Shown here: in pieces, positions 1 through 64,000 of the stretch | Position numbering within the stretch: position 1 is the first letter of the stretch | Layout of the letters: each line of letters starts with the position of its first letter | IMG/VR virus record: IMGVR_UViG_2740892219_000010 | Location: 15,486-79,485 of that record | Strand: one strand, 5' to 3' | Origin: a virus | Lineage: Duplodnaviria > Heunggongvirae > Uroviricota > Caudoviricetes | DNA: 64,000 nt | The notes under the pieces: generated by a model | The model's input: the letters and a program-made list of their open reading frames with translations, nothing else | What the model was told of the DNA's origin: nothing | Databases searched by the model: none | Translations under genes and position numbers: made by a program

Positions 1-763
1 GCCGCTCCATTACGCTGTAAAAAATGTTATCTCCGCGGGTTTGTCCGTCCTCGAGCGGCTCGAATATGTGAATGAATGCGTGTCTGCCGCTGCTGAGCTG
101 CGCCGGGATGCGCCGGCATTTACCAACTCCACCGAGGGGGTAGGTGTCCTCGGCTATCCAGTACCCAACCGCGGCCCCGTTTTTATCAATATCAACACCG
201 GCACGGCGAAATTGAGTGTCAGCTGTGTAACCGGGGTTTCTAATTCGTTTCGGTGAGACCATTTTGAATCGCGTCCGAAAAACGCTGCCGGCGCTGCTCT
301 CCCACACCGGTTGTACGCAGGTTTCACCGTTGAACGCGTGAGTGGCCACGCCTTCGCGGATCATCATTGTGAACGTCCGTTTCCGCTCGATATCAATCGT
401 GCAGTGAGGGTCCTCGGCGTATTCAGTCCACGCGACCTCAACGTCACGCGCCAGCGCCCTGGCGTCCTCGCGAGATATCCCGATGTAACGCCAGTTAGGG
501 CGATAACTCAACTTAAACAGATTGCCGACGATATGATCCTGATGCAGCTGCACGGCGTTCGACGCGACGCCGTTATTACGAACGAGATCGTCTGCTCGCG
601 CGTTACCGCGATAAAAATTAGGCAGCAGTGCCGCATCGGCGCTTTGCTGTGGTGCATTCCAGTCAATCAACTGGCCACCGAAGCCGGGACCGCCGCCGTT
701 ATACCCCGCGTAACGGCGTAGTGGCGTTTTACCGTCAGGCCCGAGCAGCTGCTGAGCAGTCAT
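1..763 (-). CDS. B: Lambda-like portal protein (gpB homologue), N-terminal part; gene continues beyond window start
   Basis: Minus-strand frame opens at ATG 763-761 and stays open to position 1 (not in the ORF track because it is truncated). Translation MTAQQLLGPDGKTPLRRYAGYNGGGPGFGGQLIDWN...HQDHIVG closely resembles recalled lambda gpB N-terminus. ATGA overlap with the upstream W-like gene. Confidence 0.8.
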   Translation of the reverse strand, partial: MTAQQLLGPDGKTPLRRYAGYNGGGPGFGGQLIDWNAPQQSADAALLPNFYRGNARADDLVRNNGVASNAVQLHQDHIVGNLFKLSYRPNWRYIGISREDARALARDVEVAWTEYAEDPHCTIDIERKRTFTMMIREGVATHAFNGETCVQPVWESSAGSVFRTRFKMVSPKRIRNPGYTADTQFRRAGVDIDKNGAAVGYWIAEDTYPLGGVGKCRRIPAQLSSGRHAFIHIFEPLEDGQTRGDNIFYSVMER

Positions 764-993
764 AATCGAACTCCCACGGGACGGCGGCGTCCCGTACTCA
801 GACCGAGCTGTGATTTCAGCTCGATAATGTACGTTCGGAGCTGTTCAATACTAGCCTGGGAGTACTGATAGCTCCGGTTATTTCCCGCTGAATCGCCGTG
901 AGACAGCGATACAGTCGATCTACCCGTTAATAATTTGTGCAGGGCAATTTCAGCTTCCAGTAGCCGTTCTGTTAAAACCTCGCGCGACGTCAT
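760..993 (-). CDS. W: Head-tail joining protein, lambda gpW-like
   Basis: 77 aa, between terminase large subunit and portal as in lambda; resembles recalled lambda W (LTG..TGRRRP..V). Confidence 0.6.
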   Translation of the reverse strand: MTSREVLTERLLEAEIALHKLLTGRSTVSLSHGDSAGNNRSYQYSQASIEQLRTYIIELKSQLGLSTGRRRPVGVRL

Positions 994-2954
994 GAGCTCC
1001 CTCCGAGCATTCTGGCCATCTCCTCGAGAGACAGTTTGTTTTGTGATTTTTTCCGTTGCTCAGCGAGCGTCTCGAGATTGAGCTGGAAACGAATTTTACT
1101 GATACGTAGCGCCGCCAGCGCGTATACCCAGCAGTCGAGCGCTTCATTTCGCCGGCCCTGGTTGTCCCAGCGATAAACGACGCGACCGTTAATCAGTTTC
1201 GGAATCAAAACTTCAGAGACGAGCTGTTTTGCCTCTGTCGTGCCGAATATTTCGTCGTCGTTGGGAAAATGAATCGCACCTGGTGTCGCCGATTTAGAAT
1301 CGGGTTCCAGCGGCAGGCGCATTGCGAGCAAATCTTTTGCCGTATCAGTACCGATTAACGACAAATAGACTTTATTCGCGTTACGTGTACGCGGCATATT
1401 TACGACTGGCTGACCGTATGAGCTCGCACCTTTAATTGGAATAACCCACAGCGGACCGAGTTTCAGCGAGCGGTTATAAACGACCTGCGCATCTATACCA
1501 CCGGTATCCCACGCCCAGCGACTGACGCCGATTGTGGTTCCGTCGCTGCGTCGGTATTGTTTGCGAATCACACCGTCGACGCGCTGCAGCGTGTCCTCCT
1601 CGTCGTAGCGACCGAGAACGATGGTTTTATCAATCAACCAGCACTCTTCCTCGGCTCCCCAGCCCCATACGTAACACTCGTAGCGCCCGGACGTCTGAGA
1701 GTCGATGCCACCGGTCAGATAGACAACACCGTCAGGAACCTGGCTGGCGTATTTTTCCCGGCGATTAACGAGAATATCGTGCTCCAGCTGCTCGCTGGCT
1801 ACGTCGCTCCAGAGTTCGCCGAGCGTCGTGTTATGAAACGTCTTCTCCTTGAGCGGGTCGCCTTTCGCTTTCAGCCACTCGCTGACAATCTCGCCCCAGC
1901 CGTCGAGATTCAGTGAATACAGGGCGTTTATCACGATCGCAGCGTGTTTCGGTGCGCGAACGACGCCTCCGTCATGATCAAAAAAATGAATGCCGTCCCG
2001 GGTCCAGGTGCAGTCCTCGGCTATCCAGCGCCCTCCGAGCTCCATTTTTTCGAGGTCGCGATAGTAAAAATGCTCCGGGCAGTGGCAGCACTGGTAATAC
2101 GCGGACGACGATTTCGCCTCATTGGTCTGTAAGCTGTTATCCCATTTGAGGCCGTATTCGATACCGTCGAGACCAAATACCAGGGTCTGCTCCTCGCTAC
2201 AATGCGGACACTTCAGGTAAAAACGAAATGTCAGATCAGCAGCGTCTTCCAACATTTCTATATGGCTTTTGCCGGTAACGGTCGGCGTCGAACCGAAAAT
2301 TGCTTTTGGGTACGCTGCACCTTTAATTCGAACGAGCGCCAGCTCGATGGGCGAGCCCTCGCCCTTGCCTTTTTTTGCAACCTCCAGCGGCCAGCCGTCG
2401 ACTTCGTCACCCTCGACAACCTGTTTCGTCAGTCGCCGGAAATTTCCTGGTGTACTCGCGCCACGAAAATCGATAATCGCCCCGTTCATCTCTTTACGCT
2501 GGAGATTGTTACGCTCGTTGCTTTTATCCCAGTCGGGGAAAATTTTCTGAATCACCGGCATTTCGGCGATAGCGGGGTCAACCTCGTCGGCGACAAATCC
2601 ATCCGATTCGTCATCGATAGGCTGATAGACCACGGCACTACGTTTTTTGTGCTCAGCGAAATAGAGCAGCGCCGCGACGAGTATTTTTGTATAACCGAGA
2701 CGAGCTGATTTGCGAACAGACACTATTTTTATCGCGTCGTTTGTCATCATATTCAACATCACAATCTGGACCGGCTGAGTCGTCCAGTGACCCGCAATAT
2801 GGCTGGAGCCTTCGGGGAGGTAAAAATATTTATCAGCCCACTCAACCCCCGTCATCGGTATCGTCACGCGCAAGGGATTCAACCCTGTCGAGATCGCGTT
2901 CGATATCGCTGACATCGTAATCGCTGAAGTCGACTCGTATGTCTGCCAGTTCAT
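990..2954 (-). CDS. A: Terminase large subunit, lambda gpA family
   Basis: 654 aa; motifs VEWADKYFYLPEGS, KSARLGYTK, YLTGGIDSQ, VIPIKGAS, EALDCWVYALAALRIS match recalled lambda gpA. Confidence 0.9.
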   Translation of the reverse strand: MNWQTYESTSAITMSAISNAISTGLNPLRVTIPMTGVEWADKYFYLPEGSSHIAGHWTTQPVQIVMLNMMTNDAIKIVSVRKSARLGYTKILVAALLYFAEHKKRSAVVYQPIDDESDGFVADEVDPAIAEMPVIQKIFPDWDKSNERNNLQRKEMNGAIIDFRGASTPGNFRRLTKQVVEGDEVDGWPLEVAKKGKGEGSPIELALVRIKGAAYPKAIFGSTPTVTGKSHIEMLEDAADLTFRFYLKCPHCSEEQTLVFGLDGIEYGLKWDNSLQTNEAKSSSAYYQCCHCPEHFYYRDLEKMELGGRWIAEDCTWTRDGIHFFDHDGGVVRAPKHAAIVINALYSLNLDGWGEIVSEWLKAKGDPLKEKTFHNTTLGELWSDVASEQLEHDILVNRREKYASQVPDGVVYLTGGIDSQTSGRYECYVWGWGAEEECWLIDKTIVLGRYDEEDTLQRVDGVIRKQYRRSDGTTIGVSRWAWDTGGIDAQVVYNRSLKLGPLWVIPIKGASSYGQPVVNMPRTRNANKVYLSLIGTDTAKDLLAMRLPLEPDSKSATPGAIHFPNDDEIFGTTEAKQLVSEVLIPKLINGRVVYRWDNQGRRNEALDCWVYALAALRISKIRFQLNLETLAEQRKKSQNKLSLEEMARMLGGSS

Positions 2955-3408
2955 TCAGGGCTATCGCCAGCTCCTCTCGTAATACACTGCTCGCCTCCTG
3001 CGGCATTTCAGGCCACACCTTTTTCAATCGTGGTGGCCACGACTCGACGCGGGTACGTAATTCAACGGCGACGCGAGATACAGCTACGCTGATTAATTCA
3101 ATTGGCGCGTAGCGTTTAGCAAGAATGCGACGTTTTACTCGTGCCATCAGGATTCGCTCCTGTCGTTCCTCATTTTTCAGCCACTGCTCGCGATTTTTTT
3201 CGGGAGAATTGTCCCCCACTTCCGGTTCGTCAGTACCAATTGTGTCGCGTCTATTACTCCGGAGATAATGAATATAAAAATGGCGCCAGGCATCAAGGTC
3301 CCAATCGCCACGTCCCTGTGGGACTGGAGCTCCCGGAAGTTTTGCAAGATCGCGCAGACGACGATCAGATAGCAGTAAATGTGCTGCGACCTCAGCCTGA
3401 CTTGCCAT
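2842..3408 (-). CDS. Putative terminase small subunit (Nu1 position)
   Basis: 188 aa ORF immediately upstream of and overlapping terL; assigned by position, sequence similarity to Nu1 weak. Confidence 0.45.
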   Translation of the reverse strand: MASQAEVAAHLLLSDRRLRDLAKLPGAPVPQGRGDWDLDAWRHFYIHYLRSNRRDTIGTDEPEVGDNSPEKNREQWLKNEERQERILMARVKRRILAKRYAPIELISVAVSRVAVELRTRVESWPPRLKKVWPEMPQEASSVLREELAIALNELADIRVDFSDYDVSDIERDLDRVESLARDDTDDGG

Positions 3409-3459
3409 TAAAAATCCTCACCGGAACCGGAAATACCCAAAATGAAAAAATACTAAAAA

Positions 3460-3520
3460 TGAGTGAGTTTTTGCGCGTCTACCGACCCTCGGTGTTTTGG
3501 ATTTCGGAAAGGACCCGCGA
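3460..3520. other. Putative lambdoid cos region (cosQ-like GGGTCCT motif)
   Basis: cggaaaggacccg at 3505-3517 is the reverse complement of the lambda right-end motif containing cosQ; sits just upstream of the terS-like gene, where cos is expected. Confidence 0.3.
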
Positions 3521-3760
3521 CCAGGGGGCTATCTCCCTTTCAGGACAGGAATCGGGGGCTCGCATCAGGTTCATCAAACTCGACTGTAGCCTCGCGACGT
3601 ACTTATTTGCATACCTCAGCTTTGTGTATCTGATTATCAGCATAAACTTTCACTTTGGCAGCGAGCCATCCTTTTGCGCTGTATCGATAGGCTACCGAAC
3701 AAGTTTTCGATATATGTATATATCTTGAACTTATTGATATCCTTACAGAAAAAAACAGCC

Positions 3761-4021
3761 ATGAGCACACAAAAAATGAACAGAGAAAAAACTGAAGCCT
3801 TAATGAGCGTAATATTAAAAGAAGCTGACCCAAAAAAGTTTCCTGAGAAGTTATCAGAGGACGCCATCGTATCTTTTTATCGTGCGAACTCCTCTTATCT
3901 AAATTGTTCAACTTTACGAGAATGGTTAAGCGGCGAAGCAGAGCCTTCAGATGAGATACTTCAGGAGATTATGGTTCAGAACAACTGGCGCGCAACTAAA
4001 TGGTCAAATCGGTTACCTTAA
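3761..4021 (+). CDS. Hypothetical protein (moron between cos and lysis genes)
   Basis: ATG at 3761 in the frame of track ORF 3674-4021; AT-rich, opposite strand to the phage late operon. Confidence 0.4.
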   Translation: MSTQKMNREKTEALMSVILKEADPKKFPEKLSEDAIVSFYRANSSYLNCSTLREWLSGEAEPSDEILQEIMVQNNWRATKWSNRLP

Positions 4022-4306
4022 CCTGTTGAATGTGTGCCGCCTTAAAACTAAAAGGCGGCCTCTCGTTTAAGTAAAGCGTCTCTTTCATCAGCCACCAGCT
4101 CTTTGGCACATTGCGCAGTTGTTTTTTATACGTCGGCGAGCTGTTGCGAAGCTCAGTCCCTGCGCGTCACACCATTCTTTCGGTGATACACATGATTTGA
4201 CGTACTCGGACAGGAACCGCTTCTGAAGCTCAAGCCCAGTCCCGGTTTGCCATTTGGAATTTTTCATTAACTTGTTATTCTTAAATCAATTCTCTGGAGG
4301 CTAAAA

Positions 4307-4777
4307 ATGAATGAACTGGTTTTGACAATACTCAAACTCGCAGCAACAACTGCTACCTCGAATATCATTGGTTTTGACGTTAGAGATATTAGTGTTCGCG
4401 ATACCAGAAATCCTACATTCCCAGTAGAGAGCGAAGAGATTACAGCTGAGGCTCTACATTCCTATTCAAAAATCGAGCAAGAACTTGCCATCGCCAGACG
4501 CACTTTAATCTCTGAAACTGTCGAAATAGAAGAATATTACGGCAACTCGCTGAAGGGCGACGTAGGCGCGAAAGTTAGCGCTACCGATGTCGGTCTGGCA
4601 GCAAGCGCTGAAAAAGGAAAAGTTACGAAACGCATTATCAAATTCACTGGATTTAACTCTGAAACCGAATCAATACTTAATGCAATGGAAGCATCTCTCC
4701 TTTCGAAGTTGAAAGCTGAGCTTTCTGCCAAGAAAGATAGCGAAGCAGCAGAGTCGAGCATTATCGTCAAAGAATAA
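4307..4777 (+). CDS. Hypothetical protein (moron)
   Basis: 156 aa ORF with RBS ggagg upstream, followed by a hairpin terminator; no recognisable domain. Confidence 0.5.
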   Translation: MNELVLTILKLAATTATSNIIGFDVRDISVRDTRNPTFPVESEEITAEALHSYSKIEQELAIARRTLISETVEIEEYYGNSLKGDVGAKVSATDVGLAASAEKGKVTKRIIKFTGFNSETESILNAMEASLLSKLKAELSAKKDSEAAESSIIVKE

Positions 4778-4820
4778 TGATAAATGCCATTACTATATGT
4801 CTTCCCATGGTGATGGCAAT

Positions 4821-4846
4821 AAAAACCGCCCATAGGCGGTTTGATT
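4821..4846. terminator. Putative bidirectional intrinsic terminator
   Basis: aaaaaccgcc-cata-ggcggtttgattt: 7-bp GC stem flanked by an A-run and a T-rich tail, between convergent ORFs. Confidence 0.5.
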
Positions 4847-4850
4847 TCAC

Positions 4851-5099
4851 TTAGCAATCGACCAGATAGTCGTCTATATTTGATACACTTGCATAATTGC
4901 GGTCATCTGGTAATGGAAACAATGGATCATAAATAACCCATTGCGCCTCAGACATTCCATCCTGGCCTTGCTCGTTCTTACAAGAGCGCAGTTTATAGTG
5001 AATAATTTTTTCTACGTTGCTATATTCATTTCTTGCATAAATCTCATACTTATTATTACCTGGCAATAGCAATGTCTTAACAAGTTTTAACTTAGGCAT
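4851..5099 (-). CDS. Hypothetical protein
   Basis: 82 aa ORF, AT-rich, downstream of the lysis cassette. Confidence 0.35.
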   Translation of the reverse strand: MPKLKLVKTLLLPGNNKYEIYARNEYSNVEKIIHYKLRSCKNEQGQDGMSEAQWVIYDPLFPLPDDRNYASVSNIDDYLVDC

Positions 5100-5200
5100 A
5101 ATATTTCATTATGTCACATTAGTGAACCATATAGTTTTTCTATAATGCCAACTCGTAAACCTAATTCAAGGTACTTAATACCGAAAACAGCAAGTTACAA

Positions 5201-5392
5201 TCACTTTGCCTGGCAAGCCGTTACGACACCGGTTGAATCAATACAACCACCGTTCGCAGTAGTAATCTTCGTACCCGGCGCGATCATCACGTGTTTAATG
5301 CTGCTGCCGTCAGCGCGAGTCGCTTCGGTGTATGTCGAATGTGTACATCCTGCCAGCGTGAAGAACGCGACAGCTAAGAGAAGTTTTTTCAC
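5201..5392 (-). CDS. Small lipoprotein, possible lysis accessory (spanin-like)
   Basis: 63 aa with signal peptide and lipobox LAGC, immediately downstream of the endolysin. Confidence 0.45.
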   Translation of the reverse strand: MKKLLLAVAFFTLAGCTHSTYTEATRADGSSIKHVMIAPGTKITTANGGCIDSTGVVTACQAK

Positions 5393-5399
5393 GTTTTAC

Positions 5400-5879
5400 C
5401 TACGCTTCTGAGATAGATTTCTCAGCATTCACGAATGGAAGTGATTGTGGAACATCCGTTTGACCTGCTGGCCAGCGATAGCCGGTAACGCGTGAGCTCG
5501 GAAAAGCTTTGATATTTACTTCATCTGCCTGGTTACCCCCCAAAATCATTAAATCCCCGGCGGCATTTTTCCCGACAACAAAGCCAACGTGGCCACCGCC
5601 AGACCGGGACAGAATAGCAATGCATCCATAGGCGGGTTCCTTCAGTTCATTACCCCAATCGAGATAAGAATTCGCAGACTCAAAACGCGTTGAGCGAATA
5701 CCCGCACGTTCCAGCATTGCCCCGGTGAAAGCAGCGCACCACGGGGTTTCATCATCCTTAATGCCGCCGCGTTTGATATCTTTCCAGTACTGCACAATTT
5801 CTGCAGCATGTTGCTTCCCTTTCATTTCCCGAATGCCGAGATTTTTTCGTGCCTCAATTAGCCATTTAGGATCGGTCAT
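5400..5879 (-). CDS. Endolysin, CHAP / NlpC-P60-like peptidase (TIGR02594-like)
   Basis: 159 aa with candidate catalytic Cys (PWCAAFTG) and His (GGGHVGFVVG); follows two small membrane proteins. Confidence 0.65.
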   Translation of the reverse strand: MTDPKWLIEARKNLGIREMKGKQHAAEIVQYWKDIKRGGIKDDETPWCAAFTGAMLERAGIRSTRFESANSYLDWGNELKEPAYGCIAILSRSGGGHVGFVVGKNAAGDLMILGGNQADEVNIKAFPSSRVTGYRWPAGQTDVPQSLPFVNAEKSISEA

Positions 5880-6151
5880 TACCTGTCTCCTGTTATTTTT
5901 GAAATATTCCCTCGTGCCCGCCAGACAGCAATACAGATGGTGAGATTGAGAAAGAACTCTGCGGGATCAACCTGCGTATATTTTCCGTATAAAATTCGTA
6001 GGGCTATCCAAGCAGCAGACAGAATCGCCAGGTAAGCAGTTAGTGAGATAAAAAAACGATAGCGGCCTGTTTTTTGAAAAAACATCAACCGTAGTGCCAA
6101 CATCAGACAGATAATTGCATTGGCATTGATGAGGACAGAGTGCAGGGTCAT
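5879..6151 (-). CDS. Holin-like small membrane protein
   Basis: 90 aa, hydrophobic segments, ATGA-coupled to the endolysin. Confidence 0.5.
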   Translation of the reverse strand: MTLHSVLINANAIICLMLALRLMFFQKTGRYRFFISLTAYLAILSAAWIALRILYGKYTQVDPAEFFLNLTICIAVWRARGNISKITGDR

Positions 6152-6534
6152 TATTTCATCCCCTTATCTGATTTCCATAAACGAGCTTGTGACATGATCC
6201 GCAACAGTGATGTAACGCTGATTACTGATGCAACCAGTGCACCAATGGCGGGAGATACTTTTACTGTTATGGGTGGGTTCAGGTGACTCAGCGCCGCATT
6301 CAGAATACCGGTAATGATGGCTGATGCTGTTTCAGCGCAATACACACCACCAACAAACGAAATGAGTGCGAAAATAACCTGCTTCCAGAATCGATGCTGC
6401 CCGGACGACAACACATAGAGAGCTGCGCCTGCCAGCGCACAGATCATCACTGCAGGTGTTGCCTCAGGAAATAACGCAGCAAACGTCACCCCCGCCGAGC
6501 CAGCAGCAACGCCAGCGGTTAGAGGTTCAGACAT
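6151..6534 (-). CDS. Holin-like membrane protein
   Basis: 127 aa, multiple hydrophobic helices, first gene of the lysis cassette downstream of the Q-like gene. Confidence 0.5.
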   Translation of the reverse strand: MSEPLTAGVAAGSAGVTFAALFPEATPAVMICALAGAALYVLSSGQHRFWKQVIFALISFVGGVYCAETASAIITGILNAALSHLNPPITVKVSPAIGALVASVISVTSLLRIMSQARLWKSDKGMK

Positions 6535-6646
6535 GATTTTTCCTGATTCAGAAACGACAAAACCCCGCCGTGGCGAGGTTCTTAGGGATTTGGCAACATA
6601 CCAAATTAGCGTTAAATATGGCCTATTTTGTTCGGTTTTGCAAGTA

Positions 6647-7318
6647 TTATACGCAAACGTCGTCTAAATGGTTCTGATAATGATGCAAAGTTGCAAGAAG
6701 TGCCATTTCATCAAGTGCTCTCACCGCCTCTTTCATTCCTGCCCAGTGCGGGGAGTATGTTTCGCACCAGGTGGAACGAGAAACAGAAAGCATTACAGCT
6801 AGCGCAGATCCGGCCATCTCCTTAAAATCCTCGCGTTTATTTGCTGCTGCAACCGCCTGCACGGACAACCACACCAACGAAAGCAGGCGCTTAACTACTT
6901 TTCTCTGAGTTGACGCGGGGATGTGTCCTTTATAGCGACTCCAGACAGCCTCACAAATAGCTGTTTGGTGTTTGAACGCCAGGTTACCACCGTAGCAATA
7001 ACGCAACCACGCTTGCTGACTTGCATCCAGCGAGTTCACAGAACGCCGCCAGGATGAATCAGCAAATTCAAAATCATTCATCGGCGGCGCGGGGCGACGT
7101 CTGCTGAAACTTTCCAGAGCGTAAACTGGCGTAACCAGAGCATCAACGGTCCGGTCCTCCAGTTGCACACGGTGAATATGTTTGCGTGGGTATGCGTTTT
7201 TGTCTGCCGGTGGGTGCTCACACAATGCTTCCAGCTGCCCCTTAGAACCACCAGACAAATCCCGCAATGCAGCGCGCAGTTTTATGCGGGTATATTCCAA
7301 TAAATACTCGTTACTCAT
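6647..7318 (-). CDS. Putative late-gene antiterminator (Q position)
   Basis: 223 aa ORF between nin-type genes and the lysis cassette; assigned by synteny only. Confidence 0.4.
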   Translation of the reverse strand: MSNEYLLEYTRIKLRAALRDLSGGSKGQLEALCEHPPADKNAYPRKHIHRVQLEDRTVDALVTPVYALESFSRRRPAPPMNDFEFADSSWRRSVNSLDASQQAWLRYCYGGNLAFKHQTAICEAVWSRYKGHIPASTQRKVVKRLLSLVWLSVQAVAAANKREDFKEMAGSALAVMLSVSRSTWCETYSPHWAGMKEAVRALDEMALLATLHHYQNHLDDVCV

Positions 7319-7611
7319 CAGATAAACTCCTCATCGCGCCAGATAGCCAGTGTTCTGAAAACTCCCTCAGCGTGCATCAACAACAATGAGTCGTACTCGT
7401 AATCCGTTTTTGTACGTCCGTCGATGGCATCGTGACACGCACTGCAGGCGATAGCGCCCTGCATATCGTGAGGTTTGATGGCTGTGCCGCACGTTCCGGC
7501 GAGACGATAATGAGCCAGTACGCTGGTTTCAGGATTGTGATTGCACACACCGGGGATACGCACAGTACAAGCGCGACTGCGTGCAGCTTTTCTCAGGTCG
7601 ATTTTTTTCAT
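7318..7611 (-). CDS. YbcO-like protein (DUF1364), putative nuclease
   Basis: 97 aa; RKAARSRACTVRIPGVCNHNPETSVLAHYR and CSACHD closely match recalled E. coli DLP12 YbcO. Confidence 0.7.
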   Translation of the reverse strand: MKKIDLRKAARSRACTVRIPGVCNHNPETSVLAHYRLAGTCGTAIKPHDMQGAIACSACHDAIDGRTKTDYEYDSLLLMHAEGVFRTLAIWRDEEFI

Positions 7612-8204
7612 GATGTGTAATCCAGCAGCTGCGCGGCGGCATTTTCAGCGGCCTCCTGAGAGGCAAATGTGCGGAACAAAATATAATTCCACAGCACATC
7701 TAAAACGGCTGAATACAGTTGACCGAACTCAAGATCGTCCATCGCTGCAAACGAGATTGAACGAGGTACGCGCATCAAACTGCCGTCTGGCATCTGATGA
7801 ACGTCATAAAACCCAGCTTCCATAATCGCCCATGCGCGAAACGCCTCGAACGACTTCACCGCACTGATACTCCCCGCGCGCTTTTCCGACTCATCGAGAA
7901 GATACTGATCAGCCAGCTCTGCCATGACATCACCGTGTCCACCGTAATACGCCAGTAACTTAACGTAGCCGTGAACCAGTTCGCGCTCCGCAGGAGAAAT
8001 AGCCCCTCCGGACGGATGCCAGTAATCAAAGCCCAGGTTGAGAAGTGAGAAAAATTTACGATGAAACGCGGGATTACGCGCCTGTTTGAAATCTGCATAC
8101 ACAACAGCACCTGGTTTGACTCGTTCAGTCAACCAGCGTTGCGTGTCTGGTGTCGCGGGTATTAGCGAACCGCCGGATACCCTGATAAATGAATGCTGCG
8201 CCAT
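7608..8204 (-). CDS. Conserved lambdoid nin-region protein (DUF1367-like)
   Basis: 198 aa ORF overlapping the YbcO-like gene start; family name from memory. Confidence 0.45.
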   Translation of the reverse strand: MAQHSFIRVSGGSLIPATPDTQRWLTERVKPGAVVYADFKQARNPAFHRKFFSLLNLGFDYWHPSGGAISPAERELVHGYVKLLAYYGGHGDVMAELADQYLLDESEKRAGSISAVKSFEAFRAWAIMEAGFYDVHQMPDGSLMRVPRSISFAAMDDLEFGQLYSAVLDVLWNYILFRTFASQEAAENAAAQLLDYTS

Positions 8205-8288
8205 GGTTAACTCCAGGTGGCGCGGCAGTGTTCAGAAAATGGTGCCGGGTGTTCAATCCAGCACCGATATTATACCGTGTTTTACGCG

Positions 8289-8483
8289 TCAGGGGGGTGT
8301 AATAGTATATCCAGCTATTTCTGCCAACTCGAGAAACGCCATCAGGCTGGCAATCCGCTCATCATCGGTCAGAACACGCACACCAACGATGTGTCCGTCC
8401 TTACGCTTGATAACAGCCCGGCATGTTTCCGGTAGTTCGCCTATAGATTCTTGAATATTCATGTCTTCCCCCCAATGCCACAA
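8289..8483 (-). CDS. Hypothetical small protein
   Basis: 64 aa ORF in the early-right operon direction. Confidence 0.3.
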   Translation of the reverse strand: MWHWGEDMNIQESIGELPETCRAVIKRKDGHIVGVRVLTDDERIASLMAFLELAEIAGYTITPP

Positions 8484-8613
8484 CCTGTATATTTATACAG
8501 TATTTTATGGCATTTGTCATAACGCCAAATACAATGAGGGAATAATGAACAATTATATTCACGTCGTGAATTTTATTAAACGGTTTTATAGGGGATTAAA
8601 CCGTTTATGGTCA

Positions 8614-9291
8614 TTATTTATCACTCCTGTAAATTGGAATTAACCATTTTCTAATCGTCGACGCTGCAGGTGGGTCAGAGTATTTCGCCACAAAAATACC
8701 GGATATGTATTGCACGCCACGCGATAATGGCGCTGTCGGGTTTTCAGTAAAAAAACGATCAGCCAGTTCAATGGCTTCGCTTTTTAATCTGTGCTGTGGT
8801 CGTCCTCCGCCCTTTGTTCCCAAGTATCGCGCCAGTTGTTTGAAACGGTAGGCGATGATTAACGGTCGCATCATCATATTGAAAAAATCGCGGGCATCGT
8901 TGTCAGCGCCTTGCGCTATCAACAGTGCAAAAAACAGATACGGGATTATGTACACTTCAGGAGATATACGAACCCGTTCACAAGTTGGTGGAGCCAACTC
9001 AATAAGTAAGTCAGCCAGCGGATTCCCCTTTTCTCCACGTTTGTAATAGCGATACAGCGGCCCGATATCAAGTTCACTCACGTCGATTTCAGGATGCCCG
9101 GCAACGACTGTACGTATCTCTTCTGCCAGAGCGTCAAATATTGCCCCGGTCCGTTCAAGATAGAGCCTCCGGGTCGAACCGCGATCATCCAACGCCCGTA
9201 ACATATCTAACCGGCTAACGAAAGTTTCAGGCCAGTCCTCATAGAAGGTTTTCATAATTACCTCGAATAATAAAAACTGCACTATTTGCAC
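8614..9291 (-). CDS. Hypothetical protein
   Basis: 225 aa ORF (possible internal start at MKTFYEDW, 9255); no recognised motif. Confidence 0.45.
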   Translation of the reverse strand: MQIVQFLLFEVIMKTFYEDWPETFVSRLDMLRALDDRGSTRRLYLERTGAIFDALAEEIRTVVAGHPEIDVSELDIGPLYRYYKRGEKGNPLADLLIELAPPTCERVRISPEVYIIPYLFFALLIAQGADNDARDFFNMMMRPLIIAYRFKQLARYLGTKGGGRPQHRLKSEAIELADRFFTENPTAPLSRGVQYISGIFVAKYSDPPAASTIRKWLIPIYRSDK

Positions 9292-9498
9292 AATTTATTA
9301 TTCGTTTTCACGCCGCTGAGTTCTATAAAAAAGAAAAAACCTCCGAGGCAGGGTTTTGTTATGGCTCGTTAAATCATCATCCAACTTTTTAGACTGAACG
9401 GTGATACTTGCAAATATTTGAAAATATGGGCTGGAACCCTATCTTATGATGTGCCTGGTAATTTATATTGTTGGGTCTTTATATCATGAGGAATCACT

Positions 9499-9732
9499 AT
9501 GGGTACGTTAGGCAACCAGCCGTGCAGAAGTCGTTATGAGTTCGATGATTTTAATTTAGCCAATCGAGCTGCGGCTCTTACTAAGTTAGCAAAAGAAACT
9601 GGTGTATCGGTGGATACCTTAATCAAACTTGAAATTGCTATGCAACTGAATCGGCTCAACTCCATCCTTATCGAAAACGGTGACAAGATGGACGAGAATC
9701 TGGCAGGTATTGGCGAGATACTGCAGAAGTGA
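9499..9732 (+). CDS. Hypothetical small protein, first gene of a plus-strand cargo block
   Basis: 77 aa with RBS gagga; could be the regulatory partner of the downstream ImmA/IrrE-like peptidase. Confidence 0.4.
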   Translation: MGTLGNQPCRSRYEFDDFNLANRAAALTKLAKETGVSVDTLIKLEIAMQLNRLNSILIENGDKMDENLAGIGEILQK

Positions 9733-10130
9733 GAGTAGCCCCTCTTCTGAGGGGTTGCACATTTAAAATATTAAGGGCGGTCTTCTTCACGTACACAGTC
9801 ACCTGGTCGAATCGTTCACGCATACTGAGTACAAAAAATCTCAACGATAAGATCAGGTTAGACCTGTATTTTTCAGAAACATATGGACGCCTAAAAAAAC
9901 ACTAAACTCATGATTATCATGTATGTTTTTACTGGAAACATTGAACCATCCACAATACAGCGTAAAAAGCAAGCAATTCACAAGATTTTAAAGTGATTTA
10001 TCTGGAAGACTTTACTACTAACAGTTAATATCGTACCAGAAGTGCAGAATTTGCACTTTTACAGGAATGTGGTACGGAACATGCTGTCTATATTTCAACC
10101 AATAATCGTAATGCAGTAACTGGAGGAGCT

Positions 10131-10619
10131 ATGGCTACCAACCCAAGAGAGCACGCCCGGCGAGTGCTGGACACGTTCTGGTGCGGGCGTGGTTTCCCTG
10201 TTGATCCAGCGAAAATTGCTCACGACATGGGATTAGATGTTTTTATTACCGATCTTCCTGGGAAAGTTTCTGGCGCACTGATTAAACAAAAAGATCAAGA
10301 TCCAGCGATCTTTCTAAACAGTGATGACAACAAAGTTCGTCAACGTTTTTCATGTGGGCATGAGTTGGGGCATTACATCGCCCGGCAAGCATCGCATAGC
10401 GATGAATATGAGTACGTTGATTTACGTGGCGAAACCGCAAGCGCCGGAACGCATCCTGATGAAATTTTTGCGAACAAGTTCGCAGCAGAACTTCTGATGC
10501 CGGTTGATGAGGTCAGAAAACTGCACGCTGACGGTCAACCAAGTTATATAATGGCGCATTATTTTGGCGTATCTGACGATGCGATGACTTATCGTTTAAA
10601 GAACTTGAGGTTGGGGTAA
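10131..10619 (+). CDS. ImmA/IrrE-family zinc metallopeptidase (DUF955-like)
   Basis: 162 aa with HEXXH motif (CGHELGHYIA) in the context typical of ImmA/IrrE; RBS ggagga. Confidence 0.65.
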   Translation: MATNPREHARRVLDTFWCGRGFPVDPAKIAHDMGLDVFITDLPGKVSGALIKQKDQDPAIFLNSDDNKVRQRFSCGHELGHYIARQASHSDEYEYVDLRGETASAGTHPDEIFANKFAAELLMPVDEVRKLHADGQPSYIMAHYFGVSDDAMTYRLKNLRLG

Positions 10620-10628
10620 CGCTTTAAA

Positions 10629-11234
10629 ATGCCATCGGATGATGATTTTAACAGCCGTTTCAAACAGGAAGTTGCACGCCGACTGAAGGATTCCCTCAAC
10701 CTACACCGCCAGTTAGCAGAAGAGGTTGAGCCGGAGGACGATGAAACTCCGGTTCAGTCTCCTGACGAAGCTTCACCTCAGCCAAAGGTTTCGCACGCCC
10801 CCAAAAAAACGGCTGTCCGTATTCGCGGAATAGCCAGAAAACGAGCTGCCGAAGCTCGCAAAATGGCTGTAGCTGCATCTAGCAAAAGAATTCCAACTGT
10901 TACACCCTCTCAACAAGTCACCCGTACTGAGAGTAAAATCTTGACCGAGTTCACATCTGTGAAACAGGTGAATTCACTTGATACCGAGCATGAGCGCAAA
11001 CAACTCAACAACAAAGATTTTGAAGCAGAAATCGCTCTAAAAAAACGATACGGGAAATGGTTCCTGATTATCCTTGCTTTCCAACTTCTGATAATGAATG
11101 GTGTATTTATTGCCGACGGCGCAGGTAAGCTGGAATTTGAGGATTTAACACTACAGTTGTACATGGGCGGTACTTTGACAGAGGTATTCGGCCTCGTGCT
11201 GGTCGTGACAAAATACCTTTTTAAACGCAAGTAA
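10629..11234 (+). CDS. Hypothetical membrane protein, charged N-terminus and two C-terminal TM helices
   Basis: 201 aa, 10 nt downstream of the ImmA-like gene; its last ~22 codons are duplicated at 15760-15827. Confidence 0.5.
   Translation: MPSDDDFNSRFKQEVARRLKDSLNLHRQLAEEVEPEDDETPVQSPDEASPQPKVSHAPKKTAVRIRGIARKRAAEARKMAVAASSKRIPTVTPSQQVTRTESKILTEFTSVKQVNSLDTEHERKQLNNKDFEAEIALKKRYGKWFLIILAFQLLIMNGVFIADGAGKLEFEDLTLQLYMGGTLTEVFGLVLVVTKYLFKRK
11163..11230 (+). repeat. Direct repeat DR1 (68 bp), left boundary of cassette island
   Basis: atgggcggtactttgacagaggtattcgg...aaacgcaa recurs at 15760-15827 with 3-4 mismatches. Confidence 0.85.
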
Positions 11235-11483
11235 CTCTCTCAGTCCAACAGTCTTTCGAAGGCCTTGATCAAAGGGCCTTGATAAATTAGCAGTGCGTTG
11301 AAAACAGATAGTTATTCCCATCAGTTCCAACGTAATACACATCAAAAAAATCACCATTCTTTTGCTCTAACGTCAACACCTACTCTTAAAAAAATAATTC
11401 TCCAAGAATGAGAAAGTTATTGTGTGTATTAGATAAGATATGAGCTGACACATCTATGGCGTGGAGCCAAATTTAATATGACA

Positions 11484-11507
11484 GTCCGCTCTGTGCCAGG
11501 AGCGGAC
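11484..11507 (+). repeat. Hairpin repeat copy A (partial: 3-prime half only)
   Basis: gtccgctctgtgccaggagcggac; GTCCGCT/AGCGGAC inverted repeat around loop TGTGCCAGG, shared with copies B-D. Confidence 0.8.
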
Positions 11508-11871
11508 GTTGTAAAGTTTATTTGGAGAATAATGGTTAGAAGAACTATGTAGATCATAGCCCTCTAAAGTCAGTAGTTTTACACCATATAAATGGTCATT
11601 TAGAGATAGTACACCACCTACAAAAAACGAGATAAAGCGTGCAAGCGGCATGAAGATACATAAAATACTCCATTCTGCACTTGATGTTAGGATGAATACT
11701 GACACTCGCTTTGTAAAGATAAAGATGATCTTGAGGATGATTAGTTTATTAATTATCTCCAATGTTTGTTATTTTGTGATGATAAAGATTCTCTGGATTA
11801 ATAGGATGGTAATTCAATTAAAAGAGACCTTATAGAAGGCCTCTTTTAAGTTATGAGAGCTGATTTTATAT

Positions 11872-12249
11872 TCAATAGAGTATTCTCATCGAAGAAATAA
11901 CCTCATAAAATGTAAAGACAGCCAGCAAAAAAATACAGATAAAGATAAGGGAAATAGCACACTTAACTAAGGACTGAATCCCCCGAGGTGTTCCCCATGG
12001 TTTAGACATTTGGGTTATAACCCAAATAAATAAGGCCATAAAACAGCAAACACCAGCCAATCCGAGCAGAGATATTATGACAACTCCAAATAGATTTCCA
12101 ACATCTAGTTTATCTGTTTTTGCAACTAGGGTTAACAAACCAGCAATAATAGTTGCTATCGATATTCCCGCAATGGTTGTGAGATCAGCGATAACAGCCA
12201 GTTTTTCTTTAGTATTTCCTTGAGTAAAAACCTCTAAAATTGATTTCAT
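11872..12249 (-). CDS. Small multi-pass membrane protein
   Basis: 125 aa, about four hydrophobic helices, RBS aggtgg; flanked by hairpin repeats A and B. Confidence 0.5.
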   Translation of the reverse strand: MKSILEVFTQGNTKEKLAVIADLTTIAGISIATIIAGLLTLVAKTDKLDVGNLFGVVIISLLGLAGVCCFMALFIWVITQMSKPWGTPRGIQSLVKCAISLIFICIFLLAVFTFYEVISSMRILY

Positions 12250-12364
12250 GGAAAATAACCACCTACTATCGATTATATTCAGGAACTTTTTATCATAACG
12301 ATATCAGATAGATAAGGATATTGTAATATTTTGGATGATTTAAACTTACTTTTGTAACTCTAAT

Positions 12365-12430
12365 GTCCACTTTTCGCTCACAGCGGACCTTTAGCTCAGT
12401 TACCTCGTCCGCTTTGTGCCAGGAGCGGCC
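12365..12430 (+). repeat. Hairpin repeat copy B (~65 bp)
   Basis: gtccac..cgctcacagcggacc..tagctcag..gtccgctttgtgccaggagcggcc; same family as C and D. Confidence 0.8.
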
Positions 12431-12691
12431 GCTAACCTGATTGACGGGAAATCATATTAAGTCGGCATAAAAAATTAGAATATCTTTAGTGACTATTACT
12501 AATGTGTGTGTATAACTTATGCCTAATTTATCGCTCCGGCTGAGGGAATCTTGCCTCCGCTGTCACTTTTAGGTATGTTAACAACTATTTTTACAGTGGT
12601 TCCGAGTTATGCTATCTAACAGATTACTTGAACCGAGTCCGTTTATCAGTATGGCGTTTTATATGCTCAGAGTCCATCCAAGGAGTGACTT

Positions 12692-13168
12692 TTGAAATTT
12701 GAACAAATCTATAAAAATATTACTGGCCTTAGCTGTCCCATATTCGGGATTCAGTGGAATGCTCCAATAATAGAAACTGACGAAGCGAAGAAGTTCGTCA
12801 TTTTTCTTGAGGACAAGCGCGTTCTTTTCAATCCTGTCGACATGGAGGGTGCTAGTCATTGCACTTCGAGTGTTATCAACATTAGATCTGAATTGACTAA
12901 AGTCCTACAAGGTTTGCCGAGCGATTCACATTTAGCAAAACAATTAAGGAAAATGAGAAAAGCATGCCAAGAATTCTGTGACAGCGTTGGCTCCCCTCAC
13001 TTTATCCAACTTGATCATCCTGTTCAAATATCCATACTTGAGCGAGCCCTTTTTAAACTGCGACAAAAGTGTGGTAACTCTCTGGCAGAAATAGCGGTTA
13101 CCTATGGTCTTGATGTTGATGACGGATTGGCCAGTATTATCCCTTTTAATAATCCCAGTAACATATAG
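12692..13168 (+). CDS. Hypothetical protein
   Basis: 158 aa; probable TTG start 6 nt after RBS aaggag; flanked by repeats B and C. Confidence 0.45.
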   Translation: MKFEQIYKNITGLSCPIFGIQWNAPIIETDEAKKFVIFLEDKRVLFNPVDMEGASHCTSSVINIRSELTKVLQGLPSDSHLAKQLRKMRKACQEFCDSVGSPHFIQLDHPVQISILERALFKLRQKCGNSLAEIAVTYGLDVDDGLASIIPFNNPSNI

Positions 13169-13264
13169 CAATGACTATGAATTTGCTTGCTGGATTAATT
13201 ATCATGCAACCGACAGTTTTGGGTCGGAAGCGGTTAGCAAATTAGTCATTAGTGAGTCGTTATG

Positions 13265-13330
13265 TCCGTTCATCGCTCACAGCGGACCTTCAGCTCAGGT
13301 AACTTGTCCGCTTCGTGCCAAAAGCGGACA
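13265..13330 (+). repeat. Hairpin repeat copy C (~65 bp)
   Basis: gtccgttcatcgctcacagcggaccttcagctcagg..gtccgcttcgtgccaaaagcggaca. Confidence 0.8.
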
Positions 13331-13448
13331 TGTCAAAGCGCAGAGTGAATGGCTAAGTCTAGCTCATTAAAAATGTTCACTTCATGAAAATGGCTGCAGC
13401 AAGAATCTATCTCACTGCGGCCTCTTTACAATAACGAAATTTTGCAAG

Positions 13449-14204
13449 CTATTCCTTGGCCTCTTTATTCTTCTCGCCATCGCCAATATAAATAAGATAG
13501 TCGTTTAAGGATATCCTTCCGGAGGGACCGGTCCATGTTATCAATCCGTTTTCACGAAGATTAAATAATGCTTCCATGAACTCATTATCGTTAAAAGAAT
13601 GATCTTCTGAGAACAGAATGTTCATTTTTCTCAATAGTTCTTCCACTTTAATCTTTTCATATCGCCTTATCAGACTTAGTGCTCTACGACGCATTAAGAC
13701 TGTAGGTACTGCTTGTGAACGAATGGTTTTTTGTATTCCACTATCAAGAACTTTCTTAATCTTACTCTCTAATTCTTTGATTTTAGTTTCATTATCTCCA
13801 TTGGACTTAAGCTTTTCATCAACGATACAAATAATCTCCTGACTAATGCGGTTCTTGAGTTTGTTTATTTTTTCTTCATTGTTGAGGATCTCATCAGAGC
13901 TTCCTGCATGGGGTTTTTTCCATATGTGCTGACGCATATCCGTTACCGTATCTCTCATCATAGAGAATGTATCTGAATATAACTTGTCAAATATTTTTTC
14001 CAGTCGTTCGACACTTGCCTGGATGTCTTTTGCTGCTTTAGTTGTCTCTTTAGAAGCCTCATTCGACATTTTATAAAAAACAAAAGAAAGCCAAATAGCC
14101 CCAATGGCGAGTACTAATGAGGCTATTGTGGCAATAAAACCTATTATTGTTATTGCTGTATCTAATGTACCTGCTGCATCTGTGACTACTGTTTCTGCTG
14201 CCAT
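13449..14204 (-). CDS. Hypothetical membrane-anchored coiled-coil protein
   Basis: 251 aa, N-terminal TM helix then Lys/Glu-rich coiled-coil-like sequence; RBS gagga; flanked by repeats C and D. Confidence 0.5.
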   Translation of the reverse strand: MAAETVVTDAAGTLDTAITIIGFIATIASLVLAIGAIWLSFVFYKMSNEASKETTKAAKDIQASVERLEKIFDKLYSDTFSMMRDTVTDMRQHIWKKPHAGSSDEILNNEEKINKLKNRISQEIICIVDEKLKSNGDNETKIKELESKIKKVLDSGIQKTIRSQAVPTVLMRRRALSLIRRYEKIKVEELLRKMNILFSEDHSFNDNEFMEALFNLRENGLITWTGPSGRISLNDYLIYIGDGEKNKEAKE

Positions 14205-14488
14205 ATATCCTCAATATTTAACCATACAGGGTAGCGTGTTTTAACCGCGGGGAAGTCGGGGTGGTGACACCCTGGCCTTACCCCAATTCCAGAGTATTTG
14301 TTTATCATACCATTGAAACTATTTAATTTTATCGAAAATTTTGTCAGAGCGTGACTGAAAAGTCTTCAGCACGTCAAGCAGATCGTCGCCGTTCAATTAG
14401 CACTGAACTTTTTCTTAGTGGGGGGCTGTGCAGTTGCGAAGTTATGCCCCAGTTCCTCACTACATTCTAATTAAGCCGGCCAACTAAA

Positions 14489-14550
14489 TGTCCGCTCCTC
14501 GCTCACAGCGGGTCTTCAGTTGTTCGTCCACTCTGTGCCAGGAGCGGACA
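14489..14550 (+). repeat. Hairpin repeat copy D (~62 bp)
   Basis: gtccgctcctcgctcacagcgggtcttcag..cgtccactctgtgccaggagcggaca. Confidence 0.8.
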
Positions 14551-14640
14551 TTGATTATTCCTCACTGTAAAAATCTTAATGCTAACTAGTGGGAACTATA
14601 AGTTGTCAATTGACATAATTGTGTATATTTTGCGATTTAA

Positions 14641-15468
<828 letters not shown>

Positions 15469-15696
15469 CCAATATATGGCAGTAATGAATATTTCGGGGA
15501 TCGTGTTTGCTGCGGTCATGGTTACCATTAGCAGAATAAAACTTGTGAAGGGACGTATCAAACTAAGGATGCTATGTGCGGTAAAGTTTCAATGCAGGGA
15601 ACAGATGCTGAAGTCAAGAAAATGGTCGATTGCCAGACGCAAATGACCCTTTCAAGAATCGCTTTCCTCAGAAACCAATAACTGAAGTTTCCTTCA

Positions 15697-15728
15697 AGCT
15701 GGCGCCAGGTGTTAACCTGGTGCCAGCT
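15697..15728. other. Near-perfect 14-bp-stem hairpin next to DR2
   Basis: agctggcgccaggtg-ttaa-cctggtgccagct; no T-tract, so not a classical terminator. Confidence 0.5.
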
Positions 15729-15759
15729 TAGTCATCAAGTGCATATTTAACTGTTTTAT

Positions 15760-15827
15760 ATGGGCGGTACTTTGACAGAGGTATTCGGTCTCGTGCTGGT
15801 CGTGGTCAAATACCTTTTTAAACGCAA
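15760..15827 (+). repeat. Direct repeat DR2 (68 bp), right boundary; orphan 3-prime gene fragment
   Basis: Copy of the 3-prime end of gene 10629-11234 (would encode ..YMGGTLTEVFGLVLVVVKYLFKRK) with no upstream ORF. Confidence 0.85.
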
Positions 15828-15855
15828 ATAGAGTATTTCCGCCCCAAACAACCTG

Positions 15856-16692
15856 TCAAAATGCTGAATTAGCAACGGATATAGCCGACTTTTTCCCCAT
15901 TACCATCAATTTATCCAGTGTCATACTTCGCAGGTTGTCGCTGTGGATCACCAGATACCCTGCCCGCTCAGCGATCTCTTTGAAAGCGTCAAAAGTCATC
16001 AGATGTTCGCCTTTGGCAACATGGCGCATCCTGGTCACTTTTCCATTTTTGATAGTGGTGATAAAAGAAAAATCCGGAATGGTTGGCTGATTTTCATCGA
16101 GTAGCAGGCAGTGGATGTATTCAATCGCCTCTAACATTTGCGTCTGTGACAGTTGTTCTATGTGAGAGACGGCGAAGCGTTGATGAATCATGGTGTAGGC
16201 ATCGGGATACATCATGCCTTTCTTACCGACCAGCATATTAACGGCATCACGTAAGGGAGTACGGTCATCGGTAGTTGTACTCCGCCTCTCTGGACGCTGG
16301 CTAAAATAACAATCTTCCAGCTTTTCGAAAACTTCCCAGGCCTGTTCTGTTTCCAGCATTTTGGCATGGCGAGCTGCGCCGCGTTCTGTCCAGAGAATGA
16401 GGGATCGGGTATGTTTAGCAACTGACTGACTATCTGTCAGTCTGTTTTTGAAGTCGCGTAATTCATTACCTTCCAGCTTAAAAAAATGCTTTCCTACGAC
16501 AAATCTGGCGATGTTGCGCTTGAAGTTTTGCTGGATACCATTTACTTCCGTGCCATACAAACTGGCAAGCAATTCAGTAGTGATGACGGGAAGTTGGTTA
16601 TGATGTAGCGGAGAAAGGGATTCCGCAGATATTTGGATTGTCATCGCAGTGGCCTCACTTAGTGTTTTTTTCATCACCACCAGCGACGCCAA
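15856..16692 (-). CDS. Phage antirepressor-like protein
   Basis: 278 aa; N-terminal region resembles antirepressor/Rha-type phage regulator domains (recalled, not searched). Confidence 0.45.
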   Translation of the reverse strand: MASLVVMKKTLSEATAMTIQISAESLSPLHHNQLPVITTELLASLYGTEVNGIQQNFKRNIARFVVGKHFFKLEGNELRDFKNRLTDSQSVAKHTRSLILWTERGAARHAKMLETEQAWEVFEKLEDCYFSQRPERRSTTTDDRTPLRDAVNMLVGKKGMMYPDAYTMIHQRFAVSHIEQLSQTQMLEAIEYIHCLLLDENQPTIPDFSFITTIKNGKVTRMRHVAKGEHLMTFDAFKEIAERAGYLVIHSDNLRSMTLDKLMVMGKKSAISVANSAF

Positions 16693-16916
16693 TCATCTGG
16701 TGGTGAACTGTGCAGGGTTGGCGTAACCGGCTAAGTGAACCCGGCGCTTCCACAGAAGCCCCCACACAGCCCACCATAATGCGAATGTGGCCGTGCCTAA
16801 CACATAAAAAAACCGCTAACGCGGCTATGCGTCACTTAGATATCCGGGACGCCAATCCCGGCAACCGATTTTGCGGCTGCGCGGAAACTATAGCCCCGGA
16901 CTTTTTCTAAGTCAAT

Positions 16917-17138
16917 TCAATCAACTTCAAACCTCCGGTGTTCACATTCCATACACTCAACGGGAACATCATCGCGATGCAAGTCCACATATCCGACCCG
17001 CTTATACAACTCAATAATGTCCGGTAACGTGACCAGATGTTTTTCCGGTTCCAACACCTCAGCCCTGGTTACTTTGTAATCTGAAATATAGAGCACTATC
17101 CGCCCGTTCCGTGGTAACTCCAGTTTATCGCCAAACAT
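16917..17138 (-). CDS. Hypothetical protein
   Basis: 73 aa ORF in operon orientation. Confidence 0.3.
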   Translation of the reverse strand: MFGDKLELPRNGRIVLYISDYKVTRAEVLEPEKHLVTLPDIIELYKRVGYVDLHRDDVPVECMECEHRRFEVD

Positions 17139-17325
17139 GTCCTTTCCCTCCGGGAAACCAATGATATTGACGATATTACACCCACAAAGATTCGTTTTAC
17201 GTCACTCCGCAATCACCATACATACGTACCAATCCGTACATTCCCACCACAAAAATGGCATTCGGCGGGCACTGGTAATGGATTTTTAACGCGTGCTATT
17301 GCCTTGCGACGTATTTTCAATTCAC

Positions 17326-17550
17326 TCAAACAGCCTCCCTGCCCTCAAACGGGCGAATATTGGTTGGTTCTCCACACGGAATAGCCCAACCCAGCCAGGT
17401 AAATATTTTCAGGTCACACATCGCGTCATACCGTTCGCCAGGATTCACATCCACCATGCTGCAGGCAATTTCATATTGTTCACCATTATCAGTCAGTGCG
17501 ATCTGGTCATTAATAAACCGGGGCACAAATGCAAGAAAAAGTTCTTTCAT
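17326..17550 (-). CDS. Hypothetical protein
   Basis: 74 aa ORF, ATGA-coupled to the upstream gene. Confidence 0.35.
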   Translation of the reverse strand: MKELFLAFVPRFINDQIALTDNGEQYEIACSMVDVNPGERYDAMCDLKIFTWLGWAIPCGEPTNIRPFEGREAV

Positions 17551-17858
17551 GAAATTCTCCGCTCAAAATAAACAAACTGATTCACCGCTCCGATAGGCAT
17601 TTCGAGTTTTTCTGCGATATCCTGGCGATTAATACCCGACTGATGTAATTCCCTTGCCAGCTCGATATCCTCCTGGCAGTATTTCGCTGACTGGTGATAA
17701 TTACCCCGCAGATACATACAGATTTTCAGCTCGCGCGCTTTTGTGCGTACCGCTGCACCGGTTCTGCCAATAAGCTGCCCTATACGTTCAACTGTCATGC
17801 TGCCCGCACATTGTTTGATGATTACGACTTCCGCACGCACCCACCGTTTGTATTTCAT
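17547..17858 (-). CDS. Hypothetical protein (nin-type region)
   Basis: 103 aa ORF, overlapping neighbours on both sides. Confidence 0.4.
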   Translation of the reverse strand: MKYKRWVRAEVVIIKQCAGSMTVERIGQLIGRTGAAVRTKARELKICMYLRGNYHQSAKYCQEDIELARELHQSGINRQDIAEKLEMPIGAVNQFVYFERRIS

Positions 17859-18091
17859 TGTTCCATCACCCCTCTCCAGTAGTTCAGACGCTCTCTGAAA
17901 AATTCCCGGTACGTATCCGGCGTCATTCCGATTTGCTCAATCACGCTTCCCCTCGGAATACGTTTCTCAAAGAGTTGGCGGATCAGCGCCGCCGCTCGCA
18001 TGTCGTAGTGCTCTTTAAGCTGGTATTCCTGGGGCCATTTGGCGCGGTTGTGTGGTAAGCCGGGCGGCAGGTAATCTGATTGCCCGGCCAT
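17855..18091 (-). CDS. Hypothetical protein
   Basis: 78 aa ORF in operon. Confidence 0.35.
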   Translation of the reverse strand: MAGQSDYLPPGLPHNRAKWPQEYQLKEHYDMRAAALIRQLFEKRIPRGSVIEQIGMTPDTYREFFRERLNYWRGVMEQ

Positions 18092-18092
18092 A

Positions 18093-18503
18093 TCACGCCC
18101 CTTTCTTTGCTATCGGAGTGATGGAACTCAGCAGCAGGCGGCAGCGACCAGGCGCGCCAATGCGCTGCCCGGTTATCTTGTCGTAAGTTTCATGCGGTGA
18201 GGCACACCAGGTTGTCGCTGTTTCGTGGAGTTTCACTTGCCGCTCACCATTTCTGCGAATCGCGATCCCGGTGTGCGTTTTGCCCTTACGTTTCACTGCT
18301 GGCGCTGCGGCTACGGATGCCTGACGGGCAGGCTTAGCAGGGGTTGAAAAATTGCCTGCTTTAGGTCTTGGCACAAAAACCGCGCGAGTGCGCGCACGTG
18401 GCCCGACGTTCATATTCCACAAAATGACGTCGAGATAGTTTTTACCGTCGTCTATGTGTCCTTTGTCCGACGGGTACTCTAATTTGCCTGGAGTGGTGGT
18501 CAT
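18093..18503 (-). CDS. Hypothetical basic protein
   Basis: 136 aa, Lys/Arg-rich, downstream of the helicase. Confidence 0.4.
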   Translation of the reverse strand: MTTTPGKLEYPSDKGHIDDGKNYLDVILWNMNVGPRARTRAVFVPRPKAGNFSTPAKPARQASVAAAPAVKRKGKTHTGIAIRRNGERQVKLHETATTWCASPHETYDKITGQRIGAPGRCRLLLSSITPIAKKGA

Positions 18504-18541
18504 TGGTCTTTCCTCGGTTATTTCACGCTGGTCAGGCGTGG

Positions 18542-19957
18542 TTAAAATTCATTTGTGCGAGAATTATCGCTACGGGAATAACGTTTATTTTTTTCTGAGC
18601 GGTCGTTGGTACGGCGATAAACCTCCTCATCGCTGATATCAATAACTGAGCCATTTTTCATCAGGGCGTAGGCTGTTCCCGATGGTCCTTCGCGGTTCAG
18701 ACGTAGCAACATTTCCATGAGATTTGGGTCGGCATTTTCGTTATAAACAGCATCACGATAGAGGCCAATCCAGACATCGCAATCTTGTTCGATCTGCCCG
18801 GTATCTTTACTGTCGCTCGGGTTAGGCCGCTTATCGGCACGTTCTTCAAGCTTTCGGTTGAGTTGCGTCAGCAGGACCACAACACAATCCAGCTCTTTTG
18901 CCAGGTTCTTCAAACCGGTTGTGATATCGCCATACGCAATATCCCTACGCTCTGCCGATTCGGTCTTCATCAGCGTCAAATAGTCAATTGCCACCAGGCC
19001 AACCGAGCCACGCATCCGTTTAACTTTTCGACATTCAGCGACAATATGCGCAAGGGTTACACCTGCCGTGCTGTCAATCATCATGTTGGATTCGGCAATC
19101 TCCCCCGCCTTTGCTATTGCGAGACTCAATTCAGATTCATCGTTAGGGCCAAGATAAAAAATCTCCGAATTGACCTTTGCTTCCTGCGCAACCATGCGTT
19201 CAATGAGACTTCTGTCAGTCATTTCCAGGCTAAATACCAGCGTCGGCAAACGATGATTCAGAGCAAAATGCACCGCAATTTTATTAAACGCGGCTGTCTT
19301 GCCCATTTTTGGCCGGGCACCAATAACGACCAATGAACCTCTTAACGCCTGCTTTGGTGCCATTAAGCGATCAAGGCTTTCGATTCCGAGCGTTAGTCCG
19401 GCTGCATGTGCTGGATCATTGAAACGGCGCTCAAGGTCATCTATCCAGTCATCGACGACTTCACTTGCCGGACGCAAACCGCCCTTATGCCCGGTACGGG
19501 AATGTTCGGCCACCTGCCCAATCACTTGCTGAACGGCGGTGATCCTGTCAGTAGCAGTCATATCTGCAGGCTGGATCATAATCTCCAGACAAGAATTCAA
19601 CTTTTCCACGGCATAACGAAGAATGGCTTTTTCACGTACAATTTTCGCGTAGTTGACCATTGAGGCCGGAATCGCCGCCTTACTCATTTCAGCCAGGTAT
19701 GCGAATCCCCCCACGCGCTCATACAGCCCCTTCGATTCCATCAGTTCGGTCAGTGTTATCAGGTCAGTTGGTTTATCAGCTTGAAATAATCCTTTGATCT
19801 CCCGGTAGATAACCTGATGCGCATTGATATAAAACGTTTCCGGTTTCAGTAACGCAAATACCGCATTGGTTCTGTCGTGGTCGGTATTCAGCATCAGACA
19901 GCCCAGAACAGCCTGTTCTGCGTCAACGCTGTACAGTGCAATCGCGTTATTTATCAT
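18542..19957 (-). CDS. Replicative DNA helicase, DnaB family
   Basis: 471 aa; Walker A GARPKMGKTA and DnaB-like N-terminus (SVDAEQAVLGCLM). Confidence 0.85.
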   Translation of the reverse strand: MINNAIALYSVDAEQAVLGCLMLNTDHDRTNAVFALLKPETFYINAHQVIYREIKGLFQADKPTDLITLTELMESKGLYERVGGFAYLAEMSKAAIPASMVNYAKIVREKAILRYAVEKLNSCLEIMIQPADMTATDRITAVQQVIGQVAEHSRTGHKGGLRPASEVVDDWIDDLERRFNDPAHAAGLTLGIESLDRLMAPKQALRGSLVVIGARPKMGKTAAFNKIAVHFALNHRLPTLVFSLEMTDRSLIERMVAQEAKVNSEIFYLGPNDESELSLAIAKAGEIAESNMMIDSTAGVTLAHIVAECRKVKRMRGSVGLVAIDYLTLMKTESAERRDIAYGDITTGLKNLAKELDCVVVLLTQLNRKLEERADKRPNPSDSKDTGQIEQDCDVWIGLYRDAVYNENADPNLMEMLLRLNREGPSGTAYALMKNGSVIDISDEEVYRRTNDRSEKNKRYSRSDNSRTNEF

Positions 19958-20702
19958 TTGCGCGTTCTTCCTTGACCGAAACGTAGCAGCGTTCGGTAAT
20001 CAGATAATCAAGATTTTTACGCCGCCAGAATCCTCCCCTGCCATTTGGCCTGTCCTCCAGCATCCAGCGACAATTGCCACCGATAAATTCCAGATAGGCC
20101 CGCCAACGGGACTCATTGAAATTGAATTTTTTCCAGAAAGTGCGAAGGTGTTTTTTTCTGCCGTCAGTGAGGATTTTCACTGGTGGCATCTCTGGCAAAA
20201 TCTCGTGATAGGTATCGAGTATCACCTGATAATTTATTCTCTGGTCGGCAGGTTGTTGGGTGTCGGCGTCAACCGATTCACCATCAGTAATAATCTCTGT
20301 AGTATTCTCTGTAAGAATGTTTGTTGGTTTTCCACGTACAGGCCTGGTGGTTTTCCCCTCACCTGTATGTGGTTTTTCCGCATCCTTGTATGCGGACGTA
20401 AGTAGCTGGCACAACACATCATTATCGATTTTGTAGTACAGCCTGGCAGGCAAGCCCTGTTTACGTTCCAGCAAGATGCCGAGACCACGTAGTTTTTTGC
20501 GCGCGCCCTCCTGCTCGTATCGTGAAAGCCCTGTTTCCTCTTCCCACTCATCCTGGGTTTTATATACCCAGCCGTCGTCAGTTGTTCTGTTTGTCCAGTA
20601 CGTCAACTGCGACAGAAACAATGCGGCAGTCACGCCCATTTCAAGACGGATAAAACTTCTCTGGAAGGCTATGGGTCTATCAAGTAACGGGAGGATGTTC
20701 AT
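19947..20702 (-). CDS. Phage replication initiation / replisome organiser protein
   Basis: 251 aa immediately upstream of and overlapping the DnaB-like helicase. Confidence 0.5.
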   Translation of the reverse strand: MNILPLLDRPIAFQRSFIRLEMGVTAALFLSQLTYWTNRTTDDGWVYKTQDEWEEETGLSRYEQEGARKKLRGLGILLERKQGLPARLYYKIDNDVLCQLLTSAYKDAEKPHTGEGKTTRPVRGKPTNILTENTTEIITDGESVDADTQQPADQRINYQVILDTYHEILPEMPPVKILTDGRKKHLRTFWKKFNFNESRWRAYLEFIGGNCRWMLEDRPNGRGGFWRRKNLDYLITERCYVSVKEERANDK

Positions 20703-20923
20703 ATGCCCAAAGCCTCTGAGAGAACGCGACAGCCAGCCTCATAGGCAGCGCCAGAGAGATTTTGCTCACGCAGTTTCGCTTTTTCTTCTTCGTACTTTTC
20801 CCATACAGAACGTGCAGCTGCGACGCGGCCATCGAATATGGGGCGGATCTCTGCAACATGTGCCGGGCGTCCATTCAGGTGCCAGCCGTTACGCCAGGTA
20901 ATGCGGTCAATATGTCTTAACAT
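20699..20923 (-). CDS. Hypothetical protein
   Basis: 74 aa ORF overlapping the replication gene start. Confidence 0.3.
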   Translation of the reverse strand: MLRHIDRITWRNGWHLNGRPAHVAEIRPIFDGRVAAARSVWEKYEEEKAKLREQNLSGAAYEAGCRVLSEALGI

Positions 20924-20962
20924 CGGTCTTTCCTCGGTATAAGTTAAACGCTGGTCAGGCGC

Positions 20963-21439
20963 TCATGCATGGTGGTCTTGCGCAGTGCGTATCACTGCTC
21001 CTCGCGTCGCTACCAGCGCCGCTATTGCTTCGTCAATTTCCTGAATAGTTAACTCTGGCGCGAAGTGGAGATGTACAGCGTTAATCGCTTCCACCCCTTC
21101 TTTTGCCGCCAGCGTTGCCAGCAAAACGGGATCGCCCGGCGACTCCAGACGTGCCCGCCGTTCTGCGGGTAGCACGGCTTTCATCACACTGGCCAGCACC
21201 TGAGTTTTTCGGCGCGCCGCCGTTGTCTCGCCACGTAACCAGCGAAAGATTTTCTGCCGATTGTTGTTGATGGCTCTCCAGTCCACGTTGCCGTCCGCGT
21301 CCTCAAATTCATGTAGTCTCAACTCATCATTGCGTCCCTGACTGAACCAGGCCCGGCAGATTTCAATCGTGACGAGTTCCTGCCCTGCCCTTGCCGCCCA
21401 GGTCAAAATCTCTTTTTGTAATTCCTCTTGGTTTTCCAT
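20963..21439 (-). CDS. CII-like / YdaT-like regulator
   Basis: 158 aa; NVDWRAINNNRQKIFRWLRGETTAARRKTQ resembles recalled Rac YdaT; follows the Cro-like gene. Confidence 0.5.
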   Translation of the reverse strand: MENQEELQKEILTWAARAGQELVTIEICRAWFSQGRNDELRLHEFEDADGNVDWRAINNNRQKIFRWLRGETTAARRKTQVLASVMKAVLPAERRARLESPGDPVLLATLAAKEGVEAINAVHLHFAPELTIQEIDEAIAALVATRGAVIRTAQDHHA

Positions 21440-21497
21440 AGCGTCTCCTGTCGCTAAAAATTGATTACGCTTAATCAGATTTGGGGCTCACCAACAG

Positions 21498-21728
21498 TTA
21501 AGCTGCTTCCGTTTTAGGCAAGCTGTCATCTGGGTTTGGGTAAAGATCCGGTCTAAGATCATGAGGGGTCACGCGCCATTCAAGAGCTTCAGATGTGCGC
21601 AAAACCTCTTCACCGGGAACCCGTCCTTTGAACCAGAGGCTTACCGTTTGTGGTTTTTTCCCTAATCGCCGCCCTAACTCGGATTGACTCATTACGGAAA
21701 GAATTTTGTCTTGCAGTTGTTTATCCAT
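21498..21728 (-). CDS. Cro-like HTH regulator (YdaS family)
   Basis: Start at ATG 21728 (MDKQLQ) preceded by RBS aaggag; HTH SQSELGRRLGKKPQTVSLW; divergent from the repressor. Confidence 0.6.
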   Translation of the reverse strand: MDKQLQDKILSVMSQSELGRRLGKKPQTVSLWFKGRVPGEEVLRTSEALEWRVTPHDLRPDLYPNPDDSLPKTEAA

Positions 21729-21753
21729 ATGGACTCCTTGTGTCCGCGTCATC

Positions 21754-21774
21754 ATTACAAACAATAACTGTAAT
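21754..21774. promoter_or_regulatory. Candidate operator palindrome in the immunity intergenic region
   Basis: ATTACA-N9-TGTAAT between the divergent Cro-like and repressor genes. Confidence 0.35.
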
Positions 21775-21811
21775 TACAAATTATATTTGCAATGCTCCCT
21801 ACAATTAAACC

Positions 21812-22240
21812 TTGTATCCTTACGGTATGAACACAAAAACGAAAAACATGGCTTTTGCTAGCCGACTACAACGGATTCTAAAAGACTTAGGCTGGTCTCA
21901 ATCTGAGTTAGCTCGCCATATTGGGGTTACGGCTCAATCAGTTCAGGCATGGTGTAATGGGGTAACTCCAAGAAAAGATAAATTAGACAAGCTAGCAAAA
22001 GTGACCGGATACCCTGTTCATTTTTTCTTCATGAATGAAGGGGAATATTTGGATGAATCCACACTACACCCGGGTAATTACAATCAAGAACTAACCCCGC
22101 AAGAACAGGCTCTACTGCAACTATTCAGAGGACTGCCTGAGAGCGAAAAAAATAAATTAATCAATGAGCTAAAAGAAAAAAGAGAGCACTTCGATCTACT
22201 GCTAAAAGAACTACTTGAAGCCAAAAACCAGACAAAATAG
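21812..22240 (+). CDS. Prophage repressor, HTH XRE family, no peptidase domain
   Basis: 142 aa; N-terminal HTH (LGWSQSELARHIGVTAQSVQAW), C-terminal coiled-coil-like tail. Confidence 0.65.
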   Translation: MYPYGMNTKTKNMAFASRLQRILKDLGWSQSELARHIGVTAQSVQAWCNGVTPRKDKLDKLAKVTGYPVHFFFMNEGEYLDESTLHPGNYNQELTPQEQALLQLFRGLPESEKNKLINELKEKREHFDLLLKELLEAKNQTK

Positions 22241-23251
22241 TTCAGTTCAAATTTCCAGGCCAGCCGCTGCTGGCATGCAACTTTCCCCTAACACAAAAAC
22301 ACCTTTACACAGTGAATATTTTTTTTGCCCCTCACTACAAATTATTTTTTAAAAACACATTGACCATTACAAATACAAATTGTAAAGTCACTTTCATCAA
22401 CAACGCTTACCCAGCGGCAGTTGTTCAGAAACAAGTTCTGACAGCCGGAAAGACGGCACCAAATTTTGCGCGTCGGCGCCAACACGGTGACAGAGGGAAA
22501 GACTTCACCGGCATATGGCACATGTGTCGAAGCGGTCTGGATGGAAGCGGAGCCTTAACGCGTTGTCTCCATAGCAGGTAGCCGGAATGTGCAAGCCACA
22601 GCCAGGTATGAGCGATTGATTCACCATCAAGGCGATACGGTGTGACCACCAGGGAAGAGTCCTGGCTACAACACGAGAGCGCACTTCATCGACTCAACTT
22701 TGAGCTTTGTCGTTAAATTTTGAAATGGCGGAGTGCGCTCCCGGTTGTGGTGAACAGGTGTTTAACGGGAACTCCCTGCCCGTTACCCGGTTCGATTCCG
22801 GGCGCCCATCATCAATTTGCTGTGTTTAGTCTTTGCCCAGTCCGCACGATGGGCCATTTTTTCACACAGCCAGGTTTTATCGCTGTGCCTGAGTCCCCAA
22901 CAGGAGAGGCCAAACCCGCAGCGTGACACCAGGGAAAGACCGGAGGAAGTACCACGCCTGACCAGCGTTGACCATGAGCCTGACCAGCTCAAAACAGGAA
23001 AGACCAGCCCGGGCCTGACCAGCCCTGTACGGTCGTAATGGAAACATAACGACGCCGGAAACGTAACCGGCACCCTTTAGATAGCAAAAGACCCGCACAA
23101 GGCGGGCCAGTTACCCCGAACGGCGACCAAACCATTCGGATTTATCACAAGTGACCAAACTTGTGATGAGGAAAGACCAACGACACTGACGCTATGGAAG
23201 CTGATCAATATTCGCTGATCGGCTCTGAGTATACATTACCAAGGAGTCGCT

Positions 23252-23572
23252 ATGGAAGCGCGCACCATCCCAGTAACACTCTTTATTCATTATGCAACTT
23301 CAACTTTCAGCCACGAAAAGCTGCTTGTTGCGACTGTTGATATGTCAAAAAATTTTCCAGACAGGTACATCCTTCTGGAAAGCCGCGAAATTGAAATTAC
23401 CGTTAACCAGCCCGAGCCAATCGACATCATCGGTTTACAGGTCGAGCAACTGCGTGAACAAAAACAGAAAACAGTCGCCGACGCCCAACAGCGTATTGCT
23501 GCTATCGATGACAAAATCCAGCAGTTACTTTGCATCGAATACACGCCAGATACCGATGAGCTCCCCTACTAA
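23252..23572 (+). CDS. Hypothetical protein, first gene of early-left operon
   Basis: 106 aa with RBS aaggag. Confidence 0.45.
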   Translation: MEARTIPVTLFIHYATSTFSHEKLLVATVDMSKNFPDRYILLESREIEITVNQPEPIDIIGLQVEQLREQKQKTVADAQQRIAAIDDKIQQLLCIEYTPDTDELPY

Positions 23573-23602
23573 AAACCACTGACCTGTAATGAGGAAAGAC
23601 CA

Positions 23603-25822
23603 ATGACCATTTTTAACGGCTTGTTAGAAGCGAAAAAAGGCGCGCTCAAAAACGGCGCGATCCCGGCGCTGGCCATCGCCATCGCCGCCCCTAACAAAAA
23701 AGTTGCCGAGAACATCATCATCGGCAAATTGTGGGAAGCCTACCCTGACCACGGCGACAACTATTTCAAACCTAAAATCTGGGAAGATGCCCCGGGCCAA
23801 CCGCGCCCAGGCGTCGGTGAGTTTGATGAGACGTTTGCCACAGAACACAGTTTTGATGGCGAAAAATGGGTAGTTAACACTCCTGTTGATTCAGATTGCA
23901 GTTCAGCAGATATCTCACAGGTTAGCGACCTGATGAAACTGCCGGCTCGTGAACGATTCGCCGCCGTTCTGCTGTTCAGCCACGACGCCAACGAAGTCGA
24001 CAGTGAATTGCTTGCGCAGACGCGTGAATACCTGGAGATGCTCGATAACAGTGATACTGACAGTGAGGATGAGGTTGACGCGTTTAACCGCATCGTTCTT
24101 GATGCCATGGTGGCGTGTAAGCCCATCGAGTACATGCATATTGCTGGATTGAATAATCTGGTACATGCAATTTTGGCAAGTTGCGATACCCAGGAACAAA
24201 ACCCGACCAGTTGGACTATCTCCAAATTTATAAAAAAATGGGTAGAGAATCCCGGTAAACGCGATGAAATGCTGCCGGAGATAAAACCAGAAACAGCATC
24301 CGCACGTCCTTACAAACAGACTCACGCCACTCTGGATCGTGAAATTGCCTGCGCCCTGTTACCTGTTGCCCCGGAAAAAATCACCCCCAGCATCCTGAAA
24401 GCGGCAGACGAAATAATCAGTCAGGACAGGGAAGATTTTAAACGCTGGTCAATGGCCTTGCGCACAACGGATCAGATCCTTGCCTATGACCGCGCATCAG
24501 TATTCGGTGTTATTCAGAGCGCCCCCGCAAAAGACACGTACCACTTCCCGCAATCCCTGCGCAATCACATCGATAACTGGCTGCAAGCTAACGGGCAGCG
24601 TGATGCAAATGCTGTTGAAGAGAAGCCAAAGGAAGCAGCACCAAAGGATGATGTAAAAGTCATCAACCACGGCGGCGGACGATTCTCAATTGATGGGATG
24701 ATGTCAGAAACACCCTCAAATCAGGGCGAAAAAAGCGAAACAGCAAATGCTGGAGAACGTAGTTTGCAGCAGTTGCGTGAGCAGTTTGTCACGCCTCGCC
24801 ATGTGTATGACGTACCTGAAAATAACGCCGTATCACAGAGGGAACCTGCAGCTATTACTACCCCGGCAGAAGAGACTCCTCCACAAGAACAACTTAGCGA
24901 GCAGGTAAAGGATCTGGTGCAGAACGTTGACGCGCTGGTTGAGCGGATCCATACCGAAGAGCACAAGCGGCAGAATGCAATCTCAGCTATCGAAACGGAG
25001 TTAAAGGACTCCGGCGACACGGATAACCTGGCATTGTGGAAGAACGTATTCAAAACCGATGAGCGCTTCACCAGTGCTTTCTCTCAGAACGGCGGCGGCA
25101 CATCCATCAACGGCACTTATATAGCGATGAAAGCGACTCGCGAATTTGGGCCGTTTGGTATTGGCTGGGGTGTAGAGGTGCTGGAGGAGCGCTTTGATAA
25201 AGGCGCACCGATAGTTCGTAAAAAACAGGTTGGTGAAAAAATAGAATGGGATCTGATTCAAGACGGTGTTGGCGGGTACCTATGTGAAATGCACCACACC
25301 ATGAAAGTGAGAGTCTGGTACATATTGAATGGGGTACGCGGTGAGTCCGAGGCTTACGGATGCACACCTTATATCTACGACACTAAATACGGACCAACAA
25401 GCGACGGCGAAGCGCCGAAGAAATCCTGGACGGATGCTGTTAAGAAAGCGCTATCCCCTCTCGGATTCAGCGCCGATATTTTCATGGGCCTGTACGACAA
25501 TCCGGAATACCGCCAGAGGAATAAAGCTGAGTTTGATATCAAGAATGCCAGCGAGAATGCGGAAGATGCTACCCGTCTGCGTAAGGAACTGGATGAGGAG
25601 CTTATCAACGTTGCCAATACGCTGGCCGCCGCGGTAACCACCAACGAAGTAAACAAGGTATTTGGCCTCATCGCCCGCGAAGTGGATGTACACAGGAAAG
25701 CAGCGGAAGCCAAAGGCGATAAAGAATATTCATCGTATCTGGGATCGCGCCTGCGCCGTATCACCGACATTAAAACTGAACGCCTCGCCGCCCTTACCGC
25801 TGCACAGGAGCAAACCGCATGA
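23603..25822 (+). CDS. Large protein with C-terminal Rad52/Sak/Erf-like single-strand annealing domain
   Basis: 739 aa; C-terminal motifs GTYIAMKATREFGPFGIGWGVEV and KKSWTDAVKKALSPLGFSADIFMGLYD resemble Rad52-family signatures; N-terminal ~480 aa unassigned. Confidence 0.5.
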   Translation: MTIFNGLLEAKKGALKNGAIPALAIAIAAPNKKVAENIIIGKLWEAYPDHGDNYFKPKIWEDAPGQPRPGVGEFDETFATEHSFDGEKWVVNTPVDSDCSSADISQVSDLMKLPARERFAAVLLFSHDANEVDSELLAQTREYLEMLDNSDTDSEDEVDAFNRIVLDAMVACKPIEYMHIAGLNNLVHAILASCDTQEQNPTSWTISKFIKKWVENPGKRDEMLPEIKPETASARPYKQTHATLDREIACALLPVAPEKITPSILKAADEIISQDREDFKRWSMALRTTDQILAYDRASVFGVIQSAPAKDTYHFPQSLRNHIDNWLQANGQRDANAVEEKPKEAAPKDDVKVINHGGGRFSIDGMMSETPSNQGEKSETANAGERSLQQLREQFVTPRHVYDVPENNAVSQREPAAITTPAEETPPQEQLSEQVKDLVQNVDALVERIHTEEHKRQNAISAIETELKDSGDTDNLALWKNVFKTDERFTSAFSQNGGGTSINGTYIAMKATREFGPFGIGWGVEVLEERFDKGAPIVRKKQVGEKIEWDLIQDGVGGYLCEMHHTMKVRVWYILNGVRGESEAYGCTPYIYDTKYGPTSDGEAPKKSWTDAVKKALSPLGFSADIFMGLYDNPEYRQRNKAEFDIKNASENAEDATRLRKELDEELINVANTLAAAVTTNEVNKVFGLIAREVDVHRKAAEAKGDKEYSSYLGSRLRRITDIKTERLAALTAAQEQTA

Positions 25823-26388
25823 GCACTGCTATCGCTATTGCAAAAGAATATGCCAGTCTGATTGACCTGTTAGAAACCTCCGACGAACTGACGCCAGAGA
25901 TGATCGCCGACACGCTTGAAGGTATGGAAGGAGAACTGGGAGACAAACTGGACGCCATGATGGTCATCTGCCGCAATTTACAGGGCAATGCCAATACCTG
26001 CGCTGAAGAAATGTCTCGCCTGGCTACCCGTAAGACGTCCTTTGAAGGCAAGGAAAAAGCAATTCGAAAGCATATGCTCGCCTGCCTGCAAGCTGCTGGC
26101 CTGGATAAACTGAAAACCGCAAAAAACACATTTACTGATGCACAGGGGGCTATCCGGGTAATTATTGATAACAAAGATAAGATCCCGGACGAGTATGAGG
26201 GTGTGTCACTTGTTGATGTAGAAACGGTTATTACACCAAACAAGCGAGCCATTAAAGAAGTGATTGAATCTGCGGAGGCGGTTGCCGCCGAAATACTGGC
26301 GCGTGGAGAAACACCACCAGCCGAGTTATTAAACCCGGTACCAGGCGCACATCTGGAACGCGGCGAACGGTCACTGAGGATACGCTAA
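25819..26388 (+). CDS. Hypothetical acidic protein
   Basis: 189 aa, ATGA-coupled to the 739-aa gene. Confidence 0.45.
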   Translation: MSTAIAIAKEYASLIDLLETSDELTPEMIADTLEGMEGELGDKLDAMMVICRNLQGNANTCAEEMSRLATRKTSFEGKEKAIRKHMLACLQAAGLDKLKTAKNTFTDAQGAIRVIIDNKDKIPDEYEGVSLVDVETVITPNKRAIKEVIESAEAVAAEILARGETPPAELLNPVPGAHLERGERSLRIR

Positions 26389-26570
26389 TGCTTAAACTCA
26401 CATTAAAGCGTGGTGACGCGGTTCACCTGGTACTTGCCGATGGTACCAATGGCATTATTGAAGCACGGAGCCGCTGCGAACTTGGGCTACACCTGCCAGA
26501 AAACATTAAGGTCACTCGGGAGAAATCGGCATTCCCCCCACCAGAACTGATTACGCCTAATCAGAAATAA
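26388..26570 (+). CDS. Hypothetical small protein
   Basis: 60 aa, start overlaps previous stop. Confidence 0.3.
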   Translation: MLKLTLKRGDAVHLVLADGTNGIIEARSRCELGLHLPENIKVTREKSAFPPPELITPNQK

Positions 26571-26619
26571 AAACTCACCATCGCTAGCATTGCGATTCAC
26601 CAGTAACCGGAGGATCACA

Positions 26620-26844
26620 ATGCTGCGATGGCAACCGGGAGCAACTCTGCTCTCCGCATTTGATATCAAAATTGGCCGACTGTCGGCCAGCGTCAGGAAA
26701 CAGACTTTGACCGAGTCTGATATTGCCCGTGCCTGCCATGTGGCAGATGACGCAATAAGCTACATAATGAGGAAAGACCATGAAAAGCGATCACGACATA
26801 ATCACCAGAGAAGAAATGGTCGAGCTGACGGGAAGCCCACTTAA
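26620..26844 (+). CDS. Hypothetical small protein
   Basis: ATG at 26620 with RBS ggagg (track ORF begins at an upstream TTG). Confidence 0.35.
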   Translation: MLRWQPGATLLSAFDIKIGRLSASVRKQTLTESDIARACHVADDAISYIMRKDHEKRSRHNHQRRNGRADGKPT

Positions 26845-27043
26845 ATCAAAGCAATGTGAGGCTCTTCGCCGGGCTGGAATTTTCTTCATGGAAAGGGCTG
26901 ACGGACACCCAAAAACAACCTGGGGCCATTTCATGAACCCAATAAAATTTCGCAATTTACAGGAGGTGACGACGCGAAAAGATGATGAACCTGATTTTGG
27001 AGCAATATTTAATGGCCGGAAAGAGAAAGAACCCAGCAGATAA
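26780..27043 (+). CDS. Putative excisionase-like protein
   Basis: 87 aa directly upstream of and overlapping the integrase. Confidence 0.4.
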   Translation: MKSDHDIITREEMVELTGSPLKSKQCEALRRAGIFFMERADGHPKTTWGHFMNPIKFRNLQEVTTRKDDEPDFGAIFNGRKEKEPSR

Positions 27044-28028
27044 CTGGATGCCGCCTCGTGTTTACCAGGGCAAAGCGGCCTACGAATTCAGGAATAAAGA
27101 TAACAAAGCGATACGCCTGTGCGCATTGGATGCACCACGATCAGCCGTATGGCTGGCATATGAAAAAGCGGTCGGTGACGAAAAAGAAAGAAATACTTTT
27201 CAGGCGCTCGCGGAACAATTCATGACCTCCCCTGATTTTATGGATTTGGCAGTCGAAACCAGGAAAGACTACACAAAATATTCCGGAAAAGTTCTGCCTG
27301 TCTTCGGGAAGATCGACCCGGATAAAATCAAACCTGAACATATTCGGCGCTATATGGATCAACGCGGTTTATCAAGCCGAACTCAGGCAAACAGGGAAAA
27401 AAGCTTTATGTCCCGGGTATTCCGTTGGGGTTATGAACGAGGTTATGTTCAGAGGAATCCTTGTCAGGGAGTTAAACAGTTTAAAGAGACAGCTCGCGAA
27501 CGTTATATTACGGATGAAGAATATCAGGCCGTTTATGAAGTGTCTCCTGACGTCGTTCGCGTGGCAATGGAGATTGCCTACTTATGCGTGGCCAGACAGA
27601 GTGATGTACTTTCATTGCAGAAAGACCAACTGTTCGATTCCGGGATCTACATTCGTCAGGGAAAAACCGGCGTTAAGCAAATCAAAGCCTGGTCGCCTCG
27701 TCTGCAGAAAGCGATAGCTCTGGCTCGTTCTCTGCCATTAAAAACGGGAATCAGTAGTCTGTTTGTGATTCATCAAACTACCGGTGGCAAGTACACCCGT
27801 GATGGTTTTAACTCTCGTTGGCGTGATGTCAAAGCTGCGGCACAGGAAAAATATCCTCATCTGCAAATAGACTTCACATTTCATGATCTGAAAGCAAAAG
27901 GTATCTCTGATCTGGAAGGCAGCCTGGAAGAGAAGCAAGCAATTTCCGGGCATAAGAACCCACGACAGACAGCAGCATATGACCGAAAAGTTAAAGTAGT
28001 GCCCGTAGTTGGTGGCCAGAGAAAATGA
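26982..28028 (+). CDS. int: Tyrosine integrase of the lambdoid prophage
   Basis: 348 aa tyrosine-recombinase-like C-terminal region; 3-prime end 60 bp from the att repeat. True start may be ATG at 27012. Confidence 0.8.
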   Translation: MMNLILEQYLMAGKRKNPADNWMPPRVYQGKAAYEFRNKDNKAIRLCALDAPRSAVWLAYEKAVGDEKERNTFQALAEQFMTSPDFMDLAVETRKDYTKYSGKVLPVFGKIDPDKIKPEHIRRYMDQRGLSSRTQANREKSFMSRVFRWGYERGYVQRNPCQGVKQFKETARERYITDEEYQAVYEVSPDVVRVAMEIAYLCVARQSDVLSLQKDQLFDSGIYIRQGKTGVKQIKAWSPRLQKAIALARSLPLKTGISSLFVIHQTTGGKYTRDGFNSRWRDVKAAAQEKYPHLQIDFTFHDLKAKGISDLEGSLEEKQAISGHKNPRQTAAYDRKVKVVPVVGGQRK

Positions 28029-28087
28029 ATGATGATGCGTCCAGAGAAAAATCATCTTCGGACGCATCTTCGGAAATGAGAAAGAAG

Positions 28088-28213
28088 ATACAAAAAAACC
28101 ACCCGAAGGTGGTTTCACGACACTGCTTATTGCTTTGATTTTATTCTTATCTTTCCCATGGTACCCGGAGCGGGACTTGAACCCGCACAGCGCGAACGCC
28201 GAGGGATTTTAAA
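28088..28213. repeat. att direct repeat copy 1 (126 bp): leuZ terminator plus last 55 nt of tRNA-Leu
   Basis: 125/126 identical to 62929-63054; lies between the two convergent integrase genes. Confidence 0.9.
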
Positions 28214-28319
28214 AACTATCAACCACCATTTATAAATCATAACCTTATGATTTTATTAACTTTGCAAATAGCTCTATACGATGCCATTTGAATCTATTGT
28301 CACTTTTTATCGCCACTTT

Positions 28320-29321
28320 TTACCCTCTATTGTCAAAAGGGTTCAATTCAACTGCAGCCTCTAAATGACCTGGAGCAAAATGCGCATAACGCATAGTCAT
28401 TTTTATATCGCTATGCCCCAGTATTTTTTGCAACACAAGAATATTTCCTCCCCGCATCATAAAATGACTGGCAAACGTGTGACGTAGCACATGAGTTAAT
28501 TGCCCATCAGGAAGCTCGATCTTCGCTCTCTTAATTGCAGCGTCAAAAGCCTCATAACATGGTGAAAATAACGCTCCTCGTTTTTTAGGAAGCATAGCCT
28601 GCAATTGAGGTGAAATCGGTACAGTGCGGTTCTTCTTTCCTTTAGTTTTAACAAATGTGATTCGACCGGGCAGCACTTGAGATTGCTTTAATCCTTCAGC
28701 TTCACTCCACCGAGCACCAGTCGCAAGCCCAATACGGACAACAACCCCCAAATCTTTATTCCGTGACTCATCACACGCAATCAGAAGGCGTTCAATCTCA
28801 TCTACATACAGAAACGCCAATTCCTTTTCTTCCTCACGAAACTTGCGAATGCCAGTCAGGGGGTTTTCACCAGACCACTCCCCAAGGCGCTTCAGTTCGG
28901 CAAAAACAGCATGTAGATATGACTGCTCGCGATTAACGGTTGCTTCACTAAGTTTTTTCTTCCCCTTGGGATTCCATTCTCCTGATAACCTCCTTTCCCG
29001 ATAAGTAGCAAACATATTTTTGTCAAACTGAGAAGCAAATGGATCTCCCAGCCTAGAACAAATAGACTCAAGTTTGACTTTGCGCTCTGCACCAGAGGAC
29101 AAGGTTTTACCGTACATCTCAAACCAACGAGCAACCAACTCAGAAAGACGAGGACCAGAACCATCTTGAAACTCGTCTCCAACTCTACTATTCATTAAAC
29201 GGCGCTCATAAGAGAGCGCCTCACTTTTTGTCGCAAACTGTTTACGAATACGTTTTCCCGATGCCCCGTAAGGATAACATTCGCAAAGCCATTTACCTGA
29301 TGGAATCTTACGAACCGACAT
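28320..29321 (-). CDS. int: P2-family tyrosine integrase
   Basis: 333 aa; C-terminal HxxR..Y-type catalytic region (VLRHTFASHF..MRYAHF); adjacent to att copy 1. Confidence 0.85.
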   Translation of the reverse strand: MSVRKIPSGKWLCECYPYGASGKRIRKQFATKSEALSYERRLMNSRVGDEFQDGSGPRLSELVARWFEMYGKTLSSGAERKVKLESICSRLGDPFASQFDKNMFATYRERRLSGEWNPKGKKKLSEATVNREQSYLHAVFAELKRLGEWSGENPLTGIRKFREEEKELAFLYVDEIERLLIACDESRNKDLGVVVRIGLATGARWSEAEGLKQSQVLPGRITFVKTKGKKNRTVPISPQLQAMLPKKRGALFSPCYEAFDAAIKRAKIELPDGQLTHVLRHTFASHFMMRGGNILVLQKILGHSDIKMTMRYAHFAPGHLEAAVELNPFDNRG

Positions 29322-29326
29322 TTTAG

Positions 29327-29674
29327 TTACTTATCACATAAATCAAATGCAGCCTTAGTGACATCTCCCAGATTCTTTTTTAACCCTGGGGCGGCATCAT
29401 TATCCAGCCAAAATGGATTATTGTTATCTAACGGTAACGCACCAAATGTTTTACCTTTTATTCGAGCCAAACCTGTAAGCGCATATAACTTATTATCGTC
29501 AAAATTCATCACATAAGGATTACCATCTAGACACTGTAACTGAACCTCATCAGTATTAAATGGCCATACCCCATTGAAACTCTCACGTTCAATATTTTTA
29601 AAAGGCATTGCGACGGCAGAAAAAGAAAACATAGATAAAAAAGTAACTAATAGTTGAACCTTTTTTACTTTCAT
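29327..29674 (-). CDS. Hypothetical secreted protein (cargo between int and repressor)
   Basis: 115 aa with N-terminal signal peptide; P2 has no gene here. Confidence 0.45.
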   Translation of the reverse strand: MKVKKVQLLVTFLSMFSFSAVAMPFKNIERESFNGVWPFNTDEVQLQCLDGNPYVMNFDDNKLYALTGLARIKGKTFGALPLDNNNPFWLDNDAAPGLKKNLGDVTKAAFDLCDK

Positions 29675-29703
29675 ACCATTACCTCAATTTAGCTCAAGTA
29701 AGA

Positions 29704-30354
29704 TTACAAATTAAAAAACATCCTAGAAATGGCACCACCTACCAAACCCCCTACGCAGATAAAGAATATTATTTCTTTTGGATAAAGTCGGATTAATTCT
29801 GAAGCACGAAGTCGGACTTCTGGTAAGGTCGAATTCTCTGTGTTGCTTGATACCGATTGTTGCTCTAACCACGACAATGCAGACTGCAACTGAGAACGAG
29901 TAAGATCGTTTAAACGTCCTGTACCGAAATTGATATGGCAATACCGCAGAAGTTTTTGTCGAAGTCCACAGTCTTCACTGTTACGTAGTAATAAACTTAC
30001 AAGAGCCTTACAGGCATCATGATCTTTACATCGCTCAAGCATTGCATGCAGAAAACTCTCCGCTGTTTTATATTGATTTACTGTCATATCATCAATACCA
30101 GCTACACCAATCTCCGCATGTACTTTTTGCCAAATAATAAACGCTTCAGTATTGCTAGCTTCTGCAATAGCAGCAACCAAGCTATTTAGCTCCTTACGCT
30201 GAGCCTTAAGCAAAGGGCGATCGTCATCATCATTATTCGAAGGGATTGCGATATTGACGGTATGAGAACCATCATATCGCCCTATCTGAATATTCTTTTC
30301 GTGAAAATCACGCCCAGCAACGCGATTGTTTGAACCGTTTGAGTTGACGGCCAT
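29704..30354 (-). CDS. Hypothetical protein with C-terminal TM helix (cargo)
   Basis: 216 aa; N-terminus NGSNNRVAGRDFHE echoes the C-terminus of the upstream repressor. Confidence 0.45.
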   Translation of the reverse strand: MAVNSNGSNNRVAGRDFHEKNIQIGRYDGSHTVNIAIPSNNDDDDRPLLKAQRKELNSLVAAIAEASNTEAFIIWQKVHAEIGVAGIDDMTVNQYKTAESFLHAMLERCKDHDACKALVSLLLRNSEDCGLRQKLLRYCHINFGTGRLNDLTRSQLQSALSWLEQQSVSSNTENSTLPEVRLRASELIRLYPKEIIFFICVGGLVGGAISRMFFNL

Positions 30355-30369
30355 GTCACCTCCCTACTA

Positions 30370-30774
30370 TCACCTACCCTTAGTTTCGTTATAGTCACGC
30401 CCAGCGATACGGTTATTACCGCCAGAAATATTTAACTCACGTCCTGATGGCTGAGTTTCCTTTTCACTGGCCGCACCTTTTAAAGCCCCGATCACCGCGT
30501 TTTTCACATCTAACGAAGCTGCTCGAAAGCGAGTAATCAACTCCTGCTCATCATCGTTATAAGTTTCAGGTGAGTGAATTCCCAACACAACATACTGAAC
30601 ATCAAGGCCAAAACGAGACAGCGCTGCCAAATACGCAGCATCAGGAAAGCTATCTCCTTTCTCATATCTAAGCTGAGTTAGCTTTTTGACTCCACCAATG
30701 TCGCTCATAGCAACTTGACTAAGTCCCAATCTTTCCCTTTCCTCACGCAACCTCTGACCAATATCATTTTTCAT
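30370..30774 (-). CDS. Immunity repressor, HTH XRE family (P2 C position)
   Basis: 134 aa; N-terminal HTH (LGLSQVAMSDIGGVKKLTQLRYEKG); divergent from cox-like operon. Confidence 0.6.
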   Translation of the reverse strand: MKNDIGQRLREERERLGLSQVAMSDIGGVKKLTQLRYEKGDSFPDAAYLAALSRFGLDVQYVVLGIHSPETYNDDEQELITRFRAASLDVKNAVIGALKGAASEKETQPSGRELNISGGNNRIAGRDYNETKGR

Positions 30775-30783
30775 ACAAAAACC

Positions 30784-30807
30784 TTGACAGGTATCTTTTT
30801 TGATACC
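30784..30807 (+). promoter_or_regulatory. Candidate early promoter with embedded operator palindrome
   Basis: TTGACA at 30784-30789 followed by GGTATC-N6-GATACC, in the repressor/cox intergenic region. Confidence 0.35.
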
Positions 30808-30849
30808 AAAATGATTTCACGAGCTATTAGATGATCACAATATATCACT

Positions 30850-31056
30850 ATGAAACAAGTTCTTCACGATACCAGATCACGCATTCCGCGTAACACCGCC
30901 ACAGGTCCAAGACTGGCACTTCGGATGTCCCTCGAGGAGCGAGCCGTCATTGATGAAATGGCAGCTAAAGAACAACGCTCATCCTCTAACATGGCGCGCA
31001 TGATCTTCCTTCGCGGCCTAGAGCTAACCCAGAAAGAACAAAACAAATCTTCCTGA
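30850..31056 (+). CDS. Small putative DNA-binding early protein
   Basis: 68 aa, first gene of the early-right operon. Confidence 0.35.
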   Translation: MKQVLHDTRSRIPRNTATGPRLALRMSLEERAVIDEMAAKEQRSSSNMARMIFLRGLELTQKEQNKSS

Positions 31057-31072
31057 TCAGGAGGCTAATGGG

Positions 31073-31276
31073 ATGTCAGGTATAACCATCAATATCAATG
31101 TGAATGCCCCCTATGTATCCCTGCAGAAATATGCAGAGATAACAGGTATCCCTCTTAATACATGCAAAAAGATGTTGGCTGACGGTCGAATTATTATCCG
31201 ACCCAAACGCGCCAAAATGGAAAAGCCTGAAGTAAACCTTGTGGCGATGTTAAAAGACGCTTTGGCTAACAGCTAA
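31073..31276 (+). CDS. cox: Cox-like excisionase / early regulator
   Basis: 67 aa; APYVSLQKYAEITGIPLNTCKKMLADGRIII parallels recalled P2 Cox. Confidence 0.5.
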   Translation: MSGITININVNAPYVSLQKYAEITGIPLNTCKKMLADGRIIIRPKRAKMEKPEVNLVAMLKDALANS

Positions 31277-31297
31277 AACAATGAACAGAGCATCATC

Positions 31298-31648
31298 ATG
31301 AAAAAAAACACTAATATTCCATACTCCAAATTTCGTAATGGCGTAGAACGCCACGCTAACCGTTTCGCTATCAGAACATCACGTAGCAACACTCGCTACA
31401 GCCTGAGCGAAACACACGCTACACCTGATGGCCATCCCGTAAAACAAATTGGTGAACACACCTGGCTGATTGAGAAAGCTGGAATCGTGGTTCACAGATG
31501 CCAACGCAACCCATTTACCGGAAACCGCATTTTTGCTCTGAGCAACGGCGACAATCAGTTTGGACAGGATTTCACGTTGTACGAAGCTCTGCGCACGGTT
31601 GATCGTCTGCTACGCGGACAGAATTTCATTAAACAGGCTGATTTATAA
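31298..31648 (+). CDS. Hypothetical early protein
   Basis: 116 aa ORF in early operon. Confidence 0.4.
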   Translation: MKKNTNIPYSKFRNGVERHANRFAIRTSRSNTRYSLSETHATPDGHPVKQIGEHTWLIEKAGIVVHRCQRNPFTGNRIFALSNGDNQFGQDFTLYEALRTVDRLLRGQNFIKQADL

Positions 31649-31658
31649 CAGGTGCTTT

Positions 31659-31937
31659 ATGACCAAAGACCATGCTCAGGGTGTATTTATCCGCTTTATT
31701 GATTTTCGCGGTGAGCTGTTGTTGCGCGCATCAGCTATTGATGGAGTGGTTCCGGTAGATAAAAGCACGGCCACTTACATTTATCTGAACGGCACACGCC
31801 TGACCGTAGAGATTCCATATCAACCCGTATGCGAAATTATTAGCGAAGCTGAAAAAGCACGTCAGGTTAATGGCGATAAACCCTATCTCGAAATTATCTG
31901 CATGGATTCAGAAGCTGAAATTCAGAAGGCAGATTAA
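31659..31937 (+). CDS. Hypothetical early protein
   Basis: ATG at 31659 (MTKDHAQG), in frame with track ORF 31560. Confidence 0.4.
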   Translation: MTKDHAQGVFIRFIDFRGELLLRASAIDGVVPVDKSTATYIYLNGTRLTVEIPYQPVCEIISEAEKARQVNGDKPYLEIICMDSEAEIQKAD

Positions 31938-31948
31938 AGGGCGTTGCG

Positions 31949-32191
31949 ATGGATAAAGAATATAAAACTCTCGTCAATAAAGCACTTGAGCGCTTTCATT
32001 TTCGCTTAAACGCATCAGGCGCTCATGCTGAACGCGCAGCCCGAGAGTCATTGACCAGAGCTATCAAGAGTATATACGACACGGCTTTTTACGTTGACGA
32101 CCCGGACGCGCTCGACGAGCTTTCCGTACTCGTCTGCGCCGCAGAAAACGGGGACCATATTGAGCCATATAAACTGGGAAATATTGCATGA
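31949..32191 (+). CDS. Hypothetical early protein
   Basis: 80 aa ORF. Confidence 0.4.
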   Translation: MDKEYKTLVNKALERFHFRLNASGAHAERAARESLTRAIKSIYDTAFYVDDPDALDELSVLVCAAENGDHIEPYKLGNIA

Positions 32192-32387
32192 GTATATTTA
32201 TCTCATGGCTTGTTCTGATTATTTCGGTGGCCTGCGCTATTGGGATTATGCGAATTATTAATTCAGTAAAAAAGATTGAACGCTTTTTCACTGAAGAATA
32301 ACCGCGCAAATAAGACTCCAGGTTAAATAAGAAAATGTGAAAACAATCCGCATTCGCGGAGGTATTCGCACACGCCAAGGAGGCGTA

Positions 32388-32591
32388 ATGGCAATTAAGC
32401 ATTTTCCTGTCGTTCGTTTCACCTCCAGAGGACGTGAATACGAAGTTGACGAACGCCTGATTACCACAATCGACAAACACCGTTCAGAAAAGGATGCACA
32501 TCACATCTATCTCACTGACGGTACTTACTTCTGCGCCACCAACGTGGTGCAGGTGAATCTTATCAGACAGGTACAGGAGTCACGCAGATGA
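32388..32591 (+). CDS. Hypothetical early protein
   Basis: ATG at 32388 preceded by RBS aaggagg; overlaps next gene start. Confidence 0.45.
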   Translation: MAIKHFPVVRFTSRGREYEVDERLITTIDKHRSEKDAHHIYLTDGTYFCATNVVQVNLIRQVQESRR

Positions 32592-32833
32592 CCATTCTGG
32601 ACTACATCGCTGCCAATCCGGGTTGTAGCGGTGGAGAAATCGCCGCAGCACTGAATACACCAACCACAACCATTAATGCGGAGCTACGCCGTCTCTGGCG
32701 CAGCGGTTCAGTCATAAGAAAAGAGCGCAAAACAGGCGGTCGCTTTTCTTATCAGGTAAACCCGATGCCGTTTGGGTGTAGCAACCCACTAACCCAGATG
32801 TTCAACCAGCTACTGAGGGAAATCAGAGCATGA
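32588..32833 (+). CDS. Small winged-helix-like protein
   Basis: 81 aa ORF. Confidence 0.4.
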   Translation: MTILDYIAANPGCSGGEIAAALNTPTTTINAELRRLWRSGSVIRKERKTGGRFSYQVNPMPFGCSNPLTQMFNQLLREIRA

Positions 32834-32974
32834 GCACCTCCTGCTGCCGGAAACCACGTCGGGCTTCAGCAGCTCATCCGGCAGCAAAACAAACTCCGTT
32901 AATTCCTGTTCCGGGCCTTTCCTGCACCTTGCGGCGGGAGGCCTTCGCACATCTGCAACAAGAGGATTGCCGCA

Positions 32975-33340
32975 ATGATTCTCGCCGAAGACTTTTTTGA
33001 TTACCTGCTGAAAACCGAGCGCGATTTTGGTATTCGCGTTCTCGACCGCTATGCAATGTATCTGAAATCACTGCCGGAACAGCAGCTCCCGGACGGCCAG
33101 ATTGTTATTGACGGGCGCTACATGGTTGGTAGCTGCCAGGATGATTACACACTTTCCCGCATCGAAAGCGGCACGCCTTCCGTACTGGGTATTTACCAGC
33201 GAACTTCATTTCTGATTGCTGATGTAATTGCTGACAGCATTCGCATAACACACCGTTATGCCAGCACAGAGAGCACCATGCAGGAAATCCAGCGGCTGGC
33301 TACCGTCTGCCACAATGCACTGAGCGGCAAGGCGGAGTAG
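32975..33340 (+). CDS. Hypothetical early protein
   Basis: 121 aa immediately upstream of gene A. Confidence 0.4.
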   Translation: MILAEDFFDYLLKTERDFGIRVLDRYAMYLKSLPEQQLPDGQIVIDGRYMVGSCQDDYTLSRIESGTPSVLGIYQRTSFLIADVIADSIRITHRYASTESTMQEIQRLATVCHNALSGKAE

Positions 33341-33345
33341 TCAGC

Positions 33346-36168
33346 GTGGCAACGGAGTACATCAGAAACTGGCAACAACCACGCCATGCAGTCGGTCGCG
33401 AGGGAACGGGGGAGCCTGTCCGCCCCTCCCTTCTTTCTTCCTGGCTGGATGCCTACCGGGCAGAGAACGAGCGCCGCCAGGAAATGGCTGATGCGGCGTT
33501 CTCCGCCACGCCGCTGGGCAATTTGATTAATAAAAACCTGGACGCACAGGAAAAACAGGACAAAGCCATCACACTGGCAAGAGAAGCCAGAAAACAGGCG
33601 TGTGGCGCGGTGGATGAAGCAATTGCCGCACTGCGCCTGCTGCCGTCCTATCTGCGAGATCCGCTTATCCGCCATCTCTCTTTCCTGCGCAAAAAACAGG
33701 AATCCGATCGTCAGAAAGGCAAAAAGAGCTGGCAGGCTGAACGCTACGCGCGCGGAACCCTGCGCAAAATATTCGAACGTCTGGAGCGCACCGACAGACG
33801 CTGGCTGACACCGGGTTATCGCTCCCTTGCCGGGCGTGAACGCCTGGATGATTTACTTTACCTGCCGCAGCTCAACAAACACCAGATACAGACGCTGGCC
33901 GTCATGACAGCGGCGATGTTCAGCAGCACCTTCGAAAAACTCTGCGATGACTTTGGCGCGACCGATGGCGAGCTGACCATGGATATAACGCTGAAGGCGT
34001 ATCAGATGCTGGCCCGCATGGCGTTACATCTGCACACAGTGCCGCCGCATTATGACGCACTGACAACAGACAAAGACCGGAAGAACGAACCGGACACGGA
34101 GCTGCTGCCGGGTGCAATCCTCCGCCTGACCTGTGCGGACTGGTGGAAACGCAAATTGTGGCTTTTACGTTGCGAATGGAGAGAGGAACAACTCCGCGCT
34201 GCCTGTCTGGTTTCCAGAAAAACATCCCCCTATCTGAGTCAGGACGCATTAAGTGAATTTCGCGCACAGCGCGAGAAAACACGCGATTTCCTGAAAAGTT
34301 TCATGCTGGAAAATGAAGACGGGTTCACGATTGATCTTGAGACGGTGTATTACGCGGGAGTAAGTAACCCGGTCCACCGTAAGGCAGAAATGATGGCCAC
34401 CATGAAGGGGCTGGAACTTCTGGCCGAAGCCCGTGGCGACAAAGCGGTATTTCTGACCGTTACCTGCCCGTCAAAATATCACGCAACAACGGAGAACGGT
34501 CATCCGAATCCCAAATGGAACGGCGCCACCATGCGCGATTCCAGCGATTACCTGGTTAACACTTTTTTTAAGGCAGTCCGCAAAAAACTGAACCGCGACG
34601 ACCTGCGCTGGTATGGTATCCGCACGGTGGAGCCACACCATGACGGCACCGTGCACTGGCACATGATGGTCTTTGCACATCCTGAAGAAATCGACAGCAT
34701 CGTGGACATCACCCGTGATATTGCCATTCGCGAAGACCGCCACGAGCTGGGCAATGACATAACTCCGCGCTTTAAGGCAGAGTACGTCGACGGTTCGAAA
34801 GGTACGCCGACCAGCTACATCGCCACCTACATCGGAAAGAACCTGGACAGCCGCGCCGTGGATGGCATTGACCCGAAAACAGGCAAGCCACGCGTTGATC
34901 ACGAAACCGGAAAATCAATGACCGAGAGCGTGGAACGCGCCATCGGCTGGGCGCGCCTTCACCGCGTCCGCCAGTTCCAGTTCTTTGGTATCCCCTCCCG
35001 TCAGGTATGGCGTGAACTCCGCCGCCTTGCCAGTCAGATGGCCCGCAACCCGGAAGGTCCACAACGTCTGGAAAATGACGCAATGGATGCGGTACTCGCT
35101 GCCGCTGATGCCGGGTGTTTTGCCACCTACATTGAGAAACAGGGGGGCGTACTTGTTCCACGCAAGGATTACCTGATTCGCACCGCCTACGACCTCGCAG
35201 AAGAGCTGAACGATTACGGCGAGCAAAGCGTACAGATTTACGGGATCTGGTCGCCACAAATCGGGGAATCTTCCCGCGTGTGCACGCACCCGGATAACTG
35301 GAAGCTGGTAAGACGTAAACCGGAAGCGGAAGACAGCGCCCGCGAAAATGGTTTTGACCTTCAGGGCGGCCCTGCCGCCCCTTGGACTCGTGGCAATAAC
35401 TGTCCCCGTGTACAGGAAACGGACAACAACGGGACAGAACAGCCGGAAGAACGGCCAGCACCGTGGCCGCAGCTTCCTGACGGCGTTGAAGTGAATGAAT
35501 GGATGCGCTCACTGAAACGGCACGAACGCCGGGCGCTGATGCGTTCGCTGCGTGACAAACAGGCAAAAAACAGCAGTGATGAAATGCAGAACTGGACACA
35601 GAGCCGCAAACAGCCGCGGCCTTTGCCTGATAACCACGAGTTACTCGCTAAAGAATGGCGGGAGTCTGCCGAATCTCTCGGCCTGCATATCGGTAAACAA
35701 CAGATGCTGCACCTGTTACGGGGCGGCAGTCTGTACGTTGACGGCAGCATCATTGCGCCGCAGGGATATGAAATTGTACGTAAACCGGATACCCGACCGG
35801 ACAGCCGAATCACGCAGCTCTGGCAGCGCCTGAGCCGTAATCACAGCGTAAGCAGCACGGAGATCCGCCATAACCCGGTTTCCAGCTATCTGAAACAGCT
35901 CGGTGCATCAGACCCAGAAGCCGCCGCACGCCTGGCATCCACACTTCAGCAGGACCAGAACACCATGAAAACCCCCGTTACCGTGCTTTCTGACATGCTG
36001 CGCGCCATCCGTGACGCAGAGCACGCACAGAGAATCAGTGAAACCACTGAACGCGCCCACCGCAAAGCAGACCTGCTGCGGGGTGGCCTGACCCGTGGGA
36101 ACAAAAAACAGACAGAAACGGGATTCACAAATCCCGTAAATGAGCAAAAAACGCGCCGCGAAATATGA
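33346..36168 (+). CDS. A: Replication initiation protein, P2 gpA family (HUH rolling-circle initiator)
   Basis: 940 aa; HDGTVHWHMMVF motif typical of gpA-like HUH endonucleases; GTG start with RBS. Confidence 0.8.
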   Translation: MATEYIRNWQQPRHAVGREGTGEPVRPSLLSSWLDAYRAENERRQEMADAAFSATPLGNLINKNLDAQEKQDKAITLAREARKQACGAVDEAIAALRLLPSYLRDPLIRHLSFLRKKQESDRQKGKKSWQAERYARGTLRKIFERLERTDRRWLTPGYRSLAGRERLDDLLYLPQLNKHQIQTLAVMTAAMFSSTFEKLCDDFGATDGELTMDITLKAYQMLARMALHLHTVPPHYDALTTDKDRKNEPDTELLPGAILRLTCADWWKRKLWLLRCEWREEQLRAACLVSRKTSPYLSQDALSEFRAQREKTRDFLKSFMLENEDGFTIDLETVYYAGVSNPVHRKAEMMATMKGLELLAEARGDKAVFLTVTCPSKYHATTENGHPNPKWNGATMRDSSDYLVNTFFKAVRKKLNRDDLRWYGIRTVEPHHDGTVHWHMMVFAHPEEIDSIVDITRDIAIREDRHELGNDITPRFKAEYVDGSKGTPTSYIATYIGKNLDSRAVDGIDPKTGKPRVDHETGKSMTESVERAIGWARLHRVRQFQFFGIPSRQVWRELRRLASQMARNPEGPQRLENDAMDAVLAAADAGCFATYIEKQGGVLVPRKDYLIRTAYDLAEELNDYGEQSVQIYGIWSPQIGESSRVCTHPDNWKLVRRKPEAEDSARENGFDLQGGPAAPWTRGNNCPRVQETDNNGTEQPEERPAPWPQLPDGVEVNEWMRSLKRHERRALMRSLRDKQAKNSSDEMQNWTQSRKQPRPLPDNHELLAKEWRESAESLGLHIGKQQMLHLLRGGSLYVDGSIIAPQGYEIVRKPDTRPDSRITQLWQRLSRNHSVSSTEIRHNPVSSYLKQLGASDPEAAARLASTLQQDQNTMKTPVTVLSDMLRAIRDAEHAQRISETTERAHRKADLLRGGLTRGNKKQTETGFTNPVNEQKTRREI

Positions 36169-36213
36169 AGCGCGCACAAAACAGGCAAAAGCGGGATTTC
36201 AGAATCCCGTAAA
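36119..36213. promoter_or_regulatory. Pair of 18-bp palindromes flanking the gene A stop (candidate operator or parC-like site)
   Basis: cgggattcacaaatcccg-taaa (36119-36140) and cgggatttcagaatcccg-taaa (36192-36213), about 73 bp apart. Confidence 0.45.
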
Positions 36214-36244
36214 CGATTAATTAATCAACATAAGGAAAATCGAC

Positions 36245-37204
36245 ATGAAAATTTGCATCGACGACGGCTCCACCAACATCAAGCTGGCATGGACTGAGAA
36301 CGGCGAACGCCGCAACGCCATCAGCCCGAACAGCTTCAAGTCGGAATGGTCTGCGCCGTTCGGTGGCTCGCAGCCTGCGAACTACCTGCTTGATGGCGTG
36401 CGCTATGGTTTTGATCCGGTCAGCGATCGCTTTGTCCAGACGACCGACACGCAATACCAGTACAGCGATGTGAATGTAATCGCCATTCACCACGCACTGG
36501 TCAAATCAGGCATCACACCACAGGAAGTGGATGTGGTTGTCACCCTGCCACTGAGCGAATATTTCGACACAAACGCACAGCCGGACATGGCCAACATCAA
36601 CCGCAAAAAAGCGAACGTCATGCGCCCGGTGGAGTACCAGAACGGTGAGGCATTCACTATCCGTAACGTGCGGGTTATGCCTGAATCCATTCCGGCTGGC
36701 TTTAAGGCACTGGCTGACATGAGTCCGTTTGAATCCCTGCTGATTGTGGATTTGGGCGGAACCACGCTGGATGTGGCAAAGGTTCAGGGGCAACTGGCAG
36801 GCATCAGCCAGGTGTTTTGCGATCCACACGTAGGCGTTTCCCTGATGGCTGATGCCGTGCTGTCGGTGATGGCCACTAACGGTATGCGTACCAGTCACCA
36901 CATCGCCAATACCATTATTGAGCACCGTCACGATGAAGCCTGGCTACGCCAGCACATTCACAATGACGCGCATTACAACAGCCTGATGGCGGTTATTCGT
37001 GAAAAGGAGGAGACACTGAAACAACGCGTGATCCGCGCACTCGCGGGCTTTTCGGGTTACGGGCGGGTGCTGGTTGTCGGTGGAGGAGCGGAGATTGTGG
37101 CACCCGCAGTCCGTGAAGTCTATGGAGTCAATGCGAATTTCATCACAGACGGGGTGCCACAGTTTGCTCTGGTTAACGGTCTGTACGCTATGGATAAGGA
37201 GTAA
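36245..37204 (+). CDS. parM: Actin-like ATPase, ParM/StbA family
   Basis: 319 aa; IDDGSTNIKL, YSDVNV, VDLGGTTLDV, VVGGGAEI and FALVNGLY align with recalled plasmid R1 ParM. Confidence 0.8.
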   Translation: MKICIDDGSTNIKLAWTENGERRNAISPNSFKSEWSAPFGGSQPANYLLDGVRYGFDPVSDRFVQTTDTQYQYSDVNVIAIHHALVKSGITPQEVDVVVTLPLSEYFDTNAQPDMANINRKKANVMRPVEYQNGEAFTIRNVRVMPESIPAGFKALADMSPFESLLIVDLGGTTLDVAKVQGQLAGISQVFCDPHVGVSLMADAVLSVMATNGMRTSHHIANTIIEHRHDEAWLRQHIHNDAHYNSLMAVIREKEETLKQRVIRALAGFSGYGRVLVVGGGAEIVAPAVREVYGVNANFITDGVPQFALVNGLYAMDKE

Positions 37205-37210
37205 CCCTCC

Positions 37211-37522
37211 ATGGCGACATTAACCAGAAGAATAAGTTTCTATCTGAAGCCAGCCGCCGTCAAGAACGAAGGCGAAGCATGCGCCTAGCTGGACAGCCTT
37301 ACACCAGAAGCCCGCAAAAGCGGCCAGCGCGTGGCTTTTCTGGCCGGGCTGGCACTTCTGAAGATGAATCCGGCAGAGGCTTACCGACTGGCTGCATGGG
37401 CTGATGATGAAGCGTTATCAGTGACACAAACCAGGACAGAATCCCCCGCGTCACAGCCAGTATCAACCGCACAGATAACCAGTCAGATAGCAGGGAATAT
37501 CCGGGCATTATTTCCTGAATGA
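37211..37522 (+). pseudogene. parR: ParR-like gene interrupted by an in-frame amber codon
   Basis: Frame from ATG 37211 (MATLTRRISFYLKP...) hits TAG at 37286-37288 and continues in frame (LDSLTPEARK..AFLAGLALL..IRALFPE); outline resembles recalled R1 ParR. Confidence 0.5.
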
Positions 37523-37582
37523 CGAATTTGACGGCTTTTAATTTTATCGGGGTGCACTGTCGCCCCGCACGAGGAAAACACG

Positions 37583-38107
37583 ATGAAAAAATACGAATAC
37601 ATGCTAATGAAAGAAGCACTGCGGGCTGGTCTGGCTCCCTGTCCTGTATCCGTAGAAGCTGTTGTTGGGAACACGATTTTCCGAACGCTGCGAAATCGCG
37701 TATCCGTGAAGATGATTCACCAACCACCCAAATCTACCAGCATGATCTATCTGCCGCTGCCCGAGGCTATCAAACTTATGCGTTCGCTGAAATTTGCGAT
37801 TTGGATGCAGACACAACTCAACAAAGCGGTGCAAAACACCTTCGTCAAGAAACTGATGCCGGAGCTTGCTGCCAGACGTGCAAAATGTACCAGACCCGCA
37901 CTTCAATTTGATCTGTCATTGATTCAACAAGCTACGGAGGCAGAACTGTACCGCCTGTCACCTCTCCGCGATGCTCACACGGAAGCCTCAGAAATGTTCC
38001 GGCTCATGTTTCAATTTAATTTTGCCGTTCGACGCACACGCGTTCAGGTCAATCGCATGATGCAGGCGCAGGAAGAGCTGGCGCAACACAAAGGAGACAA
38101 CCAGTGA
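37583..38107 (+). CDS. Hypothetical protein (hotspot cargo)
   Basis: 174 aa with RBS gaggaaa; no recognised motif. Confidence 0.5.
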   Translation: MKKYEYMLMKEALRAGLAPCPVSVEAVVGNTIFRTLRNRVSVKMIHQPPKSTSMIYLPLPEAIKLMRSLKFAIWMQTQLNKAVQNTFVKKLMPELAARRAKCTRPALQFDLSLIQQATEAELYRLSPLRDAHTEASEMFRLMFQFNFAVRRTRVQVNRMMQAQEELAQHKGDNQ

Positions 38108-38643
38108 GCAAGATTGACTATCAGGCACTACAAATGGCAGCAGAACGGGCAATTCCGGCAATGGAACGCCTGTTAATATTGCCAGTTGATGATGATTTGT
38201 TAAGCGAACAGGAACTTAAAGATTGCGGTGTGGATATTGACGCGATCAACACCTTCAGACTTCTGGCTGGACCGGAAGACATGCTGGCACTGCTGGATGA
38301 ACTGGAAACAGCAAAAAAGCGCATCGCTGAACTGGAAAAAATCGCAACTGACCATGCACTTAAATTCCAGAAAGCACAGGACGCATTAAAGTATGCCGCT
38401 TTGCTGCATAGCCGAACGGCGCAACAAACCAATAATTTTGCAGTATTGCTTTCGGACATAAGCGAATATTTCATTAATAACGTATTTCAGCCCTTGCGAT
38501 ACGAGCGAGACGTTGAAAGAGCCATCATAAAGGCTGGCGGAAAAGCATTGTGGCAGGAGAAGCACGAGGAAAGAACGCATCAGCTAAGTGATGTAAATAG
38601 TGGATGGTTATGCCCACTGACAGAAGGTAAAAAGAACACCTAA
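38104..38643 (+). CDS. Hypothetical protein (hotspot cargo)
   Basis: 179 aa; GTG start overlapping previous stop, RBS aaggag; followed by a 9-bp-stem hairpin at 38657-38682. Confidence 0.5.
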   Translation: MSKIDYQALQMAAERAIPAMERLLILPVDDDLLSEQELKDCGVDIDAINTFRLLAGPEDMLALLDELETAKKRIAELEKIATDHALKFQKAQDALKYAALLHSRTAQQTNNFAVLLSDISEYFINNVFQPLRYERDVERAIIKAGGKALWQEKHEERTHQLSDVNSGWLCPLTEGKKNT

Positions 38644-39133
38644 TTTCCTCTCAAACCAGGGCGATAATCGCGCATCGCCCTGCTGCACAATAGTGCACAA
38701 ATTTGCACAATTTTTTTGAACGACTTTTTGCCCTTCCGGCCCGCGTGGCGGCTGGATCCGTCAAGGATCCGTGCGTGCACAAAAAAACGCGTTTTTTCTG
38801 CGCGCAGGTGACGGGGGAACAGCCCGCGTTTCAGGGGGTAAATAGCATCCCCTGAACGATGTCGCAGAGACACAACAGAATGGCCGTATTTCTCACGCTG
38901 AGCGTGAAAAATACGTGAGGGATTCTGATTTGATGGGGTGAAAGGTAAGGCCGTCAAAATCGCACTGAGGCGGCGAGAACATGCAGTCAACGCGGTGGGA
39001 TTGAGTAAGAGTCTGACCGTCGATGGTGGCGATAAACTGGAAGGCGTCGTGAAATTATCTGACTGATACAGGAGCTGGAGAGTCGGGGCATAAATTTTTA
39101 TGCCCCGGCGAAGCAGCAGACAAGCGAAGCGCG

Positions 39134-40180
39134 TCAGGATGTGGGCTGGGTGTCTAACAGTGCGTAAGGGTTAAAGCGGATCACCTCTTCGCCAAGCCAG
39201 TCATTGATGTGCTTCATGGCCTCCATGACGGGCATCAGCTCGTTAATTGCGTAAACCCGCGCGGCCTTCTCCACATCACCAAACGCACTTTTTTCACCCG
39301 GCATCGCCCCCATCAGTTGCGGCGGAACGCGGTGCGCAGCCAGCACATCATCACGGGATGCCGCCTTAACATTCATGAACTCATCCTTTGCGGTGATCTG
39401 CTGGAACGGCAAAATTTGCACCCCCTCTTTGCCCCCGTTGGGCGCATGAATGAGCACGTTTTTAAACGCACCACCACCACGCGCACCCTGTAGCGTTTCT
39501 TTCAGGGAGTCCATGCTTTCGCGGTTTACCTGCGCTGCACCGATGTAGATGATGCACCCGGCGTGGGATCCATTGTCGTAATACAGTTTTCTGAACATGT
39601 CCGCCGAATGAGACAGGCTGGCCGAGAGTAATGCGCCGAGATATTCCGGCATGCCGTAGATTTCCTGGTTAATGTCAGGATTCATCAGGTGGCACACTTT
39701 GCCAGGGCGAAACTGAAACGCGTCCTTACCATCCTGCACATACCACCATGATTCAAGATCGCTTCCGCGTCGCATGTATTTCGCCAGGGCGTGCCGTAAT
39801 TTAAGCGGTTCGCCGAGCATATTGCTTCGAAGCTCAAGAAATGCGTTACCGAACACAAACCAGTCCAGCGCCAGCGCCGAGAAATCCTGCCGGGAAAGCA
39901 GCGGGTGCGGAATATAGCAACCGAGCAATACATTGCGCTTAAAGTAAAGCGCAGACTGATGCCAGGACGTTTGCCGGGCGGATCTTGCCAGACCGTACCA
40001 GTCCACCGGGGTTTCATACCACCGCCCGTTATCAGCACAGTACATATTGTCCAGCAGGTCATGCCCGGTCAGGCGATAAGGACCATCAAATGTGAATGCA
40101 CTGAGCGATGATTCTTTCCTGAGCGCATCAGCGAGATCAATGCGTGAACTCATGCGCACTTTTTTATTTTTTCTGCTCAT
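39134..40180 (-). CDS. Q: Portal protein, P2 gpQ-like
   Basis: 348 aa, P2-like size and position, divergent from O. Confidence 0.8.
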   Translation of the reverse strand: MSRKNKKVRMSSRIDLADALRKESSLSAFTFDGPYRLTGHDLLDNMYCADNGRWYETPVDWYGLARSARQTSWHQSALYFKRNVLLGCYIPHPLLSRQDFSALALDWFVFGNAFLELRSNMLGEPLKLRHALAKYMRRGSDLESWWYVQDGKDAFQFRPGKVCHLMNPDINQEIYGMPEYLGALLSASLSHSADMFRKLYYDNGSHAGCIIYIGAAQVNRESMDSLKETLQGARGGGAFKNVLIHAPNGGKEGVQILPFQQITAKDEFMNVKAASRDDVLAAHRVPPQLMGAMPGEKSAFGDVEKAARVYAINELMPVMEAMKHINDWLGEEVIRFNPYALLDTQPTS

Positions 40181-41931
40181 CAGAACTCCATAACCGTGAA
40201 ACGCTCGTTTTCTCCTTCGCCGCCAATCGGTTCGTTAATGACAGCAAGCATGGTTGCCCACGCAAGGTCGCCGTGGCTGATCCCCCTCGCGCGGTCCGTT
40301 TCGTAAGTGATAAAGCCGCCCGGTGTTTTCACCTTACGCACGGCGTTAAAGGCCGCGACCAGCTCGCGTTCGGCGCGATCGTATTCCCACCGGCCGGCAC
40401 GCATTATTTGCAGCATTTTCAGTACCAGCGACCGTTTTGATGACAGCGTGAAGGTGTACGGAATAGCTGCAGGGAAAAACCGTTTCACTATCTGATAAAC
40501 AGCCTCCCCATTCCCGCCCGTCACATCAATGCCGATGTGTTCCACGTTGTAGCGACACGTGAACTCTTCAATGACTCTGGCCTGTTCTTCAAACTCCAGC
40601 CCCTGAACGCGTCGCGTCTCCACCGTTCGAAAACGGCCACCAGGAACAGCCGGAGGAACCACCACGGACACAGCGCCGCTGTCGCCGTTGCCACTGCTGC
40701 CGTTTGCGTCATACCCAATCCATACCGGACGATTCCCCATCGGGCGGGGAGCAAAAGGTTTCCAGTCTTTCCAGTCGTCGTATCCGTCAACACCGCAGCC
40801 AATCAGGATATTCAGGTTAAATGCCGATTCCCCTTCGCGGACAAACTCACACATATAGAGATTGAGGAACTCGTCTTCGGTGTTTTCATCACGAATTTCG
40901 TCGATATCGGTGTGTTTCCAGCCGTGATTGACCACATCTTCCAGCGTGACAATTTGCCGCCACGTCCGGTCAGGGCAGATAAGCCCGTTATGCAGCGTTT
41001 TCCAGTCCACAGAAAAACGCTGGCGTTTATGCGAGGCCTTTTTCTCGTTCCAGCGGTCGCCGTTCCAGTAGGCGTATGCCTCGTGCGTTTCGGTGGATGG
41101 CGTGGAGAAGTAGGTGCGCCGCAGTCCGCTGAGGGTTGCCATAGCGCCAGCCACCTTACGCAGTTCAGCAAAGCGACTGACCCAGAAAAATTCATCAAAA
41201 TAAAAATTGCCCGTATAGGACTGTGCCGACGCAGCAGAAGTGCCGAGAAAATGCAGCTCTGCGCCGTTGGAGAGGATGATTTTATCGCCCCCTTTCAGCT
41301 CCACATCAACTTCAGCCGCGGCCTTCTGAATAATGCTTTTAAACTGGAACGCCTGACGACGCGACGCAGACAAAAAAATCTGGTTACGCTGGTAAGGTTG
41401 CGCCACATCGTCACGCAGCGCCATCAGCAGAGCTTCCTGTGCAAAATACCAGGTCGCCCCAATCTGTCGGGATTTCAGGATCATCCTGTTACGTATCCCG
41501 GCTTCCCTGCAAAGGGTCAGGGAGTCAAACCAGCCCCGCTGATGCCACTCCAGCCTGCTGATGATTTTTTCCCGCAGTGCGGCAATCTGTTCCGGCGTGA
41601 AATGATTTTTGAGTTTTTTCGCCCGGCCTTTCTTTCCTGCGGCCATCACATCCGGCTGGCCATCATGCAGCTTTTTAAGCTGCCGGGTCAGCAGGTCTAT
41701 TTCCTTAAAGTCACCGCCTGTTTTATTCTGTTTTTCAGTAAGCTGGATGAGGCGCGCATCGATGGACTGCGTGACACGCTGCACGGGTGGCGTTTCATCC
41801 CACTGGTCACGTTTTTTCCACGCATAAATCGTGTTCGGGTTTATTCCCATCAGACGTGATATTTCTGCGGGCGGATAACCCTGCCAGTAAAGTTGCCGCG
41901 CACGCTGGCGCACAAAAGCGTCCTGAATCAT
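40180..41931 (-). CDS. P: Terminase large (ATPase) subunit, P2 gpP-like
   Basis: 583 aa, upstream of and coupled to the portal gene. Confidence 0.8.
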   Translation of the reverse strand: MIQDAFVRQRARQLYWQGYPPAEISRLMGINPNTIYAWKKRDQWDETPPVQRVTQSIDARLIQLTEKQNKTGGDFKEIDLLTRQLKKLHDGQPDVMAAGKKGRAKKLKNHFTPEQIAALREKIISRLEWHQRGWFDSLTLCREAGIRNRMILKSRQIGATWYFAQEALLMALRDDVAQPYQRNQIFLSASRRQAFQFKSIIQKAAAEVDVELKGGDKIILSNGAELHFLGTSAASAQSYTGNFYFDEFFWVSRFAELRKVAGAMATLSGLRRTYFSTPSTETHEAYAYWNGDRWNEKKASHKRQRFSVDWKTLHNGLICPDRTWRQIVTLEDVVNHGWKHTDIDEIRDENTEDEFLNLYMCEFVREGESAFNLNILIGCGVDGYDDWKDWKPFAPRPMGNRPVWIGYDANGSSGNGDSGAVSVVVPPAVPGGRFRTVETRRVQGLEFEEQARVIEEFTCRYNVEHIGIDVTGGNGEAVYQIVKRFFPAAIPYTFTLSSKRSLVLKMLQIMRAGRWEYDRAERELVAAFNAVRKVKTPGGFITYETDRARGISHGDLAWATMLAVINEPIGGEGENERFTVMEF

Positions 41932-42085
41932 TGCTCCCCCTGAGTAATTACAGGAAGATTACCCGCGCGCGAAACTGTTCTCCTTAACCCCCTGTTCTGG
42001 CCGTTTTCTTACAACAAAAGCCCTTTGTATCAGCCTGTTACGCTTTGCCATCATGACTGAAGAACCAGTCAGAGGGGCAAAAACT

Positions 42086-42922
42086 ATGGCTAATGAAAAA
42101 AAGACATCCCGCAAAAAGTTTCGCGTGGCTGTCTCCGGATCAACTGTTGATGGCCGTGAAATCAGTCCGGTGCATCTGCGTGAAGCCGCCGAGAACTTCA
42201 ACCCGGATGTTTACGCTGCCCGCGTGAACGTTGAGCACTATCTCTCGCCATGCCCGTCAAGCGAATTTTCCGCAATGGGCGATGTCACCGCACTGAGTAC
42301 GGAAGACATTACGGAAGGTCCGCTGGCCGGACGTACTGCGCTGTATGCAGAAATCGAACCGACCGAGCGCATGAAGCAGCTTGTCGCGGACGGCAAGAAA
42401 ATCTATTCCAGTATCGAACTGCACCCGCAGTTCTCCGTTAACGGGCGCGCCTATCTGGTCGGGCTGGCGATGACCGACACCCCGGCAAGCCTGGGCACTG
42501 AGCGCCTGAAATTCACGGCACAGCAACGTCAGGCGGTGATGACGTTCAACAGTGTCCAGGGTGAAGCGCCGCTTATCTCCGAAGCCATCGAGTCTGAAAT
42601 CATCGAAATGGCAGAACAACGCCAGGAAGCAGGCACCCAGTGGTTTAACCGCGTAATGGGGATTATTGGCCGTGGCCGCAAAGCGGATGACGCCAGTTTT
42701 TCCCGTATTCAGGAAGCGGTGGAAGGCGTCGCAACGTCACAGGCCGACATTATCGACCGTTTTAATGTGCTGGAAACCCGCCATCAGCAGGACCGCCAGA
42801 AAATCACGTCACTGACCACAGAGCTGGCAGCACTGAAGGAAAAACTGCGCACGCAGGACGGCGATCCGCAGAACCGGTTCACCGCAACGGGCGCAGCCTC
42901 CGACCAGCTGGCTGACTTCTGA
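42086..42922 (+). CDS. O: Capsid scaffolding protein, gpO-like
   Basis: ATG 42086 with RBS; AVSGSTVDGREISPVHL..NPDVYAARVNVEH..AYLVGLAMTDTPASLGTE resembles recalled P2 O. Confidence 0.8.
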   Translation: MANEKKTSRKKFRVAVSGSTVDGREISPVHLREAAENFNPDVYAARVNVEHYLSPCPSSEFSAMGDVTALSTEDITEGPLAGRTALYAEIEPTERMKQLVADGKKIYSSIELHPQFSVNGRAYLVGLAMTDTPASLGTERLKFTAQQRQAVMTFNSVQGEAPLISEAIESEIIEMAEQRQEAGTQWFNRVMGIIGRGRKADDASFSRIQEAVEGVATSQADIIDRFNVLETRHQQDRQKITSLTTELAALKEKLRTQDGDPQNRFTATGAASDQLADF

Positions 42923-42945
42923 TAAGACAAAGGAGCAAATTTTTT

Positions 42946-43998
42946 ATGAATCTGGTGATGTCAGATATTACCCGCAACAAGCTGGGCTGCTATATGGCGC
43001 AGCAGGCGTCGCTTAACAATATCCCGGTTTCCGCACTGGTATCGCGATTTACCGTGGAACCCTCGGTACAGCAGCGTTTTGAAAACGCCTCAAAGGAAAG
43101 CACCGAATTTACAAAAAGAATTAACGTGATCGGCGTGACCGACCAGAAAGGCGAAAAAATCCTCCTGGATACCACCGGGCCGATTGCGCGCACGAATACC
43201 AGTTATGACGGCACAAAACGCCGTAACCCGAATAACGTGGTTGATCTGAAAAACCGCAAATACCAGTGCGAACAGGTGAACTACGACACGTTTATTTCAT
43301 ATCCGCAGCTTGATGCCTGGGCGGCACACCCTGATTTTCAGTCCCGCATCAGCGCACAGATTGCCCGACAGGTGGCACTTGACCGCATCATGATCGGTTT
43401 CAACGGCACGTCTCACGCGGATGAGTCCAACTTCAGCACCAACAAGTTGCTTCAGGACGTTAACGTGGGGTGGCTGGAGCACATCAGAACCGACGCCAGC
43501 GAACGCGTTATGAATGACGTGACGCTGACCTCCCGTAACATGGACAACACCGTGGCGCACGCGGGTAAGTATGCGAACGCTGATGCACTGGTACAGGACG
43601 CGCGCTCATCCCTGCTGGATGAATGGCACAAGGAAGCTGACGACCTCGTGGTGATTATGGGGCGCAACCTGTTTAACTCGCTGCGTCTGCCCGTGCTGAA
43701 CAGCATCAGCGGCCAGAATCCCAATGCGGAATTACTCGCCGGGCAGCTCATTCTGTCATCGCGCACCATTGGCGGGCTGGGCGTGTTCCTTGCGCCGTTC
43801 TTCCCGGATTCAACGATGCTGATCACCTCGTTCAACAACCTGTCGATTTACTGGCAGAAAGGTTCAATGCGTCGTCTGATGAAAGACGAACCGGAATACA
43901 ACCGCATCGCCACCTACCAGTCCATCAATGACGCTTATGTCGTTGAAGACTATGGCAAGTGCGCGATGGTCACTGGCCTGAAGTTCGCCGACAGCTAA
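42946..43998 (+). CDS. N: Major capsid protein, gpN-like
   Basis: 350 aa; FTVEPSV, IGFNGT, LQDVNVGWL, ITSFNNLSIY, YVVEDY match recalled P2 N. Confidence 0.85.
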   Translation: MNLVMSDITRNKLGCYMAQQASLNNIPVSALVSRFTVEPSVQQRFENASKESTEFTKRINVIGVTDQKGEKILLDTTGPIARTNTSYDGTKRRNPNNVVDLKNRKYQCEQVNYDTFISYPQLDAWAAHPDFQSRISAQIARQVALDRIMIGFNGTSHADESNFSTNKLLQDVNVGWLEHIRTDASERVMNDVTLTSRNMDNTVAHAGKYANADALVQDARSSLLDEWHKEADDLVVIMGRNLFNSLRLPVLNSISGQNPNAELLAGQLILSSRTIGGLGVFLAPFFPDSTMLITSFNNLSIYWQKGSMRRLMKDEPEYNRIATYQSINDAYVVEDYGKCAMVTGLKFADS

Positions 43999-44043
43999 TC
44001 AACTCACGGCGGGCATCATGCCCGCCTGTAACGGAGAGAAAAA

Positions 44044-44841
44044 ATGATTACTCCTGCACAGCAACACTGGCAGAACGTGATGGCACAGCGCGCGGGCCGG
44101 GCGAATGAAGGCGTGGACCACGCTGCGCGTACCGCGCATGAAGAGGTGCTGTATCGTCTGCGTCTGGCACAGGCCCGGCTTAAGGGCGTACAGGCCAGAA
44201 GCGCGAAAGCCGCCATCAAAAAAGAGTTATTGCCGGATTTTTCCGGCTGGATTGAGGGAACGCTGGAGGCTGACGGCGGGCAGCAGGATGAAGTGATTGC
44301 CACGCTGATGGTGTGGGCGATTGACTGTGGCGATCTTCCGCTGGCGTTGCGTATTGGTGCGTATGTGGTCCGTCATAACCTCATTATGCCGGATAACTTT
44401 GGCCGTACTGCTGCCACGGTACTGACCGAAGAAATCTGCAACCCGGTACTGACGCAGGCCGGGGCGGATGCCGACGCGGATTTGTCCGCCTTTATCGAAC
44501 CACTGGACACCCTCCAGAAGATTGTCACCGACCAGGACATGCCGGACGAAGTGCGCGCCAAATTATGCAAGGCGTGCGCCTTTGCCCGTCGTGGTCTGAG
44601 TGATGCGGACAGCATGGCCCTGTCACTGAAGCTGCTGCGCGAAGCAATGCACCTGAACCCGAACGCAGGTGTGAAACGCGAGATTGCAACCCTTTCCCGC
44701 GCCCTGAAAAAAGCCGATTCCGCAGCCGCACCAGTTGCCAGCGCACAGCAGGCGCAGGACGAAAGCAGCAAAAGTAAAAAGACAACGCGGAAGCCTGCAA
44801 CACGAAAAACCACCGCGACGCAGAAGGCGAAGCGCGGTTAA
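44044..44841 (+). CDS. M: Terminase small (endonuclease) subunit, gpM-like
   Basis: 265 aa, P2 order. Confidence 0.7.
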   Translation: MITPAQQHWQNVMAQRAGRANEGVDHAARTAHEEVLYRLRLAQARLKGVQARSAKAAIKKELLPDFSGWIEGTLEADGGQQDEVIATLMVWAIDCGDLPLALRIGAYVVRHNLIMPDNFGRTAATVLTEEICNPVLTQAGADADADLSAFIEPLDTLQKIVTDQDMPDEVRAKLCKACAFARRGLSDADSMALSLKLLREAMHLNPNAGVKREIATLSRALKKADSAAAPVASAQQAQDESSKSKKTTRKPATRKTTATQKAKRG

Positions 44842-44942
44842 CGACTGACCCCGTCAGCGGGCGGCGTGCGCGGTGTTCCGGTTTGACTCCGTGACCGTTT
44901 ACACCACGCACCCACCGCCCGATTTTTTCAGGAGTGAACCCC

Positions 44943-45437
44943 ATGAGTATGGTTGCCAGAACCGAAACCCGCCCCGCAGAGGATGACATCACTGATACCG
45001 ATGATGGCGATACCCGTATTTCTGCGGGGGCATTCTGGCCGGATATTGTGCTGCGTGAGCTGCGTCTGGCGGTACGACTGCCGGGCCGCGTGACCACCTC
45101 CCGCCTGCTGCATACCGCCACCGGGGCGGTGGCCCACGTTACCCGTGAGCTGGAAGCGTGGCAGCAGGAACAGCAGGCAGCCGGACACGAAACACTGGCC
45201 GATGTCCCGGCGCCATTAATTAACGGAGAAAGCGTCAATCTCTGGCACTGGCGCAATGCGGTTTACACCGCCACCCGTGCCCTGATTCTGGAGCGTTACC
45301 GCGATGCGGACACAACGGATAAGGGCGAGCGCCGGGCAGATGCACTGGACGCACAGGCTGCGGACCTGTGGCGCGATGTGAGCTGGGCCATCTCTGACAT
45401 TCTGGGAAGACCACGAATGTTTGCGGAGCTGTGCTGA
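44943..45437 (+). CDS. L: Head completion protein, gpL-like
   Basis: ATG 44943 with RBS caggag; C-terminal ADLWRDVSWAI..GRPR resembles recalled P2 L. Confidence 0.7.
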   Translation: MSMVARTETRPAEDDITDTDDGDTRISAGAFWPDIVLRELRLAVRLPGRVTTSRLLHTATGAVAHVTRELEAWQQEQQAAGHETLADVPAPLINGESVNLWHWRNAVYTATRALILERYRDADTTDKGERRADALDAQAADLWRDVSWAISDILGRPRMFAELC

Positions 45438-45637
45438 TGAAAGTGAAGGCACTAGCAGGCGACACCGTGGATTCGCTCTGTTTCCGGTACTACGGCACGA
45501 CGCAGGGCGTCACCGAAAAGGTGATGGATGCCAACCCCGGACTCTGTCAGCAGGTATTTCTGAACGCCGGGCAGGAAGTGGAGATGCCGGAGCCGGAGAA
45601 GAAGAAACGAGAAATGATTCAGTTGTGGGGAGAGTAG
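45437..45637 (+). CDS. X: Tail protein X
   Basis: MKVKALAGDTVDSLCFRYYG parallels recalled P2 X. Confidence 0.7.
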   Translation: MKVKALAGDTVDSLCFRYYGTTQGVTEKVMDANPGLCQQVFLNAGQEVEMPEPEKKKREMIQLWGE

Positions 45638-45639
45638 CG

Positions 45640-45963
45640 GTGAGCACCATTCAAACAGGGATCACAGAGCAGGTTATTGCGTGGCTCCTTGACCACCTGC
45701 CAACGGTGTATGCAGTAGGCGCGGCGGTCAGCATTTCCGCGCTGATGAGTCTTTATGACGGACGAACACTGGTTCAGACCGTAACGGGATCGCTGGCGTG
45801 CGGCGTTCTTGCCATGGCCGTGGCCGGGTCGTTGCGCTTCTTCGGTTTTCCTGAAGATGCCGTGACGTTTATCGGCGCATCAATCGGTTTTATGGGCGCA
45901 GAGAAAGCACGCGACAAGGTTATTGCGGCCTTTAATCGCAGAACCAAAAGCGAGGATGAATAA
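45640..45963 (+). CDS. Putative holin
   Basis: GTG start after RBS ggggagag; ~107 aa with hydrophobic helices; immediately before the endolysin. Confidence 0.5.
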   Translation: MSTIQTGITEQVIAWLLDHLPTVYAVGAAVSISALMSLYDGRTLVQTVTGSLACGVLAMAVAGSLRFFGFPEDAVTFIGASIGFMGAEKARDKVIAAFNRRTKSEDE

Positions 45964-46003
45964 GCCGCAGACTTAACTAAAAATTGTTCACAGGGGTGAC
46001 GAA

Positions 46004-46549
46004 ATGAAATCGAAAGACGAAATTTTTGATGCCGTTCTGGGCAAAGAAGGCGGCTACGTCAATCACCCGGATGACAAAGGCGGCCCGACAAAATGGGGCA
46101 TCACTGAAAAGGTGGCACGGGCGCACGGATACCGTGGCGATATGCGTGATTTAACGCGCGGACAGGCACTGGAAATCCTTGAAGCTGATTACTGGTACGG
46201 ACCGCGTTTTGATCAGATAGCGAAGCTGTCCCCGGATATTGCCGCAGAACTATGTGACACCGGAGTAAATATGGGGCCGTCTGTGGCAACCAGAATGCTG
46301 CAGCGCTGGCTGAACGCATTCAATCAGGGCGGGAAACTGTATCCCGATATGGACACGGACGGACGCACTGGCCCACGCACGATTAACGCATTGCGTGCAT
46401 ATCTGGACAAACGCGGTCGGGACGGCGAGATGGTGATGTTAGCAGCACTGAACTGTACACAGGGTGAACGCTATCTGGAGCTGGCGGAAAAACGCGAAGC
46501 CAACGAGTCGTTTGTCTACGGCTGGATAAAGGAACGCGTGGCGGCATGA
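46004..46549 (+). CDS. Endolysin, GH108-like N-terminus with peptidoglycan-binding C-terminus
   Basis: 181 aa; LGKEGGYVNHPDDKGGPTKWGIT resembles the GH108 family motif; lysis position. Confidence 0.65.
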   Translation: MKSKDEIFDAVLGKEGGYVNHPDDKGGPTKWGITEKVARAHGYRGDMRDLTRGQALEILEADYWYGPRFDQIAKLSPDIAAELCDTGVNMGPSVATRMLQRWLNAFNQGGKLYPDMDTDGRTGPRTINALRAYLDKRGRDGEMVMLAALNCTQGERYLELAEKREANESFVYGWIKERVAA

Positions 46550-46953
46550 GGTTATGGACTTCTCTGGGCGTCGCTTTTCTTCTGATTGCCGCATGGGGAG
46601 CATCCATGCGTCTGTCGTGGTCGCTGGGCCGGGAGAACGCCAGAAACGAAGCGCAGGCCAGCGCCCTGAAAAGTACCGTCGACACCCTGAATATCATCAG
46701 CACCGGGGTACAGGATATGCAGCAGGTGCTGGCGCAACTCCGCGTGGAAAATCAGCAACGCAATCAGGATGGAGAGGCCAGACGTGAACAACTACGCAAC
46801 GATATTGCAAAAGATGAATGCGCCCACGCTTTGCCTGACGCTCGTTTTACTGACAGGTTGCGCAGGCACGCAGAACGCGCCACTGCCAGCGCCGTCGGCC
46901 CGGCTTATACCGCAGACGCTGACCATACCGGTAACGCCTCCCCCCTTCCCTGA
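46546..46953 (+). CDS. i-spanin (LysB-like)
   Basis: 135 aa, N-terminal TM helix then coiled-coil-like region. Confidence 0.55.
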   Translation: MRLWTSLGVAFLLIAAWGASMRLSWSLGRENARNEAQASALKSTVDTLNIISTGVQDMQQVLAQLRVENQQRNQDGEARREQLRNDIAKDECAHALPDARFTDRLRRHAERATASAVGPAYTADADHTGNASPLP

Positions 46954-47104
46954 TACTCCCACCTGGGGAAACCTCGGTATATGGGGCGACCGCCTTCTGG
47001 ATGCACTGGAAACCTGTAACGCGGATAAACGGGCCATTGAATTACTGGAGCAGCGCAGACTACAACGACTGAACAACGAGGACAACAGCCATGCTGAAAA
47101 CTGA
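46814..47104 (+). CDS. o-spanin (LysC-like), overlapping the i-spanin in another frame
   Basis: ATG 46814; signal peptide with lipobox LLTGC; Pro-rich mature part. Confidence 0.55.
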   Translation: MNAPTLCLTLVLLTGCAGTQNAPLPAPSARLIPQTLTIPVTPPPFPDTPTWGNLGIWGDRLLDALETCNADKRAIELLEQRRLQRLNNEDNSHAEN

Positions 47105-47558
47105 TTCCCTGCGTGAAGCCATGACCCGTTCATGCCGATGGTGTCAGGCCAACCCGGAAAAATTCACCATTTTCGTGGAGAGCGGCAACATTGAAACGAC
47201 AGGAGAAACCCCATCGTTTGTTTACCGCTATCAGATGGTGATGTTTGTCATGGATTACGCCGGGGAGCTGGACGACCTCACGCTGCCGCTGCTGGCGTGG
47301 TTATCCGAAAATCAGCCGCAGTTGTTGCTCAACCCTGAGCGTAATCAGGACATCAAATTTTCTGCCGTTATTAATGACGATGACAGCGCCGACATCCTGT
47401 TTACACTGCCCCTGCGGGAGCGCGTTCGCGTCACGCGCAACAGTCAGGGCACACCACAGGCAGAACACCTGCCGGAGCCAAAACCCCGCCTGCCATCTTC
47501 CGAAGGCGACTGGTCACATGTATTCCAGGATGTGACGTGGGGCGAAAGCGATGGATAA
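47091..47558 (+). CDS. R: Tail completion protein gpR-like
   Basis: 155 aa, P2 size and position. Confidence 0.65.
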   Translation: MLKTDSLREAMTRSCRWCQANPEKFTIFVESGNIETTGETPSFVYRYQMVMFVMDYAGELDDLTLPLLAWLSENQPQLLLNPERNQDIKFSAVINDDDSADILFTLPLRERVRVTRNSQGTPQAEHLPEPKPRLPSSEGDWSHVFQDVTWGESDG

Positions 47559-48186
47559 GGCATTCACCCGCGCGGATGAAACCTTCGAGGCTATCCGCGA
47601 CAGCCTGAATCAGCAGGCCATCAATAACATCGCCAGAAAGCTGGCACAGGATTTACGCCGCGCCCAGCAGGCACGTATCCGGTCACAGAAAGCGCCGGAC
47701 GGGACCGCATGGACACCACGCAGACGCCGCGTAACCCGGATACAGGAGCGCATTCGCTTTATCTGGAATAACGAAACACGCACGCTGAAAAACTGGCATC
47801 ACGACACAGGGAAATACGGGCGAACCATTACCGGGTGGGATGAGGATAAAAACAATATCCGCACGTTTTACCGGGATGACATCGACCGTTTTCTGGAAAT
47901 ACGCACCCGGCGTATCAACCAGGACAGCACAAAGCACGTCCCCATGTTCATAAAGCTGCGCACCGTCCGTTACCTGAAAGCCCGCGCGGATACCTCCGGT
48001 GTGACAGTGGGTTACAGCGGCGTGGCCGCACGTATTGCACGCGTTCATCAGTTCGGTGAACGCGATCAGGTTGCGCCGGGTATTTTCACCAATTACCCGG
48101 TACGTGAGCTGCTGGGTATCAGTCAGGCGGATGAGCGCCTGATTTATAACACGGTGCTGGGCCGGATTGCGGAGGCAGTACAGTGA
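47551..48186 (+). CDS. S: Tail completion / virion morphogenesis protein gpS-like
   Basis: 211 aa, P2 position. Confidence 0.55.
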   Translation: MDKAFTRADETFEAIRDSLNQQAINNIARKLAQDLRRAQQARIRSQKAPDGTAWTPRRRRVTRIQERIRFIWNNETRTLKNWHHDTGKYGRTITGWDEDKNNIRTFYRDDIDRFLEIRTRRINQDSTKHVPMFIKLRTVRYLKARADTSGVTVGYSGVAARIARVHQFGERDQVAPGIFTNYPVRELLGISQADERLIYNTVLGRIAEAVQ

Positions 48187-48764
48187 ACGCAGAACTTATG
48201 AGACTGCTGAGCAATATCATCCGCACCGGGATCATCTCTGAAGTTGATGAGAAATCCTGGTGCGTGCGGGTCCTCAGCGGCGGACTGGAAACAGGCTGGC
48301 TGCGCTGGAACACCACGCGCGCGGGAGCCTTCAACGTGTGGCTGCCGCCATCAGTGGGCGAACAGGTGGCAATTGCCTGCATCGGCGGCAACCCGGAAAC
48401 AGCCATGATAATTGGCAGCCTGTGGAGCGATGACATTCCGGCCCCCGGAAAAAGCCTGAAAGAAATCGTGGTCAGCGCGCCGGATGGCGCGGTGTTCTGC
48501 TACGACGCGGACGCAGGCGCACTGAGCGCCAGCGGCGTGAAAACGGTCACCCTGCAGGCATCCGTCAGCGTGAAACTGGACACACCTGTCGTGGAGTGCA
48601 CAAACCTTCTGAAAACAGCCGAGATTGACGTCACAAAAGGGGGAAAGATGAGCGGCAATATCACGCACAGCGGCGGCAATTTCACCTCAAACGGCATCAC
48701 TGTGCATACGCATAAACACGGTGGCGTTAAAGGTGGCAGCGATTCGACAGGAGGACCGCAGTGA
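48183..48764 (+). CDS. V: Baseplate spike protein gpV-like
   Basis: 193 aa; IRTGIISEVD, PSVGEQV, VVECTNLL, VHTHKH match recalled P2 V. Confidence 0.8.
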   Translation: MNAELMRLLSNIIRTGIISEVDEKSWCVRVLSGGLETGWLRWNTTRAGAFNVWLPPSVGEQVAIACIGGNPETAMIIGSLWSDDIPAPGKSLKEIVVSAPDGAVFCYDADAGALSASGVKTVTLQASVSVKLDTPVVECTNLLKTAEIDVTKGGKMSGNITHSGGNFTSNGITVHTHKHGGVKGGSDSTGGPQ

Positions 48765-49111
48765 CAACCCGCTACACAGGAATGAACCCGGACGGGACGG
48801 GAAACCTGAACGATATGGAGCACCTGAAACAGTCAGTCAGGGACATCCTGACCACTCCGCTGGCAAGCCGGGTTATGCGACGGGAATATGGCAGTCTTGT
48901 CCCTGATTTGATTGACGAACCCATGAATAACACTACGCGTCTGCAATGCATGAGCGCTGCTGTGATTGCACTGACACGATGGGAGCCACGCATTGCCCTG
49001 AACGCCATTGATGTTGTCTGGAAGGCGGGAGGCCGCGCCGGGGTGACACTATCGGGTACTGTCATTCAGACCATGCAGAATGTTGAATTAACCATCACGC
49101 TGAGGGAGTAA
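48761..49111 (+). CDS. W: Baseplate protein gpW-like
   Basis: 116 aa; MTTRYTGMN and RVMRREYGSL parallel recalled P2 W. Confidence 0.8.
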   Translation: MTTRYTGMNPDGTGNLNDMEHLKQSVRDILTTPLASRVMRREYGSLVPDLIDEPMNNTTRLQCMSAAVIALTRWEPRIALNAIDVVWKAGGRAGVTLSGTVIQTMQNVELTITLRE

Positions 49112-49114
49112 ATC

Positions 49115-50011
49115 ATGCCTGCCGTTGACCTTTCACAGTTACCGGAACCCGCCATCATCGCGGAGCCTGATTTTGAGGCAATTCTGGCTGACACAAAGGC
49201 CATGATGATTGCGGCTTATCCGGCCGAACAGCGCGCCGCCGTCTCCGCAGCGCTGGAGCTGGAATCGGAACCCCTGAACGTTATCGCTCAAACCATGTCG
49301 TTTCGTGAAATGCTGTTACGCCAGCGGGTCAACGAGGGCGCACGCGCCTGCATGTTAAGCCACAGCGCCGGAACAGACCTGGACAACCTCGCAGGTAATA
49401 TGAACACAAAGCGCCTGGTTATCACTCCGGCAACGGATACCACCGACGCGGTGATGGAAAGCGACACCTCGCTGAGACTGCGGGCGCAGCGGGCGTACGA
49501 CGGGCTGAGCGTTGCTGGCCCGTCAGGTGCATACGAGTATTTTGCCCGCAGTGCCAGCGGTCTGGTGCGTGATGCGCGGGCTATCAGTCCCTCTCCGGCA
49601 AATGTGACAGTTTCCATCCTGTCCACTGAAGGCGACGGCACAGCAACAGAGGCATTGCTCAATACCGTTCGCACTGCTCTGAACGCGGAGGACACCCGCC
49701 CGGTGGCCGACCGCCTGACCGTACAGAGCGCCAGAATCGTGACATGGCGGCTGAATGCAAAACTGTACTTTTACCCCGGCCCGGAATCCGAACCTATTCT
49801 GGCCGCGGCGGAATCGTCGTTCAGGAAGTGGCTGTCTGAGCAGGGACTTATCGGTCAGGACGTGGCGCTGTCAGCCATTGCTGCCGCACTTCATGTGCAC
49901 GGCGTGCAACGCGTGGAGATAATCGAACCCACCCAGAATATAGCCATCAGCGACATACAGGCGGCGCGTTGTGAGTCATTCACCATCAGCGAAGGTGGGC
50001 GCAATGAGTAA
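49115..50011 (+). CDS. J: Baseplate protein gpJ-like
   Basis: 298 aa, P2 order. Confidence 0.75.
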   Translation: MPAVDLSQLPEPAIIAEPDFEAILADTKAMMIAAYPAEQRAAVSAALELESEPLNVIAQTMSFREMLLRQRVNEGARACMLSHSAGTDLDNLAGNMNTKRLVITPATDTTDAVMESDTSLRLRAQRAYDGLSVAGPSGAYEYFARSASGLVRDARAISPSPANVTVSILSTEGDGTATEALLNTVRTALNAEDTRPVADRLTVQSARIVTWRLNAKLYFYPGPESEPILAAAESSFRKWLSEQGLIGQDVALSAIAAALHVHGVQRVEIIEPTQNIAISDIQAARCESFTISEGGRNE

Positions 50012-50534
50012 TTCACTGTTACCACCATCAGCCAGCAATTTCATGCGTTGTGCCGAAGCCGTCGGAACGCGCATTACAGACATTCCGGTAGACCTCAACA
50101 CACTGTGGTCGCCGGACACATGCCCGGTGCATCTGCTGCCTTATCTCGCCTGGGCGTTTTCCGTTGACCGCTGGGACCGCAACTGGCCGGAGGAAACAAA
50201 GCGCCAGGTGATTCGCGATGCGTGGCTGATACACCGACACAAGGGGACCATCAGCGCACTGCGCCGGGCCATTGAGCCGCTGGGATACCTCATTCGCGTG
50301 TCTGAGTGGTGGGAGTTCGGCGGAGAACCGGGAACATTTACCGTTGAAGTCGGCACGCTGGACAGCGGTGTGACGGAGGAAATGTATCTGGAAATGGAGC
50401 GGTTGATTGCTGATGCCCGCCCGGTCAGCCGCCACATGACAGGACTGAATATCATTCAGGAAATCCCGGGGGATATTTTCGCAGCGGCGGCAACTTATGA
50501 CGGTGAAGTTATCACCATTTATCCAGGCGATTAA
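50004..50534 (+). CDS. I: Baseplate protein gpI-like
   Basis: ATG 50004 overlapping J stop; 176 aa. Confidence 0.7.
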
Positions 50535-50536
50535 GC

Positions 50537-52990
50537 ATGAGTACCACAACACGAAAATTTAAAACCGTTATCACTGATACGGGTGCAAAAAAATTAGCAC
50601 AGGCAGCCGCACCAGATGGCAAACCCGTCCGCCTGACACATATGGCCGTGGGTGACGGCGGCGGTACTTTACCCACGCCAGACAGTAAGCAGACCCGTCT
50701 CGTGCATGAGGTGTGGCGACATACCGTTAATCGCGTCTTCCTGGACGCAACACATCAGAACCGCATTATTGCGGAGCTGGTTATTCCTCCAGAAACGGGC
50801 GGATTCTGGATCCGGGAAATTGGTGTGTTTGATGAGCACGGCGATTTAATCGCGGTGGGCAATACTGCCGAAAGTTACAAGCCAGCCGTTGCCGAAGGGT
50901 CAGGGCGTGCGCAAACATTTCGCACCATCCTGACTGTATCCAGCACTGCCACCGTGGCGCTTACTGTGGATAACACCATGGTGATGGCCACAGCGGATTA
51001 CGTGGATAACAAACTAAAAGAGCATGAACAGTCACGACGTCACCCGGATGCCTCGCTGACCGCAAAAGGTTTTACTCAGTTAAGCAGTGCGACCAGCAGC
51101 ACCTCCGAGTCACTGGCAGCAACGCCAAAGGCAGTAAAATCAGCCTATGACAATGCTGAGAAACGTCTGCAGAAAGACCAGAACGGTAACGATATTCCAG
51201 ATAAGGGCGCTTTCCTGAACAACATTAATGCGGTCAGCAAAACCGACTTTGCTGCTAAGCATGGCATGCGTTATGTGCGCGTTAATGCTCCGGCAGGTGC
51301 AACACCGGGGAAATATTACCCTGTTGTTGTTATGCGCTCTGCTGGCTCAGTAAGCGAGCTGGCATCAAGAGTAATTATTACTACCGCAACACGAACTGCG
51401 AACGATCCACTAAATAACTGTGAGTTTAATGGATTCGTTATGCCTGGCGGCTGGACTGACAGGGGGCGTTATGCCTATGGAATGTTCTGGCAATATCAAA
51501 ACAATGAACGAGCCATTCACTCAATAATGATGAGTAATAAGGGCGATGATTTGCGCTCTGTGTTCTATGTTGATGGCGCTGCTTTCCCTGTTTTTGCGTT
51601 TATCGAAGATGGTCTGTCAATATCCGTTCCGGCCGCAGATCTCGTTGTCAATGATACGACCTATAAGTTTGGAGCAATAAATCCGGCGACAGAATGTGTC
51701 GCGGCTGACGTTATCCTTGATTTTAAAAGTGGGCGCGGTTTTTATGAGTCCCATTCGTTAATCGTTAACGACAATTTGTCGTGTAAAAAACTGTTCGCAA
51801 CAGACGAAATTGTAGCGCGCGGCGGCAATCAGATTCGAATGATAGGCGGGGAATACGGTGCGTTATGGAGAAATGACGGCGCTAAAACTTACCTGCTGCT
51901 TACCAACAAAGGTGATGTTTATGGCGAGCATAATGCATTGAGAGCGTTTGCTGTTGATAACGCAACTGGTGAACTGACTGTTGGAACCAAACTGTCCGCA
52001 AGTCTGAACGGTAACGCATCGACAGCTACAAAGCTGCAAACGCCCAGACGGGTTTCTGGGGTTGAGTTTGATGGTTCCAAAGATATTACTTTAACCGCTG
52101 CGCATGTTGCTGCTTTTGCCAGAAGAGCAACGGGTACGTATGCCGATGCTGATGGGGGCGTTCCCTGGAATGCTGAATCAGGCGCTTACAATGTCACCCG
52201 CTCTGGCGACAGCTATATTCTGGTTAACTTCTATACCGGAGTCGGAAGTTGCTGCACCTTGCAGATGAAGGCGCATTACAGAAATGGAGGCCTGTTCTAC
52301 CGTTCATCAAGAGACGGCTATGGTTTTGAAGAGGATTGGGATCAGCTTTACACATCGGCACATCCTCCGACAGAGCTTTACCCTGTGGGGGCTCCAATTC
52401 CGTGGCCTTCTGATTCAGTACCTACAGGCTATGCCATTATGCAGGGGCAAAGTTTTGATAAAGGCTCTTATCCTAAACTTGCGGTTGCCTATCCGTCCGG
52501 GGTTATTCCTGATATGCGTGGCTGGACAATTAAGGGTAAACCTGCCAGTGGTCGCGCCGTATTGTCTCAGGAACAGGATGGCATTAAGTCACACACCCAC
52601 AGTGCCAGCGCATCAAATACTGACCTCGGTACTAAAACGACCAGCTCATTTGATTACGGGACAAAAACGGTAAGCACGTTTAACCACGGTACAAAAACGA
52701 CAAACAATACGGGAGCACATACGCACACTGTCGGTGGTCGCTATGGTGGTGACTCTGTTGGTGGTAAACAACGCGTACAGGTATCAGGAACCAACCAGGT
52801 GTCAAGCTCTGCCGGAGCGCACGCCCATACTGTTGATATTGGTCAGCATAATCACACGGTTGGCATTGGTGCCCATGCACACACTGTGGCATTGGGTGCG
52901 CACGGACATACCATCACGGTTAACGCTACTGGTAATGCGGAAAACACCGTAAAAAACATTGCATATAACTATATTGTGAGGCTTGCATGA
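50537..52990 (+). CDS. H: Tail fibre protein gpH-like with His-rich (GAHxH) C-terminal repeats
   Basis: 817 aa; C-terminus has repeated [35 protein letters not shown]. Confidence 0.8.
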
Positions 52991-53856
52991 TTAATTTAAT
53001 TCTTTCAGCACCAGTACCTGAAATGGCTGAAGCATTTAAGCGGGTATTCGCAAATGCAGATAATGTGGATGTTGTAGAAAAACCATTTGAAGCAATCCCG
53101 GAATTTGACTGCATGGTCAGTGCGGCAAACAGTTTCGGGCTAATGGATGGCGGCGTTGACACTGCCATTACTGCATTCTTTGGTACTCAGTTACAGACAC
53201 GTGTTCAGAATCATATTCTTCGTGAATATCTTGGTGAGCAGCCTGTAGGCACTGCATTTGTTATTGAAACGGGGGATAACAACCATCCCTGGCTGGTACA
53301 TGCGCCAACAATGCGCGTTCCGCTGACCATTGACGGAACAGACGCTGTATATAACGCCACGTGGGCTGCTTTACTTGCCATCTTTCAGCACAATAAAAAT
53401 GCAACGACAGACAGGAAAATAAAGACGGTGGTATTCCCTGCAATGGGGGCCGGATGTGGTCAGGTGCCGTTTGAAAGTGTTGCCCGGCAGATGAAGCAGG
53501 CATGGGATAACTTTAATAAAAAAACAGAAGCAATTAACTGGGAATACGCACACTCCCGCCAGTTGGCAGTATTTAATACATGCGCGTACTGCCCGGGTGC
53601 TCCTGTTTGTCGTTATGCGGATATTAAATATATTGGACTTGGCGATTACCGAACGTATTGCTTACGGTCGGGGCAGGTATGCATTAATCCTGAACATCAG
53701 GTTGATGACGTGCTGACTAATAATCGTTCTCGCCCGGGGGCACATATGCATCAGATTAATCCGATAAAATCCGTAGGTAATATTGCCATTGGCGCACACA
53801 GCCACGGAAGGAATATCACCATTGGTGCTCATTCCCATACCCCACATAAACAATAA
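52987..53856 (+). CDS. Macro-domain protein with Cys-rich segment and tail-fibre-like GAHxH C-terminus
   Basis: 289 aa; [26 protein letters not shown] and [14 protein letters not shown] match macro-domain signatures (cf. YmdB); C-terminal GAHMHQ, GAHSHG, GAHSHT repeats; ATGA-coupled to H. Confidence 0.65.
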
Positions 53857-53880
53857 TTCTTTCTCTGATTAGAGGTGAAA

Positions 53881-54456
53881 ATGACTTTCAGAATGAGTGC
53901 TGAAGCACAAACCATTCGCGTATTTAATTATCTCGATGGTACAAATGAATTTATTGGAGAAGGTGACGCATATATTCCACCGCATACAGGTCTGCCTGCA
54001 AACAGCACAGATATTGCGCCTCCTGATATTCCAGCGGGTTTTGCCGCCGTTTTCAATGCAGATGAAATGAAATGGGAACTGATGGAAGACCATCGCGGAA
54101 AGACTGTCTATGAAACAAAAACAGGAGCAGCCATTTATATTTCTGAACTTGGCGCATTACCATCTGATGTAACAACAATTTCCCCGACCGGCAACTATCA
54201 GAAATGGAACGGGAATGCGTGGGTGGACGATGAGAGCGCAGAACGTGATGCGCTTGTCAGGGCAGCAGAGTCCCGGAAGAAAGAGCAGATTGCATATGCA
54301 GGTGAAATTATTGCCACTCTGCAGGATGCTGTCGATTTGGATATGGCTACAGAAGAAGAGAAATTAAGTCTGACAAAATGGAAAAAATATCGGGTATTAC
54401 TTAACCGCGTTCAGCCAGAAAATGCCCCTGATATAGAGTGGCCAGAATTAGTGTAA
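53881..54456 (+). CDS. G: Tail fibre assembly chaperone gpG-like
   Basis: ATG 53881 with RBS; C-terminus [34 protein letters not shown] parallels recalled P2 G. Confidence 0.75.
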
Positions 54457-54476
54457 AAGTAAGGTGATTTAAGGAG

Positions 54477-54509
54477 CAAAACCGCCAATATATTTATTAG
54501 CGGTTTTTT
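54477..54509. terminator. Putative bidirectional terminator between convergent G and U
   Basis: aaaaccgc...gcggtttttt hairpin with flanking A and T runs. Confidence 0.45.
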
Positions 54510-54526
54510 CGTTAAATCAGAGCAGC

Positions 54527-55015
54527 TCAGAACAGCCCTTTAATCGAACTGGTCGCGCTGTTAAGGGATGATGTCACCTTATCTTTGAAGCCTGACAGCA
54601 TATCGCTGAACGATGAGGATTGCAGGCGTTCCCGCAAATCCTCATCACAGCGTTCAAGGGTCAGGGAAAACTCTATCTTTTTCGCTTTCCCGTAGCGATC
54701 CAGTTCAGAGCGGGTCGTGCTCGTTTCGGTCAGAACATACATGCCGTAAATCTGCCCGACGCCATCAATCAGAGGCCACGGGCGTCCCGCATACGCCTGC
54801 GTGGTCAGCAGCGACAGCGACACTTCGCCGCCTGTAATCTCAGGATAAAGCACGCCGGAAAGAACGATGCGATCATCACCTGCACCGATATACTGCCAGC
54901 TTGCTGAACGGTTAACGCGCTCGTTTTTCACATGTCGCCAGCTTTTGTTTTGCTGTAACTGCTGATGCGGTAATGTGCGCAATTCAAAAACAAACATGCC
55001 GTAGATCATCATCAT
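54527..55015 (-). CDS. U: Tail protein gpU-like
   Basis: 162 aa; MMMIYGMFVFEL..KSWRH..GVLYPEITGG parallels recalled P2 U. Confidence 0.75.
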   Translation of the reverse strand: MMMIYGMFVFELRTLPHQQLQQNKSWRHVKNERVNRSASWQYIGAGDDRIVLSGVLYPEITGGEVSLSLLTTQAYAGRPWPLIDGVGQIYGMYVLTETSTTRSELDRYGKAKKIEFSLTLERCDEDLRERLQSSSFSDMLSGFKDKVTSSLNSATSSIKGLF

Positions 55016-55026
55016 GGCACGACTCC

Positions 55027-57864
55027 TTACTCTTTATCATAAAAGCTGCCACGCCCGGCACGGGTACGCCGCTCCAGTTCTGCCCTGACCATTTCGCCGA
55101 CCAGTTTCGCCAGTTCGCGGGGATTCTGCGTAACAACGTTATGCAGATGGACATGAATTTCACCACCAAATCCGGGGGTCGCAGCCTCCCGGCTGCGGGA
55201 AGATGCGGAAACGGGCGCAACTGGCGCACGTGCGGCCTCCACGACCGGACGGGAGCTTGCTGCAACAACAGGGGGCAGCGCCGGAGATAACGGAGCCGGG
55301 GGCGCGGGAGTGATATTGATTGCAGGAAGAGCCTTGTTGCTCTGCGCAACCTTTCGCTCCTGCCACTCCCCACGAACAGCAAGCGCACGGGGCAGGTTCT
55401 TAAAGACAATATCACCGGGGCCGATACGCTTTTTCGTCTCATCAACCAGCTTGCCTGTGTTATCTGCAATTTTGCTGAGCCTGCGCAGCGTGCCAGTGTT
55501 GTTGTCCGTGAGCGGCTTGTTGTCTTTAGGCTTATCGCCTCCGGTCCCTGTTTCCGCAGATTTCGGCGGATTGATTTTTGCCAGGTCCCCCTGAAGCAAA
55601 GCAACCTTGTCCTGAAGAATGGCCGCACGCTGCGCGTCTTCGATTTTCTTTCTCGCCCTTTCCGCTTCATCTGGAAGGACGCCAAGTTTTTCCAGTATCC
55701 ATGCCAGCGTATCCAGCAGCATTTTTGCAGGCGTCAGGACAAGCTGTAACGCACCGCCAAGAACGTTGCCGAACACCTCGCCAGCACTGGTGCATTTATC
55801 CAGCGTTTCCTTGCTGGATTCCATCGGTGACAGCAGCGATGTAAACCAGTTAAAGACCTGAATCACGCCATCACGAACCAGTTCGAAAACAGGGCCAAAC
55901 CGTTCAAAGGTTTCGCGTAACGGGGCCAGCCGCTCCATAATCCCGCTGAACACCCCGGCAAAAAATGCCCTGATTGGGTCCCAGTATTTCCAGATGAGAA
56001 CGGCAGCTCCGGCAAGCGCAGCTACGATAAGACCGACCGGGCTGAACAACGCCCCGATAGCGCCTCCCAGTAAAGAGACGGAACCCGCCACCATTCCCCA
56101 CAGCGCTGGCAGGACCCTGACAGCATTCATTGATCCGGTCAGGAGGGAAAAACCAAGACGCAGTTTTGCCAGCGGGCCAGCAAGCACCCCAAGAGCCAGT
56201 GACAACGAGCCAACCGTTGCAGTCATTGCCAGCAGCGCACCGCCTGCAATCAGTAGCTGGCGCGTCAGTGCCGGATGGGCCTGCGCCAGCTCCGTCACCT
56301 TTGAGACCACCCGAGTGAGCCACTGCGTGACAGAGCGCAGCGGACCGTCAATCAGATCCGCAATGCGGATACGCAGCCCCTCCCATGCACTGCCGAGTGA
56401 TTTCAGGTCGCCATCAAGGTTATTGGCCATAACCTTTGCCGTGCGTTCAGCCTCACCGCGTGCGCCTTCAAGTTCTTTTCTCAGTTTGGGCAGAGAACCG
56501 TCACCTGCCGCATCAACGAGGGCCATAAATGACGTGAAGGCCTCTTCTCCGGCTATGTCCTTAAAGAACGATACCCGGTCAACTTCCCCGTATTTGCGGG
56601 TGGCTTTATAAAGGTCGGCCAGCACATCCTCCATCGGGCGCATTTTGCCGTTCGCATCAGAGACAGCCACACCAAGCTCTTTCAGCGCCTCTGCTGCCGC
56701 CTTTGGCGGTGATGCCAGACGAGCAAGGCTGGCACGCATTGCCGTCCCGGCATCACTCCCTCTGATACCCATATTCGCCAGCACGCCCGCCATCGCTGCG
56801 GCCTGCTCCAGCGATATTCCCAGCTTACCCGCCACCGGACCTGCATATTTCATGGTTTCGCCCAGCGCGCGAAGGTCGGTGTTAGTACGGGTAAACGCCG
56901 CAGTAAGTGTGTCGCCGACCCGGTCCATCTGGTCAGCAGAGAGGCCGAACTGCGTCAGGATATTTGAGCCAATATCCGCCGTCTCGCCAAGGTCCATACC
57001 GCCAGCCGTTGCCATGCTCAGCACGCCGGGAAGCGCAGCCTGAATGGCTTCTGGTGTGAAGCCAGCCATAGCAAGAAATGCCTGCCCACTGGCGGCATCA
57101 CTCGCAGTAAACTGCGTTTCAGAGCCGAGCTTTAGCGCCTGCTCACGCAGCGCCTTAAACTGCGGGCTGTTCTGGTCAATTCGCGTCAGCGCCTGCACAC
57201 GGGACATCTCTTTCCCGAATCCGATAGCGGGCTGCAAAAAACGCCCGGCAGCATAGCCGCCAGCCGCTGCCGCACCAGTTGCCAGCGCACCACCCGTTTT
57301 CAGTTTTCCCGCTGTTTCCTGCGCGCGTGAATACTGCTCACGCGCCCGCGTTACACGCGCAAGCGCCTGTCGTTCGCGTTCAAGCTGGTTGTTGTACTGT
57401 TCGGTGCGTCTGATGGCCTGCTGGATGGTGTTATCGCTGCCTGTCAGGGAAATACCGTGGCGTTTAAGCTCTCCGCCAAGCTCCCGCATTTTCTGAATTT
57501 CCCGCGTGCGCGATTCATTCAGGCGTTCAAGCCGGGTGCTTAAATGCTGCATCAGCCTTTGTTGTTTTTCGCTGAGCACAGTACCCGTGCGTTGTAACTG
57601 ATGAAGGGCGTTAAGCTGGCGTCGTGCTTTCACGATGCCAGCATCCGCTTTACTGACAGCATCGCGGGCGCGCTCAAATGAACGCGCCTGACGCTCGAGA
57701 TTTTTGATCGCCCCCTGCGTTCGCTGGATGGAGTCACCAAGCTGTCCCATCAGGCGGCGGGCGTTTTCGGCTGGCCGGGTCAGCCTGTCAACAGCACTGA
57801 AGGCGACCCGAATGTCAAGAGTCTTCATCGTCTGCATTCCCACTGCGAAGTGCCGCCCGCTCAC
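55027..57864 (-). CDS. T: Tail tape measure protein gpT-like
   Basis: 945 aa, Ala/Gly-rich with long helical segments, P2 position. Confidence 0.8.
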   Translation of the reverse strand: MSGRHFAVGMQTMKTLDIRVAFSAVDRLTRPAENARRLMGQLGDSIQRTQGAIKNLERQARSFERARDAVSKADAGIVKARRQLNALHQLQRTGTVLSEKQQRLMQHLSTRLERLNESRTREIQKMRELGGELKRHGISLTGSDNTIQQAIRRTEQYNNQLERERQALARVTRAREQYSRAQETAGKLKTGGALATGAAAAGGYAAGRFLQPAIGFGKEMSRVQALTRIDQNSPQFKALREQALKLGSETQFTASDAASGQAFLAMAGFTPEAIQAALPGVLSMATAGGMDLGETADIGSNILTQFGLSADQMDRVGDTLTAAFTRTNTDLRALGETMKYAGPVAGKLGISLEQAAAMAGVLANMGIRGSDAGTAMRASLARLASPPKAAAEALKELGVAVSDANGKMRPMEDVLADLYKATRKYGEVDRVSFFKDIAGEEAFTSFMALVDAAGDGSLPKLRKELEGARGEAERTAKVMANNLDGDLKSLGSAWEGLRIRIADLIDGPLRSVTQWLTRVVSKVTELAQAHPALTRQLLIAGGALLAMTATVGSLSLALGVLAGPLAKLRLGFSLLTGSMNAVRVLPALWGMVAGSVSLLGGAIGALFSPVGLIVAALAGAAVLIWKYWDPIRAFFAGVFSGIMERLAPLRETFERFGPVFELVRDGVIQVFNWFTSLLSPMESSKETLDKCTSAGEVFGNVLGGALQLVLTPAKMLLDTLAWILEKLGVLPDEAERARKKIEDAQRAAILQDKVALLQGDLAKINPPKSAETGTGGDKPKDNKPLTDNNTGTLRRLSKIADNTGKLVDETKKRIGPGDIVFKNLPRALAVRGEWQERKVAQSNKALPAINITPAPPAPLSPALPPVVAASSRPVVEAARAPVAPVSASSRSREAATPGFGGEIHVHLHNVVTQNPRELAKLVGEMVRAELERRTRAGRGSFYDKE

Positions 57865-58347
57865 GCCAGCTAACCACTTCGCCGGGCGTCATCATGAAGA
57901 TTTCGGCGGGCGACCAGTTAAAAATAACGGCAATATCTGCCACAAAGTCTTCTATGTGCTCAAAGCACACAACCGTGATCAGGCTTCCGTCGCCTGTTCG
58001 TTCTTCCCGCCAGAGTCCGCACCGCTCAAAAAATTTACGGCAACCACACATAACTGAATAAAGTCACGGGATGCCATTTTTTTGATCGTCACTTCATCCA
58101 GTCGCGGTGATGTCACGCGTGACAACAGCGTAAACATGGATTCCGCTTTCAGATTCAGCACATCAGACAGCGACAGACCACGCAGGGATCCAGCCTGCTC
58201 AATAGCCCCGGTGATCTCCACATACGTGATTTTTTCGTCGCCTCGCTCAATTGGCTGGGTAAGTTTTACGCCGCGCTCGCTGGTTTCTTTCGCAGTATCA
58301 GCAACCACCACAGCGTTTTCAGTATCGGTATTTTTCGTCTCTTTCAT
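57815..58347 (-). CDS. Tail assembly chaperone fusion E+E-prime (programmed -1 frameshift)
   Basis: E frame (57979-58347) and overlapping E-prime frame (57815-58051) joined at a TTTTTTG slippery heptamer (minus strand, plus coordinates 58027-58033). Confidence 0.6.
57979..58347 (-). CDS. E: Tail assembly chaperone gpE-like
   Basis: 122 aa ORF between tail tube and tape measure. Confidence 0.65.
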   Translation of the reverse strand: MKETKNTDTENAVVVADTAKETSERGVKLTQPIERGDEKITYVEITGAIEQAGSLRGLSLSDVLNLKAESMFTLLSRVTSPRLDEVTIKKMASRDFIQLCVVAVNFLSGADSGGKNEQATEA

Positions 58348-58401
58348 CAGAAAACTCCTTTCAGTCAGAGGCGACGCACTGCGCCGCCTGCATATTACTT
58401 A

Positions 58402-58914
58402 TCAGCCGAGCCCGAGCGCGGAGCGGATGCGGTCGGGTACAATGTCCTTGCCATCCTTCCGGTAGATGTGGTTCACCAGGTCAATTTCCCACACCGGACG
58501 ATCGTTAATACTCAGCTTGTAGTAGGTGTTTTTGACAGCGTAAGTGTGTGACGTGGCTTCGCCCTGTTTGGCCTCCCCCATATCAATTTCCGTCACACGC
58601 CCGCGCATCTCGATTTCATACAGGTCGCTTTCTGCATCGGTGTAGTATTCACCCGCAAAACGCAGCAGCGTGCCGTCCATTGTTCCGCCATATTTAAGGA
58701 ACAGCGCACGAACGGCGCCACCCATGACAAAACTCGCATCAAGCGCGGAATCGTCCAGGCCGAGGTCGATACTCACCGCTCCCAGCATGCCACCACCACG
58801 ATAGCTGTCGGTTTTACGCGTCAGTTTAGGCGGGGTGACAGACGTCACCTTACCCACTTCATTTTCACCATCCACAAACAGCGTAAAAAAACGAAGATGT
58901 TTTGGTACGGCCAT
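58402..58914 (-). CDS. FII: Tail tube protein gpFII-like
   Basis: 170 aa, downstream of sheath. Confidence 0.8.
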   Translation of the reverse strand: MAVPKHLRFFTLFVDGENEVGKVTSVTPPKLTRKTDSYRGGGMLGAVSIDLGLDDSALDASFVMGGAVRALFLKYGGTMDGTLLRFAGEYYTDAESDLYEIEMRGRVTEIDMGEAKQGEATSHTYAVKNTYYKLSINDRPVWEIDLVNHIYRKDGKDIVPDRIRSALGLG

Positions 58915-60098
58915 TAAGCACCTCCAAGCACTGCAAATGCAGGACCAAAGAACTCATCAGTGAACGCCTGGTAAAGCTCCATATCTTCCAGCGGAGGAAC
59001 GGGCGTATATTTATAGCGAATACGCACGCGCCCCTGTCGTAATTCTGTGGTGCTGTTATCCACGATGTCATACCAGCACGATGCGCCAATCAGTTTCCCG
59101 GCAGTAACCAGCGAATCCAGTTTTGCCCTGATGGCACTGATGACGTCCTTCACGTTCGCGGGCGTCAGTGGACTGTCGATGGTTTCAAACTGCGCTTCCG
59201 CAATTGAATCAGCCAGCACCTGTGCGGTTCGGGTATACACCTCAAAGATGTAGGCATTCGTTTCCGGTGTGCGGTTGCCCCAGAAGCGGAACCCGTTGCG
59301 GCGAATGATGGTTGTGATTTCTTTGTTGTTGAGGCTGTTGGCATCGCTGTCAGCAGCCTGCAACGACCAGAACACATGCCTGGACATCCCCAGCACATTT
59401 TTGACCGGAACGTTGGACAGCGATTTGTGCCAGCCCTGCTCATGGTCAATGTACGCACGAAGGCCGCACGCATAGGCTGGCGCGGGGAAAACCTCATTCT
59501 CGCCACTTTTCGGGTTGTAAGCGATGAAGTCCGGCCACAGGAGCATCAGCTCGCGTTCGTTGAATTTTTCACGGTATGCAATGGCTTCAGCCATCGTGTT
59601 ACAGCCATGACAGGAGGCATACACAAACGCGCGCAGTTTACCTGCAATCACGCACAGGGATTTTGTCACCGCCTCCGTGTCCAGCCCCGGCGCGGCCAGA
59701 ATACGCGGACGGTATCCGATGCTTTCATCCTGCTCTGCAACAAGCAGCGCATACATCCCCGTATAGCTGCCGTCGGATTCAGAACCACCGATAACCAGTT
59801 GATCCTGTGTTTTTCCGTCTTCTTCTTTGTGTTCAGCCACGCGAACGACGATCACCTTTGTGCTCACCTGGTCTGCAATGGGTTTCAGCGCACGGTACAG
59901 CGTCCCCGTTGTCCCGCATTTTCCCAGCACGTCATTGACGCGGGTCACTAATGCAGGCTTGTTCAGCGGGAACAGCTTCGCGTCCGCATCGTCCGCCGTT
60001 GCCACGATACCGATAACGCTGGAATCAACGTCGTTAATTGCTGTTACCAGGTCGGTACTTTCCGTAACGCGGGCGCCATGAAAGCGAGTTTCACTCAT
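58914..60098 (-). CDS. FI: Tail sheath protein gpFI-like
   Basis: Start at internal ATG 60098 (MSETRFHGA) by alignment to recalled P2 FI (GFRFWGNRT, YTRTAQV, YTPVPPLE); 394 aa. Confidence 0.85.
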   Translation of the reverse strand: MSETRFHGARVTESTDLVTAINDVDSSVIGIVATADDADAKLFPLNKPALVTRVNDVLGKCGTTGTLYRALKPIADQVSTKVIVVRVAEHKEEDGKTQDQLVIGGSESDGSYTGMYALLVAEQDESIGYRPRILAAPGLDTEAVTKSLCVIAGKLRAFVYASCHGCNTMAEAIAYREKFNERELMLLWPDFIAYNPKSGENEVFPAPAYACGLRAYIDHEQGWHKSLSNVPVKNVLGMSRHVFWSLQAADSDANSLNNKEITTIIRRNGFRFWGNRTPETNAYIFEVYTRTAQVLADSIAEAQFETIDSPLTPANVKDVISAIRAKLDSLVTAGKLIGASCWYDIVDNSTTELRQGRVRIRYKYTPVPPLEDMELYQAFTDEFFGPAFAVLGGA

Positions 60099-60253
60099 AG
60101 TTAGCCCCTTGTATCCGTTAAATGATTCGGCAACAATCATCACCCACCACGCGCGTAATCTCATCCCTGCGCCGTTCTTGCCGCCCGGCGACAACAAAAA
60201 GCAGTAACCCCGCCCGCACACACATGCGACCATGCTGCACAGGGAGGGAGCCG

Positions 60254-61354
60254 ATGATTGACACCACCATGCAACTGTTCAACCAGAGTACTGACCCCGT
60301 GAAGATGCCTGATTTTGATATTCTCGCGGAGGGGAAAACGCTGTCCGGTGTGGCAGAACGCCTGATGAGCCTGTCACTGACCGACAACCGGGGATTTGAA
60401 GCAGACCAGCTCACCATCACGCTGGATGATGCTGATGGTCAGTTGCAGTTGCCGCCACGGGGCGCTCGCCTGACGGTTCTCATTGGCTGGAAAGGCGAAC
60501 CGCTGACAGAAAAAGGCACTTACATTGTTGATGAAATTGCTCATGAAGGACCGCCCGACAGACTGACCATTTCAGCCAGAAGCGCAGATTTTCGGGATGA
60601 ATTTAACGTCAAGCGCGAAGTATCCTGGCATGATGTAACCGTTGAACGCGTGGTGTCTGCAATTGCTCACCGATACGGCCTGAAACCGCAAATCAGCGAA
60701 ATGCTGATGGATATTGAAATCGACCACGCTGACCAGACCGAAGAAAGCGACATGTCCTTCCTTACACGCATGGCGGAAATGCTGGGCGCAATCACCACGG
60801 TAAAAAGCGGTAATCTGTTATTCATCATGCCAGGTGGTGGCGTGAACGCGCAGGGAAAACCATTGCCATCGTTTGCCATCACACGCAGCAGCGGCGATCG
60901 CCATCAGTTTCGCATTGCTGACCGCGAGGCGTATACAGGTGTACGCGCCTACTGGCTTGATCTTAATTACGGGAAAAAGAAAAAAGTCAGCGTGAAACGC
61001 CGCAAACCGAAAAAGGAGAAAAGCAGCAGCCGGGAAGGCGACTATATGGCAGGCGCGGAAGGCAACGTGTTTGTGTTACGCAAGACTTATCAGAACGAGC
61101 AGGCAGCAAGACGCGCAGCGGCGGCAAAGTGGCAGCAGCTACAACGCGGAGCCGCATCATTCTCCATCACGCTGGCACGTGGTCGCGCTGAACTCTACCC
61201 CGAAATGCATGGCACGGTGGCAGGCTTTAAAAGCGACATCGACAATCAGGACTGGATTATTGCAAAAGTTGAGCATTCTATTGATAACAGTGGCTTTACC
61301 ACACAGCTTGAGCTTGAAGCAAAAATCCCGGAATGGATAGCAGAAACAGAGTGA
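60254..61354 (+). CDS. D: Tail protein gpD-like
   Basis: ATG 60254 with RBS agggagggag; 366 aa, P2 D size; upstream of ogr. Confidence 0.75.
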   Translation: MIDTTMQLFNQSTDPVKMPDFDILAEGKTLSGVAERLMSLSLTDNRGFEADQLTITLDDADGQLQLPPRGARLTVLIGWKGEPLTEKGTYIVDEIAHEGPPDRLTISARSADFRDEFNVKREVSWHDVTVERVVSAIAHRYGLKPQISEMLMDIEIDHADQTEESDMSFLTRMAEMLGAITTVKSGNLLFIMPGGGVNAQGKPLPSFAITRSSGDRHQFRIADREAYTGVRAYWLDLNYGKKKKVSVKRRKPKKEKSSSREGDYMAGAEGNVFVLRKTYQNEQAARRAAAAKWQQLQRGAASFSITLARGRAELYPEMHGTVAGFKSDIDNQDWIIAKVEHSIDNSGFTTQLELEAKIPEWIAETE

Positions 61355-61395
61355 GCAACTTAGAATAGCGGCAGCACTACGTTAAGGGGGTTGCC

Positions 61396-61656
61396 ATGTT
61401 CCGTTGTCCGCTTTGTGGCGCATCTGCCCGTATCCGCACCAGTCGTTCGGAAAATGATTCAGATACCGTACGGAAAAAATATTACCAGTGTAACAACCTG
61501 GAATGCGGCGTATGCTTCTCAACACTGGAGGCTTTCCATAAATTCACATCGAAACACGCCCCCGGCGTTCACTCTTCAGAGGGCATCCCGTGGAATGAGC
61601 TACCAGCTTCACACAGGGGAAACAACCAGATGAGTTTGCCCTTACCTCAGAATTAA
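61396..61656 (+). CDS. ogr: Ogr/Delta-type zinc-finger late-gene activator
   Basis: MFRCPLCGASARIRTSR...YYQCNNLEC parallels recalled P2 Ogr (MFHCPLC..RTSRY..YHQCQN). Confidence 0.8.
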   Translation: MFRCPLCGASARIRTSRSENDSDTVRKKYYQCNNLECGVCFSTLEAFHKFTSKHAPGVHSSEGIPWNELPASHRGNNQMSLPLPQN

Positions 61657-61846
61657 CAGGCTGAATTGCCGGAGTAACAAAAAAGCGATAAATTACGCGC
61701 GGGTGCCTTTCGGCTGATGGCTGGAGGGAATACCCGAAGGCCAGATGTGGAAAGGCCCCGGAAAACATTTCTGTTTAACCGAGGCCCTGACCATCTAACC
61801 TTAGCAAGTGATAGGTTAGCGCCTCCCCAAAAAAGGAGCAAGCGCT

Positions 61847-61987
61847 ATGTCGCAAAAATCGCTTATGGCCATCACGTTCTGCGTGACGGTAATCCTCATC
61901 ATCTGGATGCTGCACGGTTCGCTGTGTGAAATACGGATGAGCTTCTGGGGAGCGGAGTTTGCGGCGTTCTTACAGTGTAAGCAGTAA
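61847..61987 (+). CDS. hok: Hok/Gef-family type I toxin
   Basis: 46 aa MSQKSLMAITFCVTVILIIWMLHGSLCEIRMSFWGAEFAAFLQCKQ; SLCEIR and E.AAF match recalled Hok; overlapping mok-like frame 61717-61929; RBS aaaaaggag. Confidence 0.7.
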   Translation: MSQKSLMAITFCVTVILIIWMLHGSLCEIRMSFWGAEFAAFLQCKQ

Positions 61988-62076
61988 GGAAACCGCGACG
62001 GGGGAGCAATCCCCCGTCAATCGGTTGCTAAGGCTGGCCGAAGTGGCACCCTATCCCATGGACACAAACAAGAAAA

Positions 62077-62107
62077 CCCGCAGCGTAAAAACTGCGGGTT
62101 TTCTTTT
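62077..62107 (+). terminator. Intrinsic terminator downstream of hok-like gene
   Basis: cccgcag-cgtaaaaa-ctgcggg followed by ttttctttt. Confidence 0.7.
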
Positions 62108-62178
62108 GGAGCTCTCACTTAGCTAAGGTACCGTTAACAACACACATAATGCTCGCAAAACAAACCAGTTAAAAGTGA

Positions 62179-62460
62179 TTACTCAGCATTCTCCTGCTTC
62201 CATTGCCGGATCATTTCATCCGTAACATCACTCTCATAACATACCACGTCATACCCTCCAGTACGGCTATATGCACTGCGTCTACCACATCTACTACCAT
62301 TCCTTGCATGATTATAAGGACACGCACAATTGCCTGGATACGATTCAATGGATTCTTTAATTATTTCTTTCTTGATCTGAGCATCAGACTTTCCTGTTGC
62401 TGCATACCCACTAAAAGATACCAAACAAAAACAGATTGCCATTAATAAACCACATCGCAT
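62179..62460 (-). CDS. Hypothetical small secreted Cys-containing protein (cargo)
   Basis: Start taken at MRCGLLMAICF; hydrophobic signal-like N-terminus; AT-rich. Confidence 0.4.
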   Translation of the reverse strand: MRCGLLMAICFCLVSFSGYAATGKSDAQIKKEIIKESIESYPGNCACPYNHARNGSRCGRRSAYSRTGGYDVVCYESDVTDEMIRQWKQENAE

Positions 62461-62928
62461 ACCGATACACTCTATTACTAACCAATCATAACCCACATCA
62501 TAAAATCGAGATGTGGAGTACAACACCTTTAACAAGAAGGTGTCATAACGATAATATGCCGTGCAATTCATCAAAAAAAAGATCTATATCAAAGAGATAG
62601 AGCTCTTATCAGTGCTGCAGACATCGGCATTCGAGGCAGCAGAAAAACAGTAAATCTGACGAATTTGCCTTTTCTCAGGATGTTGTCAGATTAAAAAAGA
62701 CAGATTAGCGCAGGTACCTTTTGGTGGATGGCGGGAGGAAAAATGAAGTCGAGTGGAAAAATCCCAGAAAAATTTTTGTTTAACCGAGGTCCTAGTTCAC
62801 TATGCGAAATACGGAGGAGCTGCAGGAGAATTCGGCTTCATCCTTAGAGTTTAAACAGCACGTGCACTACTATTGTTTCTGCATATCGCCACACCATCGC
62901 CACTCCACCGCCATTGCACAAAATACAA

Positions 62929-63054
62929 ATACAAAAAAACCACCCGAAGGTGGTTTCACGACACTGCTTATTGCTTTGATTTTATTCTTATCTTCCCCAT
63001 GGTACCCGGAGCGGGACTTGAACCCGCACAGCGCGAACGCCGAGGGATTTTAAA
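62929..63054. repeat. att direct repeat copy 2 (126 bp), overlapping the 3-prime half of intact tRNA-Leu
   Basis: 125/126 identical to 28088-28213. Confidence 0.9.
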
Positions 63055-63086
63055 TCCCTTGTGTCTACCGATTCCACCATCCGGGC
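63000..63086 (-). tRNA. leuZ: tRNA-Leu
   Basis: 87-nt minus-strand sequence, reverse complement matches recalled E. coli leuZ including 3-prime CCA. Confidence 0.9.
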
Positions 63087-63097
63087 TCGGGAAAAAT

Positions 63098-63171
63098 TGG
63101 AGGCGCGTTCCGGAGTCGAACCGGACTAGACGGATTTGCAATCCGCTACATAACCGCTTTGTTAACGCGCC
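63098..63171 (-). tRNA. cysT: tRNA-Cys
   Basis: 74 nt, reverse complement matches recalled E. coli tRNA-Cys. Confidence 0.9.
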
Positions 63172-63224
63172 AAATTCTTCAGGCTTTTCAGCCAGACATC
63201 CGCCTGAGCCGATGTCTTTTAAAC

Positions 63225-63300
<76 letters not shown>

Positions 63301-63451
63301 ATTCATCAAGCAATCAGTTAATCACTTGATTTTATTATCGTCTGGCAATCAGTGCCGCCGTTCGATGCGTTGCATTCTACTTACCTGGCGCGATGAGTCA
63401 ACGATATTTTTCACCACTTTTGATCGTTTGCTGAAATTTGCGTCGAAACGA

Positions 63452-64000
63452 TCACTGATCAAGCAAATCCGCTCGTGCAGCGCTCAAATATTGCAACATT
63501 GACCATAGGGTCAGTACTGCAGCCACGAAGAAAAGTGCAATCCCCGCGTACTCAACCCAAATGTTTGGACGCCACAACAGCCAGGCCAACGCCACCATTT
63601 GCGCCGTGGTTTTCACTTTACCAATCCAGGAGACAGCCACGCTACTGCGTTTACCCAGCTCCGCCATCCACTCGCGCAGTGCAGAAATGATAATTTCACG
63701 GGCAATCATCGTTGCCGCCGGTAAAGTCACCCACCAGCTATGGTAATGCTCAGTTACCAACACCATCGCAATGGCGACCAGCACTTTATCCGCTACCGGA
63801 TCAAGAAAAGCGCCAAAACGGGTACTCTGGTTCCAGCGCCGGGCCAGAAAACCATCAAACCAGTCAGTCACCGCCGCGACGCAAAAAATGAGTGCGGCAG
63901 CAAACGGCGACCAGGTGACAGGCAGATAAAAGACCAATACAAAGAATGGGATAAGGATGACACGGAACAGTGTGAGCAACGTAGGGATATTAAATTGCAT
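63452..64000 (-). CDS. pgsA: CDP-diacylglycerol--glycerol-3-phosphate 3-phosphatidyltransferase
   Basis: 182 aa ORF matching recalled E. coli PgsA; start ATG at window end; expected neighbour of the glyW-cysT-leuZ cluster. Confidence 0.9.

Follow-up and report, generated by a model that had tools for sequence, protein, structure and literature searches.

The functional unit at the locus analysed here is an undescribed, mobile two-gene module of about 1.1 kb. It encodes an ImmA/IrrE-type (M78) zinc metallopeptidase and a membrane protein with two transmembrane helices (2TM protein), and the two form an obligate, or near-obligate, pair which is co-inherited across phyla. Peptidases of the M78 group (ImmA, IrrE, CapP) are understood as switches which cleave XRE repressors. 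In the clade represented here the repressor has been lost, and the fixed partner of the peptidase comes instead from an uncatalogued family of membrane hairpins. The module probably acts as a membrane toxin under the control of the protease. One possible explanation, to which we give somewhat less than an even chance, is that the hairpin is toxic, is activated by the protease and takes the place of the XRE repressor as its substrate.

A peptidase and a membrane protein co-inherited across phyla

The element which hosts the module in the window (the whole stretch of 64,000 nt that was analysed) is a lambdoid prophage of E. coli. Three ORFs on the plus strand run opposite to the nin/Q operon, with the flanking phage genes on the minus strand (Table 1). 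The anatomy described in the first-pass annotation, namely a plus-strand block with an HExxH peptidase and a last protein which has two C-terminal transmembrane helices and the repeat DR1 at the 3' end of its gene, was recovered with all three ORFs at the same positions. The ORFs are not chance, because the adjacency of the peptidase and 2TM genes is kept across phyla and the homologues of the 77-aa protein, at 53-55% identity, show a protein-like substitution pattern.

Table 1. Features of the module and its surroundings in the window.
Feature	Position	Strand	Basis or remark
Q antiterminator gene	6647-7318	-	flanking phage gene
YbcO gene	7318-7611	-	flanking phage gene
DUF1367 gene	7608-8204	-	flanking phage gene
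phrog_5215 gene	8614-9291	-	flanking phage gene
77-aa ORFan protein, phrog_5550	9499..9732	+	neighbour, outside the module
Perfect 6-bp GC-rich hairpin CCCCTC-ttct-GAGGGG, just past the stop codon of the 77-aa gene	9739..9754	+	sequence
Second terminator-like hairpin	9854-9866		terminator scan
Possible weak promoter of the pair, TGGAAG-17-TAATAT	10003..10031	+	inference, read from sequence and alignment
Shine-Dalgarno GGAGGAG of the peptidase gene	10122..10128	+	alignment of enteric copies
162-aa ImmA/IrrE-type (M78) zinc metallopeptidase	10131..10619	+	Pfam PF06114
201-aa membrane protein, conserved partner of the peptidase	10629..11234	+	hydropathy, AF2, homologue alignments
DR1 copy A, 3' end of the 2TM gene (TM2 and C-terminus)	11153..11233	+	repeat comparison
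DR1 copy B, 23-codon remnant MGGTLTEVFGLVLVVVKYLFKRK of a second 2TM gene	15750..15830	+	repeat comparison

A 2TM homologue begins no more than a few bases from the stop codon of the peptidase gene in 77 of the 78 evaluable loci, which represent at least 8 phyla (Proteobacteria, Nitrospirota, Actinomycetota, Planctomycetota, Bacillota, Campylobacterota, Desulfobacterota and others), and the gap is usually -3 to +16 nt. The single exception (L083) is a peptidase gene with no 2TM partner. In the viral contigs of IMG/VR the peptidase was found upstream of all full-length 2TM genes (10/10), and no full-length 2TM gene lacking the peptidase was seen among these contigs and the loci examined. The more alike two peptidases are, the more alike their 2TM partners tend to be, with a correlation of pairwise identities of r=0.77 (Mantel p=0.001). 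Several copies may occur in one genome or MAG, as L072 and L088 on OY969707.1 and L035 and L090 in a single MAG. The pair thus has the genomic features of a type II-like toxin-antitoxin (TA) system: two small, tightly linked and co-inherited genes which are mobile and occur in varied contexts. The first-pass annotation had tied the peptidase to a membrane protein rather than to a repressor, and the near-obligate pairing in 8 or more phyla makes this tie stronger than it was stated there.

In complete E. coli genomes the pair is nearly intact in about 430 of 5426 (~8%), mostly of ST131, and where an ST131 strain has the IS1 insertion, as some do, the element is downstream of the two genes. The enteric copies occupy accessory slots of prophages, beside int/tRNA, between Q and the holin gene or in the nin region, and the copy in the window borders a cargo block which contains PD-T4-3 (PADLOC match). 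The pair is therefore carried in prophage moron sites adjoining a defence hotspot. Outside the enterics it is flanked directly, for the most part, by housekeeping genes and transposases rather than by defence islands.

At the left side, GGAGGA (10122-10127) is invariant in seven enteric copies while the DNA upstream of it is otherwise unrelated, and it marks the left edge of the mobile module. The putative promoter falls within about 170 nt which are common only to the window and a Salmonella copy, and it was not called by a consensus promoter scan. No conserved upstream RNA or leader was found, as the upstream regions of the pair are unrelated except between these two copies, and an Rfam search of 9733-10130 gave no match.

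At the right side, the last 81 nt of the 2TM gene are repeated in DR1 copy B with 90% identity. Copy B abuts a convergent Ant/ORF6N gene and is a recombination scar closing the 4.5-kb variable cargo block with PD-T4-3. The scar lies next to the same Ant gene, with the pair absent, in four further loci (L106-L109) and in E24377A, and in another locus (L001) a different cargo is bordered by the repeat. The 3' end of the 2TM gene, which is ultra-conserved, thus appears to be a recombination boundary for the exchange of prophage cargo, which bears on how defence hotspots get shuffled.

Features of the peptidase and the 2TM protein

A domain search, proposed in the first-pass annotation for both proteins, assigned the 162-aa protein to Pfam Peptidase_M78 (PF06114) with 64.9 bits (cut-off 22) and E=7.7e-18, the match extending over positions 3-123 of the 123-position profile. 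Residues H77, E78, H81 and E111 are invariant among 20 homologues with identity down to 44% and align to H96, E97, H100 and E129 of CapP. Judged from this alignment, the HExxH+E catalytic site, with the downstream glutamate as third ligand, is intact, and the protein has both the profile match and the zinc ligands of an M78 member. The catalytic domain is followed by a short HTH-like C-terminal subdomain.

The solved structures nearest to the peptidase are CapP (7t5t, 8.2e-08) and the IrrE of Deinococcus (3dte), which share with it the H-E-x-x-H...E zinc ligands and an HTH-like subdomain after the catalytic domain. CapP has three domains including a C-terminal GAF domain (10.1101/2022.04.27.489752). 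Unlike in CapH/CapP and IrrE/DdrO, profile coverage, homologue alignment and comparison with CapP revealed neither a GAF sensor domain nor a cysteine-switch loop in the peptidase; the C-terminal GAF domain is absent because the protein ends at residue 162. An HTH substrate and an associated operon under its control, CBASS or other, are likewise missing. CapP lies upstream of the CBASS or other defence operon which it regulates and is divergent from it; no such operon was present in the window, where the neighbours are nin genes, the ORFan and cargo cassettes without CBASS genes. The PADLOC matches of the peptidase, to CapP, RmrA and PDC-M69B, are all confined to the generic peptidase domain. 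Its best match was CapP (2.4e-25), which covers only profile positions 3-151 of 242, while the matches to RmrA profiles (up to 5.8e-12) are confined to the peptidase portion (e.g. positions 166-266 of 363).

Among the known systems, ImmA/ImmR of the Bacillus subtilis element ICEBs1, with its phage homologues, is similar in having a short stand-alone M78 peptidase without GAF domain (about 169 aa in ImmA) which is encoded next to its presumed substrate on a mobile element. It differs in that the partner here is a 2TM membrane protein instead of an XRE repressor, the two genes stand in the opposite order with the protease first, and the pair lies outside the immunity/integrase control region of the prophage. 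RosmerTA (RmrT/RmrA) and the COG2856-Xre pairs are also two-gene, TA-like mobile modules with an M78 peptidase domain, and RosmerTA has been implicated in phage defence (10.1101/2022.05.11.491447). Unlike the peptidase, RmrA has an XRE HTH fused to its peptidase domain, is ~360-400 aa long and has its gene behind that of the toxin, and the 201-aa protein matched no PADLOC model, RmrT included. No catalogued defence system in PADLOC-DB v2 has both components of the pair.

The 2TM protein begins with an amphipathic helix (aa 4-32), which is followed by a variable, disordered, acidic and proline-rich linker (aa 33-119). A conserved juxtamembrane helix with the motif LKKxY precedes the first of two hydrophobic helices, positioned by hydropathy at about residues 144-166 and 175-197 (AF2 helices 128-164 and 174-199). 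TM1 contains conserved Q152 and N157 and is followed by a short acidic loop, while TM2 carries the conserved GGTLTEVFG and is followed by a C-terminal KRK. The predicted topology is N-in/C-in. The hairpin with its polar intramembrane residues is the best-conserved part of the protein, and the cytoplasmic linker is hypervariable in length (family members of 105-240 aa). The AF2 model has low overall confidence (pLDDT 64, pTM 0.29). The two helices of the first-pass annotation thus stood, and the domain search gave no known family: the 2TM family matched nothing in Pfam, NCBIfam and PADLOC, and a sequence search of solved structures (PDB) gave nothing below E=0.19. The protein matches phrog_5346 of unknown function, and public data contain at least 685 clusters of the family at 50% identity.

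These features also bear on an improbable alternative in which the 2TM protein is a sensor or anchor, tethering or inhibiting the peptidase at the inner membrane as an anti-sigma factor holds a sigma factor. Membrane perturbation or entry of phage DNA would then free the peptidase for cutting a target in trans, such as a host factor, a prophage repressor or, in superinfection exclusion, a phage protein. Classic superinfection-exclusion factors are small inner-membrane proteins encoded by prophages, e.g. T4 Imm and P22 SieA, and the accessory slots of the enteric pairs fit such a role. The cytoplasmic tail evolves fast (mean identity 31%, compared with 49% in the peptidase), perhaps as a result of an arms race with phage proteins. 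A simple anchor, however, has no need of polar and charged intramembrane residues in the most conserved part of the protein, and no candidate third component is conserved. Most non-enteric copies lie outside recognisable phages, and a conserved target in trans is therefore hard to name. A prophage-specific role in superinfection exclusion, the second option of the first-pass annotation, is also less likely because the module outside the enterics is found among housekeeping genes and transposases.

The 77-aa gene and other neighbours

The third ORF is an unrelated neighbour of the pair. It is set apart from the peptidase gene by about 400 nt with two hairpins (Table 1), is missing from every other context of the pair and occurs alone in another prophage (L094), so its inclusion in one unit with the pair was not borne out. 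Its family is tiny and restricted to E. coli. The 77-aa protein gave no Pfam match at E<=0.1, and in NCBIfam a single chance-level match, far below the cut-off, to adenylate kinase (E=0.059). The AF2 model (pLDDT 81) is a hairpin of two helices, 17-34 and 38-76, and Foldseek found no match with E<4 in the PDB. An HTH fold, which had been suggested for checking, was not recovered: the two-helix model is not the five-helix cro/C1 HTH.

It is very improbable that the locus is an immunity switch, with the 77-aa protein as a small DNA-binding repressor, possibly ribbon-helix-helix-like, which is cut by the peptidase, and with the 2TM gene as a co-transcribed moron. A helix-GVS-helix pattern in the sequence is in line with such a repressor, and Arc, CopG and VapB are among the insignificant Foldseek matches (E > 4). 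Against it stand the separation, the solitary occurrence and the narrow distribution of the 77-aa gene as well as the missing profile matches, whereas the 2TM partner is near-obligate. On these sequence comparisons the switch is largely refuted, and the 77-aa protein was rejected as the missing repressor.

Other candidates for a third component were also rejected. In 7 enteric contexts, as in the window, no HTH gene lies next to the pair, and the cognate XRE HTH repressor which defines the ImmA-ImmR, CapP-CapH and IrrE-DdrO switches was found neither at the window nor at any related locus, in agreement with the first-pass annotation, which had seen no XRE partner. BLAST clustering of the neighbours gave no hidden XRE gene or other partner. 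A Pfam scan of 131 flanking ORFs matched 129 different families with no conserved neighbour, and a scan of 122 small upstream ORFs in 72 loci gave only 3 HTH-family matches of one member each. Enrichment of defence islands outside the enterics was rejected as well: in a PADLOC scan of the 131 immediate neighbours, each family among the matches listed was hit by a single member and no defence neighbour recurred.

Proposed protease gating and the polarity of control

The protease-gated membrane effector put forward in the first-pass annotation stays the leading hypothesis, in which we infer the 2TM protein as substrate, the toxicity of the hairpin, the polarity of control and the trigger alike. 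The 2TM protein would be translationally coupled to the minimal M78 peptidase and would serve as its dedicated substrate. It would sit in the inner membrane as an N-in/C-in helical hairpin, with the transmembrane helices and their conserved polar residues (Q, N, T, E) as the effector and the N-terminal cytoplasmic helix and linker holding the hairpin in an inert state. The peptidase, normally latent, would be prompted by stress or a phage to clip the cytoplasmic tail, probably near the juxtamembrane LKKxY segment. The freed hairpins would oligomerise and permeabilise or depolarise the membrane, leading to growth arrest or abortive infection, and the benefit would go to the prophage-carrying population.

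ImmA/ImmR and IrrE/DdrO have latent, signal-activated proteases which cut a dedicated regulator between its N-terminal domain and its C-terminal oligomerisation element, and the regulator of ImmA is encoded by the adjacent gene. CapP is likewise latent and signal-activated, and it cleaves a dedicated regulator encoded by the adjacent gene between the N-terminal domain and the C-terminal oligomerisation element (10.1101/2022.04.27.489752). Counted for gating were this behaviour of all characterised M78 relatives, the pairing, the co-variation of identities, the lack of any other conserved neighbour, the invariant catalytic residues, the conserved hairpin and the prophage slots. Counted against it was the absence of the GAF domain and cysteine-switch loop, which make CapP signal-responsive; therefore no means of keeping the peptidase latent is visible in its sequence. 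With the protease gene in front and its stop codon overlapping the next start, the pair also follows the common arrangement of antitoxin before toxin, which would suit the opposite polarity. The mostly non-defence neighbours outside the enterics and the low-confidence AF2 model of the 2TM protein were counted on the same side.

Cleavage might instead neutralise the hairpin, and this antitoxin polarity, doubtful when taken by itself, was ranked nearly as likely as activation. The hairpin would then be constitutively toxic, with the peptidase as an antitoxin which steadily cleaves or binds the cytoplasmic tail, and loss or inhibition of the peptidase by module loss, phage shut-off of host expression or a phage inhibitor would unleash the toxin. 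Most type II TA pairs have the same order and overlapping or tight spacing of genes, and the modules are small units, complete in themselves, which are dispersed between unrelated genes and transposases and may have multiple copies per genome or MAG. The peptidase occurs once without its partner and the full-length 2TM protein never without the peptidase, as expected for an antitoxin and its toxin. M78 domains are already known in antitoxins such as RmrA, whose profiles the peptidase matches and whose gene could not be deleted (10.1101/2022.05.11.491447). However, the known M78-containing antitoxins carry an XRE HTH and are ~360-400 aa long (profile lengths) while the peptidase has no XRE HTH, the characterised stand-alone M78 proteases are latent and signal-activated rather than constitutive, and a stable enzyme makes an odd labile antitoxin. 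Two truncated variants (P0125 and P0002) are uninformative on polarity because the neighbouring genes in their assemblies are fragmented too. A literature search on this pair, or on toxicity, cleavage or phage resistance of any member, found nothing relevant; the CRISPRi study of Rousset et al. is restricted to core genes, and the peptidase-type TA which it describes is another pair, similar to Rosmer.

Returning to protease activation, the proposed logic resembles that of a bacterial gasdermin with its protease, in which a membrane permeabiliser is held inert and freed by a neighbouring protease, and in its topology, with charges at the termini, the hairpin recalls class II holins and pinholins (2TM, N-in/C-in). 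Both are analogies only, as sequence searches, solved structures included, gave the 2TM protein no relationship in sequence or fold to gasdermins or holins. Gasdermins before cleavage are soluble, beta-rich proteins, and holins are not known to be protease-controlled. Tentatively, the pair may be a minimal protease-gated membrane pore with a gasdermin-like logic of suicide and defence, built from an ImmA-type peptidase and a transmembrane hairpin of ~60 residues in at least 8 phyla, and enterobacterial prophages may, just as tentatively, have recruited the module.

The module matters as it is carried chiefly by the pandemic ST131 lineage beside a prophage defence hotspot, and it is small and easy to test. 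If the protease gates or neutralises a membrane toxin, this would be a new output of M78 peptidases and a new minimal abortive-infection or TA architecture. If the peptidase is the antitoxin, the pair would be the first TA class with a stand-alone protease antitoxin acting on a membrane toxin. In either case the repressor-cleaving paradigm of M78 peptidases would extend to the control of a membrane effector without a transcription factor.

The peptidase and its membrane partner

The first-pass annotation described a 77-aa protein, an ImmA/IrrE-type HEXXH peptidase and a 201-aa protein with two C-terminal transmembrane (TM) helices on the strand opposite to the phage genes, and all three ORFs were present as given. 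About 430-450 of the 5426 complete E. coli genomes, chiefly ST131, have the locus in near-identical form; in them it lies within a lambdoid prophage, with the replication module on one side and the nin/Q module on the other.

Positions of the features discussed, counted from the window start
Feature	Position	Strand	Remark
Q antiterminator	6647-7318	-	lambdoid late-regulatory gene
YbcO	7318-7611	-	lambdoid late-regulatory block
DUF1367	7608-8204	-	lambdoid late-regulatory block
phrog_5215	8614-9291	-	lambdoid late-regulatory block
77-aa ORF	9499-9732	+	strand opposite to the four genes before it
M78 peptidase, 162 aa	10131-10619	+	PF06114 match
EYEYVDLRG insert	10394-10420		residues 89-97
2TM protein, 201 aa	10629-11234	+	two C-terminal hydrophobic helices
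DR1 copy A	11153-11233		3' end of 2TM gene
Cargo	11235-15749		between the DR1 copies
Palindrome	11484-11511
Membrane protein cassette	11872-12249	-	phrog_4155 match
Palindrome	12363-12434
DUF6650 cassette	12692-13168	+
Palindrome	13262-13333
251-aa protein cassette	13449-14204	-	N-terminal TM helix
Palindrome	14487-14553
PD-T4-3 cassette	14641-15468	+	PADLOC 1.7e-137
DR1 copy B	15750-15830		remnant of 2TM gene
Ant/ORF6N gene	15856-16692		convergent to the remnant
C4/isrK matches	16696-16893	-	immediately upstream of Ant
Possible P2-like prophage	28000-64000
Possible portal and terminase	39134-40180, 40180-41931	-

Domain search agreed with the proposed peptidase. The 162-aa protein is a genuine member of the known family M78 (Pfam PF06114, E=7.7e-18), and H77-E78-x-x-H81 and the third ligand E111 are unchanged in homologues as distant as 44% identity. 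It is composed of a catalytic domain followed by a short HTH-like helical subdomain. The top matches are IrrE and CapP (PDB 7t5t; PADLOC 2.4e-25, over profile positions 3-151 of 242 only). It lacks the GAF domain of CapP and, as no cysteine lies between H81 and E111, also the cysteine-switch loop, an autoinhibitory element described for some CapP proteins (10.1101/2022.04.27.489752). At the place of this loop, after the HExxH helix and before the third zinc ligand, a conserved EYEYVDLRG insert might act as an alternative latency element; Y93, D97 and R99 are invariant or nearly so. The defining partners and domains of the CapP, ImmA-ImmR and RmrA systems were searched for and none was found, so the peptidase belongs to none of these three systems.

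The 201-aa (2TM) protein carries the two C-terminal hydrophobic helices reported earlier. Searches of Pfam, NCBIfam and PADLOC gave no match; the only match was to a PHROG whose function is unknown. Its layout was read from alignments and an AF2 model of low overall confidence, with local pLDDT of ~75-89 over most of the N-terminal helix and TM1 and ~60-74 in TM2. A short amphipathic N-terminal helix (aa 4-32; enteric motif VLxxLKxTLNQHRQ, with a related motif in other phyla) is followed by a linker (aa 33-119 in the window protein) which is highly variable in length and composition and almost missing in 105-aa members. Next come a juxtamembrane helix, conserved as D..LKKxY, and TM1, in which Q and N are conserved. 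A short loop of acidic character leads to TM2, where GGTLTEVFG and YLF are near-invariant, and the C-terminus is basic. The predicted topology is N-in/C-in because basic residues border both cytoplasmic ends. The strongest constraint is on the hairpin, not the tail, and polar and charged residues occur within the membrane. Such a hairpin would fit an oligomerising pore- or channel-forming element better than a passive anchor. That the membrane protein is a sensor or anchor, with the peptidase target in trans, appears improbable.

Extent and distribution of the pair

In Klebsiella, Leclercia, Serratia, Salmonella, Enterobacter and other E. coli lineages, a 162-aa M78 peptidase is always encoded 4-12 nt ahead of the homologue of the 201-aa protein. 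The genomic setting varies from a tRNA/integrase at a prophage end to the interval between a Q-like antiterminator and holin, a genomic island, and the vicinity of SPI-5 genes. The DNA 5' of these copies is unrelated as far as an invariant Shine-Dalgarno core, GGAGGA, and therefore the mobile unit begins just ahead of the peptidase gene. One Salmonella enterica copy (L012, 4503-5468) has yccA/tRNA on one side and a degraded integrase on the other; pipA, a gene for a pentapeptide-repeat effector (PipB2_N match) and sopB-like genes come next, and this gene content places the copy at the border of an SPI-5-like island.

The 77-aa gene, previously counted in the block, is a neighbour only. It is missing from all these enteric contexts, its few relatives are all from E. 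coli, and a 53%-identical homologue stands alone in another prophage. The suggested check for an HTH fold gave a two-helix hairpin (AF2, pLDDT 81) with no significant neighbour in structural search, and ~400 nt with two hairpins separate the gene from the peptidase. Its absence beside the other copies of the pair, lone homologue, model and this gap rule it out as partner or XRE repressor, and a classical switch built on it is very improbable.

A pattern and tblastn scan with one genome per species gave 223 peptidase relatives. The best 79 loci cover Gammaproteobacteria, Betaproteobacteria, Nitrospirota, Planctomycetota, many Actinomycetota (Solirubrobacterales, Nocardioides, Mycobacterium), Bacillota, Campylobacterota, Desulfobacterota, Balneola and Dormibacterota. 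The next ORF downstream encodes a protein of 105-165 aa that ends in two TM helices, and the start of this ORF usually falls between -3 and +16 nt relative to the peptidase stop. Of the 78 loci that no contig end interrupts, 77 have a 2TM member right after the peptidase by family HMM; reciprocally, the peptidase preceded all full-length 2TM genes from IMG/VR (10/10). Peptidase and 2TM protein co-vary in pairwise identity (r=0.77, Mantel p=0.001), the 2TM protein changing faster (mean identity 31% vs 49%). Among 1.84 billion cluster representatives, a profile search retrieved 685 2TM-family clusters, all small proteins. Some genomes or MAGs possess two copies (comparison loci L072 with L088, and L035 with L090).

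All-against-all BLAST of neighbour ORFs found nothing recurring except in syntenic close relatives. The 131 nearest flanking ORFs match 129 different Pfam families (housekeeping enzymes, transposases, resolvases, occasional phage genes), and each PADLOC family among the matches listed has one member only, so that no defence family recurs. In 72 loci, the 350 nt preceding the peptidase contain 122 small ORFs; among these, only HTH_37, HTH_3 and HTH_26 were matched as Pfam HTH families, by one member each. Therefore this M78 clade has no XRE partner, and the 2TM protein is its sole conserved companion.

The direct repeat and its cargo

The 3' end of the 2TM gene does form DR1: its last 81 nt recur as a 23-codon remnant abutting the Ant/ORF6N gene. 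Remnants of 72-81 nt with Ant and without the pair were found in four IMG/VR viral contigs (L106-L109) and E. coli E24377A. In ST131 strain Ecol_AZ159 (L001, 14251-19890), the two copies enclose 6 kb of other cargo (a hypothetical gene, a site-specific integrase in truncated form, and one protein each of the ETEC_3214 and LprI families), so the slot is a variable hotspot. Both observations indicate an ancestral layout of pair then Ant; the near-invariant 3' end thus appears to have acted as a homologous-recombination boundary for swapping in cargo.

The 4.5-kb window cargo comprises four single-gene cassettes in alternating orientation; imperfect palindromes of about 66-70 nt, related to one another, stand between them. 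The arrangement resembles an array of cassettes bounded by repeats, inside a prophage defence hotspot.

Beside Ant, Rfam matches to C4 antisense RNA (RF01695, 73.7 bits), its a1/b1 targets (RF03163) and isrK (RF01394, 80.4 bits) identify a predicted antirepressor control region, P1 immI-like or Gifsy isrK-type. From 28000 onwards, the remainder of the window resembles a second prophage, of P2-like type, with a possible portal and terminase, as judged from ORF sizes and order only.

Proposed mechanism

In every studied M78 system known to us, the protease acts on a dedicated regulator, cutting behind a hydrophobic residue that lies between the regulator's N-terminal domain and its C-terminal oligomerisation element. 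ImmR and DdrO are examples, and the regulator of ImmA is encoded by the adjacent gene. The same holds for CapP, with CapH cut at F82|R83 (10.1101/2022.04.27.489752). Carried over in the simplest way, this would make the neighbouring 2TM protein the substrate, cleavage parting the cytoplasmic tail from the membrane hairpin. The protease would be latent, and cutting would free a membrane-damaging hairpin with an abortive-infection-like outcome. This polarity is tentatively favoured, at somewhat below even probability, because of the behaviour of all characterised M78 relatives and because of where the pair sits in enterics, in prophages and at a defence hotspot. The opposite polarity, the protease being the antitoxin of a membrane toxin, draws on gene order, translational coupling, TA-like scattering with multi-copy occurrence and the RosmerTA precedent (10.1101/2022.05.11.491447), and is somewhat less probable. 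In its mode of action the pair would be closest to a protease-controlled TA or abortive-infection pair; its nearest analogies are RosmerTA, a TA-like defence pair that includes an M78 peptidase, and the pairs of gasdermin and protease, in which proteolysis releases a membrane effector.

Literature search found no publication on this pairing, which is strikingly conserved and widespread and whose function we infer. What is new is best described as an M78 peptidase switch partnered by an uncatalogued membrane hairpin, not a repressor.

What the first reader, a model, noticed from the sequence alone, without database searches (positions are those of the whole stretch)
29327..30774. Two cargo genes between integrase and repressor, with an NNR(I/V)AGRD(Y/F) motif shared across the repressor/cargo boundary
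P2 has nothing between int and C. Here there are a 216-aa C-terminally membrane-anchored protein and a 115-aa secreted protein. The repressor ends ..NISGGNNRIAGRDYNETKGR and the next ORF begins MAVNSNGSNNRVAGRDFHEKN, with matching DNA (about 30385-30432 versus 30307-30347). This looks like a local duplication at a mosaic junction or a deliberately shared peptide, for example a common recognition tag linking repressor and effector.
Basis: seen in the sequence. Interest (0 to 1): 0.5.

Follow-up and report, generated by a model that had tools for sequence, protein, structure and literature searches.

The report
Phage repressor and membrane partner share a peptide
The prophage's repressor ends with the same short peptide that starts the membrane protein encoded next to it, and this matching pair recurs and co-varies across many unrelated prophages, which points to a so far undescribed physical link between a phage's lysogeny switch and the cell membrane.

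Summary
The 134-aa XRE repressor (30370-30774, minus strand) ends ..ELNISGGNNRIAGRDYNE.. and the next gene (29704-30354) begins MAVNSNGSNNRVAGRDFHEK. It is not a recent duplication: only about a third of the matching residues use the same codon.

The 216-aa protein is not cargo. It has a disordered N-terminal motif, a helical Flk_N domain and a C-terminal membrane anchor. In all 94 loci found through it, it sits directly behind this repressor family, in both P2-like and Mu-like prophages.

The repressor tail and the partner N-terminus co-vary between lineages in at least six motif classes (partner permutation z = 15). The same motif class occurs on unrelated partner types, nearly all membrane-anchored.

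A motif-only DNA scan put 145 of 152 matches at an extreme protein terminus. All 18 complete C-terminal carriers are XRE repressors.

Best reading: a selected, modular, self-matching interaction peptide ties the repressor to a co-expressed inner-membrane protein. The layout mirrors amyloid-signalling motif pairs such as Bab/Agp and HET-S/NWD2, but amyloid formation is untested.

The DUF2511 gene occupies a variable cargo slot. I found no paper describing the pairing.

The parts
30370..30774 (-). XRE-family repressor, 134 aa. It sits where P2 has gene C and is transcribed away from the Arc-like and Cox-like early genes.
   Evidence: ORF. Weak Pfam HTH_31/HTH_3 hits and PHROG 8 at E 3e-14. AF2 model: helices 5-64 (HTH), 74-106, then a disordered tail. 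33% identical to P2 C over 46 aa. The role as immunity repressor is inferred from position only.
30583..30762 (-). Helix-turn-helix DNA-binding domain of the repressor (residues 5-64).
   Evidence: Column identity 0.81 among class-A relatives.
30385..30438 (-). Repressor C-terminal tail motif ELNISGGNNRIAGRDYNE (residues 113-130), followed by the basic end TKGR.
   Evidence: pLDDT below 50. Column identity 0.81 against 0.25 for the spacer before it. All 18 complete C-terminal carriers of this motif found in IMG/VR are XRE repressors.
30355..30369 (-). 15-nt intergenic spacer, TAGTAGGGAGGTGAC. With the repressor's TGA it gives three in-frame stops. It contains a strong Shine-Dalgarno sequence (GGAGG) for the partner gene.
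   Evidence: In relatives the gap is -4 to about 30 nt, which suggests co-transcription and coupled translation (inferred).
29704..30354 (-). Partner gene, 216 aa: N-terminal motif, Flk_N domain and C-terminal membrane anchor.
   Evidence: PHROG 5825 at E 7e-101. Precomputed PF27202 Flk_N. In 94 of 94 loci it lies directly downstream of the repressor family.
30295..30351 (-). Partner N-terminal motif AVNSNGSNNRVAGRDFHEK (residues 2-20), the copy that matches the repressor tail.
   Evidence: pLDDT about 40. Column identity 0.77, with G7, N10, R11, D16 and E19 invariant in 50 relatives.
30238..30294 (-). Second conserved strand-like stretch of the partner, NIQIGRYDGSHTVNIAIPS (residues 21-39), with no counterpart in the repressor.
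   Evidence: Column identity 0.82. pLDDT below 50.
29860..30222 (-). Flk_N helical domain (residues 45-165), homologous to the N-terminal domain of the host flagellar regulator Flk.
   Evidence: BLASTP against E. coli K-12 Flk: 28% identity, E 2e-10. hhalign probability 96%. NCBIfam Flk model E 4e-16, below its cut-off. AF2 helices with block-mean pLDDT 76-93.
29710..29781 (-). C-terminal transmembrane anchor (residues 192-215). Only one residue follows, so the rest of the protein should face the cytoplasm.
   Evidence: Maximum hydropathy at 195-213. AF2 helix 192-215. [quoted passage not shown]
29327..29674 (-). DUF2511 / YebY-like secreted protein, 115 aa. It occupies a variable cargo slot and is not part of the motif pair.
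   Evidence: Pfam DUF2511 25.7 bits, above the 21-bit cut-off. YebY structure 7N0J at E 0.009. It is the third gene in 45 of 94 loci; other genes fill the slot elsewhere.
28320..29321 (-). P2-type integrase, the last gene of the leftward (lysogenic) gene string.
   Evidence: 38% identical to P2 Int, E 1e-74. No terminator-like site on the minus strand between the repressor and int.
30775..30849 (.). Divergent control region. It holds a rightward promoter-like site at 30784-30812 and the inverted repeat GGTATC-N6-GATACC at 30790-30807, a candidate operator.
   Evidence: These are consensus matches only; function is not shown.
30850..31276 (+). Rightward early regulators: an Arc-like protein (30850-31056) and a Cox-like excisionase/repressor (31073-31276).
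   Evidence: PHROG 3431 at E 3e-28 and PHROG 575 at E 1e-27.

Best explanation
The shared peptide is a selected, modular, self-matching interaction motif. It ties the prophage's XRE-family repressor to a co-transcribed inner-membrane protein. The motif sits on the repressor's disordered C-terminal tail and on the partner's disordered, cytoplasm-facing N-terminus. I infer that the two copies pair with each other by strand-to-strand pairing, either as a discrete beta-ribbon or as a cross-beta assembly. That would hold a fraction of the repressor at the membrane partner. My preferred function is that the partner controls how much active repressor is available, by tethering, titrating or templated assembly, and so links the lysogeny switch of these non-SOS-type repressors to an event at the membrane or envelope.

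Shown here: the motif pair, its conservation, its co-variation between lineages, its modularity, its position at disordered termini, the membrane anchor and the operon-like arrangement. Inferred: direct binding. Speculative: the direction of signalling and its biological outcome.
For: 1. Fixed pairing. All 94 loci retrieved through the partner protein have the XRE repressor immediately upstream, with a gap of -4 to about 30 nt (one decayed symbiont locus, L014, has 91 nt), and 93 of them carry a matching tail; L014's tail is decayed. The cassette occurs in P2-like prophages (this window) and in Mu-like transposable prophages of Pectobacterium, Gilliamella and Pseudomonas.

2. Co-variation between lineages. 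Examples are QIFNGDISGQFAGNQIIN | QEFNGTAQGQFSSRDIIN, QTFHGSVGQAVAGNITN | QDFHGEVGQAAGGDINN, VVGDNAIQIGNVAG | VVGDEAIQIGQLQG and EINGGQFSTGTIHNHY | DIHGGQFGNIHNHY. Permuting partners among 80 non-redundant pairs gives z = 15.4. 27 of 80 pairs match at p<=0.002. In a second set of 98 non-redundant repressors, 41 have a downstream N-terminus matching their own tail at p<=0.01; those without a match are mostly relatives that lack such a tail.

3. Selection acts on the peptide, not the DNA. Of 297 identical-residue positions in 27 pairs, 129 share a codon against 109 expected from independent codon choice. Motif regions have column identity 0.77-0.82, like the folded domains (0.81-0.83), while spacers and linkers have 0.25-0.51.

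4. Modularity. The same motif class sits on Flk_N partners, two-helix membrane hairpins, zinc-ribbon proteins and proteins with a cysteine-containing periplasmic domain. This argues for motif-to-motif recognition rather than motif-to-domain recognition.

5. Position. 145 of 152 motif matches in IMG/VR are at an extreme terminus, and all 18 complete C-terminal carriers are XRE repressors. Both copies lie in segments with pLDDT below 50, next to confident folds.

6. Nearly all partners have one or two membrane helices.

7. Different motif classes coexist within one host genus, in both Pectobacterium and Gilliamella. This argues against a conserved host reader of the motif.

8. The repressor has no peptidase domain, and no LexA-box-like site lies in the P2-like prophage outside gene A. 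A non-SOS control route is therefore plausible.
Against: No binding was tested, and no complex could be modelled with the tools available. Within the largest motif class (NRxAGRD) there is no fine-scale co-variation (23 pairs, p = 0.24), so the specificity signal comes only from differences between classes. The two genes are co-inherited, so some within-pair similarity could persist from shared ancestry, although randomised synonymous sites and deep divergence argue against this. Constant co-expression of a repressor with something that inactivates it is awkward unless the partner is normally silent. A few repressors with tails lack a detectable partner (L117, L134). The repressor's role in immunity is inferred from gene position only.
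Confidence: 0.5

Rival explanations
1. Toxin-antitoxin or abortive-infection logic. The membrane protein is a latent toxic or exclusion effector. The repressor's disordered tail holds it inactive. Loss or inactivation of the repressor, at induction or on attack by another phage, releases the effector.
For: The layout fits type II TA systems: an HTH protein with a disordered C-terminal tail comes first, and the partner follows immediately or overlaps by 4 nt. Partners are small proteins with one or two membrane helices. The partner was never found without the repressor (0 of 94 loci), while repressors without a partner do occur. Repressor-linked exclusion genes in lysogenic operons have precedent: K139 glo is annotated as involved in exclusion, and lambda cI-rexAB is established knowledge.
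Against: Neither PADLOC nor Pfam finds any toxin or defence family in the partner. Its main domain is homologous to host Flk, a non-toxic regulator (PMC13344023). Known antitoxin tails do not share sequence with their toxins. Some motif-bearing partners have no membrane helix (L196, L247, L170, L224).
Confidence: 0.25
2. Parallel self-association only. The motif makes each protein oligomerise with itself: repressor dimers or tetramers for cooperative operator binding, and partner clusters in the membrane. There is no functional contact between the two proteins. Both simply use the same building block.
For: The motif is modular and lies at termini. A 134-aa repressor without a lambda-type C-terminal domain needs some oligomerisation element.
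Against: This does not explain why the two adjacent genes keep the same motif class in every lineage while classes differ between lineages. It also does not explain why tail-less relatives of the repressor lack motif-bearing neighbours.
Confidence: 0.1
3. Common recognition tag. Both termini are read by a third factor such as a protease, adaptor, chaperone or phage anti-repressor, so that repressor and membrane protein are removed or activated together.
For: Degradation signals are typically terminal. Repressor tails end in a basic cluster (KK, KKNK, RRRKTK). Repressor C-termini control ClpXP-dependent derepression in phage Mu (established knowledge, not tested here).
Against: At least six motif classes occur, and different classes coexist within one host genus (Pectobacterium, Gilliamella), so a conserved host reader is unlikely. 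P2-like and Mu-like carriers share few other genes, so a co-varying phage-encoded reader is not evident. The basic end is absent from the partner copy.
Confidence: 0.08
4. Neutral by-product. The match is a local duplication, gene conversion or recombination scar at a mosaic junction, with no function.
For: A 34-nt direct repeat at 76% identity lies 87 nt apart at a gene boundary.
Against: Synonymous sites between the copies are near random in 27 pairs. The motif is as conserved as the folded domains across genera. The pairing recurs in unrelated phage types and with unrelated partner domains.
Confidence: 0.02

Closest known systems
Amyloid signalling motif pairs: fungal HET-S/NWD2, bacterial BASS1-10 (Bell domain protein plus NLR), and E. 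coli Bab/Agp with BASS11
   Same: A short motif of about 20 residues, rich in G, N, Q and hydrophobic residues, is shared between the C-terminus of one protein and the N-terminus of the protein encoded by the adjacent collinear gene. Intergenic distances are tiny or overlapping. The motif is modular across domain types and falls into several classes (bioRxiv 10.1101/2020.01.06.895854 section 7; 10.1101/2024.11.07.622273). Some pairs found here carry a G-phi-Q-phi-G core like RHIM/BASS3 (L137, L170, L224, L188).
   Different: Here the C-terminal carrier is a DNA-binding repressor, not a pore-forming death effector. The N-terminal carrier is a small membrane protein, not an NLR or TPR sensor. 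The setting is the lysogeny module of Proteobacterial prophages. No Pfam amyloid-motif family matches. The main class has conserved like charges (R, D, E) that fit an antiparallel pair at least as well as in-register stacking (my inference). Fibril formation is untested. The papers on these motifs that I searched for those terms never mention HTH, XRE or repressor.
Lysogenic operons that carry extra genes behind the repressor: Vibrio phage K139 cI-orf2-glo-int, and lambda cI-rexA-rexB
   Same: Repressor, then one or two accessory genes, then int, all on one strand in a P2-related phage. One of the accessory genes encodes a secreted protein. K139 Glo is annotated as a periplasmic protein involved in phage exclusion. 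K139-orf2-like genes fill the third slot in some relatives of this locus.
   Different: There is no sequence similarity between the K139 and window proteins. I saw no shared terminal motif by eye between K139 CI and Orf2 (sequences); this was not tested with an alignment.
Flk (Fluke, RflH), the host flagellar type III secretion regulator
   Same: The Flk_N helical domain plus a C-terminal membrane anchor facing the cytoplasm (PMC13344023).
   Different: Host Flk is 331-333 aa with two Flk_N-like repeats and a Pro/Gly-rich N-terminus without the motif. The phage form is about 190-270 aa and nearly always carries the N-terminal motif. It scores 59 bits against the 353-bit equivalog cut-off. Any flagellar role is untested.
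Type II toxin-antitoxin modules with HTH antitoxins (HipB, HigA, MqsA type)
   Same: An HTH protein with a disordered C-terminal partner-binding tail, encoded first and followed closely by its partner. The HTH region gives weak hits to antitoxin models.
   Different: The partner belongs to no known toxin family. Sequence identity between the antitoxin tail and the toxin terminus is not a feature of TA systems.
Membrane sensors that control a cytoplasmic repressor: BlaR1/BlaI, ImmA/ImmR, anti-sigma factors
   Same: A membrane-anchored protein encoded beside a small repressor. Some partners have a periplasmic domain that could sense something. This is a functional analogy only.
   Different: The partner has no protease or other catalytic domain. 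Recognition would be through a self-matching peptide rather than a cleavage site.

Membership tests
Amyloid signalling motif pairs (BASS/FASS type) | A short motif shared between the C-terminus of one protein and the N-terminus of the product of the adjacent collinear gene, with a very short or overlapping intergenic distance | tested here: met
   Window: 15-nt gap, matching 13-residue core. Relatives: gaps of -4 to about 30 nt; 27 of 80 and 41 of 98 pairs significant.
Amyloid signalling motif pairs (BASS/FASS type) | Partners are a sensor (NLR/STAND, or TPR-type as in Agp) and a membrane-targeting cell-death effector (HeLo, Bell or Bab domain) | tested here: not met
   The proteins are an XRE HTH repressor and a Flk_N plus membrane-anchor protein. 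No NACHT, NB-ARC, Bell or HeLo hits.
Amyloid signalling motif pairs (BASS/FASS type) | Sequence match to a described amyloid motif family (RHIM, HET-s, PP, sigma) | tested here: not met
   Pfam scan of eight motif peptides at E<=10 returned no such family. BASS profiles are not in the libraries. A G-phi-Q-phi-G core is seen by eye in four pairs only.
Amyloid signalling motif pairs (BASS/FASS type) | The motif forms amyloid fibrils and templates its partner (ThT or Congo red binding, electron microscopy, prion-like foci) | not testable with these tools
   Only indirect evidence: both copies are predicted disordered in the monomers.
Flk (flagella biosynthesis regulator) | Flk_N domain | tested here: met
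   BLASTP E 2e-10 against E. coli Flk residues 26-146. hhalign probability 96%. PF27202 precomputed.
Flk (flagella biosynthesis regulator) | Full-length equivalence to Flk: about 333 aa, two repeats, above the NCBIfam cut-off, chromosomal pdxB-flk locus | tested here: not met
   59.2 bits against a 353-bit cut-off. 216 aa with one domain. Located in a prophage rather than the pdxB-flk-yfcJ locus.
XRE-family phage immunity repressor (functional counterpart of P2 C) | HTH DNA-binding domain, and a position divergent from the cox-type early operon, next to int | tested here: met
   PHROG 8 at E 3e-14; Pfam HTH hits below gathering cut-offs. AF2 HTH fold. Synteny with P2 int-C-cox. 33% identity to P2 C over 46 aa.
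XRE-family phage immunity repressor (functional counterpart of P2 C) | Represses the early promoter and confers immunity | not testable with these tools
   Only a candidate operator, GGTATC-N6-GATACC, overlapping a promoter-like site.
Type II toxin-antitoxin system | Partner belongs to a toxin family, or is toxic when expressed alone | tested here: inconclusive
   No toxin or defence family hit. Toxicity cannot be tested here.
DUF2511 / YebY family (the 115-aa protein) | Match to Pfam DUF2511 above the gathering score | tested here: met
   25.7 bits against a 21-bit cut-off, residues 29-113. YebY 7N0J at E 0.009.

The most novel reading that the evidence does not exclude
The membrane partner is a sensor. 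When it clusters, its N-terminal motifs nucleate a cross-beta (prion-like) assembly that recruits and inactivates the repressor through its matching tail. This would be an amyloid-type signalling switch acting on a transcription factor. It would give P2-like and Mu-like prophages an SOS-independent, membrane- or envelope-triggered induction pathway, and would extend amyloid signalling from cell-death effectors to gene regulation.
Probability: 0.15. Interest if true: 0.9.

Novelty: new variant of a known kind. Interest (0 to 1): 0.75.

Why it matters
The cassette is common. It occurs in 521 of 5,426 complete E. coli genomes and in prophages of Klebsiella, Salmonella, Yersinia, Serratia, Pectobacterium, Gilliamella and Pseudomonas.

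Its repressors lack the self-cleaving peptidase domain. P2-type phages are the classic non-inducible temperate phages (established knowledge). What, if anything, switches them has stayed unclear.

A conserved physical link between the repressor and a membrane protein, some versions of which have a periplasmic domain, gives a concrete and easily tested candidate for that control. Alternatively it may be a repressor-gated exclusion or suicide effector.

The result also shows that the 'same peptide on the end of one protein and the start of its neighbour' logic is used on a transcription factor in Proteobacterial prophages. So far that logic is known from amyloid signalling in immunity. The roughly 20-residue peptides with natural specificity classes could be useful as orthogonal interaction tags.

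Tried and rejected
- Recent duplication or gene conversion: rejected by the codon test.
- Read-through or a former single gene: rejected, because three in-frame stops separate the genes and gaps in relatives fall in all frames. I came across no fused form in the searches, but did not look for fusions specifically.
- RNA-level explanation: the repeat is direct, not inverted, and its synonymous sites vary.
- Fine co-variation within the NRxAGRD class: looked for and not found (p = 0.24).
- Known amyloid motif families: no Pfam hit.
- Defence-system membership: no PADLOC hit for the partner or the DUF2511 protein.
- Partner fold: Foldseek against the PDB gave nothing at E<=0.001, and a PDB sequence search gave nothing.
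- Other partner types: no Pfam family; PHROG calls them only 'membrane protein' or unknown.
- K139 Orf2 and Glo as homologues: no similarity. The K139 paper PMC93736 is not held.
- SOS control: no LexA-box-like site in the P2-like prophage apart from one weak match inside gene A.
- Searches that failed or gave little: the search for related loci with the divergent alignment A2; the Pseudomonas partner in IMG/VR; the genome-contig scan returned only 6 loci.
- Literature: searches combining Flk, prophage, repressor, amyloid signalling, helix-turn-helix, BcepMu, membrane-anchored and antirepressor found no description of this pairing. The amyloid-signalling papers searched for those terms contain no mention of HTH, XRE or repressor.
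- A complex prediction was not possible.
Full report
**1. What is in the window**

On the minus strand there is an uninterrupted gene string:
- repressor, 30370-30774, 134 aa;
- a 216-aa ORF, 29704-30354;
- a 115-aa ORF, 29327-29674;
- integrase, 28320-29321.

No terminator-like site lies on that strand between them. The integrase is 38% identical to P2 Int (E 1e-74). An Arc-like gene and a Cox-like gene are transcribed the other way.

The surrounding 35 kb is a P2-like prophage. It is 99.2% identical over this region to Escherichia phage 520873. In E. coli strain H3 it lies next to yecA. The related Vibrio phage K139, however, has cI-orf2-glo-int. Extra genes in this position are therefore not unusual in the family.

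**2.

The repressor ends ..ELNISGGNNRIAGRDYNETKGR. The next protein starts MAVNSNGSNNRVAGRDFHEKNIQIG. The DNA copies (30384-30417 and 30297-30330) are 76% identical over 34 nt. Five of the nine identical residues use different synonymous codons. The genes are separated by TGA TAG TAG and a strong ribosome-binding site, so read-through is not an option.

**3. What the two proteins are**

*Repressor.* It is an XRE-type helix-turn-helix protein. Its AF2 model has a confident HTH (residues 5-64), two further helices (74-106), and a tail from 106 to 134 with pLDDT below 50.

*The 216-aa protein.* It matches PHROG 5825 end to end and carries the precomputed Pfam family PF27202, named Flk_N. Its residues 45-165 are homologous to the N-terminal domain of the host flagellar regulator Flk (28% identity, E 2e-10; hhalign 96%; NCBIfam Flk model E 4e-16 but far below cut-off). 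AF2 gives a disordered N-terminus (1-40, pLDDT about 40), a helical domain (50-172), and a terminal membrane helix at 192-215. Hydropathy peaks at 195-213. Flk itself is a cytoplasmic protein held by a C-terminal membrane anchor (PMC13344023), so the motif should face the cytoplasm.

*The 115-aa protein.* It is a DUF2511/YebY-like secreted protein.

**4. The motif belongs to both families**

Across 120 relatives of the 216-aa protein from many enterobacterial genera, the N-terminus reads xVNSxGxxNRxAGRDFxENxIQIxxFDGxHTINIAIPS. Relatives of the repressor end INVSGxGNRVAGRDYNENKK.

The motif segments are as conserved as the folded domains. Column identity is 0.77-0.82 for the motifs against 0.81-0.83 for the domains. 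Flanking spacers and linkers score only 0.25-0.51.

All 94 loci retrieved through the 216-aa protein have the repressor gene immediately upstream, and in 93 of them its tail matches the partner N-terminus; in the decayed symbiont locus L014 both copies have degenerated. The third gene varies. It is DUF2511 in 45 of 94 loci and other genes elsewhere. So the 216-aa gene is a fixed partner of the repressor, and only the DUF2511 gene behaves as cargo.

**5. The pair co-varies**

More distant relatives of the repressor have different tails. I fetched their neighbourhoods. In Mu-like transposable prophages of Pectobacterium, Gilliamella and Pseudomonas, the gene after the repressor is again a Flk_N or similar membrane protein. 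These prophages are recognised by their transposase, MuB-like ATPase, holin and transglycosylase genes. The partner's N-terminus matches that repressor's own tail, not the E. coli motif.

I then collected loci through the conserved HTH alone, from viral and metagenome contigs. This gave 80 non-redundant repressor/downstream pairs.
- Permuting partners gives z = 15.4.
- 27 pairs match at p<=0.002 against shuffles: 15 with Flk_N partners and 12 with other partners.
- Correcting start-codon choices recovered more pairs.
- In a wider test of 98 non-redundant repressors, 41 have a downstream N-terminus matching their own tail at p<=0.01. Those without a match are mostly relatives that end without such a tail and have unrelated neighbours.

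At least six motif classes appear. Four pairs have a G-phi-Q-phi-G core.

Within the largest class there is no finer co-variation (p = 0.24). The specificity signal is therefore between classes.

**6. Selection acts on the peptide**

Over 27 matching pairs there are 297 aligned positions with identical residues. Only 129 of them share a codon, against 109 expected if codons were chosen independently. Recent duplication or gene conversion would give near-identical codons. This rejects the 'mosaic-junction duplication' reading.

**7. The motif is modular and terminal**

The same class occurs on four kinds of partner:
- Flk_N proteins;
- two-helix membrane hairpins;
- zinc-ribbon proteins;
- proteins with a coiled coil, one membrane helix and a cysteine-containing periplasmic domain.

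Nearly all partners have one or two membrane helices. None has a Pfam family, and PHROG calls them 'membrane protein' or unknown.

I ran a DNA scan of IMG/VR with only the back-translated motif.
- It gave 152 matches, 145 of them at an extreme N- or C-terminus.
- 36 of 41 distinct N-terminal carriers have an upstream XRE repressor; in the listed sequences nearly all of these end in the tail motif.
- All 18 complete C-terminal carriers are XRE repressors.

In a library of 1.84 billion representative proteins, the Flk_N family has only 139 clusters. They split into host Flk without the motif and short phage-type proteins that nearly all carry an N-terminal motif.

**8. How it most likely works**

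A motif that stays the same on two adjacent gene products, changes together between lineages, ignores the partner's domain type, and sits on disordered termini facing the same compartment is best explained by the two copies binding each other.

Different classes coexist within one host genus, which argues against a conserved host factor reading both. I therefore propose a self-matching interaction peptide that ties the repressor to the membrane protein.

The direction of control is not shown. I favour the partner controlling repressor availability, for four reasons:
- the repressors have no self-cleavage domain;
- no SOS-type control is evident;
- some partners have a periplasmic domain;
- by analogy with known motif pairs, the N-terminal carrier is the sensor.

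The main rival is a toxin-antitoxin or abortive-infection arrangement in which the tail restrains a membrane effector. The gene order and the absence of partners without a repressor fit that reading equally well.

**9. Comparison with what is known**

The layout is the genomic signature used to define amyloid signalling motifs: the C-terminus of one protein matches the N-terminus of its neighbour, the genes are collinear, and the gaps are tiny (10.1101/2020.01.06.895854). It is also the layout of the E. coli Bab/Agp defence pair (10.1101/2024.11.07.622273).

The domains differ, no known amyloid motif family matches, and fibril formation is untested. I therefore do not file this locus as a member of that family. 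In the main class, the conserved R, D and E residues would fit an antiparallel pair at least as well as in-register stacking. That point is my inference.

Literature searches found no description of a repressor/membrane-partner motif pair. The amyloid-signalling papers I searched for those terms do not mention HTH, XRE or repressors.

**10. Verdict**

The 'deliberately shared peptide' reading is supported and generalised. The 'duplication' and 'two cargo genes' readings are not supported. The feature is a widespread, conserved and apparently undescribed coupling between phage repressors and membrane proteins. The mechanism remains to be tested.

Noticed in passing
window 18500-28100: The P2-like prophage abuts the end of a second, lambdoid-type prophage. 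That prophage has CII-like, O-like and DnaB-like genes, a 739-aa exonuclease, a Gam-like gene, an excisionase (26780-27043) and an integrase (26982-28028). The two integrase genes lie about 290 nt apart, tail to tail.
   Followed up: partly
window 63000-63300: A tRNA cluster Leu(taa)-Cys(gca)-Gly(gcc) lies on the minus strand at the far end of the P2-like prophage. In strain H3 the same prophage sits next to yecA.
   Followed up: no
L137, L170, L224, L188 (repressor tail and start of the next gene): Four repressor/partner pairs share a motif with a G-phi-Q-phi-G core, for example GNVQVGQ | GNVQIGQ and DNAIQIGNVAG | DEAIQIGQLQG. This is the signature reported for RHIM/BASS3 amyloid motifs. In L170 and L224 the partner repeats similar units several times.
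   Followed up: partly
L126, L168, L112, L186, L142, L128 (partner proteins): One partner class has the N-terminal motif, a coiled coil, one membrane helix, and then a short C-terminal domain with two conserved cysteines (C.F.G..Y..GS...C....G...W) that should be periplasmic. It matches PHROG 6521 'membrane protein' and no Pfam family.
   Followed up: partly
L014 (Candidatus Symbiopectobacterium): In this symbiont genome both copies of the motif look decayed together. The repressor tail reads GNRVAGNNFHENKK. The partner has lost its N-terminal motif and starts 91 nt downstream. This is a single case.
   Followed up: no
L262, L176 (gene after the repressor): Tail-less relatives of the repressor are followed directly by a secreted DUF2511-like protein (..GDAWPFTVDSV....GADWPFTTEEMHLQC..). 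DUF2511 genes therefore associate with this repressor family even where the membrane partner is absent.
   Followed up: no
L012, L058, L069, L071, L078, L063, L082, L085, L089 (third gene): The slot between the partner gene and int is a cargo hotspot. Besides DUF2511 it holds proteins of about 290 aa that resemble K139 Orf2 or BRCT-domain proteins, lipoproteins, and small acidic proteins.
   Followed up: partly
window 30784-30812: A promoter-like site (TTGACA-17-CAAAAT) points towards the early genes. It overlaps a perfect inverted repeat, GGTATC-N6-GATACC, at 30790-30807. This is a candidate operator for the repressor.
   Followed up: no
NC_049344 (Escherichia phage 520873), positions 2422-3065: In the RefSeq record of the nearly identical phage, no feature is annotated under the partner gene, and the tblastn match comes in four pieces. 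The gene may be disrupted or mis-sequenced there.
   Followed up: no
L269 (E. coli K-12 flk, b2321): Host Flk contains a second, weaker copy of the first part of the Flk_N domain (residues about 151-202 align to the phage protein's 35-89), so it seems to be an internal duplication of the unit found once in the phage proteins. Many partners, including some without a full Flk_N match, keep a short FGTxxLxxLxxxQL element.
   Followed up: no
L053: One viral contig has two repressor genes of this family in tandem, both with tails, ahead of the partner gene. One of the tails reads AGCD instead of AGRD.
   Followed up: no

Follow-up and report, generated by a model that had tools for sequence, protein, structure and literature searches.

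The slot between replication gene A and portal gene Q in the 64,000-nucleotide stretch of Caudoviricetes DNA analysed here (the window, from IMG/VR record IMGVR_UViG_2740892219_000010) contains two separate elements: a ParMRC partition cassette and, beyond it, the true hotspot of variable cargo. The cassette spans 1.42 kb (~36103-37522), comprises a 142-bp upstream region, parM and parR, and is part of the conserved backbone of the P88-like (Xuanwuvirus) P2-family phages and not variable cargo. A joint reading, in which the backbone ParMRC acts on free phage circles, the variable slot is a separate entity and the copy in this window is most likely non-functional, is accepted here by a modest margin over doubt. 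The window itself is ordinary, as it carries an annotated known module with one broken gene and two common small prophage accessory genes. The features are listed in Table 1.

Table 1. Features of the A-to-Q region of the window, with the basis for each assignment.
Feature	Position	Strand	Basis
Replication gene A, 940 aa, left flank	33346..36168	+	Pfam Phage_GPA 1.2e-129
Candidate parC/operator, two 42-nt direct repeats	36102..36216	.	repeat and palindrome conservation
parM, R1-type actin-like ATPase, intact, 319 aa	36245..37204	+	Pfam, PHROGs and R1 ParM alignment
parR pseudogene, ribbon-helix-helix adaptor, Plasmid_stab_B family	37211..37522	+	amber codon at 37286-37288
Variable cargo slot of the P88-like lineage	37523..38683	.	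homology breaks at the parR stop, resumes at 38684
174-aa orphan gene	37583..38107	+	ORF, dN/dS
179-aa Ead/Ea22-like gene	38104..38643	+	Pfam PF13935
9-bp G+C-rich hairpin closing the cargo cassette, without T-run	38657..38682	+	fold
Conserved cos-proximal block	38684..39133	.	alignment with P88, phiSM and E. coli 2015C-3163
Portal gene Q, right flank	39134..40180	-	Pfam Phage_portal 4.5e-18

A conserved partition cassette in P88-like phages

In P2-like phages cos is located between A and Q, and the A-to-Q slot corresponds to the adjoining old/tin hotspot of P2; about one in four E. coli P2-like phages has a putative plasmid partitioning system at this position (Rousset 2022, PMC9122126). The block in the window has the same location, between gpA and gpQ and beside cos, with a portal 99.7% identical to that of P88, and the placement given by an earlier sequence-only reading agrees with the published hotspot. 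The same reading regarded a ParM module in a P2-like prophage as unexpected, a view overturned by the neighbourhood survey, in which the module is the lineage norm. The parM and parR genes follow gene A in 14 of 14 P88-like phage records as well as in the 86 loci examined, parM is 97-99% identical across P88-like phages, and the cassette is collinear in every one of these loci. Hotspot cargo varies between near-identical phages, whereas the parC-parM-parR unit is present in 86/86 loci. The arrangement in the P88 lineage is already known, having been catalogued by Rousset 2022, and P88 carries the same element (ParM 97% and ParR 93% identical, same place after gene A), for which RefSeq gives the annotations "plasmid segregation protein ParM" and "plasmid partitioning/stability family protein". 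P88 differs from the window in its slot cargo, a ClpX-zinc-finger-type gene, and the window copy of parR differs from that of P88 by its amber codon. Literature searches for experiments on the ParM of P88 or other P2-like phages turned up just two passing mentions.

The left edge of the cassette is placed at ~36103, where homology to one related locus (L005) starts abruptly and spans both upstream repeats; in this locus gene A is a different one, and a further ORF lies upstream of the cassette. The right edge is the parR stop codon, at which homology among relatives breaks.

The identification of the 319-aa product as a ParM/StbA homologue is borne out over its full length. Pfam StbA_N (3.8e-82) and the ParM C-terminal domain (9.9e-67) together match it from end to end, and the generic ALP_N domain scores 25.9 bits, slightly below its cut-off. 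Over residues 2-316 the protein aligns with R1 ParM (PDB 1mwk) at E=1.9e-92 and approximately 50% identity as judged by eye. The phosphate-1, phosphate-2, catalytic-Glu and adenosine motifs that bind nucleotide are all intact and identical to those of R1 ParM, as are the stretches DDGSTNIK, MPESIPAG, DLGGTTLD and GGGAE. The gene is unbroken in 85 of 86 loci, the exception (L076) having both parM and parR broken, and is under strong purifying selection (dN/dS 0.063, 70 unique alleles).

The candidate centromere and the interrupted adaptor gene

Upstream of parM, two 42-nt direct repeats (36102-36143 and 36175-36216) each contain one 18-nt palindrome, CGGGATT-N4-AATCCCG, at 36119-36136 and 36192-36209. 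The palindromes are 73 nt apart, a spacing kept in 77 of 80 related loci, and the 64-kb window contains no further match. The pair stays with parM in L005, where it is wholly intergenic and lies behind a different upstream gene. As the left repeat of the window overlaps the last ~22 codons of gene A, part of the conservation of the left copy could be coding-driven, and each palindrome also scores on the minus strand as a weak terminator-like hairpin. The two palindromes are a candidate minimal parC to which ParR would bind. The parC of R1 has ten iterons, in contrast to only two palindrome sites here. The pCTX-M3 parC likewise includes a direct repeat 5' of parM, 30 nt long, in two copies 73 nt apart that are 73% identical, whereas its centromere, like that of the plasmid prophage D6, is an array of ~10-11-bp direct iterons and the candidate here consists of two 18-bp palindromes. 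The palindrome was also sought on bona fide plasmids, which added nothing to the case for parC: across 596 Gb of genomes there were 63 matches, about the chance rate, of which only three adjoin parM, all in P88-like prophages, the remainder being single matches at chance level.

The adaptor gene of the window is interrupted. Codon 26 of parR is an in-frame TAG, where E. coli 2015C-3163, P88 and Shae_phiSM have TGG for Trp26. With Trp26 restored, the protein matches Pfam Plasmid_stab_B (PF10784) over its full length (1.6e-24) and phrog_2515 "partition protein" (1.1e-55); in the PDB the repaired protein had no sequence match. The ParR homology proposed from the sequence therefore stands once the codon is repaired, but the open frame assumed with it does not, the amber codon having been overlooked. 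As the amber codon takes away the DNA-binding ribbon-helix-helix part of ParR, parM here lacks an intact adjacent adaptor of this type, and the ParMRC copy in this window is probably inactive. The identical TAG is present in two independent assemblies (L089 and L092), and sister prophages (L088 and L090) that differ at 2 of 2400 nt have TGG at the same codon. As one of only two differences from these intact sisters, the amber mutation is likely to be a recent and isolated event.

Across the lineage, parR is intact in 82 of 84 relatives when copies cut off by a contig end are left out. Its dN/dS is 0.26; the N-terminus and a C-terminal motif of the protein are conserved, and the linker is hypervariable. 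It is highly improbable that the block as a whole is in decay and serves no present function in the lineage. The broken parR of the window and the loss of both genes in L076 would fit such decay, but they stand against the intact copies of both genes in nearly all loci (contig-end cuts again left out), the low dN/dS across the many parM alleles and the recent, isolated origin of the amber codon.

The ParR proteins fall into two allele groups that are ~51% identical to each other and could hint at diversifying pressure. Together with the location at a known defence hotspot, this would be in keeping with a repurposed cytoskeletal defence or exclusion module, as the sequence-only reading had ventured, in which ParM and ParR act against rival phages or plasmids through centromere incompatibility or filament-based exclusion. 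The N-terminal 16 residues and the palindromes are, however, the same in both groups, which argues against a change in DNA specificity, and the strong purifying selection on parM likewise disfavours this explanation. Because neither varies between the groups, a comparison made to detect co-variation of ParR with the palindromes had no discriminating power. ParMRC is invariant while genuine defence systems turn over beside it, it does not figure in the set that Rousset 2022 (PMC9122126) tested or validated, and a search of PADLOC-DB v2 at E up to 1 gave no match for ParM, the repaired ParR or the 174-aa and 179-aa proteins. A defence or exclusion function is accordingly regarded as very hard to credit.

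Proposed role and related actin-like systems

The most likely role of the cassette, judged by comparison with known systems, is an AlpAC-like one, in which ParR, parC and ParM would move or segregate the excised or infecting circular phage genome. In intact relatives the genome would become a free circle upon infection or excision, and ParR dimers would bind the palindromes. The conserved ParR C-terminal tail NIRALFPE would capture the ends of ParM filaments, and ATP-driven ParM polymerisation would push or position the phage circles. The payoff may lie in replication, packaging or inheritance of the not-yet-integrated genome. Expression would coincide with that of the early lytic operon, the cassette being silent in the lysogen. 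No plus-strand promoter-like site was found in 35900-39200 by a crude scan, a result compatible with an internal promoter or expression in the lysogen as well, and neither inspection by eye nor the scanner revealed a convincing sigma-70 promoter in the parC core. Terminator-like plus-strand sites in the same interval occur only at the end of the block. As there is no sigma-70-like promoter and no convincing plus-strand terminator between A and the cassette, the latter is probably co-transcribed with the early lytic operon. The P2-type rolling-circle replication driven by gpA is not known to need a partition system, which counts against a positioning role.

The cassette resembles the ParMRC systems of R1 and pCTX-M3 in its gene order (parC, parM, parR) and in a ParR assigned to the same Pfam family, and the ParR of the IncL/M plasmid pCTX-M3 ends in the same C-terminal motif, N(V/I)xxLFP(D/E). 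It differs from both in its carrier, an integrating P2-family phage rather than a plasmid, in the overlap of the left repeat with the end of gene A, in a core without recognisable promoter and in the parR pseudogene of this copy. The likeness to AlpAC is architectural. In the Corynebacterium glutamicum prophage CGP3, AlpAC/alpS consists of an actin-like protein and an adaptor with binding sites upstream of its own operon, and both genes are early and required for efficient circular phage DNA replication (Donovan et al. 2015, PMC4446434). Both cases combine an integrated prophage, an actin-like ATPase and a DNA-binding adaptor, and action on excised circular phage DNA early after induction is demonstrated in CGP3 and would be analogous here. 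AlpC is a distant actin-like protein, whereas the ParM of the window is a close R1-type protein, and gene order and host phylum also differ.

A phage-plasmid lifestyle, in which P88-like phages would switch between the integrated state and that of a low-copy circular plasmid prophage stably kept by ParMRC, has been proposed (Rousset 2022, PMC9122126; Pfeifer 2021, PMC7969092), the latter study suggesting both episomal and integrated states for P88. The record NZ_CP148288.1, which is circular, 34,461 bp long and labelled a plasmid, comprises an entire P88-like genome, the circle being closed at the int end, but spontaneous induction can also yield a circular contig of phage size. In addition, the plasmid prophage D6 is the only other phage with an R1-type ParM among 50,697 records. 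Its ParM, followed by a small partition protein, is 47% identical to that of the window, and D6 is a P1-like extrachromosomal prophage for which a partition role is expected, with direct iterons upstream and a different ParR C-terminus. Although ~1,400 plasmid records match the cassette, only seven do so at >=90% identity, and most of these are very large replicons that likely contain integrated prophages or are mis-assigned. The integrase is kept in all examined members, and the copy in the window is chromosomally integrated. Rolling-circle replication by gpA is moreover not a typical stable plasmid replicon. Taken together, a phage-plasmid lifestyle is considered unlikely. The sequence-only reading had raised a relic of such a lifestyle; the lifestyle has its counterpart in published speculation, but a relic without function is at odds with the intact parM of 85 of the 86 loci and its strong constraint.

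That the P88-like ParMRC is instead a machine for positioning phage DNA, an R1-type equivalent of AlpAC in Gram-negative hosts and not a plasmid-maintenance relic, is a tentative proposal that draws clearly more doubt than belief. If it is such a machine, monomeric circles made by gpA would be separated or positioned for replication and packaging, or inheritance would be secured before integration, and a minimal parC would be formed by the two palindromes. The cassette is common to about a quarter of E. coli P2-like prophages (Rousset 2022) and its parM is strongly constrained. Three features would aid a test of the proposal: the bounded cassette, the two-palindrome candidate centromere and the natural parR-null allele, which together with the TGG sister prophages forms a natural isogenic pair (parR-null versus intact). 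Against a transient role, the 34.5-kb circular "plasmid" record containing a whole P88-like genome would be explained no less well by stable maintenance as an episome.

The variable slot and its two genes

The hotspot proper begins after parR and is separate from the ParMRC cassette. Across 63 loci, parR and Q lie between 524 and 4170 bp apart, corresponding to cargo of 0 to about 3.7 kb, and the slot of relatives contains 143 ORF clusters. These include AbiL, IetA with an S8 peptidase (IetAS), PDC-M04A and RmrA-like genes, and the PADLOC models matched are AbiLi/AbiLii, IetA, PDC-M04A and RmrA.

The cargo in the window consists of the two overlapping genes of 174 and 179 aa that had been recognised from the sequence, with a 4-nt overlap in which the GTG start of the second overlaps the stop codon of the first. 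The 174-aa ORF is a real coding gene and a narrow orphan, with a dN/dS of 0.21-0.29 against divergent homologues and no match in Pfam, PHROGs, NCBIfam or PADLOC. Its family comprises eight clusters among 5.8 billion proteins in a word-indexed search and three representatives among 1.84 billion proteins in an exhaustive profile search; remote homology was sought by both searches, which returned only close E. coli/Shigella-type relatives. A profile search of the PDB gave no match. The earlier statement that neither gene has a recognisable motif thus holds for the 174-aa protein and fails for the 179-aa protein, residues 2-121 of which match Pfam Ead_Ea22 (PF13935) at 2.9e-21 and 76.9 bits, against a gathering cut-off of 27. 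More than 2,800 related clusters are named ead/Ea22-like, and the first ~220 nt of the gene are ~86% identical to Stx and lambdoid phage DNA, annotated Ea22 in one record. One of the two downstream genes is therefore a member of a common prophage accessory family, so that the refuting condition set by the sequence-only reading, known accessory genes downstream, applies in part. In its Ead/Ea22 N-terminal and coiled-coil region the 179-aa protein agrees with lambda Ea22, whereas its C-terminal module is a different one and poorly predicted, and a PDB sequence search at E up to 1 gave no match, including to the lambda Ea22 C-terminal domain solved by NMR. Structure prediction, which had been suggested for both proteins, was carried out and proved uninformative: AlphaFold2 modelled the 174-aa protein poorly (pLDDT 59), with nothing below E=0.45 in a Foldseek search of viral structures, and the model of the 179-aa protein (pLDDT 67) gave only generic coiled-coil or BAR-like noise against the PDB, all at E>=1.

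It is improbable that the pair constitutes a new two-gene anti-phage system. Such a system would be suited to a slot that carries AbiL, IetAS and others in relatives, the overlap suggests translational coupling, and the 174-aa family is tiny and unannotated. The genes are, however, separable: of 10 loci with the 174-aa gene, 3 lack an Ea22-like partner, of 18 with the Ea22-like gene, 11 lack the 174-aa gene, and a homologue lies directly after gene A in a phage without ParMR. In L005 the pair is found among SSB and ClpX-zinc-finger genes of early-accessory type, and no promoter-like site is predicted for it. In lambdoid phages, members of the Ea22 family are early genes and promote lysogeny (PMC7093339, PMC10834534); lambda Ea22 itself lies in the exo-xis region, whereas the 179-aa gene is in a P2-type hotspot. 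With neither protein matched by PADLOC and neither model informative, the two genes are independent modules without a defence-family match.

The strong hairpin described at the end of the two genes is present, but it lies just beyond the 179-aa gene and not within the block ending at 38643. A 91-nt segment that includes it has a folding energy of -22.1 kcal/mol (z=-3.1), and among relatives the hairpin is restricted to those carrying the same cargo. Rfam gave no match across 28000-41000 at E up to 0.1. The cos-proximal block that follows is conserved and opens with a terminator-like stem and a run of seven T residues (38693-38708 and following).

A conserved partition cassette after gene A

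Between 28.3 and 61.4 kb the window holds an integrated P2-family prophage, flanked by DNA that matches E. coli chromosomes at about 99% identity, and megablast assigns the region between replication gene A and portal gene Q to the P88 lineage (genus Xuanwuvirus, Peduoviridae), with P88, Shae_phiSM and P884B11 among the matching records at 92-95% identity across conserved parts. The 319-aa protein encoded here is a genuine ParM, as the sequence-only reading had proposed; both Pfam ParM domains are matched end to end, and residues 2-316 align with R1 ParM (PDB 1mwk; E=1.9e-92), the nucleotide-binding motifs being identical. The accompanying view of ParM and ParR as variable hotspot cargo is not borne out, as they form conserved backbone after gene A in 86 loci, of which 80 come from IMG/VR and the others from reference phages and genomes. 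Throughout these loci parM lies 3′ of gene A with 95-99% protein identity; it is intact in 85 of them and has a dN/dS of 0.063. Among 50,697 phage records, R1-type ParM is found only in 14 P88-like records and in the plasmid prophage D6, whose R1-type protein shows 47% identity.

The cassette is already known in kind. RefSeq annotates these genes as ParM, plasmid partitioning/stability protein and ead/Ea22-like protein, roughly one in four P2-like phages of E. coli have a putative partition system at the same locus (Rousset et al. 2022, PMC9122126), and P88 has been discussed as a possible phage-plasmid (Pfeifer et al. 2021, PMC7969092). The small additions made here are the cassette boundaries, a candidate parC, the ParR domain pattern and a natural parR-null allele, and the role of a partition cassette in integrating phages is a testable question.

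Features of the prophage and its surroundings (window positions)
Feature	Position	Strand	Remark
Prophage-type DNA	20000-28300		directly upstream of the P2-like prophage
Integrase	28320-29321		start of P2-family prophage; then repressor-like HTH gene and early genes
216-aa ORF	29704-30354	-	between integrase and repressor-like HTH gene
Replication gene A	33346-36168		940 aa; 3′ of early genes
42-nt direct repeats	36102-36143 and 36175-36216		upstream of parM; candidate parC
parM	36245-37204		319 aa
parR	37211-37522		codon 26 (37286-37288) is TAG
174-aa gene	37583-38107		
179-aa gene	38104-38643		4-nt overlap with 174-aa gene
Hairpin	38657-38682		
Conserved cos-proximal block	from 38684		
Portal Q	39134-40180	-	then terminase and capsid genes
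tRNA-Leu(taa), tRNA-Cys(gca), tRNA-Gly(gcc) cluster	63000-63300	-	past right prophage end

Candidate centromere, cassette edges and the parR amber codon

Each repeat of the candidate parC holds an 18-nt palindrome (CGGGATT-N4-AATCCCG), and the pair is kept with its 73-nt spacing in 77 of 80 loci. The IncL/M plasmid pCTX-M3 likewise has two copies of a 30-nt direct repeat 73 nt apart upstream of parM, although its sites are direct iterons of about 10 nt rather than palindromes, and D6 likewise has iterons. The palindrome occurred 63 times in 596 Gb of scanned genomes, approximately the chance expectation, and the only three matches adjoining parM belonged to P88-like prophages. Read on the minus strand, the two palindromes are scored as weak terminator-like hairpins as well.

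The left edge of the cassette is defined by the related locus L005, which has a distinct gene A (31% identical) together with an additional 151-aa ORF upstream, and in which homology to the window starts abruptly at about 36103 and includes both repeats, there wholly intergenic. At the right edge, homology among relatives stops at the parR stop codon, and the mobile unit between these limits is therefore about 36103-37522. The left repeat encodes the last ~22 codons of gene A (…NKKQTETGFTNPVNEQKTRREI*; 36103-36168), the same sequence being non-coding in L005, and gene A of P88-type phages seems to have been extended into the left repeat of an acquired cassette.

The ParR-like frame described downstream of parM does have ParR homology but is not open, codon 26 being TAG in the window versus TGG in three relatives. 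With Trp restored, the 103-aa product matches Pfam Plasmid_stab_B (1.6e-24) and, over its full length, phrog_2515 (1.1e-55). A sequencing error is ruled out because the window agrees at every position over 5.3 kb, TAG included, with two independent assemblies, L089 (Logan assembly of ERR14096836) and L092 (GCA_001514865.1). The sister prophages L088 and L090 differ from the window at 2 of 2400 nt and carry TGG at this codon; the amber mutation is recent, and ParM is still intact despite it. Excluding copies cut by contig ends, nonsense codons occur in 2 of 84 parR genes, those of the window and of L076, a related locus in which parM is also broken.

The N-terminus of ParR (TRRISFYLKP...) is invariant, its linker hypervariable and its C-terminal NI(R/Q)xLFPE motif conserved; dN/dS is 0.26 for the whole gene, 0.17 for the N-terminal part and 0.45 across the linker. 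The C-terminal motif, to which the end of pCTX-M3 ParR is closely similar, would fit a ParM-binding tail like that of R1 ParR. The amber codon deletes the DNA-binding part of the protein, and the window cassette is therefore most likely inactive. Among the parR genes of related loci L008-L087, two allele groups are seen that are about 51% identical to each other (e.g., L025, L016 and L064 versus L020); they have their first 16 residues and a C-terminal NIxxLFPE motif in common, and both adjoin the same palindromes and a ParM at least 97% identical, their divergence lying almost wholly in the helix-2-to-linker region.

Variable slot and its cargo genes

Variable content extends from the parR stop codon to the conserved cos-proximal block, with a parR-to-Q distance of 524-4170 bp (63 loci) and 143 ORF clusters in the slot between parR and Q. 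Cargo in relatives includes AbiLi/AbiLii-like genes, IetA with an S8 peptidase, PDC-M04A and RmrA-like genes, among others. The slots of related loci L074, L075, L081 and L085 illustrate defence turnover directly 3′ of parR: the largest cargo in P88-like relatives, of about 4.2 kb, comprises an IetA-like AAA ATPase and a 734-aa S8 peptidase, and others consist of an AbiL-like pair, a DUF3800-type PDC-M04A gene, an HTH-M78 peptidase (RmrA-like) with a downstream gene and, judged by eye, a Fic/Phd-like pair.

In the window, the cargo is a 174-aa gene and an Ea22-like gene, the two overlapping frames and the terminal hairpin being present as first described. The 174-aa frame is a genuine gene, with a dN/dS of 0.21-0.29 against homologues 52-74% identical. 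The family is very small, with 8 clusters in a set of 5.8 billion proteins and 3 representatives in one of 1.84 billion. The product matched no protein family, PDB entry or fold, and the structure predicted for it is of low quality. The 179-aa protein had been credited with no recognizable motif, yet it is a member of the large, mosaic Ead/Ea22-like family and itself lacks the solved C-terminal domain of lambda Ea22. The 5′ DNA of its gene shares about 86% identity with sequences of Stx and lambdoid phages, one record giving the annotation Ea22, and suggests that P2-type and lambdoid phages have recombined at the slot. The similarity extends over ~220 nt (38089-38308), from the end of the 174-aa gene through the first ~200 nt of its 179-aa neighbour, and is seen with DNA of many Stx-converting and other lambdoid phages.

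Each of the two genes is found without the other and they are thus no obligate pair; a 174-aa homologue lies 3′ of gene A in a phage without ParMR, L005 carries both types among SSB and ClpX-zinc-finger genes, and lambda Ea22 is an early gene favouring lysogeny (PMC7093339, PMC10834534). On these grounds the two are tentatively read as early accessory genes of lambdoid type rather than a defence system.

Possible role of the cassette and surroundings of the prophage

In 35900-39200 the plus strand has no predicted sigma-70-like promoter, and terminator-like sites lie only 3′ of the cargo, which suggests that the cassette is read through from the early operon. Early-operon read-through would transcribe the cassette, which would then act once infection or excision has left the genome as a free circle. 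The closest functional precedent is AlpAC of the Corynebacterium glutamicum prophage CGP3, an actin-like protein and adaptor, both early genes, with binding sites upstream of their own operon, which is required for efficient replication of circular phage DNA (PMC4446434). Stable plasmid-like maintenance of P88-like phages by the cassette has instead been suggested in print (Rousset et al. 2022, PMC9122126; Pfeifer et al. 2021, PMC7969092) and is compatible with NZ_CP148288.1 (L004, 1-34461), a 34,461-bp circular record deposited as an E. coli 'plasmid' and made up of an entire P88-like genome (int, cox, A, parM, parR, Q, capsid, tail and lysis genes). Both ends of this record adjoin the integrase, at the would-be attP junction, and it could be either a circle formed on induction or a true episome; however, of ~1,400 plasmid records that match the cassette, only 7 reach ≥90% identity. 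A repurposed defence role, also raised from the sequence, is not supported for the cassette, as the actual defence genes turn over beside it in the slot of relatives.

The prophage-type DNA directly upstream of the P2-like prophage is annotated in matching E. coli genomes with an integrase, a siphovirus Gp157 family protein and a YdaT toxin, and two mobile elements therefore appear to lie in tandem on this side. The 216-aa ORF has no significant Pfam match, and a gene at its position could be expressed in the lysogen. A tRNA cluster lies beyond the opposite end (Table). A contig assigned to the Gram-positive Vagococcus (L121; NZ_JBQPOM010000071.1, 'Vagococcus sp. WN89Y') holds part of a P88-like prophage whose ParM and portal are 95% and 99.6% identical, respectively, to those in the window, probably through contamination or mis-binning of enterobacterial DNA.
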